Below are positions 1 to 64,000 of a stretch of 64,000 nucleotides of DNA, piece after piece. The translations under genes were made by a program, and so were the position numbers. Under the pieces are notes generated by a model. It saw only the letters and a program-made list of their open reading frames with translations, was not told the origin of the DNA and did no database searches. The stretch is from a virus: the IMG/VR virus record IMGVR_UViG_3300045988_147522; one strand, written 5' to 3'. How positions within the stretch are numbered: position 1 is the stretch's first letter; the number at the start of each line of letters is the position of its first letter.

Positions 1-1746
1 CCTGATTTAGCAAGACAAAAGTATCCGAAATTGTTTTATTACTATGATGGCTTGTTAGGTATTAAGCATGCACAGTCGGTACATCCAGCAGGAATTGTTA
101 TTAGTCCAATTACTTTAGCTGACAATTACGGTGTGTTCGAGAAAGATGGCTACTGTACTCTTCAGATTGATATGGATGAAATTCATGATGTAGGGTTGAC
201 CAAGTATGATTTGCTTGTATTAAAGACAGTGCAAGTTATTAGTGAAACTTGCAAATTCGCTCATTTACCTTATCCAAAATCTCACGAGATTGATTGGGAT
301 GATCAAAATGTATGGGAAAGCATGTTAGAAACTACAGGTTCTATTTTTCAGTTTGAGTCTCCATTTGCTATAGATTGTTTAAAAAAATATAAGCCTAAAA
401 GTATTTTGGATATGGCAATAGTCACGGCTGCTATTAGACCATCAGGTTCTTCTTACAGAGAGGAGCTATTTAAGCATATACCTCATAAAAATCCGTCAGA
501 GGTTATAGATAAACTGCTTAATAAAAACAATGGATATTTAATATTTCAAGAGGACACAATTAAGTTTCTTCAAGAAATATGCGGACTGTCGGGCAGCGAA
601 GCTGACAATGTGCGTAGAGCAATCGGACATAAAGATGAAAAGAGATTGGCTAAAGCATTGCCGTCAATACTTGAAGGTTATTGTCATAAATCAAACTCTC
701 CAAGAAATGTTGCAGAACTGGAAGCTAAAGAGTTTCTTCAGATTATTCAAGACAGTGCCAGTTATCAATTTGGTATGAATCACGCCATTGGATACTGTAT
801 GATTAGTTATTTGTGTGCTTATTATTACTACTATTATCCGTATGGGTTTTGCACAGCATATTTAAACTGTGCAAAGAATGATGAACAAATACAGACGGGA
901 GAAAAAGCTGCTAAAGCAAAAGATATTGAAATTACATTACCTAAATTCGGAATTTCGTTAGGAAACTATTATTTTAACAAAGACCTTCATGCAATTGCAA
1001 AAGGTATTGGTTCAGTTAAGTTTTTATCTGAAGAGGTTGCCACAGAACTTTTTAAAGTTTACAACCAACAACCGACCAGTTTTATAGATGTAATTCGTCT
1101 CTCTGACCAAGAGACTTCTGTGGGACTATCTAAAATAGAAATTTTAATTAAAATAGGTTTCTTCGACCACTACGGAATTCAATCGAAACTATTATACATA
1201 CTTGCAACTTATCAATTCTTTAGAGCATCTACCGGCAAGGGATTTCGCAAGAATATTAAGAAGTCCGTATTACAAACAGAGCATTTTGAATTGTACGACA
1301 TAGTAAAAAATAATAGTACAGACTTAAAGAAAGATAACACTATTAAAGAATCGTTCACTATTCAAAACATAGATAACATACTAAATGGCATCGAAACTAT
1401 TGCAAATCAAATGAATTTCAAGTCTTGGAATTATAAACGCATTATTCAAACACAGGAAGAATATTTGGGGTATATTGATTTAACCACACACAAAGCTGAA
1501 GATAGGCAGAAACTGCTCGTAAAGAATGTCTACCCTCTTAAAAACAAACAAACTAACGAGGAATTTGCAAAAAGAATTTCGTATCGTTCGGTTGGTACTG
1601 GAAAAGAAGGAAGTTTAACATTAAAACACTATCTTTTTGTATCATTGCCATTGAAACAATATGATGTAATTTATGTGCCTTTAGATGGTATTTACAAAGA
1701 TAGAAGGGGGTATTGGAATTTAACCAAATATAAATTGCTAAATTAA
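1..1746 (+). CDS. DnaE-type DNA polymerase III alpha subunit, C-terminal portion (5' end outside window)
   Basis: Frame is open from nt 1 (PDLARQKYPK precedes the listed Met at 31). DnaE-like motifs HPAGIVISP, FQFES, LIFQEDT, RRAIGHKD, FGMNHAIGY. Confidence 0.8.
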   Translation, partial: PDLARQKYPKLFYYYDGLLGIKHAQSVHPAGIVISPITLADNYGVFEKDGYCTLQIDMDEIHDVGLTKYDLLVLKTVQVISETCKFAHLPYPKSHEIDWDDQNVWESMLETTGSIFQFESPFAIDCLKKYKPKSILDMAIVTAAIRPSGSSYREELFKHIPHKNPSEVIDKLLNKNNGYLIFQEDTIKFLQEICGLSGSEADNVRRAIGHKDEKRLAKALPSILEGYCHKSNSPRNVAELEAKEFLQIIQDSASYQFGMNHAIGYCMISYLCAYYYYYYPYGFCTAYLNCAKNDEQIQTGEKAAKAKDIEITLPKFGISLGNYYFNKDLHAIAKGIGSVKFLSEEVATELFKVYNQQPTSFIDVIRLSDQETSVGLSKIEILIKIGFFDHYGIQSKLLYILATYQFFRASTGKGFRKNIKKSVLQTEHFELYDIVKNNSTDLKKDNTIKESFTIQNIDNILNGIETIANQMNFKSWNYKRIIQTQEEYLGYIDLTTHKAEDRQKLLVKNVYPLKNKQTNEEFAKRISYRSVGTGKEGSLTLKHYLFVSLPLKQYDVIYVPLDGIYKDRRGYWNLTKYKLLN

Positions 1747-1759
1747 GAAAGGTGATTGA

Positions 1760-2044
1760 ATGAGACAAAAAATTGAACTTGTTACACTTAAGGATGTGTC
1801 TGATTTTACAGAGGCTGTAAGTCAGATTGACGAAGAAGTAACTCTTATCGGTAAAGACGAAAACGGTAAAGATTGGTCTATCAGTGGTAAATCATTTCTT
1901 GCAAGTCTTGTTCTTGCAAACGGTGTTGAAAGAGCAAAAACCAAAGCGGCACATAATGTCGATTGGAATACTATTACTTGTGTGTGCGACAAGGACATTT
2001 ACTCAGTAATTAGTAAATGGGCAGTAGGCTCGGTTATGGAGTAA
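1760..2044 (+). CDS. small protein, possibly degenerate HPr-like fold
   Basis: 94 aa with SD upstream. The GKSFLASLVL segment resembles the HPr helix around the regulatory Ser. No phospho-His site evident. Confidence 0.4.
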   Translation: MRQKIELVTLKDVSDFTEAVSQIDEEVTLIGKDENGKDWSISGKSFLASLVLANGVERAKTKAAHNVDWNTITCVCDKDIYSVISKWAVGSVME

Positions 2045-2047
2045 ACC

Positions 2048-2305
2048 ATGGAAAACAAAATACATAGAACAGTAATGTTACACATTCAGCTTCAGCGAGA
2101 TGATTTTGACGATTTTCTTCACATAGCAGATGAATTAATGAGTGGCATTATTGAAGTAGCGCAAGGTAAGGAAGTGTTGTCTGGTAAAAGTCTACTTGGA
2201 TTAATGCTTATAGACACAAATAAACCACAAACACTTATTATCAGAGGTTTTTTCACTGATGATTATGTGGATAAATTTAGAAAATGGGAAATTAAGGAAG
2301 GGTGA
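2048..2305 (+). CDS. small HPr-like protein
   Basis: 85 aa. VAQGKEVLSGKSLLGLMLIDTNKPQTLIIRG resembles the HPr signature (..GK.V.AKSIMGLM.L....I.I.G). Tandem with the preceding similar ORF. Confidence 0.45.
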   Translation: MENKIHRTVMLHIQLQRDDFDDFLHIADELMSGIIEVAQGKEVLSGKSLLGLMLIDTNKPQTLIIRGFFTDDYVDKFRKWEIKEG

Positions 2306-2309
2306 TTAT

Positions 2310-2960
2310 ATCCGATTTGGTAAGAAGATAGTAAGTTTATGGGTAATGTTAGGTATGATGTTTGGCTTTTCGGCTTGTGGAGAATCAAACATCTCCACCC
2401 CTGACACTGCAACACGAGATACAGCCACTAAAGATACGGCAGTCAAATCAACAACGCAACCTACAACCGTCCATGTCACAACACAATCAACAACAGTAAA
2501 ACCAACTGAGAAAACTAAAAAAGACAAGAAGAAGTTTAAAACAACCTCTTCTCCTACAGCACCGCCAACAGAAAAAGTTGAAGTTCAAGCAGAAACAAAA
2601 ACTGTTACAAAATCAAATAATACATATAACACATCGTCAGATGAGGTAGATTTGTTGGCAAGAGTAATTTATTGCGAAGCAGGTAATTGTAGCGAGTATT
2701 GTCAGTGGTTGGTAGGTTCAACGGCAATGAATTTAGCTGACAGTAACGGTGGATTGAGAGCAGTAGCTTTTGATTATAATACATTCAATGTGGCAGGTAT
2801 TCTTTACACGAGAGATCCGAGCGAGTTGTCTTATTCAGTTGCTCAAAGGATATTGAGTGGTGATAGAGATCATAATGTCAGAGCTTTCAGAATGAGTTAT
2901 TATCATTCATTTGGAACACCGTATGCAGTGGTAGATAATGTTTATTTCAGCAGTTACTAA
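2310..2960 (+). CDS. lipoprotein with SleB-like cell-wall hydrolase domain (proposed ATC start)
   Basis: C-terminal DEVDLLARVIYCEAGN...WLVGSTAMNL resembles the SleB/Hydrolase_2 domain. An ATC start at 2310 (SD AAGGAAGGG 7 nt upstream) gives MRFGKKIVSLWVMLGMMFGFSAC, a lipoprotein signal plus lipobox. The ORF-track start at 2259 overlaps the upstream gene. Confidence 0.6.
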   Translation: MRFGKKIVSLWVMLGMMFGFSACGESNISTPDTATRDTATKDTAVKSTTQPTTVHVTTQSTTVKPTEKTKKDKKKFKTTSSPTAPPTEKVEVQAETKTVTKSNNTYNTSSDEVDLLARVIYCEAGNCSEYCQWLVGSTAMNLADSNGGLRAVAFDYNTFNVAGILYTRDPSELSYSVAQRILSGDRDHNVRAFRMSYYHSFGTPYAVVDNVYFSSY

Positions 2961-2969
2961 AAGGAGGCA

Positions 2970-3578
2970 ATGATGGCTGTTAAATCAATTGTATTAGTTC
3001 TCGGAGCTTCAGGCTCTGGTAAGGATTACTTAGTAGACAAAGTTTGTAAGGAATATAATCGCAAAAAGGTTGTGTCTTATACGACACGACCAAGAAGAGA
3101 TAATAAATCTCCAAGCTCACACATTTTTGTAACAGATGAGGAGTTTGATAAACTGACCAATATCGTGGCTTATACCGAATTTAATGGCTATAGATATTGT
3201 GCAACTCAGCAGCAAATTGATGACGCTGATTTTTACATAATTGATCCGAGAGGGTTTGAAGATTTCAAGAATAATTACAAAGGCGATAAACTAATTGAAT
3301 CTGTACTGATAGATTGCCCTGCTGTTGAAAGATTTTTGAGAATGAAGAAAAGGTATAAAGACAGCAAAACAGGAACTGTAAAAGCTATGGAGCGTATTAT
3401 TAACGACCGTAAAGAGTTTAAAGATATTGAAGAAAAAGTTGACTATGTAATCTCAAATCGCACTGAGGAAGATGTTAAAGACTGTGTGTCTTTTCTCAAA
3501 GCAATGCCAGAAACTACAGAATGGATGAACAAGTTTGTAGAAGGACAGGCAAAATATGATAAAGAGAAAATACAATGA
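2970..3578 (+). CDS. guanylate kinase-like nucleotide kinase
   Basis: P-loop GASGSGKDY, then SYTTRPRR...HIFVTDEEF...GYRYCAT as in guanylate kinases. Confidence 0.6.
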   Translation: MMAVKSIVLVLGASGSGKDYLVDKVCKEYNRKKVVSYTTRPRRDNKSPSSHIFVTDEEFDKLTNIVAYTEFNGYRYCATQQQIDDADFYIIDPRGFEDFKNNYKGDKLIESVLIDCPAVERFLRMKKRYKDSKTGTVKAMERIINDRKEFKDIEEKVDYVISNRTEEDVKDCVSFLKAMPETTEWMNKFVEGQAKYDKEKIQ

Positions 3579-3598
3579 AGTTAATAGAGGTGAATTAA

Positions 3599-3988
3599 AT
3601 GATTGATTGTACGAAAACAGAGAATTACTTCGCCGAAAAGCGAAGGATGACGAAATTAACAAACACAGGTGTTTGTAAAATTAAATGCACAAACTGCCCT
3701 TTGAGCGACAAAAATAATGGTGAAGGAAGGTTTTGTGTAGATTATGAATCACACTATCCTGAAAGGGCTATTGCAATAGTACAACAGTGGAGTGACGAAC
3801 ATCCACAGAAAACTTATCTTACGGATTTATTAGAGAAATATTCAAATATTCCTCTTGATAATAACGGTATACCCGCCTATGTGTGTCCTCATGATTTAGG
3901 GTTGATGAGTGTAGAGGATTGCAAAAAAGATTCCGACAAATGTGTTGAGTGTTGGAATCAGCTTATTAAGGATGGTGAAGAGCGATGA
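3599..3988 (+). CDS. cysteine-rich hypothetical protein
   Basis: 129 aa with SD GAGGTGA. Several CxxC pairs (CKIKCTNCPL, CVECW). Confidence 0.5.
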   Translation: MIDCTKTENYFAEKRRMTKLTNTGVCKIKCTNCPLSDKNNGEGRFCVDYESHYPERAIAIVQQWSDEHPQKTYLTDLLEKYSNIPLDNNGIPAYVCPHDLGLMSVEDCKKDSDKCVECWNQLIKDGEER

Positions 3989-4197
3989 GAGTCTATCAGT
4001 GTGATAGTTGTAATAAAGTTATCACAAATCCGTACATAGTTAAAATGAAGGAATTTTATGTAAAGATTGATATTGAATACTTTAGTCAGATTGGAAGTCC
4101 TATTGAAAGTAAGAGAAAAATTAAAATACAGCTATGTAATGATTGTTACAAGGGTTTACATCTTATTGCTGAAAAAAAAGAGCGTGATATGGATTGA
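3985..4197 (+). CDS. small zinc-ribbon protein
   Basis: 70 aa, CDSC...CNDC. The start overlaps the upstream stop. Confidence 0.5.
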   Translation: MRVYQCDSCNKVITNPYIVKMKEFYVKIDIEYFSQIGSPIESKRKIKIQLCNDCYKGLHLIAEKKERDMD

Positions 4198-4254
4198 CAG
4201 TTAAAGAGATTGACAGATATGAAGTTTAAAAATCAACAAAAAAGGAGAACTTAA

Positions 4255-4503
4255 ATGGCAGAATATCATGTTGGTTGTGGTGCTTTTGGCATATACGCTG
4301 GCACATTAAACCATAAAAACAAACATATGTGGCAAAACAAATCTGAAGTTACAGATGAAGCAATTGGAGCTGTTAGAGATTATATGGTAGATAAATTGTT
4401 GGGTGGATTTTCTTCTTCAAAGCAAATCTCAAGTGGGTATGAATGGGATTTAAAGGATGGTAAAACAGTAGAGTTGCGAATTACAATCAAAAATAAAGAC
4501 TAA
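4255..4503 (+). CDS. hypothetical protein
   Basis: 82 aa with SD AAAGGAGAA 6 nt upstream. Confidence 0.5.
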   Translation: MAEYHVGCGAFGIYAGTLNHKNKHMWQNKSEVTDEAIGAVRDYMVDKLLGGFSSSKQISSGYEWDLKDGKTVELRITIKNKD

Positions 4504-4586
4504 TACAGGGTTCAAGGTAACAATAAAAGGAGGTGATGCGTATGCTTTGAATTTACTGATAGTAAAAAATAAATAGGAGGAATTGA

Positions 4587-5297
4587 ATGAAGCAATTTGC
4601 AAAAACAGTGTATGTTAGCCACAAATACGGTGGTGACAAAAATAACCTCAAAGAGGTTGAAGAAATAATTAAAACACAACAAAAGAAACATCCGAATTAT
4701 ATGTTTATTTCACCGTTACATATGTTCAGCTTTCTGTATGACGATATGTCTTATGAAGATGGGCTTGAACTTTGCCTATATCAGCTTGCCGAGTGTGATG
4801 AAATATGGGTAACAGGCGAAAAATGGTACGATTCGACAGGTGTTATTAAGGAAATTGAGTACGCAAACGCACATAAAATTGATGTTTTATTCGTAAAAAA
4901 TGCAGAAGATAATCCGCACAAAGTTGAAGGTTATGATTATGTCAAAGGTTTGATTGATGGAATAAAGACAAACAAAGTTAGTAGCGATAAGACACCTGTA
5001 CCAGTAGCACCAGTTATACATAAATATAACAATGGATGCGAGAACACTAAAAGTGCATACATAAATGAGGACAATATTATTCGTACATATATAGCTCGTA
5101 ATGTTGTTGATCCTTTTGCAGGGAATTTTATGAATATACGTAGTGTGCAGATTCTCACCAAATGTCCTTTCTGCAAATCTGTAAATAAAATCACACTTAA
5201 GGATAGAAGTCCAGTAAGCATACCTTGTAACAATTGTCATAACTTGCTTGACTTTAGTCATCTTATATTTGGTGATATTCTCAGGAAGAATGGGTGA
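4587..5297 (+). CDS. DUF4406 / nucleoside 2-deoxyribosyltransferase-like protein with C-terminal zinc ribbon
   Basis: VYVSHKYGGD...ISPLHMF...LAECDEIWVTG...STGVIKEIEYA pattern. C-terminal CPFC...CNNC. Confidence 0.4.
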   Translation: MKQFAKTVYVSHKYGGDKNNLKEVEEIIKTQQKKHPNYMFISPLHMFSFLYDDMSYEDGLELCLYQLAECDEIWVTGEKWYDSTGVIKEIEYANAHKIDVLFVKNAEDNPHKVEGYDYVKGLIDGIKTNKVSSDKTPVPVAPVIHKYNNGCENTKSAYINEDNIIRTYIARNVVDPFAGNFMNIRSVQILTKCPFCKSVNKITLKDRSPVSIPCNNCHNLLDFSHLIFGDILRKNG

Positions 5298-7400
5298 CAG
5301 GTATGAAAGTAATTAAACGAGATGGTCGAGAAGTTGATTTTGACCGCAATAAGATTATTTCTGCAATTGGAAAAGCAAACAGTGAATCCCATGTAAACCA
5401 CGAAAAAACATTGTCTGATGATGAAATTAAAAATATTGCTACAAGAATTTATGTCAAGCTCAGACGAAGTAAGAGAATTTACTCAGTTGAAGATATACAG
5501 GACTTAATTGAAGAATACATAGATAAATACGGCTGTTTTTCTTTGGCAAAAAGATACACACTTTACCGATACAAGCAGAGTTTAATCCGTAAGAAGAACA
5601 CTACTGATGATGCAATCCTTTCACTGATTGATTTAAGCAACGAAAACATCAAACAGGAAAACTCAAATAAAAACCCCACTATCATTCCTACACAGCGTGA
5701 CTATATGGCTGGTGAGGTCAGTAAGGATTTGACTGATAGAGTTTTACTTCCTCAAGATATTGTTGAGGCTGACAGAGAAGGAATTATTCATTTCCACGAC
5801 AAGGATTATTTTGCACAACATACTTATAATTGCTGCTTATGTAATCTTGATGATATGCTCCAGAACGGAACGGTTATCAGTGGCACTATGATTGAGAAAC
5901 CACACAGTTTTTCAACGGCTTGTACAATTGCAACACAGATTATAGCTCAGGTCGCCAGCAGTCAATATGGTGGACAGAGTATCAGTCTTACTGCTCTCGC
6001 ACCGTTTGTGGATATTAGCCGACAGCACATTAAAGATGGGTTGAGAAGAGAATGGAGTCAGTGTGGATTTGAAACTGACGAAAATAAGATTGCCGAGATA
6101 GCCGAAGAAAGACTTCGGAAGGAAATTAACAAAGGTGTTCAGACAATCCAATATCAAGTAGAAACACTTTTAACAACTAATGGACAAGCTCCTTTCATCA
6201 CAGTGTTTATGTATCTTAATGAAGCTAACAATGAGCAAGAGAAACACGACCTCGCTATGATTATCGAAGAAACACTTAATCAAAGGTATGAAGGTGTAAA
6301 AAATGAAAAGGGTGTATGGATTACACCTGCGTTTCCAAAGCTTATTTATGTGCTTGAGGAGGATAACATAACAGAGAACAGCAAGTATTGGTATTTAACA
6401 AAATTAGCTGCAAAGTGCTCGGCTAAAAGGCTTGTTCCAGATTATATATCCGAAAAGGTGATGAAAAAGCTAAAAGAAGGAAATTGTTTCCCTTCGATGG
6501 GTTGTAGAAGCTTTTTATCACCGTACAAAGAAAATGGTGAATACAAATTTTATGGCAGATTCAACAAAGGCGTAGTTACAATCAATCTTGTTGATGTAGC
6601 CTTATCGTCAGGTAAAGATAAAGAGAAGTTTTGGAAGATTTTCGATGAGAGATTGGAGTTGTGTCATAAAGCCCTCTTGTGCAGATATGAGAGGTTGAAA
6701 GGAACAGTGTCGGATGTAGCTCCGATTATTTGGCAACACGGTGCATTAGCAAGACTTCAGAAAGGTGAAACCATTGATAAGTTACTTGTTGGTGGTTATT
6801 CGTCAATATCACTTGGCTATGCAGGATTGTATGAGTGTGTAAAGTATATGACAGGCAAATCTCATACAGATCCGGAAGTAACACCGTTCGCACTTGATAT
6901 TATGAGATATATGAACAAAAAGTGTGATAAATGGAATGAGCAACTTGATTTAGGTTTTTCGCTGTATGGTTCTCCAATTGAAAGCACAACTTATAAATTT
7001 GCAAAATGTTTACAGCGAAGATTTGGTATTATCGAAGGTATTACAGATAAAAACTATATCACAAATAGTTATCATGTAAATGTCAGAGAGCCTATTGACG
7101 CCTTTGCAAAACTGAAACTTGAATCACAATTTCAGGCATTAAGTTTGGGCGGTGCAATTAGTTATATTGAAACTTCTAATTTGCAAAATAACACAGAAGC
7201 TGTCCTGTCTGTTATGCAATTCATCTACGACAATATCATGTATGCTGAGCTCAACACTAAAAGTGATTACTGTCAAGTGTGCGGATATGACGGAGAGATT
7301 GAGGTAATAGAAAATAAAAACGGTAAACTTGTGTGGAAGTGTCCAAACTGTGGCAACACAGATGAAAGTAAATTGAACATCTGTCGGAGAACTTGTGGGT
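5294..7400 (+). CDS. nrdD: anaerobic ribonucleoside-triphosphate reductase, exon 1
   Basis: ATP-cone N-terminus (VIKRDGREVDFDRNKI), class III RNR body and a CQVCG...CPNCG zinc site. It ends ...RRTCG inside the glycyl-radical motif. Confidence 0.9.
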
Positions 7401-8166
7401 TTGCTATAAGCCCACTTTAAACCGAATAAACTGCGGGGAAGTCCCCATAACCTTAATGGCTACAACATAGCTGGAAACGGCAAGTGTGAATGCGGTATAG
7501 GATTAAATCTGTCAGTCCGATAGGATAGAAACCATAAAAACATTAAGCAAGGGATTACCGAGTGTGCAAGTCACTCTTACGCAACGAAACTCCTTAACAG
7601 GCAATGCTGATGGAGGACGCTCAACGACTATAATTTCGGGGAATTGTTTCTTGCTTATATAAAAAGAGAAAAAGAGGGGCGTAGTAAATAATAAAAGAAA
7701 TTAATGATTATACGGGGTATTTTATTTCCGATACTGGAGAAGTATTTTGCAATTTAGGAAGGGGAAATCGAAATAGAGGAAAAATTATTCCTTTGTATAA
7801 GCTAAAACCTCGCATGACAACGAATGGATATGCTCGCATTTGTGCCAGACAAAATTCTACTGGCAAAAGAAAAGATTTATATATTCATCGACTTGTGGCA
7901 GAGAATTTTATCCCAAATCCTCATCATAAACAATATGTTAATCACAAAAACACTATTCGTAATGATAATCGAGTAGAAAACCTCGAATGGTGTACAGCAA
8001 AAGAAAACACTGAATATACATTACAAGTCAATCATGTTATAAGAAACCCTAACAACGGACAATATATCAGTAATTATACATACAAAGCATAAATTAAGTT
8101 GAAGAAACAATGAGATTGTATAGTCTACTCCCCTAATAAATATCGGGAAACCGAGGGTATAAAAGG
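7401..8166 (+). mobile_element. group I intron in nrdD
   Basis: Exon 1 ends in U. GUGGGU (7395-7400) pairs with GCCCAC (7410-7415), giving P1 with a U.G at the splice site. The last intron base is G (8166). Hairpins GGGG-AAGU-CCCC (7435-7446) and the GNRA hairpin UCGG-GAAA-CCGA (8143-8154). Splicing restores RRTCGYIGT. Confidence 0.75.
7688..8092 (+). CDS. intron-encoded HNH homing endonuclease (NUMOD4-like N-terminus)
   Basis: HNH motif HHKQYVNHKNTIRNDNRVENLEWCTAKEN. The conserved N-terminus EINDYTGYFISDTGEVF lies upstream of the first canonical start (TTG 7793). The frame opens at ATA 7688, 8 nt after GAGGGG. Confidence 0.7.
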   Translation: MIKEINDYTGYFISDTGEVFCNLGRGNRNRGKIIPLYKLKPRMTTNGYARICARQNSTGKRKDLYIHRLVAENFIPNPHHKQYVNHKNTIRNDNRVENLEWCTAKENTEYTLQVNHVIRNPNNGQYISNYTYKA

Positions 8167-8246
8167 ATATAGGAACTAACTTCTGGAATCAAGGAAGAAC
8201 ACAAGAAATCAAAGAAAGATATGTGCACTTGGGTGGTAACGAGTGA
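8167..8246 (+). CDS. nrdD: anaerobic ribonucleotide reductase, exon 2
   Basis: Joined to t7400 it reads (Y)IGTNFWNQGRTQEIKERYVHLGGNE*, a typical NrdD C-terminus. The stop overlaps the nrdG GTG. Confidence 0.75.
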
Positions 8247-8743
8247 ATTACATCAAAATCACTAAACACGATATCGCCAATGGAATCGGAATCAGAGTTG
8301 TACTATGGGTAAGCGGTTGTACCGTTCATTGTTACAACTGTCACAATCCTTCGACTTGGGATTTTACAGCCGGACAACCATTTACTAATGGCACTATGGC
8401 TGAATTACTTGAAGCGTTAAGTCCTGATTATATATCGGGGCTAACGCTCTCAGGTGGGCATCCATTGGAGCAAGTAAATCAACAACAAATATCTAATATT
8501 GTAAAAACGGTCAAGACCAAATTACCAAGCAAAACAATATGGCTATATACAGGTTATACATATGAACAGATATTGAAATCTAAGTTTATTGTAAACAAAA
8601 TCTTACCTTATATAGATATTCTTGTTGACGGTAAATATGATGAGTCGCAAAGAGATATTTCTCTTGCTTGGTGTGGCTCAAGAAACCAAAGGGTAATCAA
8701 AGTTCAAGAAAGTTTGAAATCAGAACAAGTAGTAACACTATAA
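8243..8743 (+). CDS. nrdG: anaerobic RNR activating radical-SAM protein
   Basis: CTVHCYNCHN cluster motif, GGHPL, immediately downstream of nrdD. Confidence 0.9.
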   Translation: MNYIKITKHDIANGIGIRVVLWVSGCTVHCYNCHNPSTWDFTAGQPFTNGTMAELLEALSPDYISGLTLSGGHPLEQVNQQQISNIVKTVKTKLPSKTIWLYTGYTYEQILKSKFIVNKILPYIDILVDGKYDESQRDISLAWCGSRNQRVIKVQESLKSEQVVTL

Positions 8744-8762
8744 GGAGATGATATTTTAGAAT

Positions 8763-9233
8763 ATGGCTACCGCAAATAATTTTCCTATCTCTAAGGAAAA
8801 TATAGGAAAGTATTGTGATACACTAATTGCTCTTAGACATCATTTAGAAATATTGCAACTTTACTCAGAAAGATATTGTGAGCTTAAATCACAATTCAAT
8901 TCATATTATGGGCAAATTGATGATTTATTACATCAAATTTCTTTAGAAAATACAACTGATAGTCAAAAAGCGATCTTGATTGATAAACTGTGTGAAGTAA
9001 AGGCGGAGCAAGCAATAATAAAAGATTTTATGGAAGTGTTTACTCCTATAAAGGAGTGGTATTCTATTCATTATTGTGAACTTGATAGTTTTAAATCAGT
9101 AGTCGATAAAATAATAAAAATCAGAGAAAAACAATCTAAAAGGCACTATGTCCAAAGAACCAATGTTGTGAAAGAGACATTGGGGAGAGAGTCACAAATT
9201 ATTAAAGGAGATGACGAAAATCAAAACAGCTAA
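8763..9233 (+). CDS. hypothetical protein (paralog of next ORF)
   Basis: The C-terminus ...EWYSIHYCELDSFKSVVDKIIKIREKQSKRHYVQRTNVVKETL aligns with the next ORF. Confidence 0.5.
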   Translation: MATANNFPISKENIGKYCDTLIALRHHLEILQLYSERYCELKSQFNSYYGQIDDLLHQISLENTTDSQKAILIDKLCEVKAEQAIIKDFMEVFTPIKEWYSIHYCELDSFKSVVDKIIKIREKQSKRHYVQRTNVVKETLGRESQIIKGDDENQNS

Positions 9234-9594
9234 AGAGTTAGAAGATACAATCAATTTTTTTACACAAACAACAGAAGATTATCAAAACAATACTGAAAAC
9301 GAATCATTACACGACTACGAAACACAAGATATCTTACATAAACTTGAACTTGAAGATGTGTCGTATCACGACACTGCCAAACTTGGAAAAACCCTAATGA
9401 AAGTTAGAGAGAACCGTAGAAAAGCAAAAGATAGTGTAGAACTTAACGCTCCATTAGCAGAATGGATTCAGTCACATTCTGATGTGTTGAAATCATTACA
9501 GAAAGTTCTTGGAGAGACCAGAAAAATTGAGGACAAACAGCGTAGAAGAATGTATGTCCCAAGAACGAAGATTGTCGAGGAGGTAATTCATTGA
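9211..9594 (+). CDS. hypothetical protein (paralog of previous ORF)
   Basis: ...EWIQSHSDVLKSLQKVLGETRKIEDKQRRRMYVPRTKIVEEVI aligns with the previous ORF. Confidence 0.5.
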   Translation: MTKIKTAKELEDTINFFTQTTEDYQNNTENESLHDYETQDILHKLELEDVSYHDTAKLGKTLMKVRENRRKAKDSVELNAPLAEWIQSHSDVLKSLQKVLGETRKIEDKQRRRMYVPRTKIVEEVIH

Positions 9595-9911
9595 TAAATA
9601 CAGGGTGGGCATTTAAGCCTAATGAGAATGAACTTCACGAAGAAAATCTTGCAATACATAAGAAACTTGCACCGAAAGCAAAATTGATTTGGCTGAACTT
9701 TTACACAAAGAAGTATGATGTTACACAAGATGATTTGCAGAATTATATGTGTTACACGCAGAAGGGATATGGTTACGGTAACATTACATACAAGGTGTTA
9801 AGTAATCCGTTCAATTTCACAGAAGATGAACAGGCTCTGATTTGCGATGGTGGCAATCTTTGTTTTGGTTATCGTAAATTGGGCAACTTAATTACGATTT
9901 ATACAGATTAA
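9591..9911 (+). CDS. hypothetical protein
   Basis: TTG start 7 nt after GAGGAGG, tightly packed with neighbours. Confidence 0.5.
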   Translation: MINTGWAFKPNENELHEENLAIHKKLAPKAKLIWLNFYTKKYDVTQDDLQNYMCYTQKGYGYGNITYKVLSNPFNFTEDEQALICDGGNLCFGYRKLGNLITIYTD

Positions 9912-9923
9912 GGAGAATGATAA

Positions 9924-10262
9924 ATGAACATTGTACAAGTAAGACACATACAGGACAAAAACGCAAAAAGATATACATACAAAGTCCCAGATAATGAATC
10001 TCTTAATAAAGGAGATATGGTTCTAACACGAAATGTTAATGGTAAAGAGAGTGTTGCGATTTGTGTTACAGATAGCGAAAACCTTTCGACTAATGCCATT
10101 GATATGATTATGTGTGGTGCTGAAGTGCTGAGTGAAGTTATTGGCGAGTATAAGTTTTATAAATTTGAGACTAATGACGCAATCCACAAGGAAGATATAT
10201 CAGTACACAACAATCCAGCATTACTTATACATGCAACTCCATTGCCAATTAAGGAGGCATAA
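9924..10262 (+). CDS. hypothetical protein
   Basis: SD AAGGAGAA upstream, co-directional array. Confidence 0.5.
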   Translation: MNIVQVRHIQDKNAKRYTYKVPDNESLNKGDMVLTRNVNGKESVAICVTDSENLSTNAIDMIMCGAEVLSEVIGEYKFYKFETNDAIHKEDISVHNNPALLIHATPLPIKEA

Positions 10263-10301
10263 AAATGACAAATAAAACACGAGTTTTACAGGGGTGATGT
10301 A

Positions 10302-10754
10302 ATGCTTTCAAAACCACATTTCGGTTGGACAGATATTACAATTGGCGATTGGGCAGGCAAATTGAGTTATATAGACGATGTTTCTGTAGTTCTACTGAAT
10401 GCCTTCTACAATGTTTTTAGCAATCAAAAACCCGAAGTTGTATGTTTCGATGCCGAAGGTATCAACTATTGGATTGTGTTTGATTTATTTGACACAATTA
10501 TCGTAACCGAAGATGAAAATTGTCAATACAGTGTAAGTCATCAAGATATCAATATTAAAGAATTGTCTCTGGAACTTTGCAACGATATCCACACTAATTT
10601 AGAAGAATGGGCACATTGGACAGCAGAATATGATTATAACGGTTCTGTCGATTCCGATCATTTCAATCAGTATAAGAAGAGATTATGTTATGATGTTTTT
10701 AACCTATTAGACATCTTGAATAACAAAGATGATGTAACTGAGATTGTTTGTTGA
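10302..10754 (+). CDS. hypothetical acidic protein
   Basis: 150 aa with SD AGGGGTGA upstream. Confidence 0.5.
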   Translation: MLSKPHFGWTDITIGDWAGKLSYIDDVSVVLLNAFYNVFSNQKPEVVCFDAEGINYWIVFDLFDTIIVTEDENCQYSVSHQDINIKELSLELCNDIHTNLEEWAHWTAEYDYNGSVDSDHFNQYKKRLCYDVFNLLDILNNKDDVTEIVC

Positions 10755-10773
10755 AGAAGGTGAAAATACAACA

Positions 10774-10977
10774 ATGAAAATCATCAAACAAGGTAAATCT
10801 GAGTTGCAAATCAAACCATCAAAACCAAATACAATATCCTGTTCAGAATGTGGATGTGTATTTCAATATTGCGATTATGACATACATTATGCCACAAGCA
10901 TAAGTCACGACTGGGAGTGCTGGGAGGAATGGCTTGTTTGTCCTTGGTGTAACATAGAAATTTATGGAATTTTTTAA
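10774..10977 (+). CDS. small zinc-ribbon protein, paralog family member 1
   Basis: MKIIKQGK...CSECGCVF...CPWC. Internal Met of the listed ORF, with SD GAAGGTGAA. Confidence 0.5.
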   Translation: MKIIKQGKSELQIKPSKPNTISCSECGCVFQYCDYDIHYATSISHDWECWEEWLVCPWCNIEIYGIF

Positions 10978-11054
10978 TGTGGACATGAAATTCAAGAATA
11001 TTTTTAAAAGAAAGATTTTAATATGTTGCAAATGCAACGAAAGGAAAGGTCGTA

Positions 11055-11237
11055 ATGACACACAAGAGACTTAGAAAGCTTTTACAAGCAACAGGTATAC
11101 AAAGAAACAATGTAGAAGATGTTATTCGCAAATACCGAGAAGATTATTTTTATACAACAAATGAAGATGTTTACAATCGCTATTGTGTGCGTGAACTGTT
11201 TAGTGTGGTAGTTGAATTTGCAAACAGGAGCGAATGA
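11055..11237 (+). CDS. hypothetical protein
   Basis: 60 aa with SD GAAAGGAAAGG upstream. Confidence 0.45.
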   Translation: MTHKRLRKLLQATGIQRNNVEDVIRKYREDYFYTTNEDVYNRYCVRELFSVVVEFANRSE

Positions 11238-11238
11238 A

Positions 11239-11427
11239 ATGATTCAAATTATTAGACAAGGTAATTTAAAAGAACCTGTATTTAGATTTGTTTGTCGCAA
11301 TTGCGGGTGTGTATTTGAAGCCGACAGAGAAAGCTATAAACAATGTTTTACATCATATAATACATTTATTTTTTCGGCAAATTGTCCTTGTTGTAAAACT
11401 AATGTGAGCTATGAAGAATCATTGTAA
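11239..11427 (+). CDS. small zinc-ribbon protein, paralog family member 2
   Basis: MIQIIRQGNLKEPVFRFVCRNCGCVFEAD...CPCC with SD CAGGAG upstream. Confidence 0.55.
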   Translation: MIQIIRQGNLKEPVFRFVCRNCGCVFEADRESYKQCFTSYNTFIFSANCPCCKTNVSYEESL

Positions 11428-11489
11428 CAGATAGGAGATATATGACACAGAAGGAGTATGACAATGATAATAATGGCAAGGAGTATTAA

Positions 11490-11690
11490 ATGATTCAAGT
11501 TCTCAGAGAAGGCGATCTTAAATCACCAATAATTAGATTTAATTGTCTTAGATGTAAGTGTGTTTTTGACGCAGATAAGGATGACTACAAACTGATAGCA
11601 ACTTCAGGTGGCTTAGCATGTATAACAGATTGTCCGCATTGTCACAAAAGAGTGGCTCATATGATGACAACAGATAGGAGATATATATGA
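11490..11690 (+). CDS. small zinc-ribbon protein, paralog family member 3
   Basis: MIQVLREGDLKSPIIRFNCLRCKCVFDAD...CPHC. Confidence 0.55.
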   Translation: MIQVLREGDLKSPIIRFNCLRCKCVFDADKDDYKLIATSGGLACITDCPHCHKRVAHMMTTDRRYI

Positions 11691-12067
11691 TTTACTATTT
11701 AACAGATAGAACTCTTGCAAGAGCAATTAAGCGTTGCAGTAATGAAAATTACAACTACCTTATTGTCCTTAAAGATAACAAAGATTTTGACGACATGTCT
11801 GTTTCGATTCTCGAACAGGCGATTATGAGCGATACATACTGGGGCACTTCGTCATATTTAACCTATGACCATATTTCTTTTCAAACAGGCACAATCACCA
11901 TCTATAAAGATTCGTTAATTACAAACGATTTTAGGGGCGTTTATGACGAAATACTCGTTGACGAATTGGTAGAAAATAGCAAATGGGAAATCCTTGCCAA
12001 GCATACAAATAGTCACGGTTCATATAAGGAAAAGTATAAGTCAAAGGAGGAGTTCAGTTTTGCATAA
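11687..12067 (+). CDS. hypothetical protein
   Basis: 126 aa. The start overlaps the upstream stop. Confidence 0.5.
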   Translation: MIYYLTDRTLARAIKRCSNENYNYLIVLKDNKDFDDMSVSILEQAIMSDTYWGTSSYLTYDHISFQTGTITIYKDSLITNDFRGVYDEILVDELVENSKWEILAKHTNSHGSYKEKYKSKEEFSFA

Positions 12068-12302
12068 GGATATTGATTATGAGTCCTTACTTCGTTTTGT
12101 ACAGGACAACCCTAACGCCGGTATATCACTGACAATATCAGAGAATGAATTTGACCAAGTAATTGAAACTATTATATCGGCATTGATTACCAATGAAACA
12201 CCACCAACACAATTAGTTAGTTATTTGGAATATAGAACTCATCATATCTACATTGAATTTGTCAACGAAGCAACGCTTAAAATAAACACAATTGAGGGGT
12301 GA
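12060..12302 (+). CDS. hypothetical protein
   Basis: TTG 12060 lies 7 nt after AAGGAGGAG. The listed start at 11994 overlaps the previous gene by 74 nt. Confidence 0.45.
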   Translation: MHKDIDYESLLRFVQDNPNAGISLTISENEFDQVIETIISALITNETPPTQLVSYLEYRTHHIYIEFVNEATLKINTIEG

Positions 12303-12306
12303 TAAA

Positions 12307-12657
12307 ATGAAAAGAAAACCTATCCCTCAACCAGTAAGATTTAAAGTATATGAAAAATACAACGGACATTGTGCATATTGTGGTTGTGAACTTGAACTAA
12401 AGGATATGCAAGTTGACCATATTGAAAGTATTTATTGGTATAACGGTGCAAATGATATTGAAAACTACAATCCTGCTTGCAGAATGTGTAATTTTTATAA
12501 ATCAACAATGCCTATTGAAGATTTTAGAGGACAGTTAGGCAAACTCACTTCAAGACTCGAAAAGACTTTTATTTATCGTTTAGCGAAAAAATATGGTTTA
12601 ATTCAGGAAGTTGAAAAGCCTGTGAAATTTTATTTTGAAAAGGAGAACAACCAATGA
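12307..12657 (+). CDS. HNH endonuclease
   Basis: CAYCGCEL...VDHIESI...NYNPACRMCNFYK. ATG 12307 follows SD GAGGGGTGA. Confidence 0.8.
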   Translation: MKRKPIPQPVRFKVYEKYNGHCAYCGCELELKDMQVDHIESIYWYNGANDIENYNPACRMCNFYKSTMPIEDFRGQLGKLTSRLEKTFIYRLAKKYGLIQEVEKPVKFYFEKENNQ

Positions 12658-12884
12658 ACGACTATAAAACCAGACTTTTATCCGAGCACAAAGAAGTCGT
12701 AGATAAAATCAATAAACTGAGGGTATTTCTTAATAAATGGGACAACGGACAACTTTCGTTTATCCCAAGGCTCTCAAGGGCAAACTATTCAAAAACACTT
12801 GAAGCAATGTGTAATTACAAGATGCTTCTTGAAAGTAGAATGCTGATGGACAAAATATCCTTTAAGGAGGTCGAAAATGTTTAA
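12654..12884 (+). CDS. small helical protein, paralog of 22713-22985
   Basis: KLRVFLNKWDNGQLSFIPRLSRANYSKTLEAMCNYKMLLESR aligns with GLKKMLDNWDKNELAFTPACPRSTYNMQIKAMTDYIAVLEAR. Confidence 0.5.
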   Translation: MNDYKTRLLSEHKEVVDKINKLRVFLNKWDNGQLSFIPRLSRANYSKTLEAMCNYKMLLESRMLMDKISFKEVENV

Positions 12885-13236
12885 ATTTAAGCCATACATA
12901 ACGGTTATTGGGGAAAACGGTTTAACGGTAGATTTTGAGTTGTCACAACTCGGCACCTTTATGGTAAACAATATTGATATTGATAACGGGTTAGTTTGGT
13001 GTAATGAAGTTTATATTGAAACTAAGGCGATTGATTTATCAGTTCTCGAACGCAGAAGTTCTCGTTTTAAGTTATTTGCTAACACTGTTACACAGATTAT
13101 TCTTCATCCTTATAGAGCAAAAAGCAAATCTCTAATCTTACATTTAGACATCGATGCCAGAGTTATACATAATAAAGACACGAACACAATTATTATTTCA
13201 AACTTATCAGATACAAAGGAGGTGGAGAATGGGTAA
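12877..13236 (+). CDS. hypothetical protein
   Basis: 119 aa with SD AAGGAGG upstream. Confidence 0.5.
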   Translation: MFKFKPYITVIGENGLTVDFELSQLGTFMVNNIDIDNGLVWCNEVYIETKAIDLSVLERRSSRFKLFANTVTQIILHPYRAKSKSLILHLDIDARVIHNKDTNTIIISNLSDTKEVENG

Positions 13237-13897
13237 AATCACAATCTTACCAGAAACAACCATTGATCCAATTTCGTTAATGGGTAGACGAGCAGGTATA
13301 TGTTGGGGAAAAGATATTACAGACAGCGAAAAAAACTACAAACGAGGTCTTGATTGTATTAAATCCAATCACGGTAGAGTGTTTGAATTTGTAAATATTG
13401 AAGCAATTATTGAAGGTTACTCAGCAAGAGTAATTAGGGAATGGTATACACATATTGGCGGCAGTCCTACACGACTTCAAAGTAGCACAAGATATGTCAA
13501 CTACGATAACTTTGAATACATAGTCCCCAAAACAGTACAAACCGAAGAACAGAAAACTTGGTACAACAACGCTATTAACACTATCAGCCAAACACTTAAG
13601 AATCTTGAAGAAAGTGGTGTCAAGAGAGAGGATGCTGCAATGTTACTCCCGTTGGGTATGATTACTAAAATTGTAGATAAGCGAAATGTTAGAAGTGTTA
13701 TCAGTATGGCAGAACAGAGAATGTGTTCGAGAGCGTATTGGGAATATAGAGAACTCTTTAATGAATACATAAAGCAGTTAAGACTCTATTCAGAAGAGTG
13801 GGTAACACTAATTCCTATGGTTATGAAGCCAAAATGTGAGACACTTGGATATTGCCCTGAGAAATACAGTTGTGGAAGAAAACTACAGAAGAAGTGA
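13229..13897 (+). CDS. thyX: FAD-dependent thymidylate synthase ThyX-like
   Basis: HGRVFEFVNIEAIIEGYSARVIREWYTH....LQSSTRY corresponds to the ThyX H..lEh / RHR...S.RY core. ATG 13229 follows AAGGAGGTGGAG. Confidence 0.7.
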   Translation: MGKITILPETTIDPISLMGRRAGICWGKDITDSEKNYKRGLDCIKSNHGRVFEFVNIEAIIEGYSARVIREWYTHIGGSPTRLQSSTRYVNYDNFEYIVPKTVQTEEQKTWYNNAINTISQTLKNLEESGVKREDAAMLLPLGMITKIVDKRNVRSVISMAEQRMCSRAYWEYRELFNEYIKQLRLYSEEWVTLIPMVMKPKCETLGYCPEKYSCGRKLQKK

Positions 13898-13970
13898 TAA
13901 ATTGTGGGGAGCAAATATATCCTACTTAATAGTAATCTGTTCCCCAATACATTAATAAAGGAGAGATTAT

Positions 13971-14582
13971 TTGAAAGATTGGACAGGAAATAGTAAAAGT
14001 GTTCATTCCGTTTTAGGAGCTTCTAACCACTCTCTTAAAGAGAGGGGAACAAATGATTATTATGCCACAGAACCTAAAGCTGCTGAACTTCTACTTGAAG
14101 TAGAAGATTTCGCTCTTGATATTTGGGAATGTGCTTGTGGAGAATGCTATTTGTCTAAAGTATTTGAGGCTCACGGTTATAATGTTAAGTCAACAGATTT
14201 GATTTACCGTGACGGAGGAATGTCTGAAACATTCGATTTTTTAGCAGAGTCAAAACCTAATTCGTGGAACGGCAGTATTGTTACAAACCCACCTTATAAA
14301 TATGCTTATGAATTTGTAGAAAAAGCGTTAGATACAGTTACCGAAGGCAACAAAGTGGCAATGTTTCTTAAACTGCAATTTCTTGAGGGCAAAAAAAAAC
14401 GAAGAAAATTATTTGACAGCAATCCGCCACAAACAGTTTATGTATCGAGTTCAAGACTTTTGTGTGCCAAAAATGGAGAATTTGATAAAATGCGAGCAGA
14501 TGGTGGTAGTGCCGTAGCTTATGCTTGGTATGTGTGGCAAAAAGGGTATAAAGGAAACACAATTGTTAAGTGGATTAATTGA
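13971..14582 (+). CDS. DNA methyltransferase (NPPY type, N6-A or N4-C)
   Basis: Motif IV IVTNPPYKY and an AdoMet-binding-like DIWECACGECY. TTG start after AAAGGAGAG. Confidence 0.7.
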   Translation: MKDWTGNSKSVHSVLGASNHSLKERGTNDYYATEPKAAELLLEVEDFALDIWECACGECYLSKVFEAHGYNVKSTDLIYRDGGMSETFDFLAESKPNSWNGSIVTNPPYKYAYEFVEKALDTVTEGNKVAMFLKLQFLEGKKKRRKLFDSNPPQTVYVSSSRLLCAKNGEFDKMRADGGSAVAYAWYVWQKGYKGNTIVKWIN

Positions 14583-14592
14583 GGAGAATGAT

Positions 14593-14790
14593 ATGCGAAT
14601 TATTGTTGATATGATAACAATTATAGTGCTACTGGTATGTGTAGCACTTAACATAGGTGCTACTGTTTACGAACATAAAACTATATATCCAAACAAAAAA
14701 GCATTACAAAACATTTATTGGTACACATACCTTATTGTACTCGTAGATCTTGGTATTATGTGGGGTGCGCAGATAGGAAGTCATTTTTAA
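14593..14790 (+). CDS. small membrane protein (2 TM)
   Basis: MRIIVDMITIIVLLVCVALNIG...YLIVLVDLGIMWGA. ATG follows GAGGAGAA. Confidence 0.5.
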   Translation: MRIIVDMITIIVLLVCVALNIGATVYEHKTIYPNKKALQNIYWYTYLIVLVDLGIMWGAQIGSHF

Positions 14791-14800
14791 GGAGGTATAT

Positions 14801-15073
14801 ATGAAATACATCAAAAAAGCAATACCAATTGAAGCCTTCCAGTATAAAGGCGATTTTATTGAAAATGGGGAATATTGTATTCCTGAATGGGCGATTAAAG
14901 CGTATGAAGATGGCTTGCTTTATTATAAAGATGAAGGAGATTTATATATCCATACGCTTGAAGGTGAAATGAAATGCAGTTTTAACAGCTACATAGTTCA
15001 GGGTGTAAGAGGTGAGATTTTTCCTTGTAGACAGAACATTTTTGAGAAAAGATATATGAAGGTGGAAGAATGA
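14801..15073 (+). CDS. hypothetical protein
   Basis: 90 aa with SD AAGGAGG upstream. Confidence 0.5.
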   Translation: MKYIKKAIPIEAFQYKGDFIENGEYCIPEWAIKAYEDGLLYYKDEGDLYIHTLEGEMKCSFNSYIVQGVRGEIFPCRQNIFEKRYMKVEE

Positions 15074-15315
15074 AGAAAAGAATATCTGCTTGTGTTGTAA
15101 TTATTATTATGATTTCGGTATTATTTAGTGGTTGTGCATCTATCAAAGCATCAATTAAAACCAGCGATATGTTTGAATACATAGGGTATAGTCCAGAAGC
15201 CAACTCTGAAATTGTCTATGATACAGAAACTAAAGTTATGTACGCTGTTCTTAGTAACAGATGTATGACTTTGCTCGTTGATGAAAACGGTAAGCCAAAA
15301 CTTTGGAAAGAATAA
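15070..15315 (+). CDS. small lipoprotein
   Basis: Signal peptide plus lipobox VLFSGC. Confidence 0.55.
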   Translation: MKKRISACVVIIIMISVLFSGCASIKASIKTSDMFEYIGYSPEANSEIVYDTETKVMYAVLSNRCMTLLVDENGKPKLWKE

Positions 15316-15348
15316 AATTTAGGATTTAAAAGGAAAGAGGTGAAATAT

Positions 15349-16041
15349 ATGTTTTACATTACTGGTGATTTACATGGTGAATATGACATACATAAACTGA
15401 GTTCTAAACGATTTCCAATGGGCAACAATCTAACACGAGATGATTACCTAATTATTTGTGGTGACTTTGGTTTAGTATGGAACAATGGAAATTCTGAAGT
15501 GTATTGGCGAGATTGGCTTAATAATAAACCGTGGACAACCTTGTTTGTAGATGGTAACCACGAAAAATTCCCTTTGCTGAATCATTATCCTATAACTACA
15601 AAGTGGGGTGGAAAAGTGCATCAGATTGAAGATAATATTTATCATCTAATGCGTGGACAAGTATTTGAAATTGATAGCAAAACATTTTTTACAATGGGCG
15701 GTGCATCGAGCCACGATATACAGTATCGCACAAAGAATGTTGATTGGTGGGAAGAAGAACTACCCAATGAAGCTGAAATGCAGGAAGGGTTGGCAAATCT
15801 TGATAAGTATAACTGGAAGGTAGACTGTGTAATTACGCACTGTGCTCCAACCGAATTTATCGCCAGTTGTATCAATATGAGGTACAGTCCAGACACTTTA
15901 ACCGAATACCTACAGCACATTGATGACAAGTTGGATTATAAACATTGGTATATGGGACATTATCACCTTGATGTTGCATTTGGTTCGGATTCAGAAAAGC
16001 AAAAGCATATTTTGTATAACTATGTGGATATGATTGATTAA
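15349..16041 (+). CDS. calcineurin-like metallophosphoesterase
   Basis: GDLHGE, GDFG, DGNHE, ITHCAP, GHYH motifs. Confidence 0.75.
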   Translation: MFYITGDLHGEYDIHKLSSKRFPMGNNLTRDDYLIICGDFGLVWNNGNSEVYWRDWLNNKPWTTLFVDGNHEKFPLLNHYPITTKWGGKVHQIEDNIYHLMRGQVFEIDSKTFFTMGGASSHDIQYRTKNVDWWEEELPNEAEMQEGLANLDKYNWKVDCVITHCAPTEFIASCINMRYSPDTLTEYLQHIDDKLDYKHWYMGHYHLDVAFGSDSEKQKHILYNYVDMID

Positions 16042-16062
16042 TATAGAAAGGACGACAAATAT

Positions 16063-16212
16063 ATGGGAATAGTAGTTTACCTTATATCGCTTTATTTATT
16101 AAACGCAAATGGGACTATAGCACCTGAATCATATTTGTTTTCAGTATGGTGCTTTACTATTGTAGGTGTGATAGTAGATATAATTTTCAGCAGTTTTAAG
16201 AGTCTTGAATAA
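16063..16212 (+). CDS. 49-aa hydrophobic peptide (below the ORF-track cutoff)
   Basis: MGIVVYLISLYLL...FSVWCFTIVGVIVDIIFSSF fills an otherwise empty 190-nt gap. SD-like AAAGGA upstream. Confidence 0.35.
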   Translation: MGIVVYLISLYLLNANGTIAPESYLFSVWCFTIVGVIVDIIFSSFKSLE

Positions 16213-16235
16213 AAAATAATTAAGGAGAATTAAAT

Positions 16236-16661
16236 ATGGAAATTAAAATTAAATACTTTACAGACATCGAAAAGATTAAACAAATTCCAAACGGAGATTG
16301 GGTTGACTTAAGGTCGGCTATTGATATTACACTCAAAAAGGGTGAGTTTACTATTATTCCACTCGGAGTAGGAATGAAGTTGCCGTTTGGCTACGAGGCT
16401 CACATTGTACCAAGAAGTAGCACTTACAAGAATTATGGCATTATTCAGACAAATCACATGGGAGTAATTGACAACTCCTATTCGGGCGATAACGACCAAT
16501 GGGGTATGCCCGTAATTGCAATGAGAGATACAACCATACATAAAAACGATAGGATTTGTCAGTTTCGCATCACACAGAAACAGCCTGATTTTGAGTTTAC
16601 AGAAGTAGAATGTCTTGACACAAAAAGCCGTGGTGGCTTTGGCTCAACAGGCAAGCAGTAA
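16236..16661 (+). CDS. dut: dUTP diphosphatase (trimeric type)
   Basis: [21 protein letters not shown] and C-terminal SRGGFGSTG motifs. Confidence 0.85.
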
Positions 16662-16673
16662 GGAGGAATAACT

Positions 16674-17030
16674 GTGATTACATATAATGATTTTGAAAGA
16701 TATCTTGCCAAAATTCAAAGAATCCATGAACTTGAAGATAAGATTTTGAATCTTGGTGACGAGTATAGTGATTTGGTTTTAGAGTATGTGTCGCCATTTG
16801 CATATCATGGCGTAACTATGGAAGATGAACTTATTGACTGTCTCGAAAAAGGTTTAAACCTTAAGCCTGATGAATACGGTGACACTTGGGTATCATATTG
16901 GGTTTGGGAGACAGATTGTGGTCAAAGAAATACAATTGTAGAAATTGACAATAAAGAAGTAAGCATTGCAGAAATTGCTAACTTGTGGAAAGTTATCGAA
17001 TGGGAAAAGTCGGGAGAATTGAATGAATAA
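16674..17030 (+). CDS. hypothetical protein
   Basis: GTG start after AAGGAGGAA. Confidence 0.5.
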   Translation: MITYNDFERYLAKIQRIHELEDKILNLGDEYSDLVLEYVSPFAYHGVTMEDELIDCLEKGLNLKPDEYGDTWVSYWVWETDCGQRNTIVEIDNKEVSIAEIANLWKVIEWEKSGELNE

Positions 17031-17640
17031 ACAAACGATTGTAGTTAATCTTTATGGTCAGCCTTCCTGTGGTAAATCCACAGGGGCTGCTTATATATTT
17101 AGTCAGTTGAAAATGAGGGGTATTGACACGGAACTTGTAACCGAAACGGCTAAAGATATAGTATGGGAGCATAATGATACTGCCTTAACTAACCAATTAT
17201 ATATACTTGGCTTACACTCACAAAGATTTTGGAGACTGAGAAATCAGGTTAGAGTAATTGTAACTGACTCACCAATCCTGTTGACCGAAATTTATAACGC
17301 ATTTGAAAAGTGTGGTTTTTACCCCTCAAAATCCATTGAAAAGTGTGTAAATGATACCGCCGAAGCGTTTAGTTCTCTCTTTGATAACTTAAATTTCTTT
17401 GTTAAGTCTGCTAAAAAATATAATCCAAATGGTAGATTACAAACCGAAATTGAAGCAAATAATATAGGTACACGAATTGAATCAATGCTAATTGACAAGA
17501 ATATCCCATATGAAATTATCAAAGGTAACCAAAAGGGGTACGATAAAGCCGTACAACTAATTGTGGATTACATTGACCGAGAGGACAAAATGGATGCTAT
17601 TAAAGAGGATAGAGAAAGGAACGGATTGAATGTTGTTTGA
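17023..17640 (+). CDS. P-loop NTPase / nucleotide kinase-like
   Basis: Walker A GQPSCGKST and Walker B-like VIVTDSP. Confidence 0.55.
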   Translation: MNKQTIVVNLYGQPSCGKSTGAAYIFSQLKMRGIDTELVTETAKDIVWEHNDTALTNQLYILGLHSQRFWRLRNQVRVIVTDSPILLTEIYNAFEKCGFYPSKSIEKCVNDTAEAFSSLFDNLNFFVKSAKKYNPNGRLQTEIEANNIGTRIESMLIDKNIPYEIIKGNQKGYDKAVQLIVDYIDREDKMDAIKEDRERNGLNVV

Positions 17641-17797
17641 GGTTTATAAAGACGGACAAGGCAAATTTATGTGTAGTGATACAAGCTGTTTGCCAACAGA
17701 AAATCAGCTTAAAAGCATGAACAAAAATGGGTATGAATTTAAGTTGAACGGTAAGAAAGCAACGCTAAAAAGTGTATTGAAATTAATTGGAAAGTAA
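17630..17797 (+). CDS. 55-aa hypothetical protein (below the ORF-track cutoff)
   Basis: MLFEVYKDGQGKFMCSDTSCLPTENQLKSMNKNGYEFKLNGKK... The start overlaps the upstream stop. Confidence 0.35.
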   Translation: MLFEVYKDGQGKFMCSDTSCLPTENQLKSMNKNGYEFKLNGKKATLKSVLKLIGK

Positions 17798-17840
17798 ATA
17801 GAGATAATAACAATTTAATATTAGTTAGGTAGGTGTTCAT

Positions 17841-18038
17841 ATGAAACCAATGCTTACTCCAAAGGATATTATGGAAATTTTTGGTGTCAGTAAAAACACT
17901 GCGTATAAAATGGTTAGACAAAAAGGCTTTCCTTCGATTAAGGTGGGGAATAGGTATGTTGTTAGAGAAAGTTCCCTTGAGAAATGGATTGAAACGAACG
18001 AAGGTCGAGAATTTATTTTACTTGAAAGAAAAATTTGA
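17841..18038 (+). CDS. xis: excisionase-family helix-turn-helix DNA-binding protein
   Basis: LTPKDIMEIFGVSKNTAYKMVRQKGFPSIKVGNRYVVRESSLEKWIE, next to attP and int. Confidence 0.65.
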   Translation: MKPMLTPKDIMEIFGVSKNTAYKMVRQKGFPSIKVGNRYVVRESSLEKWIETNEGREFILLERKI

Positions 18039-18077
18039 AATTACAAAAAATTTTACCATAAATTTTTTCAAAAACTC

Positions 18078-18106
18078 TTGACTTTATTCGCTCCATCCGT
18101 TATAAT
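18078..18106 (+). promoter_or_regulatory. consensus sigma-A-type promoter P1 (TTGACT-17-TATAAT)
   Basis: TTGACT 18078-18083, a 17-nt spacer and TATAAT 18101-18106, followed by AGTCACTGTTG as at 40037. Confidence 0.6.
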
Positions 18107-18148
18107 AGTCACTGTTGAGTTGAGAACAGACAACATTTTCAAAGTCAC

Positions 18149-18172
18149 AACTGTTGTCAAACTGTTGTCAAA
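18149..18172. repeat. two tandem ACTGTTGTCAAA arm-type repeats (left arm of attP)
   Basis: aACTGTTGTCAA/ACTGTTGTCAAA direct repeats. The same motif recurs at 18424-18449 and inverted at 18462-18475. Confidence 0.6.
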
Positions 18173-18229
18173 TTCAAATTTTGAATTCAAAAAATGTAGT
18201 GTTTAAGCCAAAAGTAGACACTTCGACTA

Positions 18230-18279
18230 ACTGCCTTCTAAGCAGTAGGTCAGGGGTTCGAGTCCCTTTTGGCGCGCCA
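18230..18279 (+). other. 3' two-thirds of a tRNA-Arg(UCU) gene, probable attP core
   Basis: Anticodon stem ACTGC/GCAGT with loop CTTCTAA (UCU), variable AGGTC, T arm AGGGG-TTCGAGT-CCCTT, acceptor 3' strand TTGGCGC, then G and CCA. The upstream 30 nt do not form a D arm or a full acceptor stem. Confidence 0.55.
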
Positions 18280-18292
18280 ACCTAACAAATTA

Positions 18293-18347
18293 GAAAACCC
18301 TTGAAAAGTGGCTTAAATAGTGGCTTTTTGAGGGTTTTCTTGTTTTT
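18293..18347 (+). terminator. intrinsic terminator after the tRNA fragment
   Basis: GAAAACCCT...AGGGTTTTC 9-bp stem followed by TTGTTTTT. Confidence 0.55.
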
Positions 18348-18394
18348 GTCATTATACATAGCCTCGTTCACAGCGTGGCAAAACCTACTTGTTT

Positions 18395-18424
18395 TACCAA
18401 GTAGTACCAAGTAATACCAAATAA
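18395..18424. repeat. three helically phased 10-bp repeats TACCAAGTA(G/A)
   Basis: taccaagtag taccaagtaa taccaaataa in tandem. Confidence 0.6.
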
Positions 18425-18475
18425 ACTGTTGTCAAAACTGTTGTCAAAGTTTCAAAATTCTCTGACAACAGTTTT
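18424..18475. repeat. right-arm repeats: 2 direct and 1 inverted ACTGTTGTCAAA
   Basis: aactgttgtcaaa x2 (18424-18449) and ctgacaacagtttt (18462-18475), just upstream of int. Confidence 0.6.
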
Positions 18476-18501
18476 CAAAACACAAAATCGGAGGTCAATT
18501 T

Positions 18502-19731
18502 ATGAAAAACACAAAAAATGACAAAAACGCAAATCAACCAGTTCGTACCAGAAGAGACAACGGAGCAGGTTCAATTACCCTACGAAAAGACGGAAGATGG
18601 ATGGGTTCAATTCAGTACGGATATAAAGCTGACGGTAAACCAAAGCGCATTACCATCTACGGAAAAACACAGCAAGAAGTAAAGAAAAAACTAAGAGAGA
18701 AAAGTGAAGAGTTTGTTAAAAACGATGGCAATATCATATTAGCTAAATCAATTAAGGATTGGTTTTCAGAATGGTTGTATAAGGAATTAAAATACACCTT
18801 AAAACCGAAAAGTTTTGATGCAAAAGAAAGAACAATCAATAAATTTATTATTCCAAATTTTGGTTATATACAAATCAACCAGTTGACATCTAAAGATGTT
18901 CAAGCCCTTATAAACAAAATGGTAAAACAAGGGTATTCTTTATCCCAAATAGATAAAGTAAGATCAACAATAGTGCAAAAATATCGCTTAGGTATGCAAA
19001 ATAATGAAGTAACAATAAACCCAGCACTAAATGTGAAATTGCCAGCATCATTAAAAGCCGAGGTAGAAACCAAACAAGTGTTAGCGTTGAGCGAAGAAGA
19101 AGTAAAAAAATTAACCGAACAGGCGTATAAAACATATCCTAATGGAACAAAAGTATACTCAAGAGGAGAATTTATTGTTTTCTTACTAAATACCGGATTA
19201 AGACTCGGAGAAGCAACCGCTTTAACATGGGACGATGTTGATTTTGATAACCATACAATTACTGTAAATAAAAGTTATGTTCAAGTGTTAAATCGGGACA
19301 AAAATAATATCAATCCGCAAACACAAAAACCTTATGCCTATACGATGATATTACAAAAGTCTCCGAAGACAACACGCAGTACAAGAGTTATACCACTAAA
19401 CAAAGAAGCCCAGAGAGCTTTAAAAGGATTGTGGGATTGTAACAAAAAATACGAATTGGTATGTGCTAACGAGAAAGGCAAACCTAATGATTCATCCAAC
19501 TTGAATAGAAGCTTAAAATATATGCTTAAGCAAGCAGGCATAAGCACCTCATACAGTGTTCATTCATTGCGTCACACCTTTGCCACACAGTTATTTCGTA
19601 ATCATGTAGACATAGAAATAATTAGTCAATTATTAGGACACGCAGACACTACGACAACCTATAACACCTACATTCATGTTATTCAGGCAGAAAAAATTGA
19701 AGCAGTTGGTTCGTTGGATTTTGTGAAATAA
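18502..19731 (+). CDS. int: tyrosine integrase
   Basis: Catalytic residues in context: GLRLGEATAL (R), HSLRHTFAT (HxxR), LLGHADTTTTYNTYIH (H..Y). N-terminal arm-binding-like domain. Confidence 0.9.
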   Translation: MKNTKNDKNANQPVRTRRDNGAGSITLRKDGRWMGSIQYGYKADGKPKRITIYGKTQQEVKKKLREKSEEFVKNDGNIILAKSIKDWFSEWLYKELKYTLKPKSFDAKERTINKFIIPNFGYIQINQLTSKDVQALINKMVKQGYSLSQIDKVRSTIVQKYRLGMQNNEVTINPALNVKLPASLKAEVETKQVLALSEEEVKKLTEQAYKTYPNGTKVYSRGEFIVFLLNTGLRLGEATALTWDDVDFDNHTITVNKSYVQVLNRDKNNINPQTQKPYAYTMILQKSPKTTRSTRVIPLNKEAQRALKGLWDCNKKYELVCANEKGKPNDSSNLNRSLKYMLKQAGISTSYSVHSLRHTFATQLFRNHVDIEIISQLLGHADTTTTYNTYIHVIQAEKIEAVGSLDFVK

Positions 19732-19746
19732 AATACAAAAAAAATA

Positions 19747-19780
19747 GGGGTAACTCAAATCGAGTTACCCCTAAAATTTT
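19747..19780. terminator. bidirectional intrinsic terminator between convergent int and moron
   Basis: GGGGTAACTC-aaatc-GAGTTACCCC with an A-run upstream and a T-run downstream. Confidence 0.7.
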
Positions 19781-19929
19781 AAAAACTATGTGAAGGTCAT
19801 TAACCCTCTCAATGCAAAACCTAATGGTTTTTGATACCTTATTTTGTTTCATCTCTGAGAACTTTACGCAGAGATTCTGCTCGTTTCTCAATAATGTTGT
19901 CAAAAATCATAACAATAACCTCTTGTAAA

Positions 19930-20967
19930 TCATTTTGTATTAACAGCATCACCATTGGTGCTTAGCCGTTGCATATAATAGTTACATAATTCGATACCAA
20001 TACGATTTCTGTAATTATCAACAAGACTGTTATTGAGATTATAAGCAAGAGTATTGCAGGCGTCTTGGATTACCTTTTGTGCATCAACTTTCTTACCAAG
20101 TGTTTTTAATAATTCATCTTCATCTACAATATGTTTTTTATAGGTTGCTATTGTAATTATCGCCTTAATATATTCTCCACTTGAATTACGAAGTGTTAGC
20201 AAGAAACACCCTATTGAACCTTTAAGATTTCCGTTTCCGTCAACTTGGTCTAAATTAGTAGTATAATAATGCCTATCGTTAAGTGCTTTTTGCTTGTCAT
20301 TAAAGAATACATAAGGACGCCCTATGTCTAATAAATGAGCAAAAGTAGATTGTTTATTAGAAATAATGTGTGAAATCGAAGCCGAATATTCGTCAATGTT
20401 GTACCAAGTATCTTTATCGGTAAATGGGAAATTACAGATTAAATTCGTGTGTATTTCTGATTTAGCGAAACTATGAGTTTTGTCCTTTAGCAAAACACTA
20501 ACACTGCGTGACAACTCATCTAATATATTTTGGATTTGACGACAAGGGTTAGTGTAAATCAACGGAGCGATTTGTCTACCTCTTACTACATTTTCTATTT
20601 CATGAATCTGTGTGTGTAACTTGTGTTTACATATCGTGTCTACACTGGAATTCACTTCAAGAAGTAAATCCCGCTCTGCTGTAATCTTATCCAACTCTTC
20701 TTTATCTTTGGTATGTATTTCACAATAGCGATCTACCACAGATATGCCTAAATTGAGCAACAGTACGACTACAGTTAATATCCACCCCAAAACTGTAAGA
20801 TACCGTCCTTTTGCACTATTCTCTGTTAGCCATCCGTTTCCAAAGAAAGCTAAAATTAAAGAGAACCATACGCCTGATAGTTTAACCAAAAACAAAGACA
20901 CTATCCAATTATCTTCAACTGCTTGATGAACCTTTAATATTGCAGTACCTAATTTATTATTTTCCAT
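19930..20967 (-). CDS. 2-TM membrane protein with C-terminal GAF-like/sensor-like domain (lysogeny-island moron)
   Basis: Two N-terminal TM helices (IVSLFLVKLSGVWFSLILAFF, LTVLGWILTVVVLLLNLGISVV), a coiled segment and a ~200-aa globular C-domain (GSIGCFLLTLRNSSGEYIKAIITIATY). Confidence 0.55.
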   Translation of the reverse strand: MENNKLGTAILKVHQAVEDNWIVSLFLVKLSGVWFSLILAFFGNGWLTENSAKGRYLTVLGWILTVVVLLLNLGISVVDRYCEIHTKDKEELDKITAERDLLLEVNSSVDTICKHKLHTQIHEIENVVRGRQIAPLIYTNPCRQIQNILDELSRSVSVLLKDKTHSFAKSEIHTNLICNFPFTDKDTWYNIDEYSASISHIISNKQSTFAHLLDIGRPYVFFNDKQKALNDRHYYTTNLDQVDGNGNLKGSIGCFLLTLRNSSGEYIKAIITIATYKKHIVDEDELLKTLGKKVDAQKVIQDACNTLAYNLNNSLVDNYRNRIGIELCNYYMQRLSTNGDAVNTK

Positions 20968-21115
20968 TCCTCTTGTTTTCTCCCTTACGAGGACTAATCG
21001 TCATCAAAATGGAATATTCTCTTACCTTAATGTTTCGCTTAACATTAAGTTTTTCACTTATCGCATATTGATACATTGTCCTATTTGGTTTTGCAACCAT
21101 ATCTTTAACACCCAT
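20957..21115 (-). CDS. small putative HTH regulator
   Basis: ATG 21115 lies 5 nt after GGAGGA. YAISEKLNVKRNIKVRE resembles the Xre-type recognition helix region. Confidence 0.4.
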   Translation of the reverse strand: MGVKDMVAKPNRTMYQYAISEKLNVKRNIKVREYSILMTISPRKGENKRNGK

Positions 21116-21150
21116 AATTATCCTCCAAAAAACCAATCCTGACACCTCTC

Positions 21151-21179
21151 ATTTTACAATTTTTTACAATATATGTCAA
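21151..21179 (-). promoter_or_regulatory. sigma-A-type promoter (TTGACA-17-TAAAAT) for the moron operon
   Basis: Minus strand TTGACA (21179-21174), a 17-nt spacer and TAAAAT (21156-21151). TTTACAAT direct repeats overlap it. Confidence 0.55.
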
Positions 21180-21262
21180 TGGGTTTATTACATAAATGTA
21201 TCATAACACATTTATTTCAAAAAATATTTTATTTTATGTCAAATATATTTAAAAGGATTATT

Positions 21263-21409
21263 TTAATCCCATTTGATTTCATTTTTATTATACTTAGACA
21301 GCCTATCTAATATCCATTGCTTTTTATGGTGAGACTGATTGTCAAAATCCTTAACTTTATTTTTATCTACCTCAAAAGGCTGACTTGTCTGTACTGCAAG
21401 CACTGACAT
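21263..21409 (-). CDS. 48-aa hypothetical protein (below the ORF-track cutoff)
   Basis: MSVLAVQTSQPFEVDKNKVKDFDNQSHHKKQWILDRLSKYNKNEIKWD with GAAAGG 8 nt upstream. Confidence 0.3.
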   Translation of the reverse strand: MSVLAVQTSQPFEVDKNKVKDFDNQSHHKKQWILDRLSKYNKNEIKWD

Positions 21410-21424
21410 TTTTAACATCCTTTC

Positions 21425-21724
21425 AAAAAAACAAAATTGGCGTTTATGACCATTGGTACGCCATAAACCAACCCACCTCTTTATCTTCCTCTATGTTGGT
21501 CAACCATAGTCTTATCTTCGCTCGTTGTCCAATTATTTTGAGTCGCTGGCATCGTGCTACGACCAAGAATCTAAGCTATTTTATCTGTATTCTACAGAAA
21601 GGTAGTTGCGTTCGCATTCCTGACATCTAAAGGTAGATGTTACCACTATATAAATCTGCTCAAGTGAGCTGACACTAAATGTCATAATTGCCTGTGAGTC
21701 CTCAGATTATCACAGGGCGATCAC
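21425..21724 (-). ncRNA. candidate ~300-nt structured non-coding RNA
   Basis: ORF-free region, GC-richer than its flanks. Minus-strand TATAAT at 21736-21731. Multiple hairpins (CCTGTGA/TCACAGG, TGACA/TGTCA, ACATCT/AGATGT, TCTGTA/TACAGA, TTGGACAAC/GTTGACCAA). Terminal TGGCGT...ACGCCA stem followed by a T-run. Confidence 0.3.
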
Positions 21725-21825
21725 TAATATATTATACCCCATAAGCTCGAAAAGCATTGCAAGAATACCAAGACCGTGTACCCTAAAGTATCACAGTACG
21801 AACTTATGTGTTACCTTTTGGTATG

Positions 21826-22710
21826 TCAGCCGAGTGCCTTTTTTGCGTTGGCAATTTTCTTGTCTTTAGACCAATTGCAATCATTGATAAGATGATAGAT
21901 AACATTGATTGTTTTTTCATCTACAACGCCGCTAACCGTGATATTACCTGCTTTCTGTGCCTCTTTTACAGCTTTCAAAGTGCCGTCACCGAAACCGTTT
22001 GAATTATCGACTTTCGTCTTGATGATACCCATATTGTAGAGTGTAATCAACAGTTTCTTGAATGCAAGTGTTGCCGTATTATGTGAACCGTATTTAATCA
22101 TTTCCTCATTCTCCTCTGACTTTGATTTGATAATGTTTTTATTAATGATGACATCGGTATCAACATTACCGCTGATACCGCTGATTCTGCCGTTATCGGC
22201 GTTCTGCCATATATCGCAAGACTTGGATGGGTTGGATGACCACTGTGCAAGCCAAATACTGTACTTACTCCTGAGCCTTTCATAATCAAGATGATTATTG
22301 AGCCAGTTAAGATTACTGTACACTCCTGCACGATATCCGCCTGATTTGATAGCATCACAAAAAGCAATTGCAATGTTTGTCAGAGCAGACATACCGAGCC
22401 TTGTCTGACCGCTCTCTTCAAGGTCGTAATATACAGGTAATTCAAGCGTTTTGCCCTTAATACACGCAAGGCATACTTTAGCCTCCTGCTTTGCTTCTTC
22501 AGCAGAATAAGCATAAGAGTACCAGTATACACCGACCGCAAGACCTGCCCTCTTAGCGTTCTTGTAATGCGTTTCAAATTCAGAGTCTTTCTGATAGGTT
22601 TCTTTACCAAATCCTGCACGGATAATCACGGCGTCAATACCGCTGTTCTTAACTTTGTTGTAGTCAACCCCTGTTTGACAATAGCTAACATCAATAGCAG
22701 TAACTTTCAT
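21826..22710 (-). CDS. endolysin: GH25 muramidase plus C-terminal peptidoglycan-binding domain
   Basis: AIDVSYCQTGVDYNKVKNSGIDAVIIRAGFG...GVYWYSYA is a GH25 signature. The C-terminus GFGDGTLKAVKEAQK is PG_binding_1-like. Confidence 0.85.
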   Translation of the reverse strand: MKVTAIDVSYCQTGVDYNKVKNSGIDAVIIRAGFGKETYQKDSEFETHYKNAKRAGLAVGVYWYSYAYSAEEAKQEAKVCLACIKGKTLELPVYYDLEESGQTRLGMSALTNIAIAFCDAIKSGGYRAGVYSNLNWLNNHLDYERLRSKYSIWLAQWSSNPSKSCDIWQNADNGRISGISGNVDTDVIINKNIIKSKSEENEEMIKYGSHNTATLAFKKLLITLYNMGIIKTKVDNSNGFGDGTLKAVKEAQKAGNITVSGVVDEKTINVIYHLINDCNWSKDKKIANAKKALG

Positions 22711-22712
22711 TG

Positions 22713-22985
22713 TTATTCCTCGCTTTCTGTAAATGATTTTTCCAAATCAATACCTTCCATAACCGCTCTTGCTTCAAGTACAGCGATATAATCTGTCATT
22801 GCTTTAATCTGCATATTGTATGTACTGCGTGGACAAGCCGGTGTAAATGCTAATTCGTTCTTGTCCCAATTATCAAGCATTTTCTTCAATCCCTTATAAC
22901 GAATTACCAATTGCTGATACTCGGCTATAAATCTTTCCTTGTAGTCCTCACTCATCATACCGTTAATTGTTTCTGCTAAAACCAT
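22713..22985 (-). CDS. small helical protein, paralog of 12654-12884
   Basis: See 12654-12884. Sits directly upstream of the endolysin. Confidence 0.5.
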   Translation of the reverse strand: MVLAETINGMMSEDYKERFIAEYQQLVIRYKGLKKMLDNWDKNELAFTPACPRSTYNMQIKAMTDYIAVLEARAVMEGIDLEKSFTESEE

Positions 22986-23009
22986 AATAATTATTCCTCG
23001 CTTTCATCT

Positions 23010-23053
23010 GTTTTAAATTACAAAGCACCCACCTCAATTAAGAGATGAGTGCT
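23010..23053 (-). terminator. hairpin terminator after the holin
   Basis: 12-bp stem that is perfect only on the minus strand (two G.U pairs), followed by a U-rich tract. Confidence 0.45.
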
Positions 23054-23074
23054 AATTTTATGTATTGTATTTAA

Positions 23075-23326
23075 TTACTTAGGTTCACCATAGGTCATAG
23101 CCTGTTCACTGTCTGATGTACCCTTAGTTGTAGGATCAACTACAACGCCAAGCACTGCAAGCAAAGCAAATACAGTGTTCACTACTGCCGTAAGGTTATT
23201 GCCAAGCTCACCAAAATCAAGCTCAAAACCAAACACTTTAGCTACCGCCTGAATCAGCAGAAGTGCCGCAGGAATAAGTGCAAGCCAAAATGTTTTATTT
23301 TTAAATCTTACTGTCCAGTTAATCAT
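23075..23326 (-). CDS. holin (phi-LC3 / LL-H type)
   Basis: MINWTVRFKNKTFWLALIPAALLLIQ...VLGVVVDPTTKGTSDSEQAMTY. Internal Met 23326 follows AAAGGAG. Confidence 0.85.
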   Translation of the reverse strand: MINWTVRFKNKTFWLALIPAALLLIQAVAKVFGFELDFGELGNNLTAVVNTVFALLAVLGVVVDPTTKGTSDSEQAMTYGEPK

Positions 23327-23339
23327 ATAACCAACTCCT

Positions 23340-23768
23340 TTAAATATTCTTTTCTGGCAAATGTAATGCCAGTTTATATCTATCAGTACAATATGTGTCT
23401 CCGCCAAGATTGTGATACTCTTTATACAGGTCAATCAAATTGAGTTTTTGGATTGAGGTGATACTATTCTTTGCAAGACACTTGTCACACAACTCTAAGA
23501 TACTATTTCTCAAACCTGCCTTCACTGCTTCAGCTAACTTAACCGACATATCCCACTTTTCTGTATCAAGAGCAATGTGAGACTCTAACATTTCTTCAAT
23601 TTTGTTAAGCTTCTCTATTGTGTCGTTAGTGTTGTTTGTATTTCGCACCCAACCGATTATTTTACGGCGTAGAGGGGTGACTATAGCAGTCAACACTGTC
23701 AGTATAGCAGTAGCACAACCAAAGCATACACTAATAGTCTTAATGATTTCAATTATTTCATTACTCAT
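23340..23768 (-). CDS. membrane-anchored protein of the lysis cassette
   Basis: N-terminal TM helix (ISVCFGCATAILTVLTAIV), then a helical domain, adjacent to the holin. Confidence 0.5.
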   Translation of the reverse strand: MSNEIIEIIKTISVCFGCATAILTVLTAIVTPLRRKIIGWVRNTNNTNDTIEKLNKIEEMLESHIALDTEKWDMSVKLAEAVKAGLRNSILELCDKCLAKNSITSIQKLNLIDLYKEYHNLGGDTYCTDRYKLALHLPEKNI

Positions 23769-23787
23769 TCAATCACCACATTGATTA

Positions 23788-26241
23788 TTACTCCTTTGTT
23801 TGTATTATTTTTTCAAGTGCTGCAACTCTTGCCTCAAGATTGCCTTTTAAGACTTTATTGCGATTAGCAAGAGATACAGTACATTGCATATCAATTGTTT
23901 TGTTCGCTGCAAGCTTCACTCGTAAATATGTAATAGGTTTAGTTACACCATCTACAATCAGCGACTTGGAAGTCTTGTTTAACGCCAACTCCAGAGATGT
24001 ATCAATTATGTTATAAGACGAATCTGCGAAAGTAATTGTCACATCTGATGAAACTGGTGTAATATTATCTATATAGAAATTATATGTACCGCCTTTCAAT
24101 TCCAATGAATCGAGCTTAACATAGACGAAAGACTTGCCACTGGTGTATGCTGTATCGCATTTAATACTCAATGTATTGTCTGTTGCTACGACACTAAAGT
24201 GAGTATTGGTTTTGCTTGTGTATGTACCATTAGTACACGATAAAATATTTGGAGCATCCTCTAACACATCTGATACATTAGCTTTTGGTTCACCAAAGTC
24301 GCTATCTAACAAGTCGTACATTCTAAACATTTTATTATAATCATCTGTAAGATTATTGGTGTATATCATATGATTAGGCTTAACATATGTTGTTGAACCA
24401 ATATCGAGAGTATTACCACTATTCGTCAAACCAAAGTATTGATTATTTGCAGTTTGTACCTCGTTTTCAGTTGTACCATACTTATAATTAACATCAGATA
24501 AAGATAATTTATTAATTGCCGAAATCATACTTGCATCAAACATAATTGCAGATGCACCACGATAATGTCCTATTTGACAATCATCAAAAATGACGGACTG
24601 ATATTGATAAGTCAATCCTGCTGCATACCCTGATCTTAACGGACTTGTCACATTTTCAATTGTACAATTTCGTGCAATAACACTGCACGGTTCATTGGTA
24701 TAATATGTACCTGTTACAGACAGTCTCTGATTAAGCACAATACCATTGCCAATGTATTTGTCTCCATGCGTAGATGTTTCAGTTTTATCTGCTCCATAAA
24801 GTTTACAGTTATCAATATAATTAGTGCCGTTATCCCAATCAAGAGTTAAACAACTTGCATACTTATTGTGTATTGTTGAGTCTCTAAGTATCATCTTGCC
24901 GTATTGTGCTTCAATTGCCGCACCCCAACCATCAATATCAATGTAACAATTATTAATGTTGGTATGTCTTGTGCTTACTTTAATGCCTCTTTTTGCACAG
25001 TCAGTAATTGTGCAGTTGGATACAGTAATATAGCTATCACCACTACAGTCAGCAGAAGGTCTTTGAATTAAATAAATACCATCTCCATCAGGCTCTTTGT
25101 CACCAACTTTGTATCCATTGATATTGCTGATTTGAGAATTACTGATATATCCGTGTTGACTAAACTCACCATTCACACTTGACACTCCTATGCCGACCGC
25201 GTGAATAAATGTATCCTCAGATACAGTACCAGCCTTAATGTCAGATACAATAACATTATTGATATTAAACTGAGAACAATCTCTAATTAAATTAATGCCA
25301 GCAGCAAATGAAGATACTTTGTTTCCTGCACCTTTAATGGTTGCATTTGTGATATTACTGTTTTGACAACCAACTAATGTAATGCACTGAGACACTTTGT
25401 GCTGCCCATCGAAACAACCCCCGATAATTGTTAAATTATTACAATTAGTAAACTTAAAAAACGAACCTTGCACAGTCGTTTCAGCAGCGTCTGTCGAATT
25501 AGTAGTTTGATTGTAAAATACAAAATTAGTATTATCACAAATAATGGTCAAGTCATCAATATTAGACAAAGCAATACCATTGCACTTATAAGTACCTACT
25601 GGAAAATAAAGACATCTTTTTCTTAACGAAGCTGTCGGTATTTTCGATAAACTTGTCACCCCTCCTGAATTACTAACACCATACGCAGTTGCACTCAATA
25701 GTGACAAATCATTGTTACTCCAAAAATTATTTAGAAGATACTTAAGGCTTGGATAATTCTTAGCCGTGTCCGTAATATCAGAATTATCCAAAATCTTCAA
25801 ATCCTTATTTTCAGGATTAATGTTAGAATATTTGGATAGCAAGGTTAATAATGCACTAAACTGTTCGCTTGCTTCAATTGCATGACCACTGGTTGACTTG
25901 TTAATAGTGAGATTAATACCGCTAATTTTCAGAACCTTGTTATTAATGGTGATATTAAGTTCACCTTCACCCACACCTGCATAAACAGTCATAGAGGGTT
26001 TAACTTCAAATTCAACAATACCTCGTTTAACATCTATAATTGTTGCGTCAACAATTTCTTCAGAACCACGAGGGAGAGTTATTGTGTATGTAACCGCCGA
26101 ACCAGTTAAGTCAATTGCTCCTTTATCATCCACAACCATAAGGCGAGGATATTTGATACCACCCTCGCCTTGTGTTACAGTAAAAAACTTGTTGTTGTCT
26201 TTCCAAGCGTGTACTGTATATATTTTATTGTAGGTTTTCAT
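23788..26241 (-). CDS. tailspike / receptor-binding protein with right-handed beta-helix (depolymerase-like)
   Basis: BppU-like Ig N-terminus. Repeated beta-helix rungs (NCTITDCAKRGIKVS, NINNCYIDIDGWGAAIE, NATIKGAGN). ATG 26241 follows AAGGAGGAA. Confidence 0.7.
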   Translation of the reverse strand: MKTYNKIYTVHAWKDNNKFFTVTQGEGGIKYPRLMVVDDKGAIDLTGSAVTYTITLPRGSEEIVDATIIDVKRGIVEFEVKPSMTVYAGVGEGELNITINNKVLKISGINLTINKSTSGHAIEASEQFSALLTLLSKYSNINPENKDLKILDNSDITDTAKNYPSLKYLLNNFWSNNDLSLLSATAYGVSNSGGVTSLSKIPTASLRKRCLYFPVGTYKCNGIALSNIDDLTIICDNTNFVFYNQTTNSTDAAETTVQGSFFKFTNCNNLTIIGGCFDGQHKVSQCITLVGCQNSNITNATIKGAGNKVSSFAAGINLIRDCSQFNINNVIVSDIKAGTVSEDTFIHAVGIGVSSVNGEFSQHGYISNSQISNINGYKVGDKEPDGDGIYLIQRPSADCSGDSYITVSNCTITDCAKRGIKVSTRHTNINNCYIDIDGWGAAIEAQYGKMILRDSTIHNKYASCLTLDWDNGTNYIDNCKLYGADKTETSTHGDKYIGNGIVLNQRLSVTGTYYTNEPCSVIARNCTIENVTSPLRSGYAAGLTYQYQSVIFDDCQIGHYRGASAIMFDASMISAINKLSLSDVNYKYGTTENEVQTANNQYFGLTNSGNTLDIGSTTYVKPNHMIYTNNLTDDYNKMFRMYDLLDSDFGEPKANVSDVLEDAPNILSCTNGTYTSKTNTHFSVVATDNTLSIKCDTAYTSGKSFVYVKLDSLELKGGTYNFYIDNITPVSSDVTITFADSSYNIIDTSLELALNKTSKSLIVDGVTKPITYLRVKLAANKTIDMQCTVSLANRNKVLKGNLEARVAALEKIIQTKE

Positions 26242-26365
26242 TATTTTCCTCCTTATCACTTCGTTAATATATACATTGTATTTTCATAAATAGAAACATT
26301 ACTTGTACACTATAACGAATAATTTGGCTTTAAAACCCTCCTTTTAAAACTCTTCAAATTCGCTG

Positions 26366-26476
26366 TCATTCCATGTAATTATTTAGAATTTCCTGCACCT
26401 GCGCCCTAATTTTTTCAGGAACATCGTCGATTGTTTTTAATCCTTTACGGATTAATTCCGCATAAATTTTCGCCAT
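26366..26476 (-). CDS. 36-aa conserved small protein of tail-fibre loci
   Basis: MAKIYAELIRKGLKTIDDVPEKIRAQVQEILNNYME resembles small proteins seen after tail-fibre genes in clostridial phages (recalled, not searched). Confidence 0.45.
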   Translation of the reverse strand: MAKIYAELIRKGLKTIDDVPEKIRAQVQEILNNYME

Positions 26477-26481
26477 TTACA

Positions 26482-26748
26482 TCATCCCTCCGTAATTCCT
26501 TCATATATTTCACATAATGCAAGTTGAGTGTCGGTAAGCTGTGATTCAAGCGTTGTGTTTCGCTCATCAATCATTTTAATGTATTCATCCTTTGTATAAC
26601 GTAGCTGATTGAACTCATACTCAGTATGGCTTTCATCTTCTGACTGCACAACAATTTCTGTGATGTCGCTGTTCACCCACACTGAGTACTCGTCAATTTC
26701 GACTTTCTCAGGCTTTACAGTGCTTCTTACTGCGCCGTAATCAATCAT
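26482..26748 (-). CDS. small tail-fibre-associated protein
   Basis: 88 aa, directly after the fibre gene. C-terminal ...LTDTQLALCEIYEG. Confidence 0.5.
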   Translation of the reverse strand: MIDYGAVRSTVKPEKVEIDEYSVWVNSDITEIVVQSEDESHTEYEFNQLRYTKDEYIKMIDERNTTLESQLTDTQLALCEIYEGITEG

Positions 26749-26762
26749 AACTATTCCTCCTC

Positions 26763-29384
26763 TTATACTTTAGCAGTCGGAACATACACCAAGCGGCCGC
26801 CGACAACCCGACTACGGTAGCCAACACCGTCAATACCGCGCCAATTGAAACCGCCCGCCTGACTGGAAGTGTTGAAACAACCACCAAAACGGGTAATACG
26901 ATAACCGTTCAAATTTGATTCGGCATAGAAGTAATCGCCAACAGGAAGTGCGTTTGTTCCGCCGATTTCTGACGGCATCAGCAACCAATCATAATTCTCA
27001 CCGCCATAACCCATTGCGTTAATAAAACCACTTGCATTTGCAAGAGTGAATCCAACAGGCTCATAGTTATCAGAATGCTTTGATTCATTGAATGCGAAGT
27101 TGTTCGCAACATAGGGTTGACCACCGCACATAGAACCGTCACCCCAAATGTTGATTCCCTGAATATGTTTCCATAGGTTACCCCAAGGATTTTCGACGCC
27201 ACGATAGGAAACGGAAACTTTTCCGCTTTTTGTATAAGCTGTTTGAGTTCCTCCAATTTCATTTGTGGTTTTGGTTGCCTGACCTGTGCCATTACCAAGG
27301 TCAGCGGTTGAGCCTGTCAGACTGGAACAGTTGTATGCTGAATTATCTGCGATGCTGACAACACCCTGTCCGACGCCCGTTTGTGAGTTCATCATACCAA
27401 ACTCAATCATCATAAGAAGTTGGTTTGCAGAAGTAGCATGGATGGTTTCAAGATGCCAACCCGGTCCTCTGTTCTGTGCCATTGTTTCAAGGTTTGTCTT
27501 CGTTCCAATCCCTTTTCTCAAACCGCTGATAGGTTTCTTTCCGGCGACTGAACAGAGTAAGTCGCCGTCCTCATAAGTGATAGATTCGTCAACGTTATCA
27601 TTCACATAGGCTTTTGCGGAAACATCGTACATGCTTCCCTCATCAGCTGAATACAGGATGTAGTCAATCTCGTTACCGTTTTCGTCATAGAATGCTGGAT
27701 GCAGTTTGAACCCTGTTTTTGGCTTTGAGCTTACATAATAGTTCGCCTTCCGTAGATGATAGCCGATTCCTGAATTGGTGTTTTTTTCCAACTTTAGCGG
27801 AACAACTTTATAATAAAATGCTGACTGATACACCATTACCTGACCGTTTGAGCCGTCCTCCGTATAGCCTTCATCGCCGTAGTATGCCGTGATTGTTCCG
27901 TCATCAGAAACATTACATCTTCTTCTGCCGCCGTACATTGTAAATTTATTAAAGTCTGAACCTTGCGACAGTCCGACTGCACCTGCAAGTCTGGTAAATG
28001 TCTTATTTTCAAAATCAACGCAAAGTCCTACTATGTCATCATCTGTATAGCCGATGTATGCCTTAATGTCCTCAACCTCGTTCGATAAGTCAGCTCCGTC
28101 TTTTCCGTCATCTCCGACAACCTTTCCGAGATTTGCAGATGTACCGTCTGAATAGGTAAGTATCAGTTCGCCCGAAATATTAATCTCAGCATTAGTTATA
28201 CCAATACCGTCCTTACCGTTTGTGCCGTCAATGCCATTTATTCCGTTAGTGCCGTCTTTACCGTCTGCACCTACTACAACACCCAGATTATCAACAGTAT
28301 TGTTGGAGTAAGTTATGAGAAGCTCACCGTTTTTGTTAATTTTAGAGCTTGCTATTCCAATTCCGTCTGTACCATTTTGACCTTTTTCACCCTGTTCGCC
28401 TTTAAGAAATTTTAACCAATCTTCTTCAGTACCGATAAAACCACCATTTTTTGCGATTTCATAAGCTGATAAACCATTTTGTCCATTTGTACCGTTAAGA
28501 CCGTCTTTACCTACGATTTTGCCAAGATTTGTTGAATCTCCATTCGAGTATGTAATCACAAGCTCTCCACTTGTATTAACTTCGGATTTGGCAACACCTA
28601 CACCATCGTTTCCGTTCATGCCGTTTGTACCTTGTGACGGTTTATTTGTATCTATTTCGCCAATGAACCAATTGCCGTTATCACCAATATGCGGAGTAAT
28701 TCCGTCAGCACCCGAAACGCCATCTTGTCCTTTTAGTTCACCATTGTTGAATTTCTGCTGAAAAGTTTCGCCATCTGCAAACGGAATATCATCGGCAGTG
28801 TAGGTTTGCTTGATGTTCAAATCTTCAAGCGACTTATCTCCGTTAAGTTCAACACCATTGATAGAAGGTCTGTTGTTCAAATGCGCATAATCACCATCAA
28901 ACTCTTTAAGTGTTCGCCAAATAGTGTTACCGTCACTGTCTATAGACAATACCTGTCCGACAACACCGTCTGTAGTCGGTTTAGAGACAAAGTTTTCTAA
29001 AACATTAAAATCATCAGTGCTTTCAACCTTTGTGTCATCTGGCGCAAAAGAAACCTTAAAATTAACACCTGAAAATCTTACATTGCCTTCAGGAAACTGT
29101 AATTCTACAATACCTTTTAATACACCTTCAGCCGTTGTCATCTGTAAATACAAAGGTAAATAAATCAAACCTTTATCTTTATCTACTCTGCACTCAACAC
29201 CTACCTTGTGTTCGTCTGGCTTTAATCCATAATAGGCGGCAAGCGTACATTCTGAAAGGTTGATATCAGCACCATGATTTTTAATCTCAATTTCAAACTC
29301 AGTCACACCGTGCTCTCTTTGTGTGATTGGTTCAAGAACCTTGTTAATATAAGCACAGTCAATGCTTAAATGTCTAATAATCAT
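26763..29384 (-). CDS. tail fibre / receptor-binding protein with collagen-like repeats and lectin-like C-terminus
   Basis: BppU-like N-terminus, G-x-x triplet runs, three ~45-aa repeats, and a C-terminal GG.FN.S..AG.FN...G.RL pattern. Confidence 0.75.
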   Translation of the reverse strand: MIIRHLSIDCAYINKVLEPITQREHGVTEFEIEIKNHGADINLSECTLAAYYGLKPDEHKVGVECRVDKDKGLIYLPLYLQMTTAEGVLKGIVELQFPEGNVRFSGVNFKVSFAPDDTKVESTDDFNVLENFVSKPTTDGVVGQVLSIDSDGNTIWRTLKEFDGDYAHLNNRPSINGVELNGDKSLEDLNIKQTYTADDIPFADGETFQQKFNNGELKGQDGVSGADGITPHIGDNGNWFIGEIDTNKPSQGTNGMNGNDGVGVAKSEVNTSGELVITYSNGDSTNLGKIVGKDGLNGTNGQNGLSAYEIAKNGGFIGTEEDWLKFLKGEQGEKGQNGTDGIGIASSKINKNGELLITYSNNTVDNLGVVVGADGKDGTNGINGIDGTNGKDGIGITNAEINISGELILTYSDGTSANLGKVVGDDGKDGADLSNEVEDIKAYIGYTDDDIVGLCVDFENKTFTRLAGAVGLSQGSDFNKFTMYGGRRRCNVSDDGTITAYYGDEGYTEDGSNGQVMVYQSAFYYKVVPLKLEKNTNSGIGYHLRKANYYVSSKPKTGFKLHPAFYDENGNEIDYILYSADEGSMYDVSAKAYVNDNVDESITYEDGDLLCSVAGKKPISGLRKGIGTKTNLETMAQNRGPGWHLETIHATSANQLLMMIEFGMMNSQTGVGQGVVSIADNSAYNCSSLTGSTADLGNGTGQATKTTNEIGGTQTAYTKSGKVSVSYRGVENPWGNLWKHIQGINIWGDGSMCGGQPYVANNFAFNESKHSDNYEPVGFTLANASGFINAMGYGGENYDWLLMPSEIGGTNALPVGDYFYAESNLNGYRITRFGGCFNTSSQAGGFNWRGIDGVGYRSRVVGGRLVYVPTAKV
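28092..28733 (-). repeat. collagen-like G-X-Y runs with three tandem ~45-aa repeat units inside the fibre gene
   Basis: GVGVAKSEVNTSGELVITYSNGDSTNLGKIVGKDG / GIGIASSKINKNGELLITYSNNTVDNLGVVVGADG / GIGITNAEINISGELILTYSDGTSANLGKVVGDDG. Confidence 0.8.
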
Positions 29385-29398
29385 ATAATCACCACCTA

Positions 29399-31981
29399 TT
29401 ATTCTGTAAAATTAAATGTTGTGTTTTTAACACTTGTTTGTGAAATCGTATTGAAACAATCAATAAATCTCTTCTTAAGAGGCTTAGCAGAATAGTTTGT
29501 ATTAAATATCAAACTGAAATCTGATACATCATCATAATTTATAGGAATTGAAAGCAAAATAGGATACTGCCAATCACCGTCTTTTACTTCAAGAGATACT
29601 GCTGTACCAAGTGTTAAATCTGCAATGTTATCCTTCATTTCAGGAATTGCCAATATATTCGCTGACTCAATCTCAAATTCATAACACTGCTTGCTGAGAT
29701 AATTGTCGTGGTCAGATTTAGCTTGAACCCTTACTTCTTGCAATGTTGTTATAATATCATTAGCGGAATAGGTATCACTAAATACAACATTGTCATTTGT
29801 CCAATCTCCTTCAGTAATGTAATTTTGGAGTTCCAAAATTTCAGCAGGGGAGAGGATTGTTGCAATACCGTCTTTGTTTGCCTGCAATGCCGTCTTGTAG
29901 TTTAGTGTAAACTTTTTAGCTACTGTTTGCATCTCGTTATAACATGTATTGTATTTGGCTACTGCGTTATCATAATCATTTTTTATATTCCAATATGTCT
30001 CTGCTGCCGAATACAATTTTGTATATAAAGATTTGGAGTAATAGCAATCGTAATTGATGTAATCATATGGTGGGTTTCTCATTCCACTCGGAATACGCAC
30101 ATAGTCATCCACAAGCACTTGATAAGCATAACGCAACTCTCCACTTGAAGAGTTAGGGAGCGGTTTGTCACTAAACCCATATTTGTCTATTAGATGTGTA
30201 TTAATTGTATCTGCGACTGTTAAGTATGTTGTTAAAGCTTTTGACACTTTAGAAGCTTGCTTTATTTTCTTTTGATTATACTCAATCAATAATGCCCCTT
30301 TATTAGCATATTTTACAGACTGTTTCTCAATGTTTGTTTGCCACACCGTAAGAGCTTCTTTTAAGGTTCTATTTTTAGTATCATCAGCCACATAGTCTAA
30401 TTGATTTTCAATATTACTAAAATTGTACAATATATTATTTCCTGTAGGGTTGATTAACCCTAATCCATATTGATCGTTAGATGTATGCACTCTTAATGCA
30501 CTAATACACCTATCATCAGTTGTGTGGATATTCGTATTTTTGATTGCATTTTGCCATGTTAATATCGCCTTAGAATGAGTGCCTAAATATTTTTTATCAG
30601 TATCATAATACCGTCGTTCTTCTGTCTCTATATTGCCATCTATTATATTAATTGTCATATTTTCTGAATCAAAAATGAAATAGCATTGATACGACGAAGC
30701 GATATCATTATTTAAAAAAGTATAGACATTTGCATTATCAACATCGTCAAGTGTTCTATATCTAACGCACACCGCTTGAGAAATGTATCCTATTTTCCAC
30801 TGTGGGAGATAATCAAGTATTTGATTCAACAATCCTCGGACAAACTTTTGTTTATGTCTTGTGTTGCCATAACAATCGTAATACCAATTATCACTGGTAA
30901 CAAGGTCGTTAATATGATCAGGTACAAATAGTGGTAATGTACTGTTCGATAGAGAAAACGCTCTTTTTGATAAAGTCATCTCATAAGACTGGGCTGTTAC
31001 TTTTAGCACAACATTACTTCCGTTATCATTTATTTCTTCCGTGTTAGTAATAACCCACCATACATTTCGTATGCCATAGTTTTTATTTTTATTTGTTTCA
31101 AAGTGTGTACACAATCTTTCTCTTGAAAAAATTTGCACCCAAGAGGCATTGGGAATATATGTACGATAAGTATTGTCGCTATATGTTGCTTGACTACATA
31201 CAAGACTTATTCGGATATACCCTTCGTCAATAGTATCAGTATTGTCTTCAATGTTACCATCGCTATCTCTTACTGTAAAATCTACATATCTTCGGAATGG
31301 TTTTTTTGATGTTTCATAATAATAATTATCATCAGATTTAAGCCAACTATCTGCGTTAGCTTCCTTATAGTAATGAATCTTGAATGAATATCGTAAAGTG
31401 TCACCATTAAAACATTTTGTCGAAATGACATCGCCTTTATGAACAGGTATAAAACTTTTACAGGCTAAATACTGGTAGGCATACCAATTTTGCTTGTACA
31501 AGTCTAAGCTTTCTGAATAATCTTTAAATACCCCATCATTAATAGTGCCGCCCCATACCCACTCGTAACCGTATGTAGTGCCAATATCAAAAAGCATAGT
31601 TTCGTTTTTAATACTAAAATTGCTAATTGCTGTATTAACATCAAACGATAACTCATAATCTTTTCGTGTGCCTCCGCCTTTTAAATTATACAGATAATCT
31701 GAATAATAACTTTCTCCTGTAAACTTAAAATATTCGGTTGAATCGTTGAGGTACAAAAGCATATCAGGCTTTAGATCATCATAATTAGGATTGTCCATCC
31801 AACTGTTAGTACGAGTGTCATAAACTTTTTTAGGCACTTCAAAACTCATTTCCGAAGCTGCTCCGAAATTATAATCAGCAGTCCAATTGTGTATATTCTT
31901 GACATAGCCAAGCGAGGTCTTTTTATTCTGTCTATACAACACCATGTCAGGAGTCTCTTGTGCGTAATTTCGTGTTTGCAT
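29399..31981 (-). CDS. tail-associated/baseplate protein (Tal-like)
   Basis: 860 aa, between the Dit-like gene and the fibres. Confidence 0.55.
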   Translation of the reverse strand: MQTRNYAQETPDMVLYRQNKKTSLGYVKNIHNWTADYNFGAASEMSFEVPKKVYDTRTNSWMDNPNYDDLKPDMLLYLNDSTEYFKFTGESYYSDYLYNLKGGGTRKDYELSFDVNTAISNFSIKNETMLFDIGTTYGYEWVWGGTINDGVFKDYSESLDLYKQNWYAYQYLACKSFIPVHKGDVISTKCFNGDTLRYSFKIHYYKEANADSWLKSDDNYYYETSKKPFRRYVDFTVRDSDGNIEDNTDTIDEGYIRISLVCSQATYSDNTYRTYIPNASWVQIFSRERLCTHFETNKNKNYGIRNVWWVITNTEEINDNGSNVVLKVTAQSYEMTLSKRAFSLSNSTLPLFVPDHINDLVTSDNWYYDCYGNTRHKQKFVRGLLNQILDYLPQWKIGYISQAVCVRYRTLDDVDNANVYTFLNNDIASSYQCYFIFDSENMTINIIDGNIETEERRYYDTDKKYLGTHSKAILTWQNAIKNTNIHTTDDRCISALRVHTSNDQYGLGLINPTGNNILYNFSNIENQLDYVADDTKNRTLKEALTVWQTNIEKQSVKYANKGALLIEYNQKKIKQASKVSKALTTYLTVADTINTHLIDKYGFSDKPLPNSSSGELRYAYQVLVDDYVRIPSGMRNPPYDYINYDCYYSKSLYTKLYSAAETYWNIKNDYDNAVAKYNTCYNEMQTVAKKFTLNYKTALQANKDGIATILSPAEILELQNYITEGDWTNDNVVFSDTYSANDIITTLQEVRVQAKSDHDNYLSKQCYEFEIESANILAIPEMKDNIADLTLGTAVSLEVKDGDWQYPILLSIPINYDDVSDFSLIFNTNYSAKPLKKRFIDCFNTISQTSVKNTTFNFTE

Positions 31982-32955
31982 TAAATACCACCCAACCTGT
32001 GTAATGTTGTGTACTTTAAAATTAAGCTTTTATCGGAGTCGAAAACCTCGTAAGCATAGTTATGTTTAGCGTCAATTCTATCTGCGGATTTAATGTATAG
32101 ATAAATTTGATTTCGACCATTGCCAAGCCAAAATAAAGATACATAATCGAGATTATCTCTAATAACTCCGTTGTATTTAATAAATGGAGGAGTGAGTGAA
32201 TGAAAAGTTTTTTCATTAGGTTCTTTCATTGTTACCATTCCATATTGAGTATCCAGTTCATATACGGCATCTTTGTCTGTATGATAATTCACACTCGCAT
32301 CAAAAACGAACATAGACTTATTAAGTTTATTTCCGACATACACTCTATAATTCGATAATGTGTAATCTATTTGATGTTCTGTCCAGTTGTGTCCGATCTT
32401 TAAATCAATAATAGGACAAATTTTGTTATTGATAGGTTGTCCTTCAATGTCAATTGTAGTTTCAAAAGACAGTGTTTGCCCTGTATTTGACGGTTTAGTT
32501 GCAACACCCTGAAACTCAACTTCATTGTCCTGATACCAAAATCCACTATCGTTTTGTACCTTGCAACGCAAACCTCTATAACCTCGTGCATCAGTAATAT
32601 CACTGTCAGGAATAAATAATGCGTTGAGGTAATAATCGGATGTTTCGTTTTGCAAATAAAGTCGTTTCCAACCGTCTTGTCCGAATAACCAATTTTTAAT
32701 TTCAATCATTATTTCGGCTGGAATATTATCTTCTGGGCTAATAATTTCAACCGAAAATTCAAGTGGATGTTCAGCATAATTAAGATTGTATAAAAGCTGT
32801 TGTGCATTATGGGGGAGAGCCACAGTAGTGGGTTCATATTCGCCTCCACTTGCAAACTCATTACTATCGTCACTTATGAAAGCTAAAATTAAATTATAAT
32901 CACCTGAGTATATATTATTATAAGTAAAATAACAATCTCTATACAACCAAAACAC
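31981..32955 (-). CDS. distal tail protein (Dit-like)
   Basis: 324 aa, sipho-tail-family-like N-terminus. The stop overlaps the Tal start. Confidence 0.55.
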   Translation of the reverse strand: MFWLYRDCYFTYNNIYSGDYNLILAFISDDSNEFASGGEYEPTTVALPHNAQQLLYNLNYAEHPLEFSVEIISPEDNIPAEIMIEIKNWLFGQDGWKRLYLQNETSDYYLNALFIPDSDITDARGYRGLRCKVQNDSGFWYQDNEVEFQGVATKPSNTGQTLSFETTIDIEGQPINNKICPIIDLKIGHNWTEHQIDYTLSNYRVYVGNKLNKSMFVFDASVNYHTDKDAVYELDTQYGMVTMKEPNEKTFHSLTPPFIKYNGVIRDNLDYVSLFWLGNGRNQIYLYIKSADRIDAKHNYAYEVFDSDKSLILKYTTLHRLGGI

Positions 32956-33045
32956 CTCCTTAATAAAAACATAGATAAATATATAATCTTACTTGTAAAA
33001 ATAAAAATATTATGGTAAAATAAAACAAAAAGGGAGTGAAGAATA

Positions 33046-33258
33046 ATGAATGCAAATAACACTAAAAACAATAGTGGAAAACTGATTGCCATTGGCATTA
33101 TAGTGTGCGTAATACTGTTACTTTCATTGATTGGCTCAAATTGTTCATCAACTTGTATTGAAGATGGATGTGACCAACCAAGAGCTCATAACAGTTATTG
33201 GTGTACTTATCATGAATCAATACATTATTTAGCTCACGAAATGGAACAATCTAAGTAA
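33046..33258 (+). CDS. small membrane-anchored Cys/His-rich protein (accessory island)
   Basis: TM helix LIAIGIIVCVILLLSLIG, then CIEDGCDQPRAHNSYWCTYH. Opposite strand to the late operon, with its own terminator. Confidence 0.5.
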   Translation: MNANNTKNNSGKLIAIGIIVCVILLLSLIGSNCSSTCIEDGCDQPRAHNSYWCTYHESIHYLAHEMEQSK

Positions 33259-33262
33259 CACA

Positions 33263-33297
33263 AAAGGCTGCCAAACGACAGCCTTTCTTTTAATTTT
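33263..33297 (+). terminator. intrinsic terminator
   Basis: AAAGGCTG-ccaaacga-CAGCCTTT followed by a T-run. Confidence 0.65.
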
Positions 33298-33301
33298 GTA
33301 A

Positions 33302-33333
33302 TAAAAAAAGAGAAGATGTTTTTCATCTTCTCT
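33302..33333 (-). terminator. intrinsic terminator of the 3-gene accessory cassette
   Basis: AGAGAAGATG-aaaaa-CATCTTCTCT followed by T7 on the minus strand. Confidence 0.65.
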
Positions 33334-33364
33334 TACAATATTTTACTATTTAGTTTTAAAATAA

Positions 33365-33940
33365 TTAATCTACTGGCGAGTCATATCGCTTGCACAACTT
33401 AGGGTAAACTTCCAACATAAATGTATTAAACAATTCAAATAGATGTTCTATTGGTTTATAATATTCATCAACCTTTTCTTTAATATCATTAAAACTTGAA
33501 TTTATACCCTTATTATTTCGTAATCCAGCCATAAGTGTAGGAAATGTTACTAACCATCTGCGATTATCTTCATACTCACGCCATACTGTAATGATTTGCT
33601 TATATGTAAATTGCTGTAAGTGCATACTTAAAGTACGCCTTATTACAATGCTAAAAAAATCCGCAGTGTCGTAATAGGCACGAAAAATATGCCCCAATGC
33701 TTTATCTAAATTATCTTCAATGTTTTTATCGGTACTATTTTTACCAGCAATACCGTCATAATAATCTTTATAAGCTCTCGTAATATGATCCAATGAATCT
33801 TTTTGCTCTTTAATAGGTTGAACAAATGTACATAACTCATTATCATACTCTTCAGACAATATACATAACTCTTTTTGCTTATTATATACATAATTATACT
33901 TTTCCCAAAAAGTATAAAATATATTTTGATAATCAGTCAT
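33365..33940 (-). CDS. 191-aa helical cytoplasmic protein (accessory cassette)
   Basis: Repeated H-I-x-R-A-Y-x-D-x motif (DHITRAYKDYYD, GHIFRAYYDTADF). No family assigned. Confidence 0.5.
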   Translation of the reverse strand: MTDYQNIFYTFWEKYNYVYNKQKELCILSEEYDNELCTFVQPIKEQKDSLDHITRAYKDYYDGIAGKNSTDKNIEDNLDKALGHIFRAYYDTADFFSIVIRRTLSMHLQQFTYKQIITVWREYEDNRRWLVTFPTLMAGLRNNKGINSSFNDIKEKVDEYYKPIEHLFELFNTFMLEVYPKLCKRYDSPVD

Positions 33941-33953
33941 AATCCACCCCTAC

Positions 33954-34214
33954 TTATGGAAACACAATTTCATCAGCTTCTGCTTTGACATTGTTTTCAT
34001 TTTTGATGTATCCCTGATTCATACGGACAGAACCACGAATTCTGTTATTGCATACATCTGTGTCTAGCTCATACTTGTATGATTTTTCTTGAGATGAATG
34101 TGTTTCATATTTGATTTGCTTTTGTTTTTTGATAGCAGATATTAACTGTCCTAACGAATGCAATACAGCTAAAAGTCCAACAATTCCAGATAAGATTAAA
34201 AAGAAATATTCCAT
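33954..34214 (-). CDS. 86-aa single-TM protein (accessory cassette)
   Basis: N-terminal TM helix FFLILSGIVGLLAVLHSL. Confidence 0.5.
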   Translation of the reverse strand: MEYFFLILSGIVGLLAVLHSLGQLISAIKKQKQIKYETHSSQEKSYKYELDTDVCNNRIRGSVRMNQGYIKNENNVKAEADEIVFP

Positions 34215-34230
34215 AATATGCCTCCGTGTA

Positions 34231-34692
34231 TTAATTGATAGTAGCTAGACTACAAAACTGTAACACACCTACGACTATCACACTTGCCAATGATATAATA
34301 TTTATCCACATAGCTATATTTTGATTAAAATAACGATACCATCCGTCGCTAAATACAGCCATAGTATATAATGCTAACAGGATGGTCATCATACCTAATA
34401 AATATATCCTTAAACCTTTACCACCTTTAGCTCCATCGACTAAAAGTATTTCTACTAGTAGCAATGTAGCAATGTTAAAAATAGAGAAAAATATATCTTT
34501 ATCTGAAAATATGGATACAAAACTAATTTCTTCTGCATGACCATGCAACACCAAATTCATTGTTTTAAATAGTATGGGAATAGAACTAACTAATATACCA
34601 ATAAACCAAATGGAAATATTTTTTTCAAAAGTTCTTAATTGTTTTCGTTTTATGTTGTTATTATGTATAGAAAATATTTCAATCCGTTCCAT
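34231..34692 (-). CDS. 153-aa polytopic membrane protein (about 4 TM, accessory cassette)
   Basis: Four hydrophobic segments. First gene after the cassette promoter. Confidence 0.5.
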   Translation of the reverse strand: MERIEIFSIHNNNIKRKQLRTFEKNISIWFIGILVSSIPILFKTMNLVLHGHAEEISFVSIFSDKDIFFSIFNIATLLLVEILLVDGAKGGKGLRIYLLGMMTILLALYTMAVFSDGWYRYFNQNIAMWINIISLASVIVVGVLQFCSLATIN

Positions 34693-34734
34693 ATCTTAGT
34701 ACCTGTGTCTATGTTTTTAAATGTAACTGTTAAT

Positions 34735-34763
34735 AGTCTATTGCAAAACCACACACTTGTCAA
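34735..34763 (-). promoter_or_regulatory. sigma-A-type promoter of the accessory cassette (TTGACA-17-TAGACT)
   Basis: Minus strand TTGACA (34763-34758), a 17-nt spacer and TAGACT (34740-34735). A 10-bp hairpin (34885-34922) lies just after the tape-measure stop. Confidence 0.5.
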
Positions 34764-34930
34764 GTGAAAATTAACTGTTTTGATAACAATTTTGTTAAAA
34801 CCTTGCTCAAATTACTATTTTGTAACTATATAGACAATAATGATAACAATACTGTGAACGAATATATAGATATATGACAATGTTGTCAAACCGAGGAGCT
34901 ACATATCGTTCTTCGGTTTGACAAAAACTA

Positions 34931-37900
34931 TTACAAGTGCCTATTATTAACAGTATAAGACATAAGTTTTTTGATAGTGTTATTCATAATCTTTTCGGAC
35001 TCCTTGTGCAGTGCATTAACAGTAGCCTGAGTAGCATCACCTTGTACATTGATGTGAATTGTAGGGGAAACAACAGTTGATTTATTGTTCACGACATTCG
35101 GTGTTATTTCAGAACCAAACTTCTGTGCAAAATAATCAGTTGGAGCTGATGCAAATTCAAACAATTCATTTGTCATCGCTTTGCTAAATACAGGATTGCC
35201 TTGTGGTAAGATTGTATATCTGCCATTACCAAGAGATGTAGGAATAAGTTCTGAACCGATACCCTCTTCGTCAACAATAGACAAACCACCTTTGGCTGAT
35301 TTTGTACCAGAAGCATACGCTTTCATTTTAGACCATAAAGAACCTGCTGGTAGCGCTCTTCCGCCATACCAATCTTTACTAATCCGACTTATGAAATATG
35401 TTTCAGCGTCCTCTTTGTTCGTTTGGTTGGTTTTATACACTTTGCCGTTATAGGTAATTGTATACCCATGACCTGTTATACTCGATGGTTGTATTTTAAC
35501 TGAATCAATCTTTGCTTTAGTGGTCTGTGCAGAATTACCCAACTCGTCAATTTTTTGCTTCAAACTATCAATTCGAGAAGTGTAGTTATCAATGCTTCCT
35601 GTCACATTAGCAATAGCAGAGTCTACATCGTAGATACGAGATTGTAGTGTATTCATTAAATCCATAACATTGAGCTGCGCAGTGCCATATTCATAAAGAG
35701 CACTTTGAGCCGACTGCCACATATGGTTAAACTCAGCCTCTGTGGTTGTAGTGTAATTTTGACAATACCACAACAGGTTGTTATACAATGTACCATTGTC
35801 ATTGTCAATCATATTACATGCAGCTCTGTGCAAAGATACCTCGTTGTTTAAGAAATCTTGAATAGTTTGGATTTCATCATCATAATGCTTATCTGTCTCT
35901 TCTTTCAGTTTATCTAAAGCTTCTTTGCGAGTATCATACTGATAGTCTGATAGATAATCATATAAGTCTTCTCTGGACTCAACCAAATCATCAACATTTT
36001 CTTTGTGAGCCTTTTTACCTGCGGAACTATCGTCCAGTCCAGTAATAGCAGCAGACAATGCGTTTGAAGCAACAGCATTTTCTTTCTCTTTGAGTTGTTT
36101 GTTGAAATCAGCTTCTTCTTTTTCTTTGTCAAGAAGTTCTTGTTTCTTTTCAATAAGTTCGTCAATTTTATCTTTGCGTTCTTGTAGTGCATCTATTTCG
36201 TCCTGCTTAGTCTGTTTAATGTACTTTTCTGTCCAATCGACTAAACTTTCAATCGCAGACAACGCATCCTCATAACCACTTTTAGTATCTTCTAACGCTT
36301 CTTTTTTCTTTTCTAAAGCGTCTTTACTTTTCTCAAGAGCTTTTTCTTCCTTTTCTATCTGCTTTTTGTACTTCTCCGAAGCAGAAGTAGCTTCGTCTGT
36401 AGAAGTAGACAAGTCACTTAATGAAGAAGCATACGAATCAATCAAAGCGGCTTTCTTACGCCAAGCAGACTCTGCCTGAATAACCGTTTGTTGATATAGC
36501 GTACCTGTGCCTTGTTCAGCGTCTTTAGCAGCAGCAGTTGCATATGCTTCTTTCCATTTTTTGTCCGCCAAATTAGTAGCCGACTTTGCAGCGCTGTCTT
36601 GACTCTTTTGAAGATATGCTAAAGCCTGTGTCTCATTTTTAAGTTTGCCTACTTCGTCAATTGCTTCTTGTAAGTAAGAAGCTTTCAGTCTTTCTAATTG
36701 AGCTTTGGCTAAATCTCTAAATTTTTCAGAAGTTAAATCAAGTTCGCCTTGTTCATTAACAAGTAAATTTATATAAGAGTCGTCTAACGACAAAACCGCT
36801 TCCAGAGTATCAAAAGATAATTTTCCGTTTTCGTTATATTCGTTAATAGCAGTTTTGACAGCCTTAAAAGCCGATAACACAGAAGTAACTTTTTTTGTGG
36901 CGTCTTCTGTAGATACTTTAAAAGTAACCTTATCTTCTGCTTCTTTTTTTATGTCTTTAACAGCTTTTTTTATGTCCTCTAAAGAACTAATATTATCTTT
37001 TTTGTTATACAACTTAGAGATCGTATTAAAATCCAGACTTTGCAAATACTCTTTGGTTTTGTCTTTTTGTTCTTTGGATACTTTATTTATCAGATCTGTA
37101 TTTTTTTTGGTGTATTCTTTTACTTTGTCTTGCCATTCTGATAATGTAAAGTCTGCCGTATCGGTATCGCAAGAAATCTGATAAACTATTTGTTTATCGT
37201 CATTTGACAATCCATCTATCCACTCGTTGAATCCTTGAATTTCTTTTTGAGCAAGAGATATAGCTCCGTTTGTGCCCAAATAGTGCATAGTTTTTGCAGT
37301 ATGATCTGCTGTGTCGCCAATATCAGCAATAAGGTTTTTTATCTTAACGCCATCAATCTCGATGCCTTTAGTGTCTAATTTTAATAAATCTTCGTTAGTC
37401 CATCCCTCGCCAGCTTCGTCAATAAGACTCCAAATGTATTCGTACACGGTGTCCGCATCCAACAACACTGCTCCGTCAGGCGTTTGTAGCATTGGAGAAA
37501 AAGCGATTTCCACACCATCAAAGGTATCCGATCCAGCAAATACAGTAGAAATTGTGCCTTTCATGTCTTTTACAGTAGAACCCCATGACTCTATCGCAGT
37601 TTTGTACTTTTCTAAATTAGAATCTGTCCATTCTAAGACTTCACGATTGTTGGTGTCAATATTGCCAAATACTGTTTGTAAAGGATTAACACCCATGTTC
37701 GCTGCTTCCTGTTGTATCTCTTCCAAACCAGTGCCATCAGCAAACTGTTCCTTGATACTACGAACAAAATTATTCGTATCAACTCCGCCCAGTTCAACTG
37801 GTATTGCAACAGGTATAATACCATTAATCGTTGATGTATTTTTAGCAGCAGATTTAGTATTATGGGTTTGTTTCGTTGCACGGTTGACAAGATTAGCTAT

Positions 37901-39475
37901 TGCGTCATCTATGTTTACATTATCAGCGACCTCGACATCTGAAAACAAAAGTTTTACAAACAATGCTTTTGTATCTGTATCTATACCGTCAACGCTTGAT
38001 AATACTTTTTTGATCTGATTACTCAAATCTTGATAATTTGATATATCAATCTTACCATTTTTAATATCGTCTATTTTAGACTGCACACTGCTTAATGTGT
38101 CAGCTAATTTTGGATTATCAAACGCTTTAATTATATCAGATACGGTTTGTTTAACTTTTTCTAAATTATCTGCTGTACTCGCTTCAGGATCAACAATCTT
38201 ACTGTAGAAGTTATCCCATGTGGCACTATTTATATATTGTTCAATAAGAACTTGACTTTTACTATCTAATGTGCTAAACTGCTCATTAGTATAGTGAATA
38301 TACGCATCAAGTACAGGCTTAAAACTATTGTTTACCAAATCGTTAATTTGACGCTTTAAAACGGATTGCTGGTTTTTGACTGCCGATATTATGGTAGATA
38401 AGTCTTTTTCGTCTATCTCATCATAAAGATAAGACATACCATACTCTGTACCGCCACCAGTCTTAACAAGATCTTCAATACCAGCACCTTTTAACGCTTT
38501 ACTTAAAGCAGGAGTTAATTGAGTATCTTTTTTTTTATTAAGATTCTGCACAAATTGGTCGAGTGCTTTAATTTGGGTGATGTAAGTTTCATCATCTGCA
38601 CCCCACATACCTTGATTAGTCCAGATGTTTTCTAACGCTTTGCCAATACTATCCTGCTCTTTAGACACGATAGTTTCGTAATAAGCATTCTTTTCATTAG
38701 TCATTGCCTTGTTAAGAGCTTCAACATTGTTTTTACACTCTAAGATAGCGTCATTCTGGGCTGAGTAACCTTTTACCAAGCCCGGATACATCTGTGCAAT
38801 CTCATTAGAAAGTTCAATATATCTCTCATACTGAGTAGAGGTTAAAGAGATATTTTCTCCATAAGAATTAACACCATCAGCTAATTCGTAATATTCATTT
38901 TTGATTTTGTTTACAGATGCTGAATGAGATGTGTAGGCATCTTTTTTGTCGTTAATCTCTGTTGTGATTTTTTCAAGGTCTGATAGGTTATTTTCAGCTC
39001 TGTTGATGTAATTATCAAGTGCTTCAAAACCAAAAGAAATTGCAGTCATTACACCTTGTATAATAAGCATATTACCAATACCTGCGGCAATATTCTTTAA
39101 CGAAGAGCCTAATGAAGATAGCTTGCCTTTAATGCCTGAAAAAGCACCAGACATTGATTGAGCATTTTTACTTAAGAGATTCTCTGATTCGGCATAATCT
39201 GTGTTGTATTGTATGCCTTTTAATAATTCTTGGTTTAAATCTTTAGTAGCTTCTGCAAATTTTGACTGCTTGAGTATATCTGCTTCATTAGCAGTTACTG
39301 CATTTTTTAAAACCTTGACATCTAAGCTTTCAGCGTAGGTTTTATATTCTTTATATTTGTCAATAGCCTTGTCAATATCTTGCGTTGCTCTGGCTTTGGC
39401 AGCCGTAGTAAACCATCCGATGTGTTTACCATTATCACTGTCTAAGTATGTTTGGAGTATCTTTCTCTTAGACAC
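34931..39475 (-). CDS. tape measure protein, distal part (1514 aa)
   Basis: Gly-zipper hydrophobic segment, >1000 aa of coiled coil, and a TMP-type C-terminus (GGLSIVDEEGIGSELIP...GRYTILPQGNPVFS). GTG start without an SD. Confidence 0.75.
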   Translation of the reverse strand: MSKRKILQTYLDSDNGKHIGWFTTAAKARATQDIDKAIDKYKEYKTYAESLDVKVLKNAVTANEADILKQSKFAEATKDLNQELLKGIQYNTDYAESENLLSKNAQSMSGAFSGIKGKLSSLGSSLKNIAAGIGNMLIIQGVMTAISFGFEALDNYINRAENNLSDLEKITTEINDKKDAYTSHSASVNKIKNEYYELADGVNSYGENISLTSTQYERYIELSNEIAQMYPGLVKGYSAQNDAILECKNNVEALNKAMTNEKNAYYETIVSKEQDSIGKALENIWTNQGMWGADDETYITQIKALDQFVQNLNKKKDTQLTPALSKALKGAGIEDLVKTGGGTEYGMSYLYDEIDEKDLSTIISAVKNQQSVLKRQINDLVNNSFKPVLDAYIHYTNEQFSTLDSKSQVLIEQYINSATWDNFYSKIVDPEASTADNLEKVKQTVSDIIKAFDNPKLADTLSSVQSKIDDIKNGKIDISNYQDLSNQIKKVLSSVDGIDTDTKALFVKLLFSDVEVADNVNIDDAIANLVNRATKQTHNTKSAAKNTSTINGIIPVAIPVELGGVDTNNFVRSIKEQFADGTGLEEIQQEAANMGVNPLQTVFGNIDTNNREVLEWTDSNLEKYKTAIESWGSTVKDMKGTISTVFAGSDTFDGVEIAFSPMLQTPDGAVLLDADTVYEYIWSLIDEAGEGWTNEDLLKLDTKGIEIDGVKIKNLIADIGDTADHTAKTMHYLGTNGAISLAQKEIQGFNEWIDGLSNDDKQIVYQISCDTDTADFTLSEWQDKVKEYTKKNTDLINKVSKEQKDKTKEYLQSLDFNTISKLYNKKDNISSLEDIKKAVKDIKKEAEDKVTFKVSTEDATKKVTSVLSAFKAVKTAINEYNENGKLSFDTLEAVLSLDDSYINLLVNEQGELDLTSEKFRDLAKAQLERLKASYLQEAIDEVGKLKNETQALAYLQKSQDSAAKSATNLADKKWKEAYATAAAKDAEQGTGTLYQQTVIQAESAWRKKAALIDSYASSLSDLSTSTDEATSASEKYKKQIEKEEKALEKSKDALEKKKEALEDTKSGYEDALSAIESLVDWTEKYIKQTKQDEIDALQERKDKIDELIEKKQELLDKEKEEADFNKQLKEKENAVASNALSAAITGLDDSSAGKKAHKENVDDLVESREDLYDYLSDYQYDTRKEALDKLKEETDKHYDDEIQTIQDFLNNEVSLHRAACNMIDNDNGTLYNNLLWYCQNYTTTTEAEFNHMWQSAQSALYEYGTAQLNVMDLMNTLQSRIYDVDSAIANVTGSIDNYTSRIDSLKQKIDELGNSAQTTKAKIDSVKIQPSSITGHGYTITYNGKVYKTNQTNKEDAETYFISRISKDWYGGRALPAGSLWSKMKAYASGTKSAKGGLSIVDEEGIGSELIPTSLGNGRYTILPQGNPVFSKAMTNELFEFASAPTDYFAQKFGSEITPNVVNNKSTVVSPTIHINVQGDATQATVNALHKESEKIMNNTIKKLMSYTVNNRHL

Positions 39476-39501
39476 AATATATTAAATAAGAAGGTGTTTT
39501 A

Positions 39502-39966
39502 ATGCTTGAAGTAGCAATATGTCCAAAATGTGGAGAAGTTAATTACCCTGCATTGGAATCATATAAGAAATGTTATTGTTGTTGGGTTGGTTTTCTTAAA
39601 AGACCTCGTAAATTGCTTTTTGAAGTTACAGAACAATTACAGCGAGAGCACTTTGAACGAGATGTTTTGGGAAGCAAAGAGGCTGAATATCTTTTTTGGT
39701 ATGAAAAATTCCTTAAAGACTGTCCTGAATATGATAATAGTCTATATGAAGAACACTTAAATAACAACAGACGCTGGGATTTAGTAACAAAACAACGACT
39801 TAATAAATTATCTTCCAAGCCAACTGTTAAATGTCCATATTGCGGTTCTTTGCGTACTACTAAAATTTCAACAAGTAGTAGAGTAGCTTCATCTCTCACA
39901 CTCGGCTTAGCAAGCAATAAGATAGGCAAGAACTATCAATGTAATGATTGCAAAGCCACCTTCTAA
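39502..39966 (+). CDS. double zinc-ribbon protein on the opposite strand between the tape-measure halves
   Basis: CPKCG...CYCC and CPYCGS...CNDC. SD GAAGGTG, with its own terminator. Confidence 0.55.
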   Translation: MLEVAICPKCGEVNYPALESYKKCYCCWVGFLKRPRKLLFEVTEQLQREHFERDVLGSKEAEYLFWYEKFLKDCPEYDNSLYEEHLNNNRRWDLVTKQRLNKLSSKPTVKCPYCGSLRTTKISTSSRVASSLTLGLASNKIGKNYQCNDCKATF

Positions 39967-39976
39967 TTAATAATTT

Positions 39977-40005
39977 GAGCAGTGTTTTATAATACTGCTC
40001 TTTTT
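39977..40005 (+). terminator. intrinsic terminator
   Basis: GAGCAGT-gttttataat-ACTGCTC followed by T5. Confidence 0.65.
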
Positions 40006-40007
40006 GT

Positions 40008-40036
40008 TTGTTTATAAAACTTTTCTTTTATATGAT
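40008..40036 (+). promoter_or_regulatory. promoter P2 (TTGTTT-17-TATGAT) sharing the P1 downstream element
   Basis: TATGATAGTCACTGTTG (40031-40047) versus TATAATAGTCACTGTTG (18101-18117), 16 of 17 identical. Confidence 0.45.
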
Positions 40037-40042
40037 AGTCAC

Positions 40043-40185
40043 TGTTGTCTCAGTGTCGATTTGGACTATACAATTTAAGGTCATTTCATATCGTTGAAAC
40101 TACCTCAAGAGGCTTATAGTCTCTGAACCTCCGCTTATGCGGCTGGATGCTGATTATGGCTTATTACGGCGGTTAGCTTTTGGCA
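40043..40185 (+). ncRNA. candidate small RNA driven by P2
   Basis: No credible ORF. CACTG/CAGTG 5' hairpin, a long nested hairpin at 40063-40123 (GGACTATA/TATAGTCT closing stem), CCGC-TTAT-GCGG, and a weak stem followed by TTTT near 40181. Confidence 0.3.
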
Positions 40186-40327
40186 TACGCCGAACAATAA
40201 CTTGTTTCTGACTTTCGTCTCCATATGGCGTATTGTTCATCACCATTTCCCAGAACGGCTATCATTCCGTTTGCAGTTTAACCTCTCATTTAACGACATA
40301 CATCACCATTTCTTGATTATAGCACGA

Positions 40328-43300
40328 TTACGCTACTTTCTCAAAATAGATAGGCATACTCCTAAAACCCGTCAATTTGGGTTTACCCTTGTCGCTTCCC
40401 ATTAATCCAGACAAAACGCCAGATATAGAAAGAGTACCAATGTTTGCTCCAAGATGAGAGAGCAATTCATTAGCTTGTGTTAAAAATCCTAACAATCCAG
40501 AGCCAGTATCAACTACGCCTTTAACAATATCACTTGATACTGTTGTTGTTGATAATTCCTGCCACTGTGCCTGAAATTGTTTTACTTTACCTTCGATACT
40601 ATCTATGTACTTTTCGTGTTCCTTTAATGCAGAACCATCTGAGTTCTTGGATGTATCTAATGAATTGATTGCTGTACCAATGTTTTGAATTACAGCAGAA
40701 GCGTAGTTAGACCTGTTCTTACCGGCGATAAGCTCAAGTAATGACGCTTTATTTTTATCAGCCAATTCATCCCATACGAGAGCGATATCTTTAAGAATAT
40801 CATAAGTGCTACGGAATGAACCATTGTCCATAATATCCACGCCTGAAGACGAAGAAGTTTTTGTTAAAGCTTTGATTTTGTCTTGAAGCTCAGAAGTTGT
40901 TGTGCACATTCCTTCCGTATCTTCTCCAGCCTTTTTAAGCTCCACCGACATACCTCTTAATCTCATAGCAAGCACTTTAAGTGCATTACCTGATTCATCT
41001 GCACTCTGTGTAACTTCGGTCATTGCGGTCAGCAACGCAATGGTTTCATCAAGGCTATTACCCGCAACAGCCATAGATGCGGCTGAGTTCTTCAAGCCTT
41101 CGCCTAAATCACCTGACGAGACAGCGTAATTATTACTCACCTCATTAAGTTTATCGACAATGCTTTGTGCCGATGAAGCTTCCATATTAAAAGCTTTTAA
41201 TATGGAAATAATGTCACTACTTGCTTCACCAACACCATCCAAATCGTCACCGACATTAGCATATATGGTTGCTACCTCTGCCAATTGCGTTGAGTCAGGT
41301 ATATCATAACCCATACGAGCAAAATCAGCGGTACTTGTAACAAAGTCACTAATAGTAGTACCCAGCTCTTTTGCTTTGCCAGTTGCCGTAGTTAAATATT
41401 TGTCATATGTCGAATCGGTGCTGTCTGTAACTTTCTTAAGCTCCACCATAGCAGTGTCTAACTCGGTTACAATGTGTATCATGTCTTGAACAGTAGCAAT
41501 AGCTTTATTCATAGACGAAGTGATAAAATTCCACGAACCATATTTAAGATAGTTCTTTGCAAGTGTGCGTAGAGCGGTTGCACCCATCAATCCAGCAGAC
41601 TCGGCAGAAGTCTTAATATTTGCAAACTGTGACTGGAAAGATTTAAGCTGTTGGCTACTGACTTTTGCAGCATCTGATGTTTTATTTAAAATGGTTTCAA
41701 TTTGTCCAGCATATTCTTGAGCAGCTTTAGGATTGCTACTCGCAAATTTCATAACCTGCAAACGCAGTGTTTCTACTGCTTTGCTGCTTGCGATTGTGCT
41801 TTTACTTGCGGTTTCTAAACTCTGACTCCATTTAGTTTCAAATTTATGTAAAGCAGCATTATTTCCAAGCTTACCAGTTACTTGATTTGTAGCGGTTATT
41901 TCTTCGTTAAGTAATTGAAATTTTTGGAGGTAGTCACTAAGTTCGTTTTTAAAATTGTCAGGAATATTGTGTCCGTTAAGTAAAGATGTTGTTTGCTGAC
42001 GCAAAGCTCGCATATTAGCCAAATATTTATCCAACTGACTATTATTAATAACCTCGCCTGAGCCATTTAAAATATCATAATGATATCCTTGCGCTTTGCC
42101 AGTTGCGTTGGCAGTATTGAGCTTTTCTTTAATATTGTTAATCCTACTTTGAAGCTTGTCTATAAAAGAATCATCTGCACCATTCCATACACCATTTTCA
42201 AGTAGTTTTTCACATTCTTGGCGTATATCTTCCAAGTCCGCTTTTGCTTCTTGTAATTGTCCTTCGGGGATAAACGCTACATTTTTACTGCGGTTTTGAA
42301 TGTCATCATATACTGTATCAATATCACTCCGAATCTTTTCTATTTCAGAACGATTGTTGTTTACAGTATTAGAGATAGAGGTCGATAACGCTTGTGCCTC
42401 TGTCGCAAAAGACGAAAGAAGTTCTTTTGGTACATCTTCTCCATTATTCCACATATCACCAATAATATCTTTTTTAGATATGAGGGTTGTAAGTTGAGAC
42501 CATGCAGTACGATATTCAGACACAGTTAGCAAGCTTTTGTTTTGCTCTTGCGTTAATTGATTAGTTGTTTGTGATACAAGAGCTTCTGCGTCTTGAAACT
42601 CCTTTAAGGCAGCAGTGCTTTCTGTAATAACAGCCAATTGACTTTGTAACTCGGAAGCGGATATTTCATTTGTGCGACCAGTAGGAGATACTACACGACT
42701 CCCTGTATCAATAAGTTCCTGTAATTCTGCTTTAGTTTTGTCTATAGACTCAGCACTAATTACACTATTTGAATTATGACTCTCAAGGATAGCATATAAG
42801 GATTGGGCAGTTTGAATAATATTATTAATTTCATTAACACTCTGTCTGCCTTCTGTATTGATTGCAGTTACATCTTGCAATAATTTTACAACCTTTTGGC
42901 TCAAATTGTCTAAATCAGCGACAGGAATTTCCAACCCTTGAGATAATGACTGTTCTAACTGTCTTCCTTCAGAAGCCAAACTTCTTGATACCGTAAGAAA
43001 TTTCTCAATATCTTGTGTATTTAAAAACTGATATCCTTGTTTTTGAAGGTTTAAACCGCCAATAATGCTTTGGATTCTGCTCTGAATCTGAGATAGCTCT
43101 TTTGCAGTTTGCTGATAATTTGTCACATCGGCTGTCGTCCGATTGCTATTATTATTCTTGCTATATTGACTACGAGATGCTTTGACTGTATTTCCAGTAA
43201 CACCAACCGAAATACTACCAATTGCTTTTTCAATGTCTTTCTTCAAAGACTTCATCGCGTTACTACAGTCAAACTTTTTAATTGTAACTACTGGAATTTT

Positions 43301-43531
43301 TGGAGGGTTTTTAAGAGATTTTTCAAATAGTGTCTGAACGCTCTTTTTTAATTGGTCTTTGGCTTGCTTGCTCTGATCGGCTTCTATATTATATATTTTA
43401 ATACCGTCAATAGCTTTAGCTAATTCTCCAACACTCTTTTTGAAAATTTTCTTGTCTTCGTTTCTTGTTCCAGCGATCACTTGGACGGAAATACCAAAAA
43501 TATCATTTTCATTTGCCACACATACCACCAC
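40328..43531 (-). CDS. tape measure protein, proximal part (1067 aa) with TP901-type core
   Basis: AKELGTTISDFVTSTADFARMGYD...SSGDLGEGLKNSAASMAVAGNSLDETIALLTAMTEV...NALKVLAMRLRG, then a Gly-rich hydrophobic tail. Confidence 0.8.
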   Translation of the reverse strand: MVVCVANENDIFGISVQVIAGTRNEDKKIFKKSVGELAKAIDGIKIYNIEADQSKQAKDQLKKSVQTLFEKSLKNPPKIPVVTIKKFDCSNAMKSLKKDIEKAIGSISVGVTGNTVKASRSQYSKNNNSNRTTADVTNYQQTAKELSQIQSRIQSIIGGLNLQKQGYQFLNTQDIEKFLTVSRSLASEGRQLEQSLSQGLEIPVADLDNLSQKVVKLLQDVTAINTEGRQSVNEINNIIQTAQSLYAILESHNSNSVISAESIDKTKAELQELIDTGSRVVSPTGRTNEISASELQSQLAVITESTAALKEFQDAEALVSQTTNQLTQEQNKSLLTVSEYRTAWSQLTTLISKKDIIGDMWNNGEDVPKELLSSFATEAQALSTSISNTVNNNRSEIEKIRSDIDTVYDDIQNRSKNVAFIPEGQLQEAKADLEDIRQECEKLLENGVWNGADDSFIDKLQSRINNIKEKLNTANATGKAQGYHYDILNGSGEVINNSQLDKYLANMRALRQQTTSLLNGHNIPDNFKNELSDYLQKFQLLNEEITATNQVTGKLGNNAALHKFETKWSQSLETASKSTIASSKAVETLRLQVMKFASSNPKAAQEYAGQIETILNKTSDAAKVSSQQLKSFQSQFANIKTSAESAGLMGATALRTLAKNYLKYGSWNFITSSMNKAIATVQDMIHIVTELDTAMVELKKVTDSTDSTYDKYLTTATGKAKELGTTISDFVTSTADFARMGYDIPDSTQLAEVATIYANVGDDLDGVGEASSDIISILKAFNMEASSAQSIVDKLNEVSNNYAVSSGDLGEGLKNSAASMAVAGNSLDETIALLTAMTEVTQSADESGNALKVLAMRLRGMSVELKKAGEDTEGMCTTTSELQDKIKALTKTSSSSGVDIMDNGSFRSTYDILKDIALVWDELADKNKASLLELIAGKNRSNYASAVIQNIGTAINSLDTSKNSDGSALKEHEKYIDSIEGKVKQFQAQWQELSTTTVSSDIVKGVVDTGSGLLGFLTQANELLSHLGANIGTLSISGVLSGLMGSDKGKPKLTGFRSMPIYFEKVA

Positions 43532-43532
43532 C

Positions 43533-44039
43533 TTATTTCAACTTTGCTATAATTTTTGTTGTAATACTTTTTTTGAAGTCTGAATTGTTTAGTTCTGCTC
43601 TCGTTGACGCTATAGGATTACGAACCCCCATAAAAGCATATTTTTTGGCATCATATCCGATAGCTCTCCATAAGTCAGAGGTGTAACTATATCTCTTTCT
43701 GGTATATCCATTCCGACCATATCCTGCTATCCAACGAATCAATGCGTCCGATGTAGTGGTTGGCACTTGATGAGTAACAACTGAGCGGTTTGGTGTTGCG
43801 ACAGAAGTTATGATAATCTTATTGCTCTCTTGGGACACATCTTGAATTTGGGAGCTGCTTCCTAAGCCATTCACACTACGCCTTACATAAGTTGTAGGAG
43901 TATATGTATCATAAATATCTGCTTTGATATTTTTTCTTAATTTGTCTTTAATATCTTGAGCAATATCGGTTTTTAAAACCTGAGAAGCCGCCTTGTTAAT
44001 TGCTTTGACAAATGTGTCATACGAATTGAAAGTCTTGAT
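43533..44039 (-). CDS. tail protein in the chaperone (GT-like) position, no canonical start
   Basis: The frame is open from 44051, directly after and in frame with the TAA of the upstream ORF. The first canonical start (GTG 43874) lies 59 codons in. ATC 44039 is 8 nt after AAGGGG. Confidence 0.5.
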   Translation of the reverse strand: MKTFNSYDTFVKAINKAASQVLKTDIAQDIKDKLRKNIKADIYDTYTPTTYVRRSVNGLGSSSQIQDVSQESNKIIITSVATPNRSVVTHQVPTTTSDALIRWIAGYGRNGYTRKRYSYTSDLWRAIGYDAKKYAFMGVRNPIASTRAELNNSDFKKSITTKIIAKLK

Positions 44040-44051
44040 ACCACCAGCCCC

Positions 44052-44699
44052 TTATTTAGCAGAAGGGAAGAGGGGAAGTGGACTGTTGTTTGGTTTATCT
44101 TCTTCCTCTTTGATAATGTGGTTTACCATATCCATCATCTTATTGAGGTCTACCTTATCGCCAATAGACGATATGTTTTCAGTTAATGCTTTAAACTGAT
44201 TCATAATTAATGCAGTTTCATAGGTCTTTTCGGAGATTTCCTTTTTCTGCATATATTCAATTCTCTTCTGAACACCTTCATATATTAACGCCAATTCTTT
44301 TTGATTGATTTTACTTTTAACAAACTCTGCAACACCTGTTTCTGTTACAAAAGAATACATTTTTTCAAAAACAGTAGGAATTGCAAAATTTGCATACTCT
44401 CTAAGAATCTGCATGTCAATCAATGTAGATGTGATTTCGGGAAGGTATCTATTTTCTGATATATCAAATACAGTTTCCGCTACTGTACTACAGATATTTG
44501 AAAGGCGTACTGCTCCGATAGTATGTTTAATTCTTAAAGAGATGTGTTCTATTTCTTCAGGCTTTTTATCATCTGTTGTTGCTGAATGAAATACATAATC
44601 ATAAAACTTTGGCTCATTTTTTTCTGCGTAATAAATTTTTCCAAAAGTCATTACTGGAATTTCTTTATAATCTTTTTTTTTATTTGTGCCTTTTTTCAT
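44052..44699 (-). CDS. tail assembly chaperone-like protein (position-based)
   Basis: ATG 44699 follows AAAGGA. The listed start at 44804 overlaps the RuvC-like gene. Two genes upstream of the tape measure. Confidence 0.5.
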   Translation of the reverse strand: MKKGTNKKKDYKEIPVMTFGKIYYAEKNEPKFYDYVFHSATTDDKKPEEIEHISLRIKHTIGAVRLSNICSTVAETVFDISENRYLPEITSTLIDMQILREYANFAIPTVFEKMYSFVTETGVAEFVKSKINQKELALIYEGVQKRIEYMQKKEISEKTYETALIMNQFKALTENISSIGDKVDLNKMMDMVNHIIKEEEDKPNNSPLPLFPSAK

Positions 44700-44712
44700 A
44701 TATAAAATCCTT

Positions 44713-45249
44713 TCATTCCTTGTGCCGTATATTAATGTTATGTACAGCATAATTTCCGATACAGATAGCATCCGAAATGTTATCGTTATCGGTATCAATG
44801 TCATATTTATTCTTTACATACTGCAACGATAGTATTTTACTTTGTTTTTTCGCTTTGTTATCGTTAGGAATAGTTGCAGTGATTTTTGCTTTAATTTCTT
44901 TACTTGTCCTGCTCCTTGCGTTGCAATAATTTTGCCACACAGAGGGTGATATGAGTTGGTATAAATAATGTTTTTTTTCACAGAGGTTAATCAATACGCC
45001 TTGTAACTGTGCCAAATTTTTAAATACTGATACATTAGCTCTCAAATTAATATCCTCAAGAAATACAACTGAGATCTTTCTCTTTGTGATAAGTTGACTA
45101 ATATACTTTTCAATCTCACAAACAGCCTCTGAAAATGTGTATTTACCATTAGGAAAACTAAAACTGCCATAGTCTACAAGCTTTTGCTTTTCGTAGTCGT
45201 ATATCGCCCAACCACCGTTGCGAGCCTGATCAACCGCTAAAATTCGCAT
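44713..45249 (-). CDS. RuvC-like Holliday junction resolvase
   Basis: MRILAVDQA (Asp), VVFLEDI (Glu), NISDAICIG (Asp). Confidence 0.7.
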   Translation of the reverse strand: MRILAVDQARNGGWAIYDYEKQKLVDYGSFSFPNGKYTFSEAVCEIEKYISQLITKRKISVVFLEDINLRANVSVFKNLAQLQGVLINLCEKKHYLYQLISPSVWQNYCNARSRTSKEIKAKITATIPNDNKAKKQSKILSLQYVKNKYDIDTDNDNISDAICIGNYAVHNINIRHKE

Positions 45250-45263
45250 TTTATTTACCTCCT

Positions 45264-45307
45264 AAAAAGAATAGGGAAGATAAGGGAGAAAAATCCCATC
45301 TTCCCTA
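45264..45307 (-). terminator. intrinsic terminator upstream of the RuvC-like gene
   Basis: TAGGGAAGAT...ATCTTCCCTA stem followed by a T-run on the minus strand. Confidence 0.6.
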
Positions 45308-45315
45308 TAAGAACA

Positions 45316-45642
45316 TCATTTCTGACTACTATTATCTTCGTCAGTTTTCTTTGTAATTGCTGCTTTCCCTCGCTTTGCGGTTGCTACTCCATTGTTAATA
45401 ACATTGCCCTTAATAAGTACATCCCTTATTTCTGGCATCATGGATTGTGTAGCCTCTTTACTAATCTGTGCAAACTGCTCTTTGAGTTCTTTCGGGGAAG
45501 CACCAAGACGCATATCCTGTATAATCGAGTAAATTTGATAGTGTGCTGGCGTATCGGCAACTGCCCTCCATCCACCATATTTAGAACAGTTCACACAAAC
45601 TTCATATTCTTTACCACAAATGAGGCACTTTCTGATAGCCAT
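45316..45642 (-). CDS. zinc-binding hypothetical protein
   Basis: CLICG...CVNC N-terminus, 108 aa. Confidence 0.5.
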   Translation of the reverse strand: MAIRKCLICGKEYEVCVNCSKYGGWRAVADTPAHYQIYSIIQDMRLGASPKELKEQFAQISKEATQSMMPEIRDVLIKGNVINNGVATAKRGKAAITKKTDEDNSSQK

Positions 45643-45644
45643 AA

Positions 45645-46472
45645 TTATGCCTCAGCTTCGTCTTCAGGAATAACTACATAGAACTGTTCTTTATCTTTAG
45701 AACAATAGTTAGTCATACCTTCAAATTCGATAGGCTGTGTGCCATCTGGTTTAATTTCGAGTGAAAAATTGTTAGAAAGCTTTGCTCTTTCAAATACAAT
45801 AATTGTATAAATCTTTGTTGATGGATCACAAACATCATGACAAATGCTATCAAGAACAAAAGTACCAGCCTTAGAAAAGTTATCACTTGAGTTGGTAATC
45901 TTAACCGCATTCTCCATCTCACACTTATAGATAACAATAAATGTCATAGGAGAACCGTCTTCTCTCTTAACAGGGATATCATCACCAAGAGTGATAGTTT
46001 TACCAGCAATAGTGAAGTTTGTTTTATTTGTTGCAAGGTCACTCGCTGTGACTGCAAATTTCTCACCAAGACCGCCCTCTGTAGTAAGTGCCCAAATAGC
46101 TGTTACAGGACTTGTCGTGAGAGGAGTCCAGTTGAGTGTAATTGTTTTAGCAGTAGGGTTTGCCTCAAGAACATCTACCTTCTTGGTTACAACCTTCTTA
46201 TCAGCGGCACCAACTTCTTTCTTTGTACCCAACTGGTCAGCAAATACACCAAGATTAATAACAGAGTTAGATGCTGTAAATTTTGAAGTCTTAGTTCTGT
46301 CAAATGAACCAATTGTTGCACCGACATTATCTGTAGCATTTACTGCTTCGCCACCGCACTCAAGTGTGCCATCTTTAATCTGATTAGCTGTCCACTCAAT
46401 ATCGCCTGAACTAATGTCCTGCTTTGTAAGACGAGTAACCCTGTCAAGCACAAGATTGTCAATATTATACAT
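45645..46472 (-). CDS. major tail protein (probable)
   Basis: 275 aa, Thr/Gly/Val-rich beta-type composition, strong SD AAGGAGG, in the head-to-tail gene order. Confidence 0.55.
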   Translation of the reverse strand: MYNIDNLVLDRVTRLTKQDISSGDIEWTANQIKDGTLECGGEAVNATDNVGATIGSFDRTKTSKFTASNSVINLGVFADQLGTKKEVGAADKKVVTKKVDVLEANPTAKTITLNWTPLTTSPVTAIWALTTEGGLGEKFAVTASDLATNKTNFTIAGKTITLGDDIPVKREDGSPMTFIVIYKCEMENAVKITNSSDNFSKAGTFVLDSICHDVCDPSTKIYTIIVFERAKLSNNFSLEIKPDGTQPIEFEGMTNYCSKDKEQFYVVIPEDEAEA

Positions 46473-46484
46473 AATAAATCCTCC

Positions 46485-46516
46485 TTATAAAATAAAAAGC
46501 ACTCCCTTTGAGTGCT
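46485..46516 (-). terminator. hairpin/terminator before the major tail gene
   Basis: AGCACTC-aaagg-GAGTGCT followed by TTTTTATTTT. It overlaps the TAG stop of the upstream ORF. Confidence 0.5.
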
Positions 46517-47279
46517 ACAAATTACGCATCCAATTAAGAACGCTTTTATTACTTATTTTCTTTAAATCAACACAGCCACTATAATACCCAGTCATAATGT
46601 TTTCGTAGTCATTTATTGCGTTAATACGATCAGCGGCGTCCATTAAAACATAAATAGGCAAACTCCAAACCGTTGAATAACTATATTTAAAATTTGCGTG
46701 ATTAGTCAACGCAGAAACAATAGGGAGTAGGGTTGACTGTGCTTTCTGGTGCTCTTTCCGAGCGTATTTTTTGTTATCCCTATCTTCATCTACCATGAAC
46801 CTTTTGGTGGTTGTGTTTCCGCCTTTCTCTTCGTGCTTTTTTAATCTGTGAATTTTTCGTATGTAATTAACTATAATTTCGTAAACAAACCTATCAATAA
46901 TTAATTGAGTATTAGTATCAATTAGTTTAATATCTTGAGAAGTATTATCTTTAACCAGCACCATTCCTTGTAAATTAATATCCTCTTCAAAAAGCAATGA
47001 CAAAATATTACTATCTATGGATTTATAAATTAAAGTAAAAAAATCAAAATCATCTACTTCATCCCACCATAAATTAAAACCATCATATAATTCTGATTTG
47101 TAATCAGAAGGCGTTGCACAAATTTTACCTATTTCTGCAAAATATTGTTTCTCACCAATGTCGCATATATCATCAAGTGTTGGTTGTTTTAGAGTTAAAT
47201 GAGTAGAAATTTTAATAGGTTTACCTCGATATAGCGTCATTTCGTCTATATCTAAAAAATCAATTGCCTTACTTCTCAT
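46515..47279 (-). CDS. virion morphogenesis protein, unassigned
   Basis: 254 aa in the head-tail joining block. Confidence 0.5.
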   Translation of the reverse strand: MRSKAIDFLDIDEMTLYRGKPIKISTHLTLKQPTLDDICDIGEKQYFAEIGKICATPSDYKSELYDGFNLWWDEVDDFDFFTLIYKSIDSNILSLLFEEDINLQGMVLVKDNTSQDIKLIDTNTQLIIDRFVYEIIVNYIRKIHRLKKHEEKGGNTTTKRFMVDEDRDNKKYARKEHQKAQSTLLPIVSALTNHANFKYSYSTVWSLPIYVLMDAADRINAINDYENIMTGYYSGCVDLKKISNKSVLNWMRNL

Positions 47280-47791
47280 AATTTACTTCCTATGCGGTTA
47301 TGGTCTTGCAAGGTATATTCTAACACTTGTCCGTAATAATCCTGTATGGGGTTAAATTCGTTAGCCGATACGAGTTCTAATCGCCCAAAACCAACATCTG
47401 TCATACCATTAATTTCTTCATCAATATATCCTGCAAGCAAATCAGTACGGATGCCCTGTAACATATCCATTAACTGCTCGTGTGCAAATATATAAATCAT
47501 TAAAGATGTCGTTTTTACAGCCGATGAGCTAACTTGTGTTACCCCTGACTGCATTGTCACAAATACACTTTGTTCCTCTATAGTCTCAGGAACATAAGGA
47601 AATAGCTTGATAAACGATTTAGCTGGGCTTTGGCTTCCTTTAACTACATCTATGAAATTATCTTCATTATCCGTGTCTATACATATTAAATTCACAATAT
47701 TCTGATTGTTTAAGCAACGCTTTTTAATCAATTGTTTAAGAAGTGTCATACCTGTAAAACTATTACGCTTAACATCTTGCATTACGACCAC
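47276..47791 (-). CDS. virion morphogenesis protein, unassigned
   Basis: 171 aa, overlapping starts and stops with neighbours. Confidence 0.5.
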   Translation of the reverse strand: MVVMQDVKRNSFTGMTLLKQLIKKRCLNNQNIVNLICIDTDNEDNFIDVVKGSQSPAKSFIKLFPYVPETIEEQSVFVTMQSGVTQVSSSAVKTTSLMIYIFAHEQLMDMLQGIRTDLLAGYIDEEINGMTDVGFGRLELVSANEFNPIQDYYGQVLEYTLQDHNRIGSKL

Positions 47792-48825
47792 CCCTTAATC
47801 ACAAATTCTTTTTCTGTCGATAAATTATATAATGAAGACATAACCCTTAGCGTAACTCTTTTTCCAATAAATGAGTATTTAAGCGGAACATAAAGTGTTA
47901 AGGTATGATTGTCAGCACTTGACTTAATTGATACATAATCTTCACCATCCTCTAAAGAGTATTCGTACCCATTTGAGTTCTGAATAACATCACCTTGCTT
48001 ATCAACTATACTAAACGATAGTTCACAATCTTCGTCTATATACAAAACTCCGTCATTACATCCCTCAATACGAATAGCATATGGCTGAGAAATCGGAACA
48101 TCTATATCGTCTTTGTTTGAATTATTAATCAAGGTGTAATAATCAGCAACCATTAATTCAGTATTATCATTGGTAGATCTGTTACATTCTTTTAAACCAA
48201 AAGTATATACACCTTTACCATTATAAAGCCCCGGCAATCGGTCAGGTTTTGTGACCTGATATGCCAATATGTTCTGTTGTGCATCAACATCGTCAACCAA
48301 AAATCTTTGTCCTCTGTATAACTCTTTAGTTTCACTATCCTTAGCTATAATAAGGTTTAAACGGTTGTCACCAACAGTAATTTCTTTAGTTTCTCTTTCG
48401 CCAGACGAATTGCGGTCATTATTGGTAATAATACAATGCCTTTCGATTATGTCACCATTGTTGTTAATCCATTTGAGTGTGTAGTTACATTGCTGTATTT
48501 TTGCTCTTGTGTATAACTCATCCTGTACATCATGCGATATAATCAACCAATAATTATCTTGCCATTCTACCAGAGAACCTCTTTCAAACTTTTCGTTAGG
48601 GAGAGAGAGTAAATTCTTAATATCATCTCCGTTATCGCTCCTCGTAATGACAGCTTCTCTTTCTTCGCCGTTTATTGTTACAGTTACATAAGACAAGTTC
48701 TTATTTCGTAATAATTCAGTTTGTCGCTGCTGCACACGCTCTAACATTTGCTGTCGTTTAGTTTGAGGCAACGAAACATGCTCATTCATATACTCATTCC
48801 ATAAAGACACAGTTATCACCTTCAA
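47782..48825 (-). CDS. virion structural protein, unassigned
   Basis: 347 aa in the head-tail joining block. Confidence 0.5.
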   Translation of the reverse strand: MKVITVSLWNEYMNEHVSLPQTKRQQMLERVQQRQTELLRNKNLSYVTVTINGEEREAVITRSDNGDDIKNLLSLPNEKFERGSLVEWQDNYWLIISHDVQDELYTRAKIQQCNYTLKWINNNGDIIERHCIITNNDRNSSGERETKEITVGDNRLNLIIAKDSETKELYRGQRFLVDDVDAQQNILAYQVTKPDRLPGLYNGKGVYTFGLKECNRSTNDNTELMVADYYTLINNSNKDDIDVPISQPYAIRIEGCNDGVLYIDEDCELSFSIVDKQGDVIQNSNGYEYSLEDGEDYVSIKSSADNHTLTLYVPLKYSFIGKRVTLRVMSSLYNLSTEKEFVIKGWS

Positions 48826-49117
48826 TTCTATATTTAAGCTTTTCGCATAGAGTAATCATTTTGAAAATATTTCGTCTCACATCTTCAACGCTACTGACAT
48901 AAATATTTTGTTCGTAATAGCTTAATATAGCAAGAATACGCATAATCACAGCGTCATACCCTGTGTCTTTAATAAGCATATCAAACCCTTTTAACTCTTT
49001 AATAATATCTGAGATATGAGTATCTATAAATTCAGAGTTTTGCTCTTTTAAGGGTAGAATTTTAAATATCTGATTAATTAAACACGATAGATAATGCAAA
49101 TATATTTGTTTGTTCAT
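48794..49117 (-). CDS. virion morphogenesis protein, unassigned
   Basis: 107 aa. Confidence 0.45.
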   Translation of the reverse strand: MNKQIYLHYLSCLINQIFKILPLKEQNSEFIDTHISDIIKELKGFDMLIKDTGYDAVIMRILAILSYYEQNIYVSSVEDVRRNIFKMITLCEKLKYRIEGDNCVFME

Positions 49118-49566
49118 ATATGTAAATCCGTTAAGTCTCCGTGTTCAAAAGAGTAATTATTTCCTCTGTTTTTGAAACATGTTTCAGCCTCTTTATATGC
49201 TGTTCTTACACGGTTTAAAATTTCCGCAGGCGAATACCCACTGTAATCTGTTGTATTAAGTGTGTTTTCCAAGTTGTCTGCGTTATTTGCATATGGCTTA
49301 AACCACTGTGCAACCATACCTTCGGTAATAATGTCTACAATTTCGTCTACATCTTCAGCGCTAAAATTCTCTAAAAATGTTCTTGTTGTATCATCTCTAT
49401 TGTAAAGATTATAACCACACTTTCTATTGAAAGAAGCACATGCTCGTTTTAAATACCCATCACATACTCTTGTTTTTTCTTTATCGCTAAGATGAGGATC
49501 TAAAAATTTCCACTCTTTTACTTTATCCAGAAAGACTCTGATAAAATCATCATAAGAGACTATCAT
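49114..49566 (-). CDS. head-tail connector-like protein
   Basis: 150 aa, shortly after the capsid gene (position-based). Confidence 0.45.
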   Translation of the reverse strand: MIVSYDDFIRVFLDKVKEWKFLDPHLSDKEKTRVCDGYLKRACASFNRKCGYNLYNRDDTTRTFLENFSAEDVDEIVDIITEGMVAQWFKPYANNADNLENTLNTTDYSGYSPAEILNRVRTAYKEAETCFKNRGNNYSFEHGDLTDLHI

Positions 49567-49577
49567 CGGAAACCTCC

Positions 49578-50120
49578 TTATCTATCGACTAATTTAACAC
49601 CAAGACTCTCTTCTAATCCCGTAATAACCGAAAGTGAATCAATTTCGTGATTCGCTACTGCATTGCGTGCTTTGTAACATACTGACATTCTCTGAGAGTG
49701 GTTTAATTTTGAAACAATTGCTTTAATCTCGTCGGAGGTTTTGTCAAACAATGTATCAAAGCCTTCAACTGTGAGTGCATTGGTGTAATATTTTTCAGCA
49801 TTAAGTACCTCAAGAACTAAAGTGTCCTCAAATAAAAACCAATTATTAGAAAAGAAGGCTTTATCTGTGGAATAGATTGACTTTACATCTGCAAATGTCA
49901 AATCCTGAACATCACCGAACTCTTCCCATATAAATTCTTCGTGAGTTCTTCTGTTCTGTGCAATAAGTTTACCCTGAAAGCCGTTAATTACAGGAATAAT
50001 AGCTTCAGACGGAAGTGTTTTTCTTAATTTAATATGCTGATTTTCCAGAACATCCATGTTTGCAGATGTTTTTGTTTTTGTCTTAGTTGTTCTGCGTGTT
50101 GTTGTAACTGCTGTTGCCAT
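49578..50120 (-). CDS. hypothetical head-module protein
   Basis: ATG 50120 follows GAAGGAAAGG. N-terminal Thr/Lys/Arg-rich tail. Confidence 0.5.
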   Translation of the reverse strand: MATAVTTTRRTTKTKTKTSANMDVLENQHIKLRKTLPSEAIIPVINGFQGKLIAQNRRTHEEFIWEEFGDVQDLTFADVKSIYSTDKAFFSNNWFLFEDTLVLEVLNAEKYYTNALTVEGFDTLFDKTSDEIKAIVSKLNHSQRMSVCYKARNAVANHEIDSLSVITGLEESLGVKLVDR

Positions 50121-50140
50121 TTGATTTATCCTTTCCTTCA

Positions 50141-50170
50141 TTGAAACGGGCGTAGTTTTAACTACGCCCG
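50141..50170 (-). terminator. intrinsic terminator after the major capsid gene
   Basis: GGGCGTAGT-taaa-ACTACGCCC, a 9-bp GC-rich stem followed by a U-rich tract. Confidence 0.6.
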
Positions 50171-50183
50171 AATATCAGTATCA

Positions 50184-51203
50184 TTAGTTAGTAAAAGTAT
50201 ATCTACCAATACCAGTATTTGCGCCACCTGAAAGCACAATGCCAATACCATACTTTTCACCATAAAGGTACTCGTATGTAAGGTCGGCATTTTCTGTCGG
50301 GTTGCCAAGGATGATTGTTGATACACCCTCGTATACAACCTTGATAGGCTTATCATCGCCTGCAACGATATTAAGAGTCTTATCGTCAAACACAAAATCA
50401 GTAGTGCCGATCTTGTGTCTCTGTGGAGTTGCAAGTACATTAGAACCATAATACTTACCATAATAACCGTTATTGTAAATATCGCTCTGTGAGTCCTTGC
50501 CCTGTACACTTGGAGCAATTTTACGAAGACCAGCCTTTGTACCTGAAATTGTTGCTGTCTTACCGCCAGCAGCAGCCTCTACATGTGCAATTGTGTCAAG
50601 GAGAGTATCTTCGCTATATGTACCCGCAACAGGGAAGAAGGCTGTACCGCCAAAATCGTCTGCTGTAGCAGATGCCCATACCTTGTAAATATCATCAAGA
50701 ATCTTCTGACTAAAGGATTCACTTACTCTTGCAATAAGTGTATTAAAATCCACTGTGCCATTAAGCACTCTCTGAAGCTCCTCATAGATTTTTACCATTT
50801 TGAGAGTTGTATCAATTGTTACAGTATTATAACCGCCAAATCTCTGTCTTCTAACGCCCTGTGTGCCATCTGCAACCTCAGCAACCTGATAGAGAATAGA
50901 ATCCTGTACTTCAAATGCGTTTACATCACCGGCTGCAATATTTCTAAACTCAACAAAGTTGTTAAAGAAGTCACTCTTCTGAAGACCTTCTACTACAGTG
51001 CGAGAAAGAATTTCCTCTACAATTGAGAAGAGCTGGCCGCACTTACCGTCTCTAATTCTCTTGTAGTCAAGCTTGGTTGAACCACCATTAGCTTCAACAA
51101 GAGACTTTCTAAGAACTTCCATTGAGTCCTTATTTGAATACTTACCAACTTCACCGTGATATGCGTCAACAGCAAGCTGAACAATGCTATTATTATCTGC
51201 CAT
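50184..51203 (-). CDS. major capsid protein
   Basis: 339 aa after the scaffold and decoration genes and before the connector genes, followed by a terminator. Composition typical of HK97-fold capsid proteins. Confidence 0.7.
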   Translation of the reverse strand: MADNNSIVQLAVDAYHGEVGKYSNKDSMEVLRKSLVEANGGSTKLDYKRIRDGKCGQLFSIVEEILSRTVVEGLQKSDFFNNFVEFRNIAAGDVNAFEVQDSILYQVAEVADGTQGVRRQRFGGYNTVTIDTTLKMVKIYEELQRVLNGTVDFNTLIARVSESFSQKILDDIYKVWASATADDFGGTAFFPVAGTYSEDTLLDTIAHVEAAAGGKTATISGTKAGLRKIAPSVQGKDSQSDIYNNGYYGKYYGSNVLATPQRHKIGTTDFVFDDKTLNIVAGDDKPIKVVYEGVSTIILGNPTENADLTYEYLYGEKYGIGIVLSGGANTGIGRYTFTN

Positions 51204-51217
51204 AATACAATCCTCCC

Positions 51218-51733
51218 TTACTGTACTTCAATTGTATAGAGTATGTATCTCTTATACTTTGTTTCGTCAACAATTTTGCCAATCTGTGTTGATGCGGCTG
51301 TTGCAGTTTCAACAACCTTCATCTTTGTGCCTGCCTGCACTTCTACTGCGTCACCCTTCTTCGGTGTACCATCAAGAGCTTCCGCAGAAACGCTAAAAGT
51401 ATCACCTGTATGGAAACGGAAACCTCTAAGAGTTTTACCAGCTTCGTTTGTGTATTTTTCAAGGTTGATGTCTGATTTAAGTACAGCCTTCTTGTCCTCT
51501 TCTACAGTTGTAACGATAGCAAGCTGAGCTCGTGGGGAATTTGCTGCGGGAGTTGTTGCCTTATGAATCTGCTTTTCACCCGCCATAAGTTCACCCACAA
51601 GTACAATATTGCCGTTATCAATTGCTGTAGCTGCACTACCAGAACCCATATATTTCATTGAAACAATAAGTGAACCATCTGTGGTTGCACTAACATTATC
51701 GCTGTTATACACAGCATGCTTTACATCAGCCAT
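51218..51733 (-). CDS. head decoration / auxiliary capsid protein (position-based)
   Basis: 171 aa, between the scaffold-like and capsid genes. Confidence 0.4.
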   Translation of the reverse strand: MADVKHAVYNSDNVSATTDGSLIVSMKYMGSGSAATAIDNGNIVLVGELMAGEKQIHKATTPAANSPRAQLAIVTTVEEDKKAVLKSDINLEKYTNEAGKTLRGFRFHTGDTFSVSAEALDGTPKKGDAVEVQAGTKMKVVETATAASTQIGKIVDETKYKRYILYTIEVQ

Positions 51734-51750
51734 ATAAATGCCTCCTCTAT

Positions 51751-53268
51751 TTAATCTTTTGGTTTAATGCCAAACTTGGCAAAAAGACCACCGTAATCGT
51801 TTGTGTCATCAATAACACTATTCTTATCCGCTACGCCACCTACATTTTTATCAATACCAAACGCCAGAGGCTTGTCTGTTTTCTTAGAAAAACTCATGCC
51901 GTTTTTGCCCATAATTGCATAACATTTCTCTTCAATATCAGAAATGTTCATACCTTCATGCTCGGCTTTCAATGTCTCGTATTCATTAACCCCTGCCAAA
52001 TTACTGAACTTTGCAAACACAGCGTCTTCCTGTGATTTACGCTCTTCTGCTTCTTTTGCTTTCTTATACTCTTCCAGTTCAGTCTTTTCAGCAGTAATAC
52101 TTGCAAGACTTGCTTCATACTGTTCTTTATTTGATTTGAGTGTCGAATAAAACTGAGATTTTACCTCGTCTACCATATTAAACACCGCAGACTCAACCTC
52201 TTTGTCACCCTCTACATAATCAACAATGGCATACTTTTTTCTCTTTGCTGTAGATTCATCTACCACAACATCGTCACCCTTAAGTTCATAGTTAAAGCCA
52301 ACGAGCTGTCTGTTTTCGCAATCTGCGTAATATACCTCTTTAGACTCACTGTCGTAGTCCACAAACCAATACTTGCGCACTTCATAGAATGAATCATCAT
52401 CGAGAGTAATCTTTGTTTTCTTATCATCCATTGCATGGATTAATTTCTGACAAACATCAGACTCCAAAGCAAACTTTCTGCTTTCAAGCTCAGATGTTAA
52501 ATCCTCGATAGAAATATTTTCAATATCCAAATCACTTACATCTACTGCATAGCTTTTAATCAGCTCTTGTTTCTTATCCATAACATCTCCTCCTTTCTTC
52601 TGTGTGCTCTTACTTATTTCTGAGAGCATAGCTTTATAATCCTTCATCATCTCGCTATATTTGTCATAAGTGCCACTTTGAGAATACATTTCGACACATG
52701 CTCCTTCAAAACAAGGCTCAACATCTTCGCCTAAAACACAAAAAGCCTCAAATTCAAAATCGTTGATCTGATATACTCCATGCTCGTCCATTTCACCATC
52801 TATAATAGAAATCTCCATTGACTCAGATGCACTGTTTTCGGAAAGTAATTTATATACACCTTCTTGCCTTGTCCATAAATAAGCTTCAACACACAGATAT
52901 TCATGAGTACCGCCGCTATCTTTAATGGATTCCCACCAATACTTTGCAGATTCAGGCACTACTCCGATAGGTTCTGTTAAATTAACCAATTCTGTTCCTG
53001 TGTCTGTGGTGACTATCTCAACATCGTGTCCACTATAATCCTTTTCTTCTCGTAGATAGTGAGTAACAACAGGACAATTAAAAATTGACCAAATAGCTCT
53101 TTCAAATGCTTCTTTCGATATGTATGTCTTATTGCGATTAAGTCCCGTATAAGCCACTTTAATTACACCTTTTGCAAAAGAACTATTAATTTTTTCTTCG
53201 TTGTCGTACTGTATAATGTGATTAGGGATACTATATTGAATCGTCACACGCTTTTTATCTTGCTTCAC
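51751..53268 (-). CDS. scaffolding protein, possibly a protease-scaffold fusion
   Basis: 505 aa. Globular N-terminal half, Glu/Lys coiled-coil C-terminal half (EQYEASLASITAEKTELEEYKKAKEAEERK). Confidence 0.45.
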   Translation of the reverse strand: MKQDKKRVTIQYSIPNHIIQYDNEEKINSSFAKGVIKVAYTGLNRNKTYISKEAFERAIWSIFNCPVVTHYLREEKDYSGHDVEIVTTDTGTELVNLTEPIGVVPESAKYWWESIKDSGGTHEYLCVEAYLWTRQEGVYKLLSENSASESMEISIIDGEMDEHGVYQINDFEFEAFCVLGEDVEPCFEGACVEMYSQSGTYDKYSEMMKDYKAMLSEISKSTQKKGGDVMDKKQELIKSYAVDVSDLDIENISIEDLTSELESRKFALESDVCQKLIHAMDDKKTKITLDDDSFYEVRKYWFVDYDSESKEVYYADCENRQLVGFNYELKGDDVVVDESTAKRKKYAIVDYVEGDKEVESAVFNMVDEVKSQFYSTLKSNKEQYEASLASITAEKTELEEYKKAKEAEERKSQEDAVFAKFSNLAGVNEYETLKAEHEGMNISDIEEKCYAIMGKNGMSFSKKTDKPLAFGIDKNVGGVADKNSVIDDTNDYGGLFAKFGIKPKD

Positions 53269-53300
53269 TCTTACTCACCACCTTCCAGATGATTTTAAAT

Positions 53301-53333
53301 ATGTAAAAAGCCCCACTCTATAACGAGTGAGGC
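53301..53333 (-). terminator. intrinsic terminator
   Basis: GCCTCACTC-gttata-GAGTGGGGC followed by TTTTT on the minus strand. Confidence 0.6.
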
Positions 53334-53537
53334 TTAAAACATTAACTTGTCTGAATAAATACAAGCCACATTTTTAAATAAAGCTTTATTATTTGAGAGT
53401 GATGATTTGTTCTCAAATACATATAGTGTTGGGCTTGTAGAACATTTTCTCTTATTGTCAATAACAGAAATAAGAGAATACCCTGCATTGATTAACAGTT
53501 GTTTGTCTTTTTCATTTGTTACATAAATAAATTTCAC
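53334..53537 (-). CDS. hypothetical protein
   Basis: 67 aa. The start overlaps the portal stop. Confidence 0.45.
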   Translation of the reverse strand: MKFIYVTNEKDKQLLINAGYSLISVIDNKRKCSTSPTLYVFENKSSLSNNKALFKNVACIYSDKLMF

Positions 53538-55054
53538 TACTCTTCGTCTCTTTCCTGAGCAATTTCACCGTTGTCACTGATTTCTCCTAAATCTTTGGTT
53601 GGTGCTCCCGCTTCTCCATTGCTATCCGCTGCCTTTGTACTCTGTGTAGCTGAACTGCTCAATGGAACAAACTTATCGGGAATGCCCATAATAGAGTTTT
53701 CCAAAAAGTGCATACTGTCAATATCTGACTGGTTAAGTCCTTGTGATGCACAATAATACGAAACCATCGGCAATCCGTATTGGCAGGCTTTTAGATACGA
53801 GTCGCCAGCTTCTTTACGATTGAAACGACTTACATCCAAAAATGATATCTTAAACATTTTTCCATGTGAGAGAGTATGAATGTAACGATTAAGCATCTTT
53901 TCAATGCTTAACACAATTCCATAAGTAATTGCTTGGTCGGCTTTTATAGATAAAAGCAAAGCATTTGACGATGCTTTTGCGTTGTTAAATAGAAGACTCG
54001 AAACACCTGCTGCCGTAAAAAGATGATTCTCTGCGTCTGCTACATTGTCTACATCAGAGGTGTTTGCATGATTAAAGCTAATCTTCTCAACCGGCATTGG
54101 AGTTAAAACTGATCCTACTTCATTTGGCAGTACGGAATCTAAGTTTCTCCATATATCTTTAGCCATTTCATAATCCATAGGAAATGAGCCGTCATCATTC
54201 ATTAACAGTTTCATTACCAGTAACGCATAATTCTCGATTTCGGTTTGTGTCAAATTGAGCTGCTTATAGTCTTCAACTTCATACAATTCACGCAAAAGTC
54301 CAACAAAAGGAGGCACTGGATAACTTAAAATATCTTTATTACATTTGATTGCAAAAGATGTCGGAGCATCCAATAACTGCCACTTATATTGTGTACTGTC
54401 TTGCTTATATAAATTATATTTAGTTGTAAATTCAACAGGGTATAGAGGCAGTAATTCTGACCTCGAATCAAAATACTGAAAATTAAATGAAACATCCAAT
54501 ACACCATCTTGAATGGACGCTATGTCACAATAATCAGAGGGAAGTTGCTGAATCATAATATTATCTTTGGTTGCCCTCATAGTTCCATAGAACACATCTT
54601 CTCGTAAGCACACGGTTAAGATAGTATCAAATGAGCTTTTAATGTTAAACCCATCTAATGTATGCAAAATCTTTGTGTAATTTTTCTTAATCTTTTTTGT
54701 ATCTGACACACTTGATATATCTACATTGTATGGAGACACAATATAAGACAAGTCTGTCAATCCAACAAAATACTGGATAATTCTACGAAAGTGTGAACTC
54801 GCCGAATACATATAGATAACCGCATTGCGTAACTGTGCTTGATATCTGTATGGATTGGACAAATATGTATTGATTTCGTCTTTTGTGTACAGAAAAAAGG
54901 AAGGTGTGTTTCTATCATTGTTTAGGTCTCGAAACACAAGCTGATTTAAAGCAGCAAATTTTTGCTGAGTTGTTTTTATCTGCTCTTTATATTTTTTATC
55001 ATCTTCTGTTCGTTGCTTCTCAGTATGAATTTCTACACTATCAATCTTATTCAT
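53537..55054 (-). CDS. portal protein
   Basis: 505 aa immediately after the large terminase, with an acidic C-terminal tail. Confidence 0.65.
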   Translation of the reverse strand: MNKIDSVEIHTEKQRTEDDKKYKEQIKTTQQKFAALNQLVFRDLNNDRNTPSFFLYTKDEINTYLSNPYRYQAQLRNAVIYMYSASSHFRRIIQYFVGLTDLSYIVSPYNVDISSVSDTKKIKKNYTKILHTLDGFNIKSSFDTILTVCLREDVFYGTMRATKDNIMIQQLPSDYCDIASIQDGVLDVSFNFQYFDSRSELLPLYPVEFTTKYNLYKQDSTQYKWQLLDAPTSFAIKCNKDILSYPVPPFVGLLRELYEVEDYKQLNLTQTEIENYALLVMKLLMNDDGSFPMDYEMAKDIWRNLDSVLPNEVGSVLTPMPVEKISFNHANTSDVDNVADAENHLFTAAGVSSLLFNNAKASSNALLLSIKADQAITYGIVLSIEKMLNRYIHTLSHGKMFKISFLDVSRFNRKEAGDSYLKACQYGLPMVSYYCASQGLNQSDIDSMHFLENSIMGIPDKFVPLSSSATQSTKAADSNGEAGAPTKDLGEISDNGEIAQERDEE

Positions 55055-55071
55055 TTTTCACACCCTTTCTT

Positions 55072-56919
55072 TTAACGGTACTTATACATGTCTGGTGCTC
55101 TAAACACAAAAAAGTCTTTTGCTGAATAGATCGTGTTGCCTTTTTGTCGTATACTATCTTCAATTTTTCTTGCTACATAATAGTTGTAAGACAAACTTGA
55201 AAAACGGTCTTTTCGCATACCAGACATTTCTTTAACTTTAATAAGTTTATTGTTTTCTTCAATGTTGAGCTTTACTAATTCATTAACCAATAGCGTGGTA
55301 TTTATATACTGCTTAATGATTTTTGTTCGCTCAATAGGACTAAGATTACTATATCCTTTAATATCATTAAGGCAGGTTTCTGCATCAAACTCATTTATGA
55401 GTAATTTAATACGACCAGACTTAAACCCTTCTCTTAAGGCTAATGCACAGTCTGAGTTAAATTTAGCACCTGCTTTAATTGCCCAAATAACTTTTGGAGC
55501 AGATTTATCTTTACAACGACTTGCCATATCTGGGTTGTTACAGCAAGATAATGGGGGATAAACCACACCAGTTTCAGTGTCTTTAATTTCTTCCACCAAA
55601 GCATCGTATACACCAGAGCCAACACCGTTCGCATCAATGACTATATAATCACAATCAAATTGTTCATATAATTTTCGCACAATCAATGCTTGCACTCTTG
55701 TTAGTTCGCCCTCAAGTGTGTCGCTGTATATGATATTATGAACAAATCTACCGCCTTTTTGCTTCTGAGGTACACAGCTATTGATAAAAATAGCAGAAGC
55801 GTCATTCTTGTGTTTTGTTGTTGTTGCCATAAGCGCAATATCAATTGACAAAATACGCTTTTCATCGTGTTGCTTAGGCGGAATAATTAGTTTTTTATCT
55901 CCTGCCAGCCTACTATAATCGGGCGGCAACCAAGGATATTTTATTGTTCGTGTCTGATTAATAACAGGATATTCATAGAAGCTACCTTCAAAATCACCAT
56001 AGAACAAACAATCCATTTCCATTGACCATGACACTTCATTGTAATCTGATTCAGCCATATCATCCTCGACTTGTTCTCTCATAAGCAGACCTTCTCTAAT
56101 TGCAAGCTGATACGGAAAACCACATATAAAACATTTTTTACTATCGTCTAACATAGTAGCCGCATAACCCTTTGCTTTTGCGTAAGACCAATGAGAACAA
56201 AACCACGCTGAAGACATATAAATTTCCTTGTTTCTCTCTTGGTATTCTGGTTTTACATGCCAACTGCCATCTGGTCTTTGATATTGATATTTTTTAAGTT
56301 TGAAAAATCCGGGTTGTCTGGGATTCGATAAGAATTTTTTCAATACGGTTTGAATGACATCCTTTGATACCATTCTAAATTCATCGGTAATAAGAATATT
56401 TGCTCTTGCACCTCTGGCAGAGTCTCTCGAAGTTACTACCAATATTTTTGATGTATTCCTAAATTTGATTTCGCCTTTTTCACCTGTAATACTCCAAGAT
56501 TCAATTTCAGCTCTCAAATTAGGGGCACCGGGCATAATAAGATTTATAATCTTGTCCAAAACTAAATTAGCCTGTTTTCTGTTACCAGATGCAATACATA
56601 TTGTTGTTCCCGGATATAAAATACATCTAACAACGCAAAAAATAGCAACCAAAAATGTTTTACCCAAGCCTCGACAGGCTAAAAACATAAACTGGTTGCA
56701 TATATTCATAAAACATATAAGTATAGATTGAAATGGTTTTAGAATAATATTTAGATAATCTTCAACAAAGTGTTCTGGGTGTTCTCTGTAGTATCCAGTT
56801 ACCGTGTTTACTTTGTCCATTGTTTCTTGCCGTTGTTCTTTGATTCGGTCTTTGGTTGTAACCGAACTTGTACTATAAATACTGTCAGTCTGTGTTGATG
56901 TCATCGGCATCACCGCCAT
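55072..56919 (-). CDS. terL: terminase large subunit
   Basis: Walker A CRGLGKTF, Walker B ANILITDEF, C-terminal RNaseH-like nuclease half. Confidence 0.8.
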   Translation of the reverse strand: MAVMPMTSTQTDSIYSTSSVTTKDRIKEQRQETMDKVNTVTGYYREHPEHFVEDYLNIILKPFQSILICFMNICNQFMFLACRGLGKTFLVAIFCVVRCILYPGTTICIASGNRKQANLVLDKIINLIMPGAPNLRAEIESWSITGEKGEIKFRNTSKILVVTSRDSARGARANILITDEFRMVSKDVIQTVLKKFLSNPRQPGFFKLKKYQYQRPDGSWHVKPEYQERNKEIYMSSAWFCSHWSYAKAKGYAATMLDDSKKCFICGFPYQLAIREGLLMREQVEDDMAESDYNEVSWSMEMDCLFYGDFEGSFYEYPVINQTRTIKYPWLPPDYSRLAGDKKLIIPPKQHDEKRILSIDIALMATTTKHKNDASAIFINSCVPQKQKGGRFVHNIIYSDTLEGELTRVQALIVRKLYEQFDCDYIVIDANGVGSGVYDALVEEIKDTETGVVYPPLSCCNNPDMASRCKDKSAPKVIWAIKAGAKFNSDCALALREGFKSGRIKLLINEFDAETCLNDIKGYSNLSPIERTKIIKQYINTTLLVNELVKLNIEENNKLIKVKEMSGMRKDRFSSLSYNYYVARKIEDSIRQKGNTIYSAKDFFVFRAPDMYKYR

Positions 56920-57985
56920 CCTTGTCAGAAGGTGCGGTCTTTAATGCTTCCGCAAATACCGACTCAAAAATAGCTTCATCATCTTCACCAGCGTATTCTG
57001 GACGCTCAACCCTATACCTATTCATTTCTTCTTCGTACATATGAGCGTATCTGTTATGTATTTTTAGCATTTTACACAAATGTCCGAGAAAATAAGTTGT
57101 AATATACCAAATTAACTGATTCTTGTTTTTACACTCATCTATAGGTTTTCGCTCTTCATATTTTTTTATTAATACACCAAAAGTGTTTGTTTCAGCTAAG
57201 TCACTTTCTTTTGTCTGGTTAGGTGATATTCCTAACTTGGTCATAATGTTACCCATGCTTGTCTGTAGCGAATCAATTTTTTCGTTATGTTGATTTGCCT
57301 CTGAGATTCTTAAATCTGTAATGCATAACTGTTTGTATAACACTTGTTGTTCAACTGTTAAATTGTGATTGTCCTTAGTGAGTTTTTTGTATAGTGACTT
57401 AAGATTAGCATAACTATAGGCTGGATAGCCATATCCCCAAAAGGCTTCGTCTGCGGGAGTTATGCCTAATCTAACTTTTAACTCATCTTCGCTTTCCCCA
57501 CTACCACCAAAATTTAAAGCACCTGACGGCACAGAATCTATCACATCGTCCTCTGTAGCACTTCCTTCTTTGACCTTTTTGAACTTTAATTCTTCTTCGT
57601 CCAGAGTATCGTCAAAAGTTTTGCCTGAGTATTTTAATAAGTTTGCCTTTTCCATATAGGCTCTAAATCTTGGACGAGATGAACTGGTGTCTCCTAACAG
57701 AGCGTATATCTCAGGAGACCAGTAAACATCAAAGTGTAAACACACCCGCCTTAAAGCTTTCTCTTCGCTTCCAAAAACTTCTCGATAGTGATTATATAAT
57801 TCATCTACGCAATCTTTACATACTGGGAAAAACTTTCCGTCGCCTTGCCATAATGGAGAAGAACCTCTTGAAAATGCTTTGGCTCTTTGAGACTCTGTAA
57901 ATTCCTTTTTGCATTTCTTGCAGCGGTATACCGGTTTAAAGTCAATACTTTTTTTTGGTGGAGCGATTTTACTAACTTTAGGCAA
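56885..57985 (-). CDS. zinc-ribbon DNA-packaging-associated protein (possible small terminase)
   Basis: CKKCKK...CKDC N-terminus, directly upstream of and overlapping terL. Confidence 0.35.
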   Translation of the reverse strand: MPKVSKIAPPKKSIDFKPVYRCKKCKKEFTESQRAKAFSRGSSPLWQGDGKFFPVCKDCVDELYNHYREVFGSEEKALRRVCLHFDVYWSPEIYALLGDTSSSRPRFRAYMEKANLLKYSGKTFDDTLDEEELKFKKVKEGSATEDDVIDSVPSGALNFGGSGESEDELKVRLGITPADEAFWGYGYPAYSYANLKSLYKKLTKDNHNLTVEQQVLYKQLCITDLRISEANQHNEKIDSLQTSMGNIMTKLGISPNQTKESDLAETNTFGVLIKKYEERKPIDECKNKNQLIWYITTYFLGHLCKMLKIHNRYAHMYEEEMNRYRVERPEYAGEDDEAIFESVFAEALKTAPSDKDGGDADDINTD

Positions 57986-57989
57986 AGAA

Positions 57990-58274
57990 TCACTCCTTAT
58001 CGTGATTTAATTGTGTGTTTAAAGACAAGGACGCTGTAAATTTTGCACATCTTGATGCTTCGATGTTGATAATTTCGTGCGTGATAGGATTTGTCCCTCT
58101 TCGAGCCTTGCCCTCATTAACATAAAAAGTACCAAATTTGTGTATCTGTACGGGTTGACCAGTACATAACATTTCTGCAACGCAATCAAAAACATCTTTG
58201 ATTACTTCTTTTGCGTCCTTTTTTGTGTAGCCTTTATCGGCTAACATACTAATTAGTTCTGTTGTTTGTGCCAT
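57990..58274 (-). CDS. HU/IHF-family DNA-binding protein
   Basis: ELISMLADKGYTKKDAKEVIKDVFDCVAE...FGTFYVNEGKARRGTNPITHEIINIEASRCAKFTAS. Confidence 0.8.
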   Translation of the reverse strand: MAQTTELISMLADKGYTKKDAKEVIKDVFDCVAEMLCTGQPVQIHKFGTFYVNEGKARRGTNPITHEIINIEASRCAKFTASLSLNTQLNHDKE

Positions 58275-58301
58275 TATTTCTCCGTTTCTTCCGTGTGCAG
58301 T

Positions 58302-59309
58302 TTAAATGTTGCACTTGTCTTTATTCGCTTGTAATTTACTCTTATCTTCTTTGATATAAAACCTACGAGTAACATCCGTGCTTTTGTGATTAAGCAACAC
58401 TGATACCTCTTCAAGCGACATACCAGCATTTTTATATGCTGTTGCTCCGCTATGTCTAAAATCATGAGGATGTAATGTTGGAACTCCAATCATTTGACCA
58501 ATCTTTTTACAATAGTCGCTTAGTGTTGATACTGTCGCAGGAGTGCAAGAACCACTCTTTCTATGAGCTGATACAAAAACATAGCCACCATCTTCAATAT
58601 TGTTCTCTGTTCTGTATTGTTTTAGATTTAGCAAATATTCTTTAGCTTCTTCGCTAAAGAACAATTCAACAAGATATCCTTCTTTTTCAAGAACATCTTT
58701 AGCCACACGACTATCAAAATCAAGCTGTTCCCATCTGATGTTTGCAATGGCATTTATTCTTGCCATTGTGGTCAGCGAAAAGATAGCATATGCTTGCATT
58801 GTAAGTGCTTCGTAATACTGCGTGGGCTTAGTTTTTCTTTGCTCCTTAGCCTTTTCAACATTCTCTTGTAGCTTTTCTCTCATAAACTGAATTTGCTGTG
58901 TAGTAAGAAATGTTTGTGCAACAACCGCCTGACCTTCTTTTGGTCTATCTATAAAACTCATTGGGTTCTCGTCAATCAATCTCTTTTTCTTTAAAAATAA
59001 AAAGAATGCCGATATACTTGACATTCTTCTCTTAATACGATTTGTATTATTGCCCTGATCTTTGCAATAAACGATAAACTCAGAAATATCTGAATCATCA
59101 ATCTCTTTAACTGATTTATTGTCTTGATAATCGTATATATAAATCCACCAGTTAGCTAAATCGTTATAATAATTATAAATTGTCTTTTCCGAAAGTTCTC
59201 TGATTTTCATATCTAATAAATATTTATGATATAGTTTGAGTGTTTCGGGATTGATTTTTTTTAGCTTCTCTTGATTTAACATACATATTCGTTCACTTCG
59301 CTTCGGCAT
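58302..59309 (-). CDS. second tyrosine recombinase (XerC/D-like)
   Basis: SAM-like N-domain. ARINAIANIRWEQL (R), HPHDFRHSGAT (HxxR), LLNHKSTDVTRRFY (H..Y). Confidence 0.8.
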   Translation of the reverse strand: MPKRSERICMLNQEKLKKINPETLKLYHKYLLDMKIRELSEKTIYNYYNDLANWWIYIYDYQDNKSVKEIDDSDISEFIVYCKDQGNNTNRIKRRMSSISAFFLFLKKKRLIDENPMSFIDRPKEGQAVVAQTFLTTQQIQFMREKLQENVEKAKEQRKTKPTQYYEALTMQAYAIFSLTTMARINAIANIRWEQLDFDSRVAKDVLEKEGYLVELFFSEEAKEYLLNLKQYRTENNIEDGGYVFVSAHRKSGSCTPATVSTLSDYCKKIGQMIGVPTLHPHDFRHSGATAYKNAGMSLEEVSVLLNHKSTDVTRRFYIKEDKSKLQANKDKCNI

Positions 59310-59319
59310 ATTTCACCAC

Positions 59320-59646
59320 CTACTCAAAAATAATATTCACTGCGTCTCCTTCTATGTATTTAACATATTGACAAAAGAAACGAAGAGATCTACGTATTGC
59401 CGAAAGTCTTTGATAAGACACTCCTCGTTCGTGTCTCATATATTTAATAAAGTTATTGATGTCTTCACTTGTACACTTCGTAAAAGACTTATTTTTGTTA
59501 AAATGCCATAGCCACTTAAGAAACATCCGTGTGTCGTCAACATAATGCTTTACAGTGGCAGGAGAGTACGGTTCATAACTCAAATATGTTTCAAAGTTAT
59601 CCATTAGTTCTTGGTTATATGCACACATTTTTTCTTTATTAAACAT
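59320..59646 (-). CDS. stand-alone integrase SAM-like (core-binding) domain protein
   Basis: YSPATVKHYVDDTRMFLKWL...INNFIKYMRHERGVSYQRLSAIRRSLRFFCQYV. No catalytic domain. Confidence 0.55.
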   Translation of the reverse strand: MFNKEKMCAYNQELMDNFETYLSYEPYSPATVKHYVDDTRMFLKWLWHFNKNKSFTKCTSEDINNFIKYMRHERGVSYQRLSAIRRSLRFFCQYVKYIEGDAVNIIFE

Positions 59647-59658
59647 ATAACCACATCC

Positions 59659-60768
59659 TTAATTTAGAGACATAAGTTTGGTTTTCTCACGAATAGCGTG
59701 ACCGTGCTCATCGAAACACATATATACAAATCCTTCTTTCTGAGAATTAACCAATCTTCCTTCGCTATATTTCATTTTTCTTGTTTCACAACAAGCACCC
59801 TGTTCATAGATTGCAGAATTTCCGATGACATAATACCCTTGACGATGAGTATGAGCCATAACAATATTTCTAAAATCAAATCCCTCGTTGCGAAAATAAT
59901 ACAAAGCTTTTTCTGCGGTTTTAAGCATTACCGAAGAGTATGCTCGTGGATGGCAAAATATTGTATCGCCAAACTGAGAGTACCATTTGCCTGTAAATTC
60001 AATTTCAATGTTACTATCTTTGAACACATGCGTCAGGGGAGAATACTCAGTCTTCGTTCCTATTTCGTTGTCATAATCAATAAATCCGTCTGTGAAAATA
60101 TAATCAAGTACAGATGACGGCATTATGTCACATAATTCACTGTTTGTCTTTTTTGCAATATAATCACCTATTCTCAAATCGTGATTGCCGTTGTTTGCAA
60201 TTACCTTTTTGGGATTCAGCAAATGAATCAGGTCAATTAAATATTGTCTTGCTCTGATAAGTTCTTTGGTTATACTTACATATTTCGACTTATTCGTAAA
60301 TTTTGATAACTGGGCGCAATCTACAAGGTCTCCGTTTAATTGCAATATATCTACACGACCTATGTATTTCTCAAATGTGCTAAGAGGCTTACAATAAGGA
60401 AAATGCAAATCCGATACTGAAAGAACTCTCGTGCTTACATTATCTTGATTTTTATAATTATAATAGTCATACACACCTGACGCATATTTTCTAAAGTGGT
60501 CAGATGATACGCTCTCACCAAGCAGGTTTACAATTTGAGACCATTTCAAAGGAAATTTTGTGCCATTTAGCTCTCCGTTCTTTTTAGCTACTATTAGCCT
60601 GATTTTCCATTCCTCGTGGGTTTCGTCTGGTCGCTGTAAACACCAATTGTCTATATATTTATTTGTGTTAGCTTTCTGCATAGTAAGACGCTCAACCCTT
60701 TCGTCTCTGCTTAGAGGCACGATTTTTTGCTTTAAGTATTTTAGCTGCCTCAATATTTGTGTCTGCAA
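59659..60768 (-). CDS. calcineurin-like metallophosphoesterase
   Basis: VSDLHFP, NGDLVD, GNHD, AHTH motifs. The true start is uncertain (TTG 60768 without an SD, or ATG 60681). Confidence 0.7.
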   Translation of the reverse strand: MQTQILRQLKYLKQKIVPLSRDERVERLTMQKANTNKYIDNWCLQRPDETHEEWKIRLIVAKKNGELNGTKFPLKWSQIVNLLGESVSSDHFRKYASGVYDYYNYKNQDNVSTRVLSVSDLHFPYCKPLSTFEKYIGRVDILQLNGDLVDCAQLSKFTNKSKYVSITKELIRARQYLIDLIHLLNPKKVIANNGNHDLRIGDYIAKKTNSELCDIMPSSVLDYIFTDGFIDYDNEIGTKTEYSPLTHVFKDSNIEIEFTGKWYSQFGDTIFCHPRAYSSVMLKTAEKALYYFRNEGFDFRNIVMAHTHRQGYYVIGNSAIYEQGACCETRKMKYSEGRLVNSQKEGFVYMCFDEHGHAIREKTKLMSLN

Positions 60769-60907
60769 TCAAACAGAGATATTCGGTCACTTCTGGTAAA
60801 TATCTTCTGTGTCTTTTTGCAGGCTTTCCTCGTCCTGTCTGGGGAATCCATACATCAGGAAACTCTGAGCGTATAATCTGACTCTCTTTTTTTGTGATTG
60901 TAATAAT
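60692..60907 (-). CDS. 71-aa basic, possibly HTH protein with a proposed ATT start
   Basis: Open frame from a TAA within the SD region. AAGGAG, then 8 nt, then ATT (60907). ...WIPQTGRGKPAKRHRRYLPEVTEYLCLIADTNIEAAKILKAKNRASKQRRKG. Not in the ORF track because there is no canonical start. Confidence 0.35.
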   Translation of the reverse strand: MITITKKESQIIRSEFPDVWIPQTGRGKPAKRHRRYLPEVTEYLCLIADTNIEAAKILKAKNRASKQRRKG

Positions 60908-60937
60908 TGTAAAAACTCCTTAAATTCAATTTATCAC

Positions 60938-60966
60938 TTGACTTGCAATGCAAGAAATGATAGTAT
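60938..60966 (+). promoter_or_regulatory. promoter P3 (TTGACT-17-TAGTAT) with a palindromic operator in the spacer
   Basis: TTGACT 60938-60943 and TAGTAT 60961-60966. The spacer holds CTTGCA-A-TGCAAG. Confidence 0.4.
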
Positions 60967-61080
60967 ATTATGGGGTATTGTGTTTAGTCCCCCTATACAG
61001 CCTAACTCGCAAGACAAAAAACCGCATAAAATTCGAGGTTTTTGGGTGTCAGAATGGTAAAAAAAGGCGGGAAGTACCCC

Positions 61081-61121
61081 AAAATTGCAAAAAATCACCC
61101 CGATTATGACTATAATCGGGG
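61081..61121 (-). terminator. intrinsic terminator of the RNAP-like gene
   Basis: CCCCGATTAT-agtc-ATAATCGGGG followed by a T-run on the minus strand, 8 nt after the stop. Confidence 0.7.
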
Positions 61122-61128
61122 CAAAATT

Positions 61129-63909
61129 TTATGCTTTTTTAAATCTAACCCCAAAAAATTCTATATCTCCTTGTTCACACATTTTTAATTTTTGTACTGG
61201 GGTTTTGCTTTTACGCAGAAGATATAAGAAATCTTTAGGTAGGGAATAGAATAATATTTTAATCAATAGGCGGTATATGTCTTTGTTTGTTGGTTTCTCG
61301 GCTTCGCGTAGCAAATAACTCATTGTGCTTAAGCCAATTCTCTTATAAGACACATATGTCAATAAGTCTTGATAAATTTGTTCTGCCTGCTCATGCTTTT
61401 CTATATTCGAGGATTCTTCTTTTAACCATACAGCGTTTATTTCACTTTGTTTCTTTCTTACAGTGTAAATAAACTCATCAGCTTGCTCTTTGTTGATATG
61501 TGAAGAGTGAGGCTTGAAATCAATAAAAGAAGTCAAAGGCAACATAGGGTGTTTATCATTACCAACTATACGCTTACGCACTGATTTTTCAAGATAGTCC
61601 ATAGAGGTATCATAACAACGGTAAGTCTTATTTTGAGAAGTACAATGTTTATGTCTTTTATGATTGGCTTTTTGTTTGCTCACTTCTAACATAAATTCTG
61701 GCAGTGCCTTGCTTCCGTGTTCGTCTTTGAGGTACTTTGTGGTTAGTCGTTCAAGCTCTTTTGTCATTTGTACATCAAACTCTTTTTTAGCCTTATCTAT
61801 TTCAATATTAGACATTACAGACAACTGACAGATATCGGTATATATGGGTTGTACACTTTCAAACGATGCACCGTTATTAATATTATCCCACATAATACTT
61901 GTAAGCACTTGTGCAAGGTTAATAATTTCTCCAATCTTATTTTCACTTGTTTTAATATCCAAGTCTGTTAAGTCATTAACGGTGTAATGCCTCTTGATTT
62001 TTTTAGCTTCCACCATATTCGTTGGAACAAGCCATTTATCATAATTTTGAATTGCTGCCTTTAATAGAATGGGATTGTCTGTGATTAATACACTATCTGA
62101 GTCAAAGTCGCAGCCATTAAGCCGTTGCAAAACATTTTCTCCTATGCTGTTAATACACAATATCTCTTTAGTGAAGTTGAAGTATGTATCTATTTCCGGA
62201 CATTCTTTGTTATAAGCAACCCATACATTGCCTGTACAACAATGAGGACTTCTTGAGCCTAATAATTTTTGATTATAGGCAAATCTTTTTGAATGTATAT
62301 TACCTATACCCAAGTGAGATGTACCGTCAAATTTACCAATTGATTGTAGGAGCATCTCATAAGGATTTCCTACAAGCGTTGAGTAATTACCAGCTACGGA
62401 AACATGACCTCTCTTCATATTGTTCTTATAAGACCTAATAGTTTCTCTTACTGTGTCATAATATAATTTAGTGTCACAAAACTTGTCATTAATGCCAAGC
62501 AAAGTGTACACCAAATCGTTTTTAGAGGCTATGGCTTCGCCTGCGAGCGTGTTGTTTGCCTGAGCCTTAATGTGATACCTCAAAACAGTTTCGTCCGTTT
62601 TAAGGGCTTTTAGATAGTCTTTTGAAGGTTTCAAAAACTCTTCCATATCTTCTTGTGATAACTGTAAGGTATTTAAAAGCTGATAATGGGTTTGAACTAA
62701 TTTACCGTCCATAATGTGAGTCGGCTTTTCGTACTTAACTATGCCAAACTCTATGTCGAGATTGTCAAGCCATGCGTCAAATGTTCCAAACTTCAAATAT
62801 TTAATACTGCTTGGAGTAGTTATGAGCTTTACATCCTGTATACATTTGGCTCGTGTATATCCATTAAGCTGTGACACATCAGTAATACCGTTGTCGGCAA
62901 ACCATTGTTGAAGGTTGGTATTAAAGCAAGCTGACTTAAAAAATCTATTACGCAATAATAAAAACCCTTTATGCTGGTATTCTCCAAAAAGACTAACATC
63001 CATAAGAGACTGTCCGTCCCAAATGCTGTTACATATCTGCACTTCTTCCGGTTGCGTTTTTAACATACCCTCATCTATACGGGTAGTCATTACTCTATCT
63101 GTAAACACATCTTCATAATCGTCTACAAGTAAAATATTTTCGGGCTGAATATACAGGCTTGCAATAGTGCTACTCAAAGGTAGCGCTGTATAGGACTCAA
63201 ATGCGGGCAAATCTATTTCTTGCCCCTGTTTGATAGTTAAACCACACTTAGACCAATTAAAAATTCCTCTATATAAATTCTCATCAATGAATAAACATTT
63301 TCCTAAGCGGGAACTGCCATTGCTTCTTTTGTATCTTACATATTTTACTCCATCACACACAAAACCGTTTGCATACAAGTCGGCTCGTAAATCACCAACC
63401 GAGTGTAACACCTTTATGTTGTTCTTAGCCTTATACATGCCATCATCGTAATAAAAGTATTTGCCAAGTACATCTTTATGTATAGGAAACTCTGTAGGAG
63501 TGTCTGTCTGAATAGCAAGCAGTTCACCGTCCTTAACACAGACACAATCTTGTAAGGTTAATTCATCTAAACGATAGCCGAATTTCACATAAATGTTAGC
63601 GGTTATTCTATTGTATTCTTTGTTACTGTAATTGAAAGTAATATTAATAACTTTCTGAGTGTATTCTTTTCCGTTGACCGTACAAGAAAAGCGATTATTT
63701 CGGAACACCTTCTTATATACCTCAATGATTTTCGGAAGTTCTTTGCTATGAGGAAGTGTGTTAATAAATTTTCGGTAGTTAATATCTCCGTTGCGATAAC
63801 GGATGTTATAACCTACACTATCGGGTTTATTATAATGGTTTGCGATAAATACATCTTTAGCATCCAAAGAGAGGATGTTTACTCCGTGTATATAATCACT
63901 CAACAACAC
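61129..63909 (-). CDS. YonO / cellular-RdRP-like single-subunit two-barrel RNA polymerase
   Basis: GSRSPHCCTGNV, then 48 aa on, NGCDFDSDSVLITD (DxDxD at 62095-62109). Also YKRSNGSSRLGKCLFID. Large size, at the head of the late arm, with an HU-like gene nearby as in SPbeta yonO-yonN. Confidence 0.55.
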   Translation of the reverse strand: MLLSDYIHGVNILSLDAKDVFIANHYNKPDSVGYNIRYRNGDINYRKFINTLPHSKELPKIIEVYKKVFRNNRFSCTVNGKEYTQKVINITFNYSNKEYNRITANIYVKFGYRLDELTLQDCVCVKDGELLAIQTDTPTEFPIHKDVLGKYFYYDDGMYKAKNNIKVLHSVGDLRADLYANGFVCDGVKYVRYKRSNGSSRLGKCLFIDENLYRGIFNWSKCGLTIKQGQEIDLPAFESYTALPLSSTIASLYIQPENILLVDDYEDVFTDRVMTTRIDEGMLKTQPEEVQICNSIWDGQSLMDVSLFGEYQHKGFLLLRNRFFKSACFNTNLQQWFADNGITDVSQLNGYTRAKCIQDVKLITTPSSIKYLKFGTFDAWLDNLDIEFGIVKYEKPTHIMDGKLVQTHYQLLNTLQLSQEDMEEFLKPSKDYLKALKTDETVLRYHIKAQANNTLAGEAIASKNDLVYTLLGINDKFCDTKLYYDTVRETIRSYKNNMKRGHVSVAGNYSTLVGNPYEMLLQSIGKFDGTSHLGIGNIHSKRFAYNQKLLGSRSPHCCTGNVWVAYNKECPEIDTYFNFTKEILCINSIGENVLQRLNGCDFDSDSVLITDNPILLKAAIQNYDKWLVPTNMVEAKKIKRHYTVNDLTDLDIKTSENKIGEIINLAQVLTSIMWDNINNGASFESVQPIYTDICQLSVMSNIEIDKAKKEFDVQMTKELERLTTKYLKDEHGSKALPEFMLEVSKQKANHKRHKHCTSQNKTYRCYDTSMDYLEKSVRKRIVGNDKHPMLPLTSFIDFKPHSSHINKEQADEFIYTVRKKQSEINAVWLKEESSNIEKHEQAEQIYQDLLTYVSYKRIGLSTMSYLLREAEKPTNKDIYRLLIKILFYSLPKDFLYLLRKSKTPVQKLKMCEQGDIEFFGVRFKKA

Positions 63910-64000
63910 TCACCTCGCTCTCATACATAAGCGAATATGTGTTGTCTTCATCGTTTAGTTCGTGCACAACCTCTGCATAAGCCATAACACGCTCATTCAT
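63896..64000 (-). CDS. 3' end of an upstream ORF (5' end outside window)
   Basis: ...MNERVMAYAEVVHELNDEDNTYSLMYESEVSVVE*. The stop overlaps the RNAP-like start region. Confidence 0.4.
   Translation of the reverse strand: MNERVMAYAEVVHELNDEDNTYSLMYESEVSVVE

Follow-up and report, generated by a model that had tools for sequence, protein, structure and literature searches.

Shine-Dalgarno (SD)-directed initiation at the isoleucine (Ile) codons AUU and AUA is known from infC (AUU in E. coli, AUA in S. aureus), pcnB (AUU in E. coli) and ccpN of S. aureus (AUA). In infC and pcnB the Ile start stands behind an SD and is kept among relatives, and the output of infC, pcnB and ccpN is lower than that of AUG and sensitive to IF3 (PMC13009471, PMC2268962). 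In S. aureus, where Ribo-Ret mapped four non-canonical AUH sites in the whole genome, AUU and AUA starts with an extended SD yield ~10-30% of AUG output (PMC13009471). Among Firmicute phages, the terS gene of Streptococcus thermophilus phage TP-J34 has an AUU start that was confirmed by resequencing (PMC3952083), and non-AUG starts have also been reported for intron-encoded ORFs (PMC3073962). The searchable literature yielded no report of a native AUC start in a bacterium or a phage.

Here we analyse a stretch of 64,000 nucleotides (the window; IMG/VR record IMGVR_UViG_3300045988_147522), which is a piece of an uncultured SPbeta-like phage of roughly 105-114 kb with a probable human-gut Firmicute host. 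A single genome scan for the host gave a 36% match in a Eubacteriales MAG. A search of the annotated phage collection gave no match at the nucleotide level and none to the lipoprotein described below at the protein level, nrdD alone matching uncultured 'Bacteriophage sp.' and Enterocloster phages. At least five of the ~74 genes appear, on comparative grounds, to start at an Ile codon (ATC, ATT or ATA) behind a strong SD: a lipoprotein gene (site 1), an HNH endonuclease gene (site 2), a YomN-family gene (site 3), a gene for a small basic protein (site 4) and a phrog_2717 gene (site 5). We put the probability that these five genes use near-cognate AUC, AUU or AUA initiation at the codon set by the SD at roughly 0.8. 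The first four sites had been listed by a first-pass annotation, and all of them can be read in the sequence; the fifth, ATC 9220, was absent from it.

Compared with infC and pcnB, which are single cellular genes (infC with a proven feedback loop), the phage has five such genes, three of them with AUC, and their regulation would be an extrapolation. The likeness to cvfC1 (AUU), ccpN (AUA) and citZ (AUA) of S. aureus lies in the extended Firmicute-type SD (GGAGGTGAT-like) a few nucleotides before the AUH codon, and the ccpN start is kept across species (PMC13009471). However, S. aureus has four sites per genome and no AUC, against five sites among 74 genes here, and its starts were shown by ribosome profiling and reporters whereas those of the phage are proposed from comparative sequence (PMC13009471). 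Similarly, TP-J34 terS is an AUU-started gene of a Firmicute phage, but it is one gene in 60 and was described without conservation analysis (PMC3952083). What is unusual in the phage is the apparent density of Ile-codon starts, ~7% of genes, together with what looks like a family-wide ATC/ATT start of the lipoprotein gene.

An SD followed by an Ile codon is common inside genes: an SD duplex of -7.7 kcal/mol or lower at a spacing of 2-9 nt precedes 79 of the 1,366 internal in-frame Ile codons. Hence the motif alone proves nothing, and the case has to rest on gene boundaries and on relatives. Tiling the window with ORFs left exactly three genes in which an in-frame stop is followed by a long run of codons (35, 59 and 43) without ATG, GTG or TTG. 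In all three of these leaders (sites 2, 3 and 4) an Ile codon occupies the slot set by the SD, for which p is ~5e-4 to 3e-3 given that Ile codons make up 7.7% of codons. The first-pass annotation had described every site as preceded by an in-frame stop and as lacking a canonical codon. Both statements hold in the window for sites 2, 3 and 4; at site 1 no stop separates ATG 2259/2265 from ATC 2310, and the absence of a canonical codon is true of several relatives rather than of the window itself.

The SD duplexes at the five sites range from -7.7 to -13.2 kcal/mol, with spacings within the range of the 69 canonical starts of the window, whose median is -11.4 kcal/mol; these energies depend on the anti-SD sequence, which was assumed to be Firmicute-like and not read from the host. 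As the SDs are no stronger than the phage average, nothing suggests that they compensate for a weak codon. The canonical codons in competition with the Ile codons score -2 to -7 kcal/mol. Mini-ORFs opening at a GTG or ATG inside the SD are short and not conserved. Stop-codon reassignment was ruled out, since nrdD and other genes read normally in code 11. In an extra 10 kb of sequence (L274) we found no further Ile-codon starts, and the one apparent start-less ORF there proved to be a tandem-repeat region.

At sites 1, 3 and 4 the Ile codon is fixed, with 20-38 independent IMG/VR contigs carrying it at each; for site 5 this holds in 33 contigs and for site 2 in 7 close relatives. Start-codon variation among close relatives is from ATC to ATT, never to ATG. 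Whether homologues keep the Ile codon or carry ATG had been proposed as a check, and the answer is that close relatives keep it, ATG occupying the aligned codon in two more distant loci, L087 (site 2) and L301 (site 3). ATC accounts for 18% of Ile codons, yet for three of the five starts and for six of nine lipoprotein lineages. In-frame synonymous and nonsynonymous changes in the leaders stand at 5:1 (site 1), 7:7 (site 2), 7:3 (site 3) and 4:2 (site 4), the other frames being far worse, and family profiles align from residue 1-5 of the products. The claim that the N-terminal extensions are conserved as protein is thus borne out. Comparison with relatives shows that the Ile codons mark the true N-terminal position of the proteins, that the sequence after them is under protein-level selection, and that neither the window nor the relatives offer a canonical codon at that position. 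Starts at these codons, instead of at downstream ATG, GTG or TTG, are supported by the comparative evidence, strongly for sites 1-3 and moderately for site 4.

The site 1 gene (2310..2960, + strand) encodes an exported lipoprotein with a SleB-like C-terminal domain, and its proposed start at ATC 2310 would yield the product M/I-RFGKKIVSLWVMLGMMFGFSAC... Its SD has the core AAGGAAGGG (2294-2302, + strand), 7 nt before the ATC, and the extended form AAGGAAGGGTGAT (2294..2306, + strand) gives a duplex of -13.2 kcal/mol that ends 2-3 nt before it. The stop codon of the upstream gene, TGA 2303-2305, lies in another frame inside this SD, 4 nt before site 1. ATC 2310 is present in 38 of 38 relatives. 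Close relatives carry TAG or TGA at 2268-2270 as well as ATA in place of ATG 2259, both upstream of the ATC, and a further three contigs lack an in-frame ATG upstream. Selection changes frame at ~2305-2310: changes are synonymous in the frame of the upstream gene up to ~2305 and in the lipoprotein frame from 2313, with five synonymous changes and one nonsynonymous between 2313 and ATG 2346.

The same arrangement recurs in eight other lineages of the family (41-56% identical), in which an extended SD of -9.6 to -17.7 kcal/mol is followed after 2-3 nt by ATC or ATT. Each of the eight has an upstream stop in frame and lacks an upstream ATG, GTG or TTG in that frame, apart from one with an alternative TTG. 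Reading from the ATC or ATT restores the K/R-rich signal-peptide start in these divergent lineages, and in the gene-caller output the called N-termini are truncated or devoid of K/R in 66 of 120 family clusters. A clade ~48% identical has a near-identical SD before its ATC, here 37 nt past the upstream gene, and in one homologue (P0116) an M stands one codon past the Ile position. In the window, ATG 2259 is preceded at 10 nt by GAGGT (-7.0 kcal/mol), and this codon, like ATG 9211 at site 5, could contribute to initiation.

The C-terminal domain of the site 1 protein is predicted to adopt the fold of the SleB catalytic domain. The AF2 model has pLDDT mostly >90 for residues 107-216, and the top Foldseek matches of the domain, 4F55 and 4FET, have a probability of 1.0 and target-normalised TM-scores of 0.73-0.75. 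At the sequence level there was no significant SleB/Hydrolase_2 match (no Pfam match, TIGR02869 at E = 0.046, far below the cutoff, and an empty PDB profile search); that is, NCBIfam, Pfam and the PDB profile search made no domain assignment for the lipoprotein where the fold search did. With the spore-cortex lytic transglycosylase SleB (PDB 4F55, 4FET) the domain shares the fold and an invariant Glu in a conserved YxEAG motif, but the site 1 protein is encoded by a phage, carries a lipoprotein signal peptide and is ~15% identical, and its activity is putative.

Site 3 opens a YomN-family (PF27376) gene (43533..44039, - strand) just upstream of the tape-measure gene. The proposed start, ATC 44039, stands 12 nt after an in-frame TAA and 8 nt from the SD AAGGGG (44053-44048, - strand), and the SD region TAAGGGGCTGGTG (44042..44054, - strand; -10.3 kcal/mol) begins at this TAA, which ends the upstream gene in the same frame. 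All 21 of 21 distant YomN-family homologues have M at the Ile column, reading MxxF where the window reads IKTF, and L301, in which gene order is equal, has its own SD and TAA + 12 nt + ATG, a layout matching the TAA + 12 nt + ATC of the window. Relatives have ATC (17) or ATT (4) as the start codon, and a second YomN homologue has an SD and ATA at the start position. A scan with alignment A3 for a sister clade near sites 3 and 4 added one weak locus. The gene was placed in the YomN family by sequence match and by its synteny beside the tape-measure gene: phmmer returned 57 matches with the site 3 protein, and a precomputed PF27376 label is found on P0001 (98% identical), P0002 and P0009; a local Pfam search with the protein gave no match.

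Site 2 lies in nrdD, which, as the label 'intron HNH' in the first-pass annotation implied, is split at the glycyl-radical codon by an intron of 766 nt (7401..8166, + strand). The first exon stops at 7400 (...TGT GGG T) and the second occupies 8167-8246 (AT ATA GGA...); joining them restores the conserved RRTCGYIGTNFWNQGRTQEIKERYVHLGGNE and gives RRTCGYIG... Relatives have nrdD without an intron, with an intron lacking the homing endonuclease gene (HEG), or with both intron and HEG. The intron follows U, ends in G and has conserved core-like sequence common to L087-L090; its group I class is tentative because an Rfam covariance search of 7300-8400 gave no group I core at E <= 1. The homing endonuclease (NUMOD4 + HNH_3; 7688..8092, + strand) would start at ATA 7688, directly after the in-frame TAA 7685-7687 and 8 nt from the SD GAGGGG (7674..7679, + strand; -9.0 kcal/mol; AAGGAGGG or AAGGAGAG in relatives). 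PHROG and Pfam matches of the protein begin at residue 1-3. Homologous cassettes change between ATA and ATG: L087 (72% identical) has ATG at the codon aligned with ATA 7688, and L089 has no canonical start either, showing an SD and ATA. An HNH gene with a non-AUG start in a candidate group I intron of a ribonucleotide reductase gene recalls the down-regulated translation of intron-encoded homing endonucleases, which is brought about by a non-AUG start or by a weak or sequestered ribosome-binding site, as for I-TevI (PMC3073962); the SD of site 2, however, is strong.

Site 4 is the weakest of the five cases. The gene (60692..60907, - strand) encodes a basic protein of 71 aa upstream of a metallophosphoesterase gene, with a proposed start at ATT 60907 (or ATT 60904). 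Its SD, AAGGAG (60916..60921, - strand; -7.7 kcal/mol), lies 8 nt from the ATT and is overlapped by an in-frame TAA. ATT ATT is found in 20 of 20 relatives, and GTG 60790, the first canonical codon, lacks an SD. Substitutions in the leader are few, their ratio of 4:2 comparing with 0:6 and 0:6 in the other frames, and in one variant contig an ATG lies two codons further upstream. No distant homologues of the protein were found (it forms one cluster only), and a search for a sister clade by way of the metallophosphoesterase returned only relatives 98-99% identical.

At site 5, a protein of 124 aa (9220..9594, + strand; phrog_2717, E = 3e-17) would start at ATC 9220. The extended SD AAAGGAGATGA (9204..9214, + strand) contains ATG 9211, which is a poor start candidate because it lies inside the SD; it scores -3.2 kcal/mol against -11.0 for ATC 9220. 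An insertion of 1 nt in 9 of 33 relatives shifts the ATG out of frame and brings a TGA into frame two codons ahead of the ATC (ATT in one), with the ORF intact. A sister-clade homologue of the protein is 28% identical.

Several other explanations were weighed. The one that survives best, though we consider it unlikely, is that the host or phage has a relaxed start rule (through an IF3 that discriminates weakly, a phage factor that acts on IF3 or a special initiator tRNA), so that AUH codons are ordinary, efficient starts and throttle nothing. It would account for AUH starts in ~7% of the genes of the window and for their recurrence in unrelated gut-phage contigs and two different families, but ~93% of the genes still use ATG, GTG or TTG. 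Moreover, no initiator-like tRNA is found in the window or in the 10 kb past its end (74 of ~110 kb covered): ARAGORN found none in the window and four loci reaching 10 kb beyond the end, and Rfam detected only an Arg(UCU)-like tRNA.

It is less probable still that only canonical codons are used, either downstream (ATG 2346, TTG 7793, GTG 43874, GTG 60790) or upstream (ATG 2259, ATG 9211), with the stretches on the Ile side untranslated or accidental. Gene callers did choose canonical codons (P0001 starts inside the YomN homologue, P0059 at ATG 2259, P0060 and P0064 at 'MLGMMF') and ATG 2259 has its modest SD. Yet the leaders are homologous to family N-termini and change mostly synonymously in frame, and the downstream codons are almost devoid of SD (-2.0 to -6.1 kcal/mol) and would cut the signal-peptide start, the NUMOD4 motif or a third of YomN. 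The upstream ATGs are separated from the Ile codon by stops or frameshifts in relatives.

Fusion to the upstream gene, by readthrough at site 3 or by frameshifting at sites 1 and 5, in the manner of the tail-chaperone G/GT pair near tape-measure genes, is very improbable. The layout at site 3, just before the tape-measure gene, with a single TAA between it and an upstream ORF in the same frame, invites this reading, as does the 4-nt distance between site 1 and the upstream stop. However, YomN homologues stand alone with Met at the exact column, L301 has its own SD and ATG after the TAA, an SD at a suitable distance precedes every site, no translated gene lies upstream of sites 2 and 4, and the ~48% identical clade keeps its lipoprotein ATC clear of the upstream gene. 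Finally, sequencing or assembly errors or decaying pseudogenes, suggested by the metagenomic origin of the window and by the frequent decay of HNH homing endonuclease genes, can practically be dismissed, because identical codons recur in the independent contigs counted above, from many samples, and the ORFs are intact and under purifying selection.

Near-cognate initiation, our preferred reading, would proceed as can be extrapolated from infC, pcnB and S. aureus ccpN. The genes of the phage carry strong, often extended SDs, and at five of them the SD-anti-SD helix would bring AUC, AUU or AUA into the ribosomal P site, where AUG, GUG or UUG would normally stand. The initiator fMet-tRNA would pair with the first two codon bases, the SD, strong and close to the start, would keep the initiation complex in place, and the protein would begin with fMet, not Ile. 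By analogy, such starts may deliver a fraction of AUG output and depend on IF3 discrimination.

The first-pass annotation had seen in these sites deliberate low-level or regulated initiation. We infer that this is most credible for site 1, because divergent lineages of an exported SleB-like protein retain ATC or ATT; the same retention suggests that the weak start of the lipoprotein gene may have been selected and is not a mutational accident. Low output would suit a homing endonuclease inside a ribozyme and a tail-module protein of low copy number; most of all it would suit an exported SleB-like lipoprotein that is predicted to cleave peptidoglycan and might harm the cell if over-produced. 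More speculatively, and with odds clearly against it, AUH initiation may be systematic and overlooked in a large group of gut-Firmicute phages, at several percent of genes, a selected, family-wide AUC/AUU start tying lipoprotein synthesis to the initiation fidelity of the infected cell (its IF3:ribosome balance) as a translational timer or safety catch for a wall-degrading protein, or a host clade or phage may relax discrimination in general.

Standard gene callers recognize ATG, GTG and TTG only. Of the products of sites 1 and 3 and their homologues, the public protein collection contains only truncated or wrongly extended versions, for instance a YomN of 135 aa where 168 aa are expected and lipoproteins beginning 'MIVLSGC'. 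Since callers skip Ile starts, signal peptides, N-terminal domains and whole small genes of gut phages would be lost systematically. Five starts among 74 genes are far above the four in the whole S. aureus genome (PMC13009471), and a non-AUG start kept at 41-56% protein identity resembles the signature by which infC was recognized as regulated. The lipoprotein start points to a testable translational control of an exported, predicted peptidoglycan-cleaving enzyme, and the AUC sites would offer natural material for work on how near-cognate initiation in Firmicutes is licensed by an extended SD.

The GC content of the window is 35%, and ORF tiling places its genes on the plus strand from 1 to ~19.7 kb and on the minus strand from ~19.9 to 64 kb. 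We found no close relative among annotated phages; its IMG/VR relatives are many human-gut metagenome contigs of 105-114 kb, with 91-99% protein identity. A syntenic homologue carries SPbeta-type Pfam labels (YomN, YomU, YomX) on its structural genes, and a single genome scan returned a 36% match in a Eubacteriales MAG. Canonical starts (n=69) comprise 56 ATG, 7 GTG and 6 TTG codons. Nearly all genes follow a Shine-Dalgarno (SD) sequence that is strong and in many cases extended, with a median duplex of -11.4 kcal/mol over these 69 starts, all SD energies being calculated with an assumed Firmicute-type anti-SD. A tRNA-like element whose anticodon is UCU (Arg) and whose acceptor stem is short lies at 18207-18274 (+), scoring just over the Rfam gathering score (32.5 bits) and giving no ARAGORN prediction. 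A near-perfect 21-bp hairpin (18427-18482, +), with a chance Rfam match to a microRNA family, lies just 5' of the gene starting at 18502. In the relative L274, ~4-5 kb past the position of the window's end (5530-5700, -), a terminator-like hairpin is closely followed by four tandem ~35-nt repeats, cagagaggaacggacaccctcggcgacagaacagt, which could represent iterons, a packaging element or an origin.

The first-pass annotation had proposed that four genes start at an Ile codon behind an SD: ATC 2310 (+), ATA 7688 (+), ATC 44039 (-) and ATT 60907 (-). The layout of all four is exactly as it described, save that the in-frame stop said to precede each codon is missing at ATC 2310: in the window, no stop separates this codon from the in-frame ATG 2259 and ATG 2265, and TGA 2303-2305 is the stop of the upstream gene, in a different frame. 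By itself the motif is weak evidence, because among the 1,366 in-frame Ile codons inside genes 79 have a comparable SD (duplex <= -7.7 kcal/mol at spacing 2-9). ORF tiling identified only three window genes whose frames are open without any ATG, GTG or TTG, for 35, 59 and 43 codons, and in each an Ile codon stands at the position dictated by the SD (p ~5e-4 to 3e-3, given that Ile makes up 7.7% of codons).

ATC 2310, the proposed start of a SleB-like lipoprotein gene, is present in 38 of 38 relatives. ATG 2259 is changed to ATA in four relatives, and TGG 2268-2270 to TAG in one and to TGA in another; read in the frame of the upstream gene, each change is synonymous or conservative, and the rest of the lipoprotein ORF is unbroken. 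Three more metagenome contigs have no upstream in-frame ATG whatever. Synonymous substitutions follow the upstream frame to ~2305 and the lipoprotein frame from 2313, with five synonymous changes and one nonsynonymous in the leader before ATG 2346. This internal Met lacks an SD (-2.0 vs -13.2 kcal/mol at ATC 2310) and, as the first-pass annotation had argued, would leave the signal peptide without its charged beginning. The C-terminal domain (2640-2957, +) gave no significant sequence-level match to SleB models; its high-confidence predicted fold resembles the catalytic domain of SleB, a lytic transglycosylase (PDB 4F55 and 4FET, target-normalised TM-score 0.73-0.75, probability 1.0). CSEYCQWLVGST is an invariant motif of this SleB-like family, and the gene lies among early nucleotide-metabolism genes.

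In the protein database, called N-termini are truncated or without K/R in 66 of 120 clusters of the lipoprotein family, and many are impossibly short ('MIVLSGC...', 'MTLAFLFIGAAC...', 'MLVAIALFL...'). We fetched the DNA of eight such lineages (41-56% identity) from differing genomic settings. Seven share one layout: an upstream in-frame stop, no ATG, GTG or TTG, an extended SD (-9.6 to -17.7 kcal/mol), a 2-3 nt spacer, and then ATC or ATT. ATC is found in L304-307, L309, L314/315 and L320, and ATT in L310, L312 and L321; in the eighth, L308, the slot likewise holds ATC, though a TTG two codons upstream offers an alternative start. In these divergent lineages a start at ATC or ATT restores the K/R-rich beginning of the signal peptide, and it was these homologues that gave our strongest result. 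Scanning metagenomes revealed ATC throughout a ~48%-identical clade and ATT throughout a 41-44% clade, with ATG or TTG in more distant SleB-like proteins. Other members of the lipoprotein's own subfamily have ATG and normal N-termini.

For the protein predicted to start at ATC 44039 (-), a full HMMER search recovered 57 homologues of 150-170 aa, most aligning residue 3 to residue 3; its family is PF27376 (YomN). Column 1 is Met and position 4 an invariant Phe in all 21 aligned homologues, where the window reads I-K-T-F. In L301, a 37%-identical homologue likewise encoded just before a tape-measure gene, the upstream gene ends AAA TAA, followed by 12 nt and ATG; the corresponding window sequence is TAA, 12 nt and ATC. 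Close relatives have ATC (17) or ATT (4), and substitutions in the 55-codon leader are 7:3 synonymous to nonsynonymous in frame vs 1:9 and 3:7 out of frame. Two unrelated gut contigs, L316 (394-906) and L317 (146-658), encode a 31%-identical homologue in which TAAAGGAGGTA and 6 nt lead to an ATA where the family has Met, the GTG called in L316 being an upstream extension without an SD; this ATA is a predicted independent Ile-codon start in another phage. Nearby, two very large genes (1,063 and 1,514 aa) lie nearly in tandem at 34931-43537 (-), and both match tape-measure PHROGs. The first canonical codon of the 1,514-aa gene, GTG 39475 (within 39440-39520), has no SD (+0.2 kcal/mol), and a plus-strand ORF with a good SD (39502-39966, 154 aa) adjoins the gene, alone among minus-strand genes. 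A RuvC-like resolvase gene (45249-44716) also lies within the tail module.

ATA 7688 is the proposed start of an HNH gene whose location in an intron, as first annotated, is borne out by exon joining and by presence or absence among relatives. Unspliced, the nrdD ORF ends in 'RRTCGFAISPL*'; joining 7400 to 8167 gives back 'RRTCGYIGTNFWNQGRTQEIKERYVHLGGNE*', defining a 766-nt intron (7401-8166, exon 2 at 8167-8246) that splits nrdD at the glycyl-radical codon, RRTCG|YIG. Relatives are intron-less, have a ~320-nt intron without the endonuclease gene, or have a ~765-nt intron with it, the cassette being inserted in a terminal loop. Because Rfam recognised no ribozyme in it, its tentative assignment to group I rests on the splice-site U, the terminal G and the intron polymorphism. 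PHROG and Pfam models (NUMOD4, HNH_3) match the protein from residue 1-3. The 72%-identical homologue L087 has ATG ATA AAA aligned to the window's ATA ATA AAA, L088 has ATG eight codons upstream, and L089 again lacks a canonical start, with GAGGAAG, 7 nt and ATA.

We added a fifth site, ATC 9220 (+), in a phrog_2717 protein gene. Here the extended SD, AAAGGAGATGA, itself contains ATG 9211 and leaves that ATG without any spacing (-3.2 kcal/mol vs -11.0 for the ATC). An extra A in 9 of 33 relatives puts this ATG out of frame and a TGA in frame two codons before the ATC (ATT in one); the 124-aa ORF remains intact despite the insertion (97.6% identity in L213). The least supported of the five is ATT 60907 (-), in a small basic protein gene. 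Its ATT ATT is unvarying in 20 relatives, leader substitutions are 4:2 synonymous to nonsynonymous in frame vs 0:6 in both other frames, and GTG 60790, the first canonical codon, has no SD. In one short contig, whose upstream region differs, an ATG stands two codons before the site; no distant homologues were found. A metallophosphoesterase gene, whose only SD-like sequence is a distant AAGGG, has its ATG (60681, -) 10 nt past the ORF's stop. The two may be translationally coupled, and the weak ATT start could then throttle the downstream enzyme too.

A generally relaxed start rule in host or phage is a less probable explanation. No special tRNA was found in the window or 10 kb beyond its end, which together cover 74 of ~110 kb. 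Initiation at canonical codons only is contradicted by homology, by substitution patterns, and by relatives that have stops or frameshifts. Readthrough or frameshift fusion to the upstream gene conflicts with the stand-alone homologues, which carry an ATG themselves, and with the sites that lack an upstream gene. Sequencing error is excluded because identical codons recur across independent contigs (20-38 for sites 2310, 44039 and 60907; seven close relatives for 7688), and these population data also rule out pseudogenes. Translation from the Ile codons rather than from downstream canonical codons, as first proposed, is favoured by leaders conserved as protein; both patterns envisaged for homologues were seen, Ile codons being kept in close relatives and ATG standing at the aligned codon in L087 and L301. 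At the level of sequence comparison, our results show that the Ile codons mark the N-terminal boundary of translated, conserved protein sequence, with the SD placed as at canonical starts.

Initiation would be near-cognate, by fMet-tRNA, the start-proximal extended SD holding the initiation complex in place. Such codons are discriminated against by IF3 (PMC2268962); Ribo-Ret mapping found that S. aureus uses AUA and AUU starts behind extended SDs, and their output is ~10% of that of AUG, up to 30% (PMC13009471). There is no sign of compensation for a weak codon, because the SDs of the five sites are no stronger than the phage average. Among the window's Ile codons ATC is the rarest (18%), yet it accounts for three of five starts and six of nine lipoprotein lineages, an excess that would fit selection of the codon for a role besides routine Ile decoding. 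Plausible rationales for reduced output are an endonuclease translated within a ribozyme (a review of self-splicing introns names non-AUG starts as one way of down-regulating intron ORFs; PMC3073962), a tail-module protein that may need few copies, and an exported, predicted peptidoglycan-cleaving enzyme.

Individual genes with an AUU or AUA start have been described before: infC and pcnB in E. coli, infC, cvfC1, ccpN and citZ in S. aureus, and terS in phage TP-J34 (PMC13009471, PMC3952083). The mechanism is therefore a known one. Our literature search found no native AUC start, bacterial or phage. What is new is the density, five Ile-codon starts among 74 genes whereas four sites were reported genome-wide in S. 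aureus (PMC13009471), the use of AUC, and a phage protein family whose divergent lineages have kept ATC or ATT. A further new point is that, on our evidence, genes with such starts are systematically mis-called in public protein sets.

What the first reader, a model, noticed from the sequence alone, without database searches (positions are those of the whole stretch)
39476..40327. Tape measure split into 1067-aa and 1514-aa ORFs by an 852-nt opposite-strand cassette
ORF 40328-43531 carries the TP901-type tape-measure core and stops about 20 aa after a Gly-rich hydrophobic segment.
ORF 34931-39475 continues with a second Gly-zipper, more than 1000 aa of coiled coil and a typical TMP C-terminus. 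It begins at a GTG with no SD, two codons after an in-frame TAA.
Between the two lies + strand material. It comprises an SD-preceded 154-aa double zinc-ribbon ORF, a hairpin-T5 terminator, a further + strand promoter, and about 290 nt of hairpin-rich, ORF-poor sequence. That sequence holds a 12-nt direct repeat CATCACCATTTC (40238-40249 and 40301-40312).
SPbeta-type phages, as I recall, encode one tape measure of more than 2000 aa. This looks like an insertion into that gene. How the distal half is expressed, and whether tail length is set by one chain or two, is open. I found no group I P1 pairing and no intein motifs.
Basis: partly seen in the sequence, partly recalled or inferred. Interest (0 to 1): 0.65.

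Follow-up and report, generated by a model that had tools for sequence, protein, structure and literature searches.

The report
Group I intron splitting a tape-measure gene
The 852-nt "cassette" that splits this gut-phage tape-measure gene is a self-splicing-type (group I) intron carrying a small zinc-ribbon gene on the opposite strand, so the two reading frames most likely make one protein of about 2570 aa.

Summary
Two minus-strand ORFs (40328-43531, 34931-39475) are collinear halves of one SPbeta/YomI-type tape measure. Between them lie a plus-strand 154-aa double zinc-ribbon ORF, a terminator and about 300 nt of structured non-coding DNA.

I found P1 to P9, including the P3/P7 pseudoknot. 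Across 25 related copies, 98% of cells pair and 17 pairs carry compensatory changes, against 3 in shuffles.

Comparison of about 9 lineages places the splice sites after U40343 and after G39461. This gives an 882-nt intron and the product ...SMPIYF|ILQTYLD..., 2572 aa.

Group I introns in prophage tape-measure genes are already known from the Bacillus cereus group. Three things are unusual here:
- The cargo gene is antisense, has its own terminator and shows no nuclease fold. It abuts the 3' splice site in every relative, alongside up to about 6.6 kb of other cargo.
- The pair at the cleavage site is not a conserved U.G wobble.
- No intron-less allele was found.

Splicing itself is inferred, not shown.

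The parts
40343..43531 (-). Tape-measure exon 1 (1063 codons, ends ...RSMPIYF). The annotated ORF runs 4 codons (EKVA) further into the intron, to TAA at 40330-40328.
   Evidence: Pfam PF10145 and phrog_4211 positions 507-944. 5' splice site from P1 and comparison of lineages.
39461..40342 (-). Group I intron, 882 nt (preferred splice sites: after U40343 and after G39461).
   Evidence: Fold with covariation. A G directly precedes the conserved exon-2 block in all lineages. Spliced ORF of 2572 aa has no stop.
40033..40349 (-). Ribozyme core. Helices, 5' strand/3' strand:
- P1 40349-43/40312-06
- P1 extension hairpin 40336-30/40325-19
- P2 40304-02/40297-95
- P3 40287-81/40113-07
- Extra hairpin 40270-67/40258-55
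- P4 40253-50/40146-43
- P5 40246-42/40160-56
- P5 extension hairpins: 40219-10 (GAAA loop), 40206-193, and 40191-168 (UAUGC..GCUAA receptor-like motif)
- P6 40142-39/40134-31
- P7 40121-15/40070-64
- P8 40106-095/40088-77
- P9 40055-51/40044-40
   Evidence: the count of structure pairs on A6: 78 pairs, 98.1% of cells paired, 17 pairs changed on both sides against 3.0 in shuffles (0/500), slid controls 0-5. G.U pairs fix the strand as minus.
40301..40312 (-). Direct-repeat copy 1 (GAAAUGGUGAUG on the minus strand). Its first 7 nt are the internal guide sequence that pairs with the exon-1 end.
40238..40249 (-). Direct-repeat copy 2: J4/5 (GAA), the P5 5' strand (AUGGU) and the start of the P5 extension.
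39502..39966 (+). Antisense cargo gene of 154 aa: N-terminal zinc ribbon, helical hairpin, then a C-terminal zinc ribbon with the conserved loop ISTSSRVASSLTLGLASNKIGK. SD at 39489-39497.
39977..40005 (+). Intrinsic terminator of the antisense gene. It is unidirectional: on the tape-measure strand the hairpin is followed by AAAUUAUU, not a U run.
34931..39460 (-). Tape-measure exon 2 (1509 codons, starts ILQTYLDSDNGK). The 5 codons GTG-S-K-R-K of the annotated ORF (39475-39461) are intron.
   Evidence: phrog_4211 positions 2087-2504. Among relatives, sequence conservation starts exactly at AUACUCC.

Best explanation
Window 40342-39461 (minus strand) is a group I intron inside a single SPbeta/YomI-type tape-measure gene.

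Proposed mechanism:
- Late transcription reads through the whole unit.
- The first ~310 nt fold into the ribozyme (P1-P9 with the P3/P7 pseudoknot).
- The guide sequence GAAAUGG pairs with the exon end CUAUUUU.
- Guanosine-initiated cleavage after U40343 and exon ligation after the terminal G39461 join ...SMPIYF to ILQTYLD....
- The result is one tape measure of about 2572 aa, which sets tail length as a single chain.

The ~570 nt between P9 and the 3' splice site hold an independent, opposite-strand transcription unit: SD, a 154-aa double zinc-ribbon gene and a one-way terminator. This is intron cargo of the 'moron' kind, not a recognisable homing endonuclease.

Shown: the fold with its covariation, the strand, collinearity of the two halves, the conserved terminal G and the open spliced frame.
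Inferred: that splicing happens, the exact splice sites, and the role of the cargo gene.
For: (1) Both ORFs match one 2625-position tape-measure profile in order and map collinearly into SPbeta yomI. The gene neighbourhood in relatives carries YomU/V/W/X Pfam families.

(2) The group I fold was built by hand and tested on 25 copies from three sequence lineages. 98.1% of cells pair, and 17 pairs changed on both sides against 3.0+/-1.5 in shuffles and 0-5 in slid controls. P1, P1 extension, P5, P6 and P8 all covary; P3 and P7 are invariant.

(3) P1 pairs exon with intron and covaries:
- window: CUAUUUU/GAAAUGG
- L004 and L097: CUAUAUC/GAUAUGG
- L017: CUAUACC/GGUAUGG
- L100 (read by eye): CUUAUGUC/GAUAUAGG
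.

(4) In every lineage a G directly precedes the conserved exon-2 block. The preceding triplet is AAG, AUG, UUG or ACG, so different 'codons' always end in G. The junction is in frame even though intron lengths fall in all three classes mod 3.

(5) There is no SD and no ATG for the distal ORF.

(6) Sister introns exist in the same gene family.
- Relatives carry a 434- or 1481-nt insertion at window 41129/41134 that starts after U and ends in G. The window itself is the exact empty allele for it.
- Other relatives are interrupted at two further sites.

(7) Group I introns at three sites in prophage tape-measure genes are documented (PMC2504315).

(8) The plus-strand terminator is one-way.
Against: - Rfam's group I model gives no hit, even at E<=1. 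It also misses the window's nrdD intron and the relatives' insertion whose ends are fixed by the empty allele.
- The pair at the proposed cleavage site is U.G in the window but C-G in most relatives and U-A in one. A conserved U.G is the rule for group I introns (my knowledge).
- I found no P10 or conserved P9.0 pairing to specify the 3' splice site.
- An extra hairpin sits between J3/4 and P4, and I did not assign a subgroup.
- No intron-less allele of this site was found in IMG/VR, JGI metagenomes or the 5.8-billion protein set.
- No RNA or protein data were available.
- An alternative splice-site pair (after U40330 and G39475) is also in frame in the window.
Confidence: 0.8

Rival explanations
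1. Same intron, but spliced at the sites I first proposed: after U40330 (an invariant U.G pair closing the hairpin GUAGCGU/GUGCUAU) and after G39475. This gives an 855-nt intron and the junction ...FEKVA-L-SKRKILQ..., 2581 aa.
For: The U40330.G40325 pair is invariant in all 25 copies, and the 7-bp helix covaries. The junction is in frame in the window.
Against: - The homologous 3' site is out of frame or lacks a G in L017, L002-type, L003-type and L100. Other lineages would need a different G each time.
- The P1 loop would be only 4 nt.
- The exon would pair over 14 bp.
Confidence: 0.12
2. The intron is a decayed, non-splicing remnant, or splices too poorly to matter. The tape measure is then made as two polypeptides, with the distal one starting at GTG 39475.
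For: - The cleavage-site pair is non-wobble in relatives.
- There is no P10.
- A large convergent antisense unit sits inside.
- No Rfam hit.
- The two-ORF arrangement is fixed in all ~70 related contigs.
Against: - Every core helix is kept by compensatory change across lineages whose tape measures are only about 45% identical.
- The terminal G is kept in all lineages.
- The distal ORF has no SD and its nominal start codon differs between lineages.
- Continuous homologues exist: P0024/25 and yomI.
Confidence: 0.06
3. A plus-strand mobile cassette (small IS/MITE-like or 'moron' insertion) with a structured 3' UTR or ncRNA, unrelated to splicing.
For: The ORF has its own SD and terminator. It has weak zinc-ribbon hits to IS1595/IS1-type N-terminal domains, all below their cut-offs.
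Against: - The structure reads on the minus strand. Many conserved G.U pairs would be A.C on the plus strand.
- The first helix pairs with tape-measure exon sequence.
- There is no transposase and no nuclease fold.
Confidence: 0.02

Closest known systems
Group I introns in tape-measure genes of Bacillus cereus-group prophages (TMP-IVS1, 2, 3; Tourasse and Kolsto 2008, PMC2504315)
   Same: - Self-splicing-type introns interrupt a prophage tape-measure gene.
- Several alternative insertion sites occur in one gene family.
- Presence or absence varies between related phages.
- Some copies lack a complete homing endonuclease gene.
- Guide sequences are adapted to each site.
   Different: - Those introns are IA1/IA2 class. 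This one has no P7.1/P7.2 between P3 and P8, and it has a P5 extension with a GAAA loop and a receptor-like motif.
- The cargo here is an opposite-strand zinc-ribbon gene with its own terminator.
- The hosts here are gut Ruminococcus-type bacteria.
Classical phage group I introns with sense-strand homing endonuclease genes (T4 td, nrdB and nrdD; SPO1 DNA polymerase; SPbeta bnrdE/F). From my knowledge; some are named in PMC3706429 and PMC4299906.
   Same: - Core architecture.
- A stop codon soon after the 5' splice site.
- An ORF placed in a peripheral loop.
- The window itself holds such an intron in nrdD, with an HNH-like ORF.
   Different: - The ORF is antisense and lies 3' of P9.
- It has no LAGLIDADG, GIY-YIG, HNH, His-Cys or PD-(D/E)xK signature or fold.
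- The cleavage-site pair is not a fixed U.G.
Antisense homing-endonuclease genes in eukaryotic group I introns (e.g. I-DirII in a Didymium rDNA intron). From memory, not checked here.
   Same: A protein gene is encoded on the strand opposite to the ribozyme and expressed from its own signals.
   Different: Those are nuclear rDNA introns with recognisable His-Cys box endonucleases. This is a bacterial virus, and the protein has no nuclease features.
Phage 'morons': promoter-gene-terminator units inserted between late genes (concept of Hendrix and colleagues; from memory).
   Same: - A small accessory gene with its own SD and terminator sits in the late structural operon.
- In relatives L004 and L017 it has canonical TTGACA-17-TAATAT and TTGACA-17-TATCAT promoters.
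   Different: It sits inside an essential gene, made harmless by the surrounding intron, rather than between genes.

Membership tests
Group I intron | P1 helix between the 5' exon end and an internal guide sequence | tested here: met
   7 bp, 40349-43 with 40312-06. 100% paired in 25 copies, with 3 pairs changed on both sides including exon bases.
Group I intron | Conserved U.G wobble at the cleavage site | tested here: inconclusive
   The window has U40343.G40312. Among 25 copies the pair is C-G in 15, U.G in 9 and U-A in 1. An invariant U.G lies 13 nt downstream, in the P1 extension.
Group I intron | Terminal G (omega G) at the 3' splice site | tested here: met
   G39461. A G at the homologous place precedes the conserved exon-2 block in every lineage, in four different triplets.
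Group I intron | P3-P7 pseudoknot with P8 between P3' and P7', and a P7 of the (C)AGACUA / UAGUC type | tested here: met
   P3 and P7 are 7 bp each, 100% paired but invariant. P8 is 12 bp with 4 compensatory pairs and a paired deletion. The resemblance of the P7 sequence to Tetrahymena is from memory.
Group I intron | P4-P5-P6 domain with A-rich J4/5 | tested here: met
   P4 CUGG/CCAG, J4/5 GAA, P5 AUGGU/GCCAT (2 compensatory pairs), P6 CCGC/GCGG (1 compensatory pair). An extra 4-bp covarying hairpin between J3/4 and P4 makes the labelling of this domain uncertain.
Group I intron | P10 / P9.0 pairing that specifies the 3' splice site | tested here: not met
   By inspection, exon 2 (AUACUCC) has no complement next to the guide sequence, and the bases before the terminal G vary between lineages.
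Group I intron | Match to the curated covariance model (Rfam RF00028) | tested here: not met
   No hit at E<=1 or at gathering score. The model also misses two other group I-like introns in this data set.
Group I intron | Guanosine-dependent self-splicing; exact excision seen in RNA or as an empty allele | not testable with these tools
   No RNA data. No empty allele of this site was found. An empty allele is shown only for the sister intron at 41129/41134.
Homing endonuclease (for the 154-aa ORF) | LAGLIDADG, GIY-YIG, HNH, His-Cys box, PD-(D/E)xK or EDxHD catalytic domain | tested here: not met
   - Pfam, NCBIfam, PHROGs and PADLOC gave only generic zinc-ribbon hits.
- The AlphaFold model has pLDDT 74.8.
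- Foldseek against PDB found nothing at E<=0.001.
- Against BFVD, the only hit is one uncharacterised phage zinc-ribbon protein.
SPbeta YomI-type tape measure | A single chain of more than 2000 aa with a PhageMin_Tail core followed by a long C-terminal part | tested here: met
   The spliced product is 2572 aa. phrog_4211 matches collinearly. tblastn to yomI is collinear.

The most novel reading that the evidence does not exclude
An old group I intron fixed at one site of SPbeta-like gut-phage tape-measure genes serves as a cargo bay. It always keeps an antisense zinc-ribbon gene whose promoter overlaps the 3' splice site. In relatives it also accumulates further independently transcribed accessory genes on either strand: membrane proteins, an M78 peptidase, a Bro-N/ANT antirepressor and an Endonuclease_NS_2 protein. 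These bring its length to about 2.4, 3.3 and 6.6 kb, all in the middle of an essential late gene. It also works with a non-wobble cleavage-site pair. The zinc-ribbon protein would then be either a new kind of intron mobility or maintenance factor, or a prophage-expressed conversion gene.
Probability: 0.4. Interest if true: 0.75.

Novelty: new variant of a known kind. Interest (0 to 1): 0.55.

Why it matters
For annotation: about 70 public gut-phage contigs carry this gene as two 'hypothetical' ORFs. They should be joined into one tape measure, which changes any tail-length inference.

For biology:
- An intron may let a phage park independently expressed accessory genes inside an essential structural gene. 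That would extend the 'moron' idea.
- A bacterial group I intron would have cargo that is antisense and not a known endonuclease.
- The natural U.G / C-G / U-A variation at the cleavage-site pair, in near-identical introns, is a ready-made test of how much that wobble matters in vivo.

Tried and rejected
- **Rfam scans** gave no intron hit. I judge this uninformative, because the model also misses other introns here.
- **DNA search of cultured phages**, near and distant modes: nothing.
- **My first splice-site model** (U40330/G39475) was abandoned after it failed in relatives.
- **'The RNA is more conserved than the ORF'** was rejected as an argument. Exon 1 is just as conserved; a mosaic boundary lies inside the ORF at about 39850.
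- **Intron-less allele searches** found nothing.
  - Viral contigs gave 3 chance hits and then 0.
  - Metagenomes gave 0. That pattern assumed the first splice model, so it could not have found a Model-B empty site.
  - The protein search found no spanning close homologue.
- **L096** from the metagenome scan is a chance match.
- **Alternative pairing UACGCC/GGCGUA** competes with the receptor hairpin. Both covary, and this is unresolved.
- **Promoter for the window's antisense ORF:** none above chance. The minus-strand TTGAGA-17-TATAAT at 40344-40316 is not conserved in L004, so I treat it as a by-product of the P1 region.
- **Structure searches of the ORF** gave no function.

Full report
**What is there.**
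- The minus strand carries ORF 40328-43531 (1067 aa) and ORF 34931-39475 (1514 aa, starting at GTG). An in-frame TAA lies two codons upstream of the GTG, and there is no SD.
- ORF1 holds Pfam PhageMin_Tail (aa 719-937, E 1e-25).
- Both ORFs match the same PHROG tape-measure profile in order. ORF1 matches phrog_4211 positions 507-944 and ORF2 matches positions 2087-2504 of 2625.
- tblastn places both collinearly inside SPbeta yomI.
- Between them, on the plus strand, lie a 154-aa ORF (39502-39966) with an SD, two zinc ribbons and a hairpin-T-run terminator at 39977-40000.

**Relatives.** The ORF has a handful of close homologues. Their contigs, plus about 70 IMG/VR and human-gut metagenome contigs found by DNA pattern or protein, all show the same layout: tape-measure part 1, opposite-strand ORF, tape-measure part 2. 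This sits inside an SPbeta-like structural module with Pfam YomU, YomV, YomW and YomX. No cultured phage matches at the DNA level.

**Host.** The host is probably Ruminococcus bromii or a relative. R. bromii ATCC 27255 and two contigs with bacterial housekeeping genes carry a truncated piece of this very region.

**The non-coding 300 nt is a group I ribozyme on the tape-measure strand.**
- Reading the minus strand shows UCAGAGACUAUAA ... UUGUAUAGUCC, which is a P7 of the Tetrahymena type (my recollection). P3' and a 12-bp P8 lie between the two halves, P3 followed by UAAA lies upstream, and a P4-P5-P6 domain and P9 complete the fold.
- Two diverged same-site copies, L004/L097 and L017, come from phages whose tape measures are about 45% identical. 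They supply compensatory changes.
- On an alignment of 25 distinct copies the full model has 78 pairs. 98.1% of cells pair, and 17 pairs changed on both sides. Shuffles give 3.0+/-1.5 (0 of 500 reach 17) and slid controls give 0-5 (an earlier version is).
- P1, its extension hairpin, the extra hairpin, P5, a P5-extension hairpin, P6 and P8 all covary. P3, P4 and P7 never vary, so they say nothing either way.
- The many conserved G.U pairs fix the strand as minus.
- The P5 extension holds a GAAA tetraloop hairpin and a hairpin with UAUGC...GCUAA, which resembles the 11-nt tetraloop receptor (resemblance from memory).
- There is no P7.1/P7.2, so this is not the IA1/IA2 type. I did not assign a subgroup.
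- A 4-bp covarying hairpin between J3/4 and P4 is unusual. It is shared with the window's nrdD intron.

**Splice sites.**
- I first placed them after U40330 and G39475, which is in frame in the window.
- Relatives refute that as a general rule. L017, the L002 and L003 types and L100 have no in-frame G at the homologous place.
- A second exon-intron helix resolves this. Exon CUAUUUU (40349-40343) pairs with GAAAUGG (40312-40306).
- This helix covaries with exon changes:
  - L004 and L097: CUAUAUC/GAUAUGG
  - L017: CUAUACC/GGUAUGG
  - L100 (read by eye): CUUAUGUC/GAUAUAGG
.
- At the other end, every lineage has a G directly before the conserved exon block AUACUCC (UUCCAA in L017). The preceding triplet is AAG, AUG, UUG or ACG.
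- Sequence similarity among close relatives begins exactly there.
- Joining at these points is in frame in all lineages, although intron lengths fall in all three classes mod 3.
- For the window the intron is 40342-39461, 882 nt. The product reads ...RSMPIYF|ILQTYLDSDNGK..., 2572 aa with no stop. This is close to the 2625-position family profile.
- My former P1 is then a hairpin extending P1.
Copy 1 is the guide sequence. Copy 2 is J4/5 plus the P5 strand.

**What does not fit.**
- The pair at the proposed cleavage site is U.G in the window but C-G in 15 and U-A in 1 of 25 copies. A conserved wobble is expected there.
- I found no P10 or P9.0.
- Rfam's model does not score the region. It also misses the nrdD intron and the relatives' sister intron.
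- No intron-less allele of this site was found.
- Splicing is therefore inferred.

**Supporting context.**
- Relatives L002, L003 and L052 carry another insertion at window 41129/41134: 434 nt without an ORF, or 1481 nt with a 325-aa ORF that weakly hits a homing-endonuclease model. It begins after U, ends in G and has a P7 with P7.1/P7.2-like hairpins.
- The window is its exact empty allele.
- Other relatives' distal ORFs break off at ...QYERYIEL| and ...NLNKKK|, which are two more sites that are empty in the window.
- Group I introns at three sites of Bacillus cereus-group prophage tape-measure genes are published (PMC2504315).

**The cargo gene.**
- The model (pLDDT 74.8) shows two zinc ribbons joined by a helical hairpin.
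- There is no nuclease family or fold.
- A profile search finds 555 proteins that share mainly the C-terminal ribbon.
- Full-length relatives sit in the same place in more distant phages, always antisense and abutting the start of the distal tape-measure half. Variable further genes lie between the ribozyme and this ORF:
  - L004 and L017: membrane proteins, in introns of about 2.4 and 2.1 kb
  - L097: an M78 peptidase
  - L100: a Bro-N/ANT protein, about 3.3 kb
  - L098: about nine genes, about 6.6 kb
.
- L098 and L100 have P7-type motifs right after the part-1 stop. I did not model those cores.
- In L004 and L017 the ORF has TTGACA-17-TAATAT and TTGACA-17-TATCAT promoters overlapping the 3' splice site. 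The window copy has no convincing promoter.
- I read the ORF as moron-like cargo (about 50%). A mobility factor (about 20%) and a splicing or regulatory factor (about 10%) are alternatives.

**Verdict.** The thing is a group I intron, a known kind in a known host gene, with an unusual antisense cargo and some atypical features.

Noticed in passing
window 7400-8250 (+): A second group I-type intron lies in nrdD (ORF 5294-7420, Pfam NRDD/Gly_radical), just after the RRTCGF glycyl-radical motif. It has P3-UAAACUGC-GGGGAAGUCCCC at 7421-7447, AACGACUAUAA at 7623-7633 and UUGUAUAGUC at 8117-8126. An internal ORF at about 7785-8092 has HNH-like motifs (by eye). Rfam does not detect it.
   Followed up: partly
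window 41129-41134 (-); L002 11655-12090; L052 3141-4560: The window is the exact empty allele (GAGGTGAGT|AATAATTAC) of another tape-measure intron. In relatives that intron is 434 nt without an ORF, or 1481 nt with a 325-aa ORF that weakly hits a homing-endonuclease model.
   Followed up: yes
window ~38811 and ~38500 (-): Relatives' distal tape-measure ORFs stop early after ...QYERYIEL (then NFDLN*) and after ...NLN(K/E)KK (then ILN*). This suggests two more intron sites that are empty in the window.
   Followed up: no
L005 9460-10665; L006 9168-10644; L007 (R. bromii ATCC 27255, NZ_NNSR01000039): The bacterial chromosome keeps only window 38811-40031 (or up to 40279). That is the intact zinc-ribbon ORF, a 227-aa tape-measure piece bounded by two intron sites, and a 5'-truncated ribozyme. 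It lies beside a DrmD/DpdE-like SNF2 helicase (PADLOC E 4e-127) and a RES-domain protein. Both ORFs are intact, and why is unexplained.
   Followed up: partly
L098 5710-12369; L100 5868-9163; L097 3961-6470: In distant relatives the interval between the two tape-measure halves is 2.5-6.6 kb and holds genes on both strands: M78 peptidase, Bro-N/ANT, Endonuclease_NS_2+SH3, DUF2513 and DUF723. The zinc-ribbon ORF always comes last. Whether each interval is removed as one intron is unknown.
   Followed up: partly
window 39850 (mosaic boundary); 37000-39850: Exon 1, the ribozyme and the ORF's C-terminal 45 codons are 95-100% identical among close relatives. The ORF's N-terminal two thirds and exon 2 drop to 60-75% or do not align. 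So a recombination boundary lies inside the antisense ORF.
   Followed up: partly
window 40316-40344 (-): A near-consensus TTGAGA-17(TG)-TATAAT lies on the tape-measure strand across the 5' splice site (11/12). It is not conserved in L004, so it is probably a by-product of the P1 region. A transcript starting there could not splice.
   Followed up: partly
L102 (Enterocloster phage CB457P1, OP172753.1) 6755-12453: A cultured phage has its tape-measure homologue in two CDS with a 157-aa CDS between them, whereas sister phages (PMBT24, CB473P3) match in one piece. This is a candidate intron in an isolate that could be tested at the bench.
   Followed up: no
window 18207-18274 (+): Rfam calls a tRNA just above its gathering score (32.5 against 29 bits), but ARAGORN finds no tRNA in the window.
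   Followed up: no

Follow-up and report, generated by a model that had tools for sequence, protein, structure and literature searches.

Layout of the junction upstream of the tape measure gene

How does translation begin in a gene when no canonical start codon precedes its conserved N-terminus? This question is raised by two open reading frames (ORFs) directly upstream of the tape measure gene in a virus DNA of 64,000 nt (IMG/VR record IMGVR_UViG_3300045988_147522), referred to here as the window. All genes around the junction are on the minus strand (Table 1). An earlier, sequence-only reading had placed the second ORF in the same frame as the first (ORF-A) across one TAA. We confirmed this by translating 43533-44804 (-), which reads ...PLFPSAK-stop-GAGGIKTFNSYDTFVKAINKAAS... 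Past the TAA, the frame is open for 172 codons, 44051..43533 (-), to the TAA at 43535-43533. Its first ATG, GTG or TTG is GTG 43874, and the earlier count of 59 sense codons before it was correct in coordinates and arithmetic. In no other coding-strand ORF of the window is the first canonical start more than 20 codons past the upstream stop. Sharing a frame with the upstream gene has a chance of 1 in 3, and in the relatives it is not conserved. The feature beyond chance is the conserved N-terminus without a canonical start before it.

Two general causes were ruled out. A sequencing or assembly error at the start codon is contradicted by 41 contigs from independent human-gut samples, all of which carry ATC or ATT there. 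Genome-wide stop-codon reassignment does not apply, as the other genes are normal under table 11 with TAA as the common stop.

Table 1. Features of the junction and of the adjoining tape measure gene (window coordinates)
Feature	Position	Strand	Remarks
ORF-A	44052..44699	-	215 aa; TAA 44054-44052; likely start ATG 44699, Shine-Dalgarno GAAAGGA
Shine-Dalgarno AAGGGG	44048..44053	-	overlaps ORF-A TAA; 8-nt spacer 44047-44040 before ATC
Start-less stretch	43875..44051	-	59 codons without ATG/GTG/TTG; four spacer codons, N-terminal helix, DIYDTYTPTTYVRR
ATC, proposed initiation codon of the yomN-like gene	44037..44039	-	alignment with homologue Met1
yomN-like gene	43533..44039	-	168 codons plus stop; SPbeta YomN family (PF27376)
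GTG, first canonical start codon	43872..43874	-	internal Val codon; rejected as start
Tape measure-like protein (PhageMin_Tail)	40328..43519	-	PF10145 1e-25; phrog_4211 1.4e-81

The likely start of ORF-A has a Shine-Dalgarno (SD) energy of -9.4 kcal/mol. Syntenic homologues of ORF-A share 37-39% identity in three related contigs (L025, L027 and L029) and 83% in P0060. Searches of Pfam, PHROG and PDB with ORF-A gave no match, and its mediocre model (pLDDT 65.7) had no fold match in PDB. We also compared ORF-A with YomO and rejected that identity.

The second ORF is a YomN family gene

The 172-codon translation, searched exhaustively with HMMER, returned 58 homologues of 59-203 aa, almost all of 140-180. 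The family profile A2, made of 48 homologues with the window protein as first row, matched SPbeta YomN in hhalign (probability 98.9%, E 2.7e-17). In addition, a precomputed PF27376 (YomN) label was present on homologues P0002, P0003, P0004, P0009 and P0048; the Pfam copy used for our profile searches was without the PF27376 model. Members of the family occur in SPbeta-like phages of Bacillus, Staphylococcus, Geobacillus, Lysinibacillus and Alicyclobacillus, and annotated members in 28 phage records were all labelled 'hypothetical protein'. Stand-alone proteins of about 140-170 aa were found in the SPbeta-type tail modules of L002, L025, L027, L029 and SPbeta. Public gene calls with Pfam names on near-identical contigs gave the order YomX, YomW, YomV, YomU_Tube, 108-aa ORF, RuvC-like ORF, ORF-A, YomN and PhageMin_Tail tape measure. 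The profile match, the homologues and these neighbourhood labels together identify the second ORF, at the level of sequence, as an independent stand-alone gene of the SPbeta YomN family that encodes a tail-module protein.

We compared the gene with SPbeta yomN (NC_001884 SPBc2p037). The two proteins are homologous and similar in size, with N-termini of MAKTIKDI in SPbeta and IKTFNSY here. Both genes lie downstream of YomX, YomW, YomV and the YomU tube gene and upstream of the tape measure gene. However, SPbeta yomN has a GTG start and a 17-nt overlap with yomO, whereas the proposed start in the window is ATC; the upstream neighbour is YomO in SPbeta and an unrelated 215-aa protein in the window. 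The overlap in SPbeta (L101 8511-9414) places yomN in the +1 frame relative to yomO, and inserted genes, among them an integrase (yomM), separate yomN from the tape measure gene yomI. A simpler order, YomO-YomN-tape measure, was found in L035.

AlphaFold modelled the YomN-like protein with a pLDDT of 86.5 and a pTM of 0.83. A PDB sequence search with this protein gave no match, its clathrin matches (E ~0.2-0.6) being noise, and Foldseek against PDB gave none with the model. In BFVD, the fold matches were uncharacterised siphovirus proteins only. Among the viral fold matches, a 'tape measure chaperone' reached a probability of 0.23 and an E of 0.36 only. A literature search on the role of YomN or the structure of the SPbeta tail returned nothing usable.

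The 59 start-less codons have the character of coding sequence

We determined the selection on the start-less stretch in 25 unique sequences, derived from 41 contigs of a clade with 97-99% identity. The pN/pS was 0.13 in the 59-codon extension versus 0.19 in the remaining gene, and the yomN-like ORF was intact in all 25. The motif DIYDTYTPTTYVRR at 43878-43913 (-) holds the family columns Y47, Y50, P52, Y55, R57 and R58. Within the N-terminal half of the family, no other columns are invariant or nearly so, and all six are upstream of GTG 43874. Furthermore, the helix spanning residues 7-41 is the best-predicted helix of the YomN-like protein (pLDDT 93-97). Because of this purifying selection, family conservation and confident predicted helix, we regard the 59 codons, on sequence and model evidence, as real coding sequence that is translated. 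The sequence-only reading had argued as much from their protein-like character, and the comparison with relatives that it called for found the extension conserved and carrying the family's most conserved motif.

These data bear on one alternative, in which translation starts internally at a canonical codon (GTG 43874, or a TTG at codon 38 in some strains) and the codons upstream are an untranslated relic, left when the gene lost its ATG. GTG 43874 and the codon-38 TTG are the sole canonical starts, a weak AAGG is found 6 nt before GTG 43874, and the TTG variant, which is present in 8 of the 21 unique clade sequences, is the start chosen in the public gene call P0001 (135 aa). However, the pN/pS of the supposed relic is below that of the remaining gene, the invariant family motif and the confidently predicted helix lie upstream of GTG, and the frame is open in 25/25 unique sequences and also in L033. 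The codon-38 TTG, moreover, is polymorphic with TTA. An exclusively internal start is thus, in our estimation, very unlikely; shorter products from the codon-38 TTG or GTG 43874 are possible.

The start position of the family coincides with ATC 44039

The position of the family start was read from the alignments. For most of the 58 homologues, residue 3 of the protein is aligned with query residue 7, which puts their Met1 at Ile5 of the open frame. This Ile5, encoded by ATC 44039, is matched exactly by Met1 in about 55 homologues, and in alignments A1 and A2 the column of Ile5 is a nearly invariant M. In the relatives (Table 2), an SD of their own precedes the start, whether this is ATG (L001, L027), TTG (L029, L035) or GTG (L100, SPbeta).

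Table 2. Start of the yomN-like gene relative to the stop of the upstream gene
Source	Spacing and start codon	Frame relative to upstream gene
Window	AAATAA + 12 nt + ATC (proposed start)	same
L025 (syntenic)	AAATAA + 12 nt + ATG	same
L027	19 nt + ATG after upstream stop	different
L029	11 nt + TTG after upstream stop	different
L100	14 nt + GTG after upstream stop	different
L001	4 nt + ATG after upstream stop	different
L035	16 nt + TTG after upstream stop	different
SPbeta	GTG start, 17-nt overlap with yomO	+1

The SD before ATC 44039 forms a duplex with the 16S 3' end of -10.3 kcal/mol. On this scale, the median over 29 window genes is -11.3 kcal/mol, and a value of -9 or below is found at about 3% of background positions. 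The energy before GTG 43874 is -3.2 kcal/mol, at background level, which counts further against the internal start. The AAGGGG was invariant in the 41 contigs. An AUH codon therefore stands at the orthologues' start position, the SD is at a working distance (8 nt) with an energy within the range of window genes, and no canonical start would keep the conserved N-terminus. One of the three routes offered by the sequence-only reading, a start at ATC 44039 behind AAGGGG at an 8-nt spacing, fits all of the comparative data, including homologue Met1 and the ATG of L025.

AUH codons at the start position in the clade and in other relatives

At the start position, the codon was ATC in 30 and ATT in 11 of the 41 clade contigs; ATG was found in none. 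A more distant pair, L033/L034, whose ORF-A is 83% identical to that of the window, has TAA + 11 nt + ATA AAA ACT TTT (IKTF) with GAGGTGG just upstream, and this ATA is out of frame with ORF-A. An in-frame ATG at yomN codon 12 is also present there (L033 760-830, and L034), which is likely the pick of a gene caller.

L031/L032 carry a distant YomN homologue (P0009, 31% identity) with AAGGAGG + 8 nt + ATA AAA GTA TTT (IKVF). In L031 (394-420), the ATA at the family start position is behind a perfect AAGGAGG, and no upstream gene is found within about 90 nt of it. From its sequence, the L031 ATA may represent an AUH start that arose a second time, independently, in the YomN family. Counting against this AUH reading, the public gene call for L031 offers an alternative, a GTG without an SD, 24 nt further up and just 5' of AAGGAGG. 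AUH starts seem to have come up at least twice in this small family, once in the ATC/ATT/ATA gut-prophage clade and once as the ATA of L031, and to have been maintained stably.

Scans of IMG/VR and the metagenome set for intermediate relatives returned only the 97-99% clade, an IMG/VR search with the L033-specific junction found nothing, and two scans of GTDB species representatives found no relative. Near-identical copies were seen on human-gut contigs of 300-547 kb (L060, L063, L065, L071 and L074). The length of these contigs suggests an integrated prophage in a bacterial chromosome.

SD-directed initiation at an AUH codon is the favoured explanation

We consider it likely, from the sequence comparisons, that translation of the yomN-like gene begins by SD-directed initiation at a near-cognate AUH codon, probably aided by coupling to ORF-A termination. 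An ancestral ATG start would have changed to an isoleucine-type codon, which is ATC here, ATT in sister strains and ATA in the 83% relative. The AAGGGG overlapping the ORF-A TAA would position ribosomes, and the initiator tRNA would pair with the AUC 8 nt downstream of it. The predicted product has 168 residues and an N-terminus of fMet-Lys-Thr-Phe. As the ORF-A stop is only 12 nt upstream of the ATC, translational coupling probably lets ribosomes that terminate on ORF-A contribute to initiation. Starting from the observed start position, SD, N-terminal coding constraint and non-conserved frame, we infer that the AUC itself is decoded by initiator tRNA, that coupling to ORF-A termination contributes, and that, by analogy, the yomN output should be lower than from an ATG.

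NCBI translation table 11 permits ATT, ATC and ATA as initiators. Reporter assays in E. coli put initiation at AUA, AUC and AUU at 1-2% of that at AUG, with an N-terminal Met on the AUC-initiated reporter protein (Hecht et al., bioRxiv 10.1101/063800). Two points speak against an AUH start. First, an output of 1-2% of AUG is little for a protein that is conserved in a tail module, except where small amounts are what is needed or where coupling makes up the difference. Second, variation among ATC, ATT and ATA would also be expected of a plain internal Ile codon.

The only confirmed natural AUU starts in E. coli are those of infC and pcnB (Hecht et al., bioRxiv 10.1101/063800). As in these genes, the proposed near-cognate isoleucine-type start stands behind a normal SD in the window and is missed by standard gene finders. 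Unlike them, the yomN-like gene is a late structural-module gene of a gut-bacterium phage, and its codon drifts among ATC, ATT and ATA in the clade. The IF3 autoregulatory logic of infC is not evident for it. Nivinskas and colleagues, in 1992, reportedly described an internal AUU start in the phage T4 baseplate gene 26, which the proposed ATC start of the window resembles.

One point mutation would restore ATG, yet 0/41 clade contigs have it, so the weak AUH start may be selected rather than merely tolerated, with a set-point encoded in the start codon that would hold the protein to a few percent of the level of its neighbours. We regard such selection as possible but doubtful. If it applied, YomN synthesis might, by analogy with infC, be IF3-sensitive.

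Possible termination-reinitiation at the ATC

The strongest competitor is obligate termination-reinitiation, in which the ATC is used only by ribosomes that have just left the ORF-A TAA and re-scan as 70S. The SD would then merely retain ribosomes, so YomN output would be tied to ORF-A output. The geometry is compatible with this: 12 nt separate stop and start, the SD overlaps the stop, and YomN family genes generally begin 4-19 nt after the upstream gene or overlap it. In the minimum free energy (MFE) fold, moreover, the SD region pairs with C-rich sequence from the end of ORF-A, and such pairing would make upstream translation necessary. However, this hairpin was no better than shuffles (z -0.34; 66 of 200 shuffles folded as well) and was absent in L025. 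We therefore rejected a hairpin sequestering the SD as neither above shuffles nor conserved. The SD before the ATC also matches those of free-standing genes in strength. Finally, the candidate ATA start of L031 has no gene within about 90 nt upstream, which indicates that coupling is not needed there. Obligate reinitiation is thus unlikely, and termination-reinitiation coupling is a possible helper alongside ordinary SD-directed initiation at the AUH codon.

TAA read-through and a chaperone pair as alternatives

Another route in the sequence-only reading was read-through of TAA 44054-44052, giving an ORF-A-YomN fusion of about 387 residues with a G/GT-like function. The ORFs are in frame with no intervening stop, L025 is likewise in frame with the same 12-nt spacing, and the pair is directly upstream of the tape measure gene. 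The wider comparison does not bear this out. The frame is shared in 2 of 9 lineages (window and L025), which is about chance, and in L033, L027, L029, L100, L001, L035 and SPbeta the genes are out of frame or overlapping. L033, the 83% relative, keeps the N-terminus although its ATA does not share the frame of ORF-A, and read-through is thereby ruled out as the conserved mechanism. The earlier reading had suggested looking for fused ORFs in related phages. Among the 58 homologues the longest is 203 aa, so there are no natural fusions; the homologues are stand-alone proteins (100-203 aa) with their own start at the exact position.

UAA is the least leaky stop. The 64-kb window contains no tRNA gene (related contigs reach about 110 kb), and a suppressor would be costly because TAA is the common stop of this phage. 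The stop context is UAA-G, Rfam gave no significant match (sub-threshold chance matches only), and local folds were not above shuffles. In addition, the downstream gene has its own strong SD. On the whole, we consider read-through extremely improbable. A frameshift route from ORF-A was also rejected: numerous stops close both alternative frames across the 3' half of ORF-A, and X_XXY_YYZ sites occur at offsets 21, 78 and 309 only, none usable.

The sequence-only reading had assigned the two ORFs to the place of the tail assembly chaperones. The position stands. The pair is found between a tube-like gene (45645-46472) and the tape measure gene (40328-43531), an interval shared with a 108-aa ORF and the RuvC-like gene, and, as in the lambda-like gpG/gpGT pair, two small genes are immediately upstream of the tape measure gene. 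The rest of the comparison does not hold. Unlike gpG/gpGT, the two window genes do not overlap, and neither a -1 frame ORF nor a usable slippery site is present. Where gpG/gpGT use a programmed -1 frameshift, the second gene has its own SD and start throughout the YomN family. Searches of Pfam, PHROG and PDB found no sequence or fold similarity to known chaperones for either protein.

Consequences for annotation

Annotation is where this analysis is of most use. The YomN-like protein is truncated by gene finders restricted to ATG, GTG and TTG starts. P0001 (135 aa), a 90%-identity cluster with 202 member sequences, is without the first 33 of 168 residues, and a call at GTG 43874 would delete the most conserved motif of the YomN family. 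Similarly, two ORFs in frame across one stop beside a tape measure gene do not warrant a recoding call until the frame has been checked in relatives. AUH-start genes of the infC and pcnB type are already known; by sequence and analogy, the yomN-like gene of the window would be a further case. If the weak start is selected, it would be a case in which a start codon tunes stoichiometry within a phage tail module, and the YomN family would gain a testable property, a low-abundance requirement.

Other genes of the window

The SD before GTG 43519, AAGGTGGTGG, has an energy of -13.4 kcal/mol, versus -1.8 before the listed GTG 43531 of the tape measure gene. From these sequences, GTG 43519 is probably the start rather than GTG 43531, with the N-terminus MANENDIFG... 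The tape measure looks split in two, into ORFs 40328-43531 (-) and 34931-39475 (-). The 1067-aa ORF matches positions 507-944 and the 1514-aa ORF positions 2087-2504 of the 2625-position profile phrog_4211. A 154-aa ORF on the opposite strand (39502-39966, +), with no PHROG match, is located between the halves. The split layout was also seen in L002 and L025.

The gene at 44713-45249 (-) encodes a RuvC-like Holliday junction resolvase (phrog_159 7.6e-19; weak PF02075). It is inside the tail module, between tube and tape measure, and this placement is kept in the distant L025, L027 and L029. For the phrog_13983 gene at 49578-50171 (-), the listed ATG 50141 has no SD (+0.7 kcal/mol) and directly follows a GC-rich, terminator-like hairpin, GGGCGTAGTTAAAACTACGCCC; its true start may be elsewhere.

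On the opposite arm, 31-1746 (+) carries a DNA polymerase fragment (phrog_405) and 5294-7420 (+) an NrdD-like anaerobic ribonucleotide reductase (phrog_487 2.8e-198). The polymerase and NrdD-like genes fit a large SPbeta-like phage of an anaerobe.
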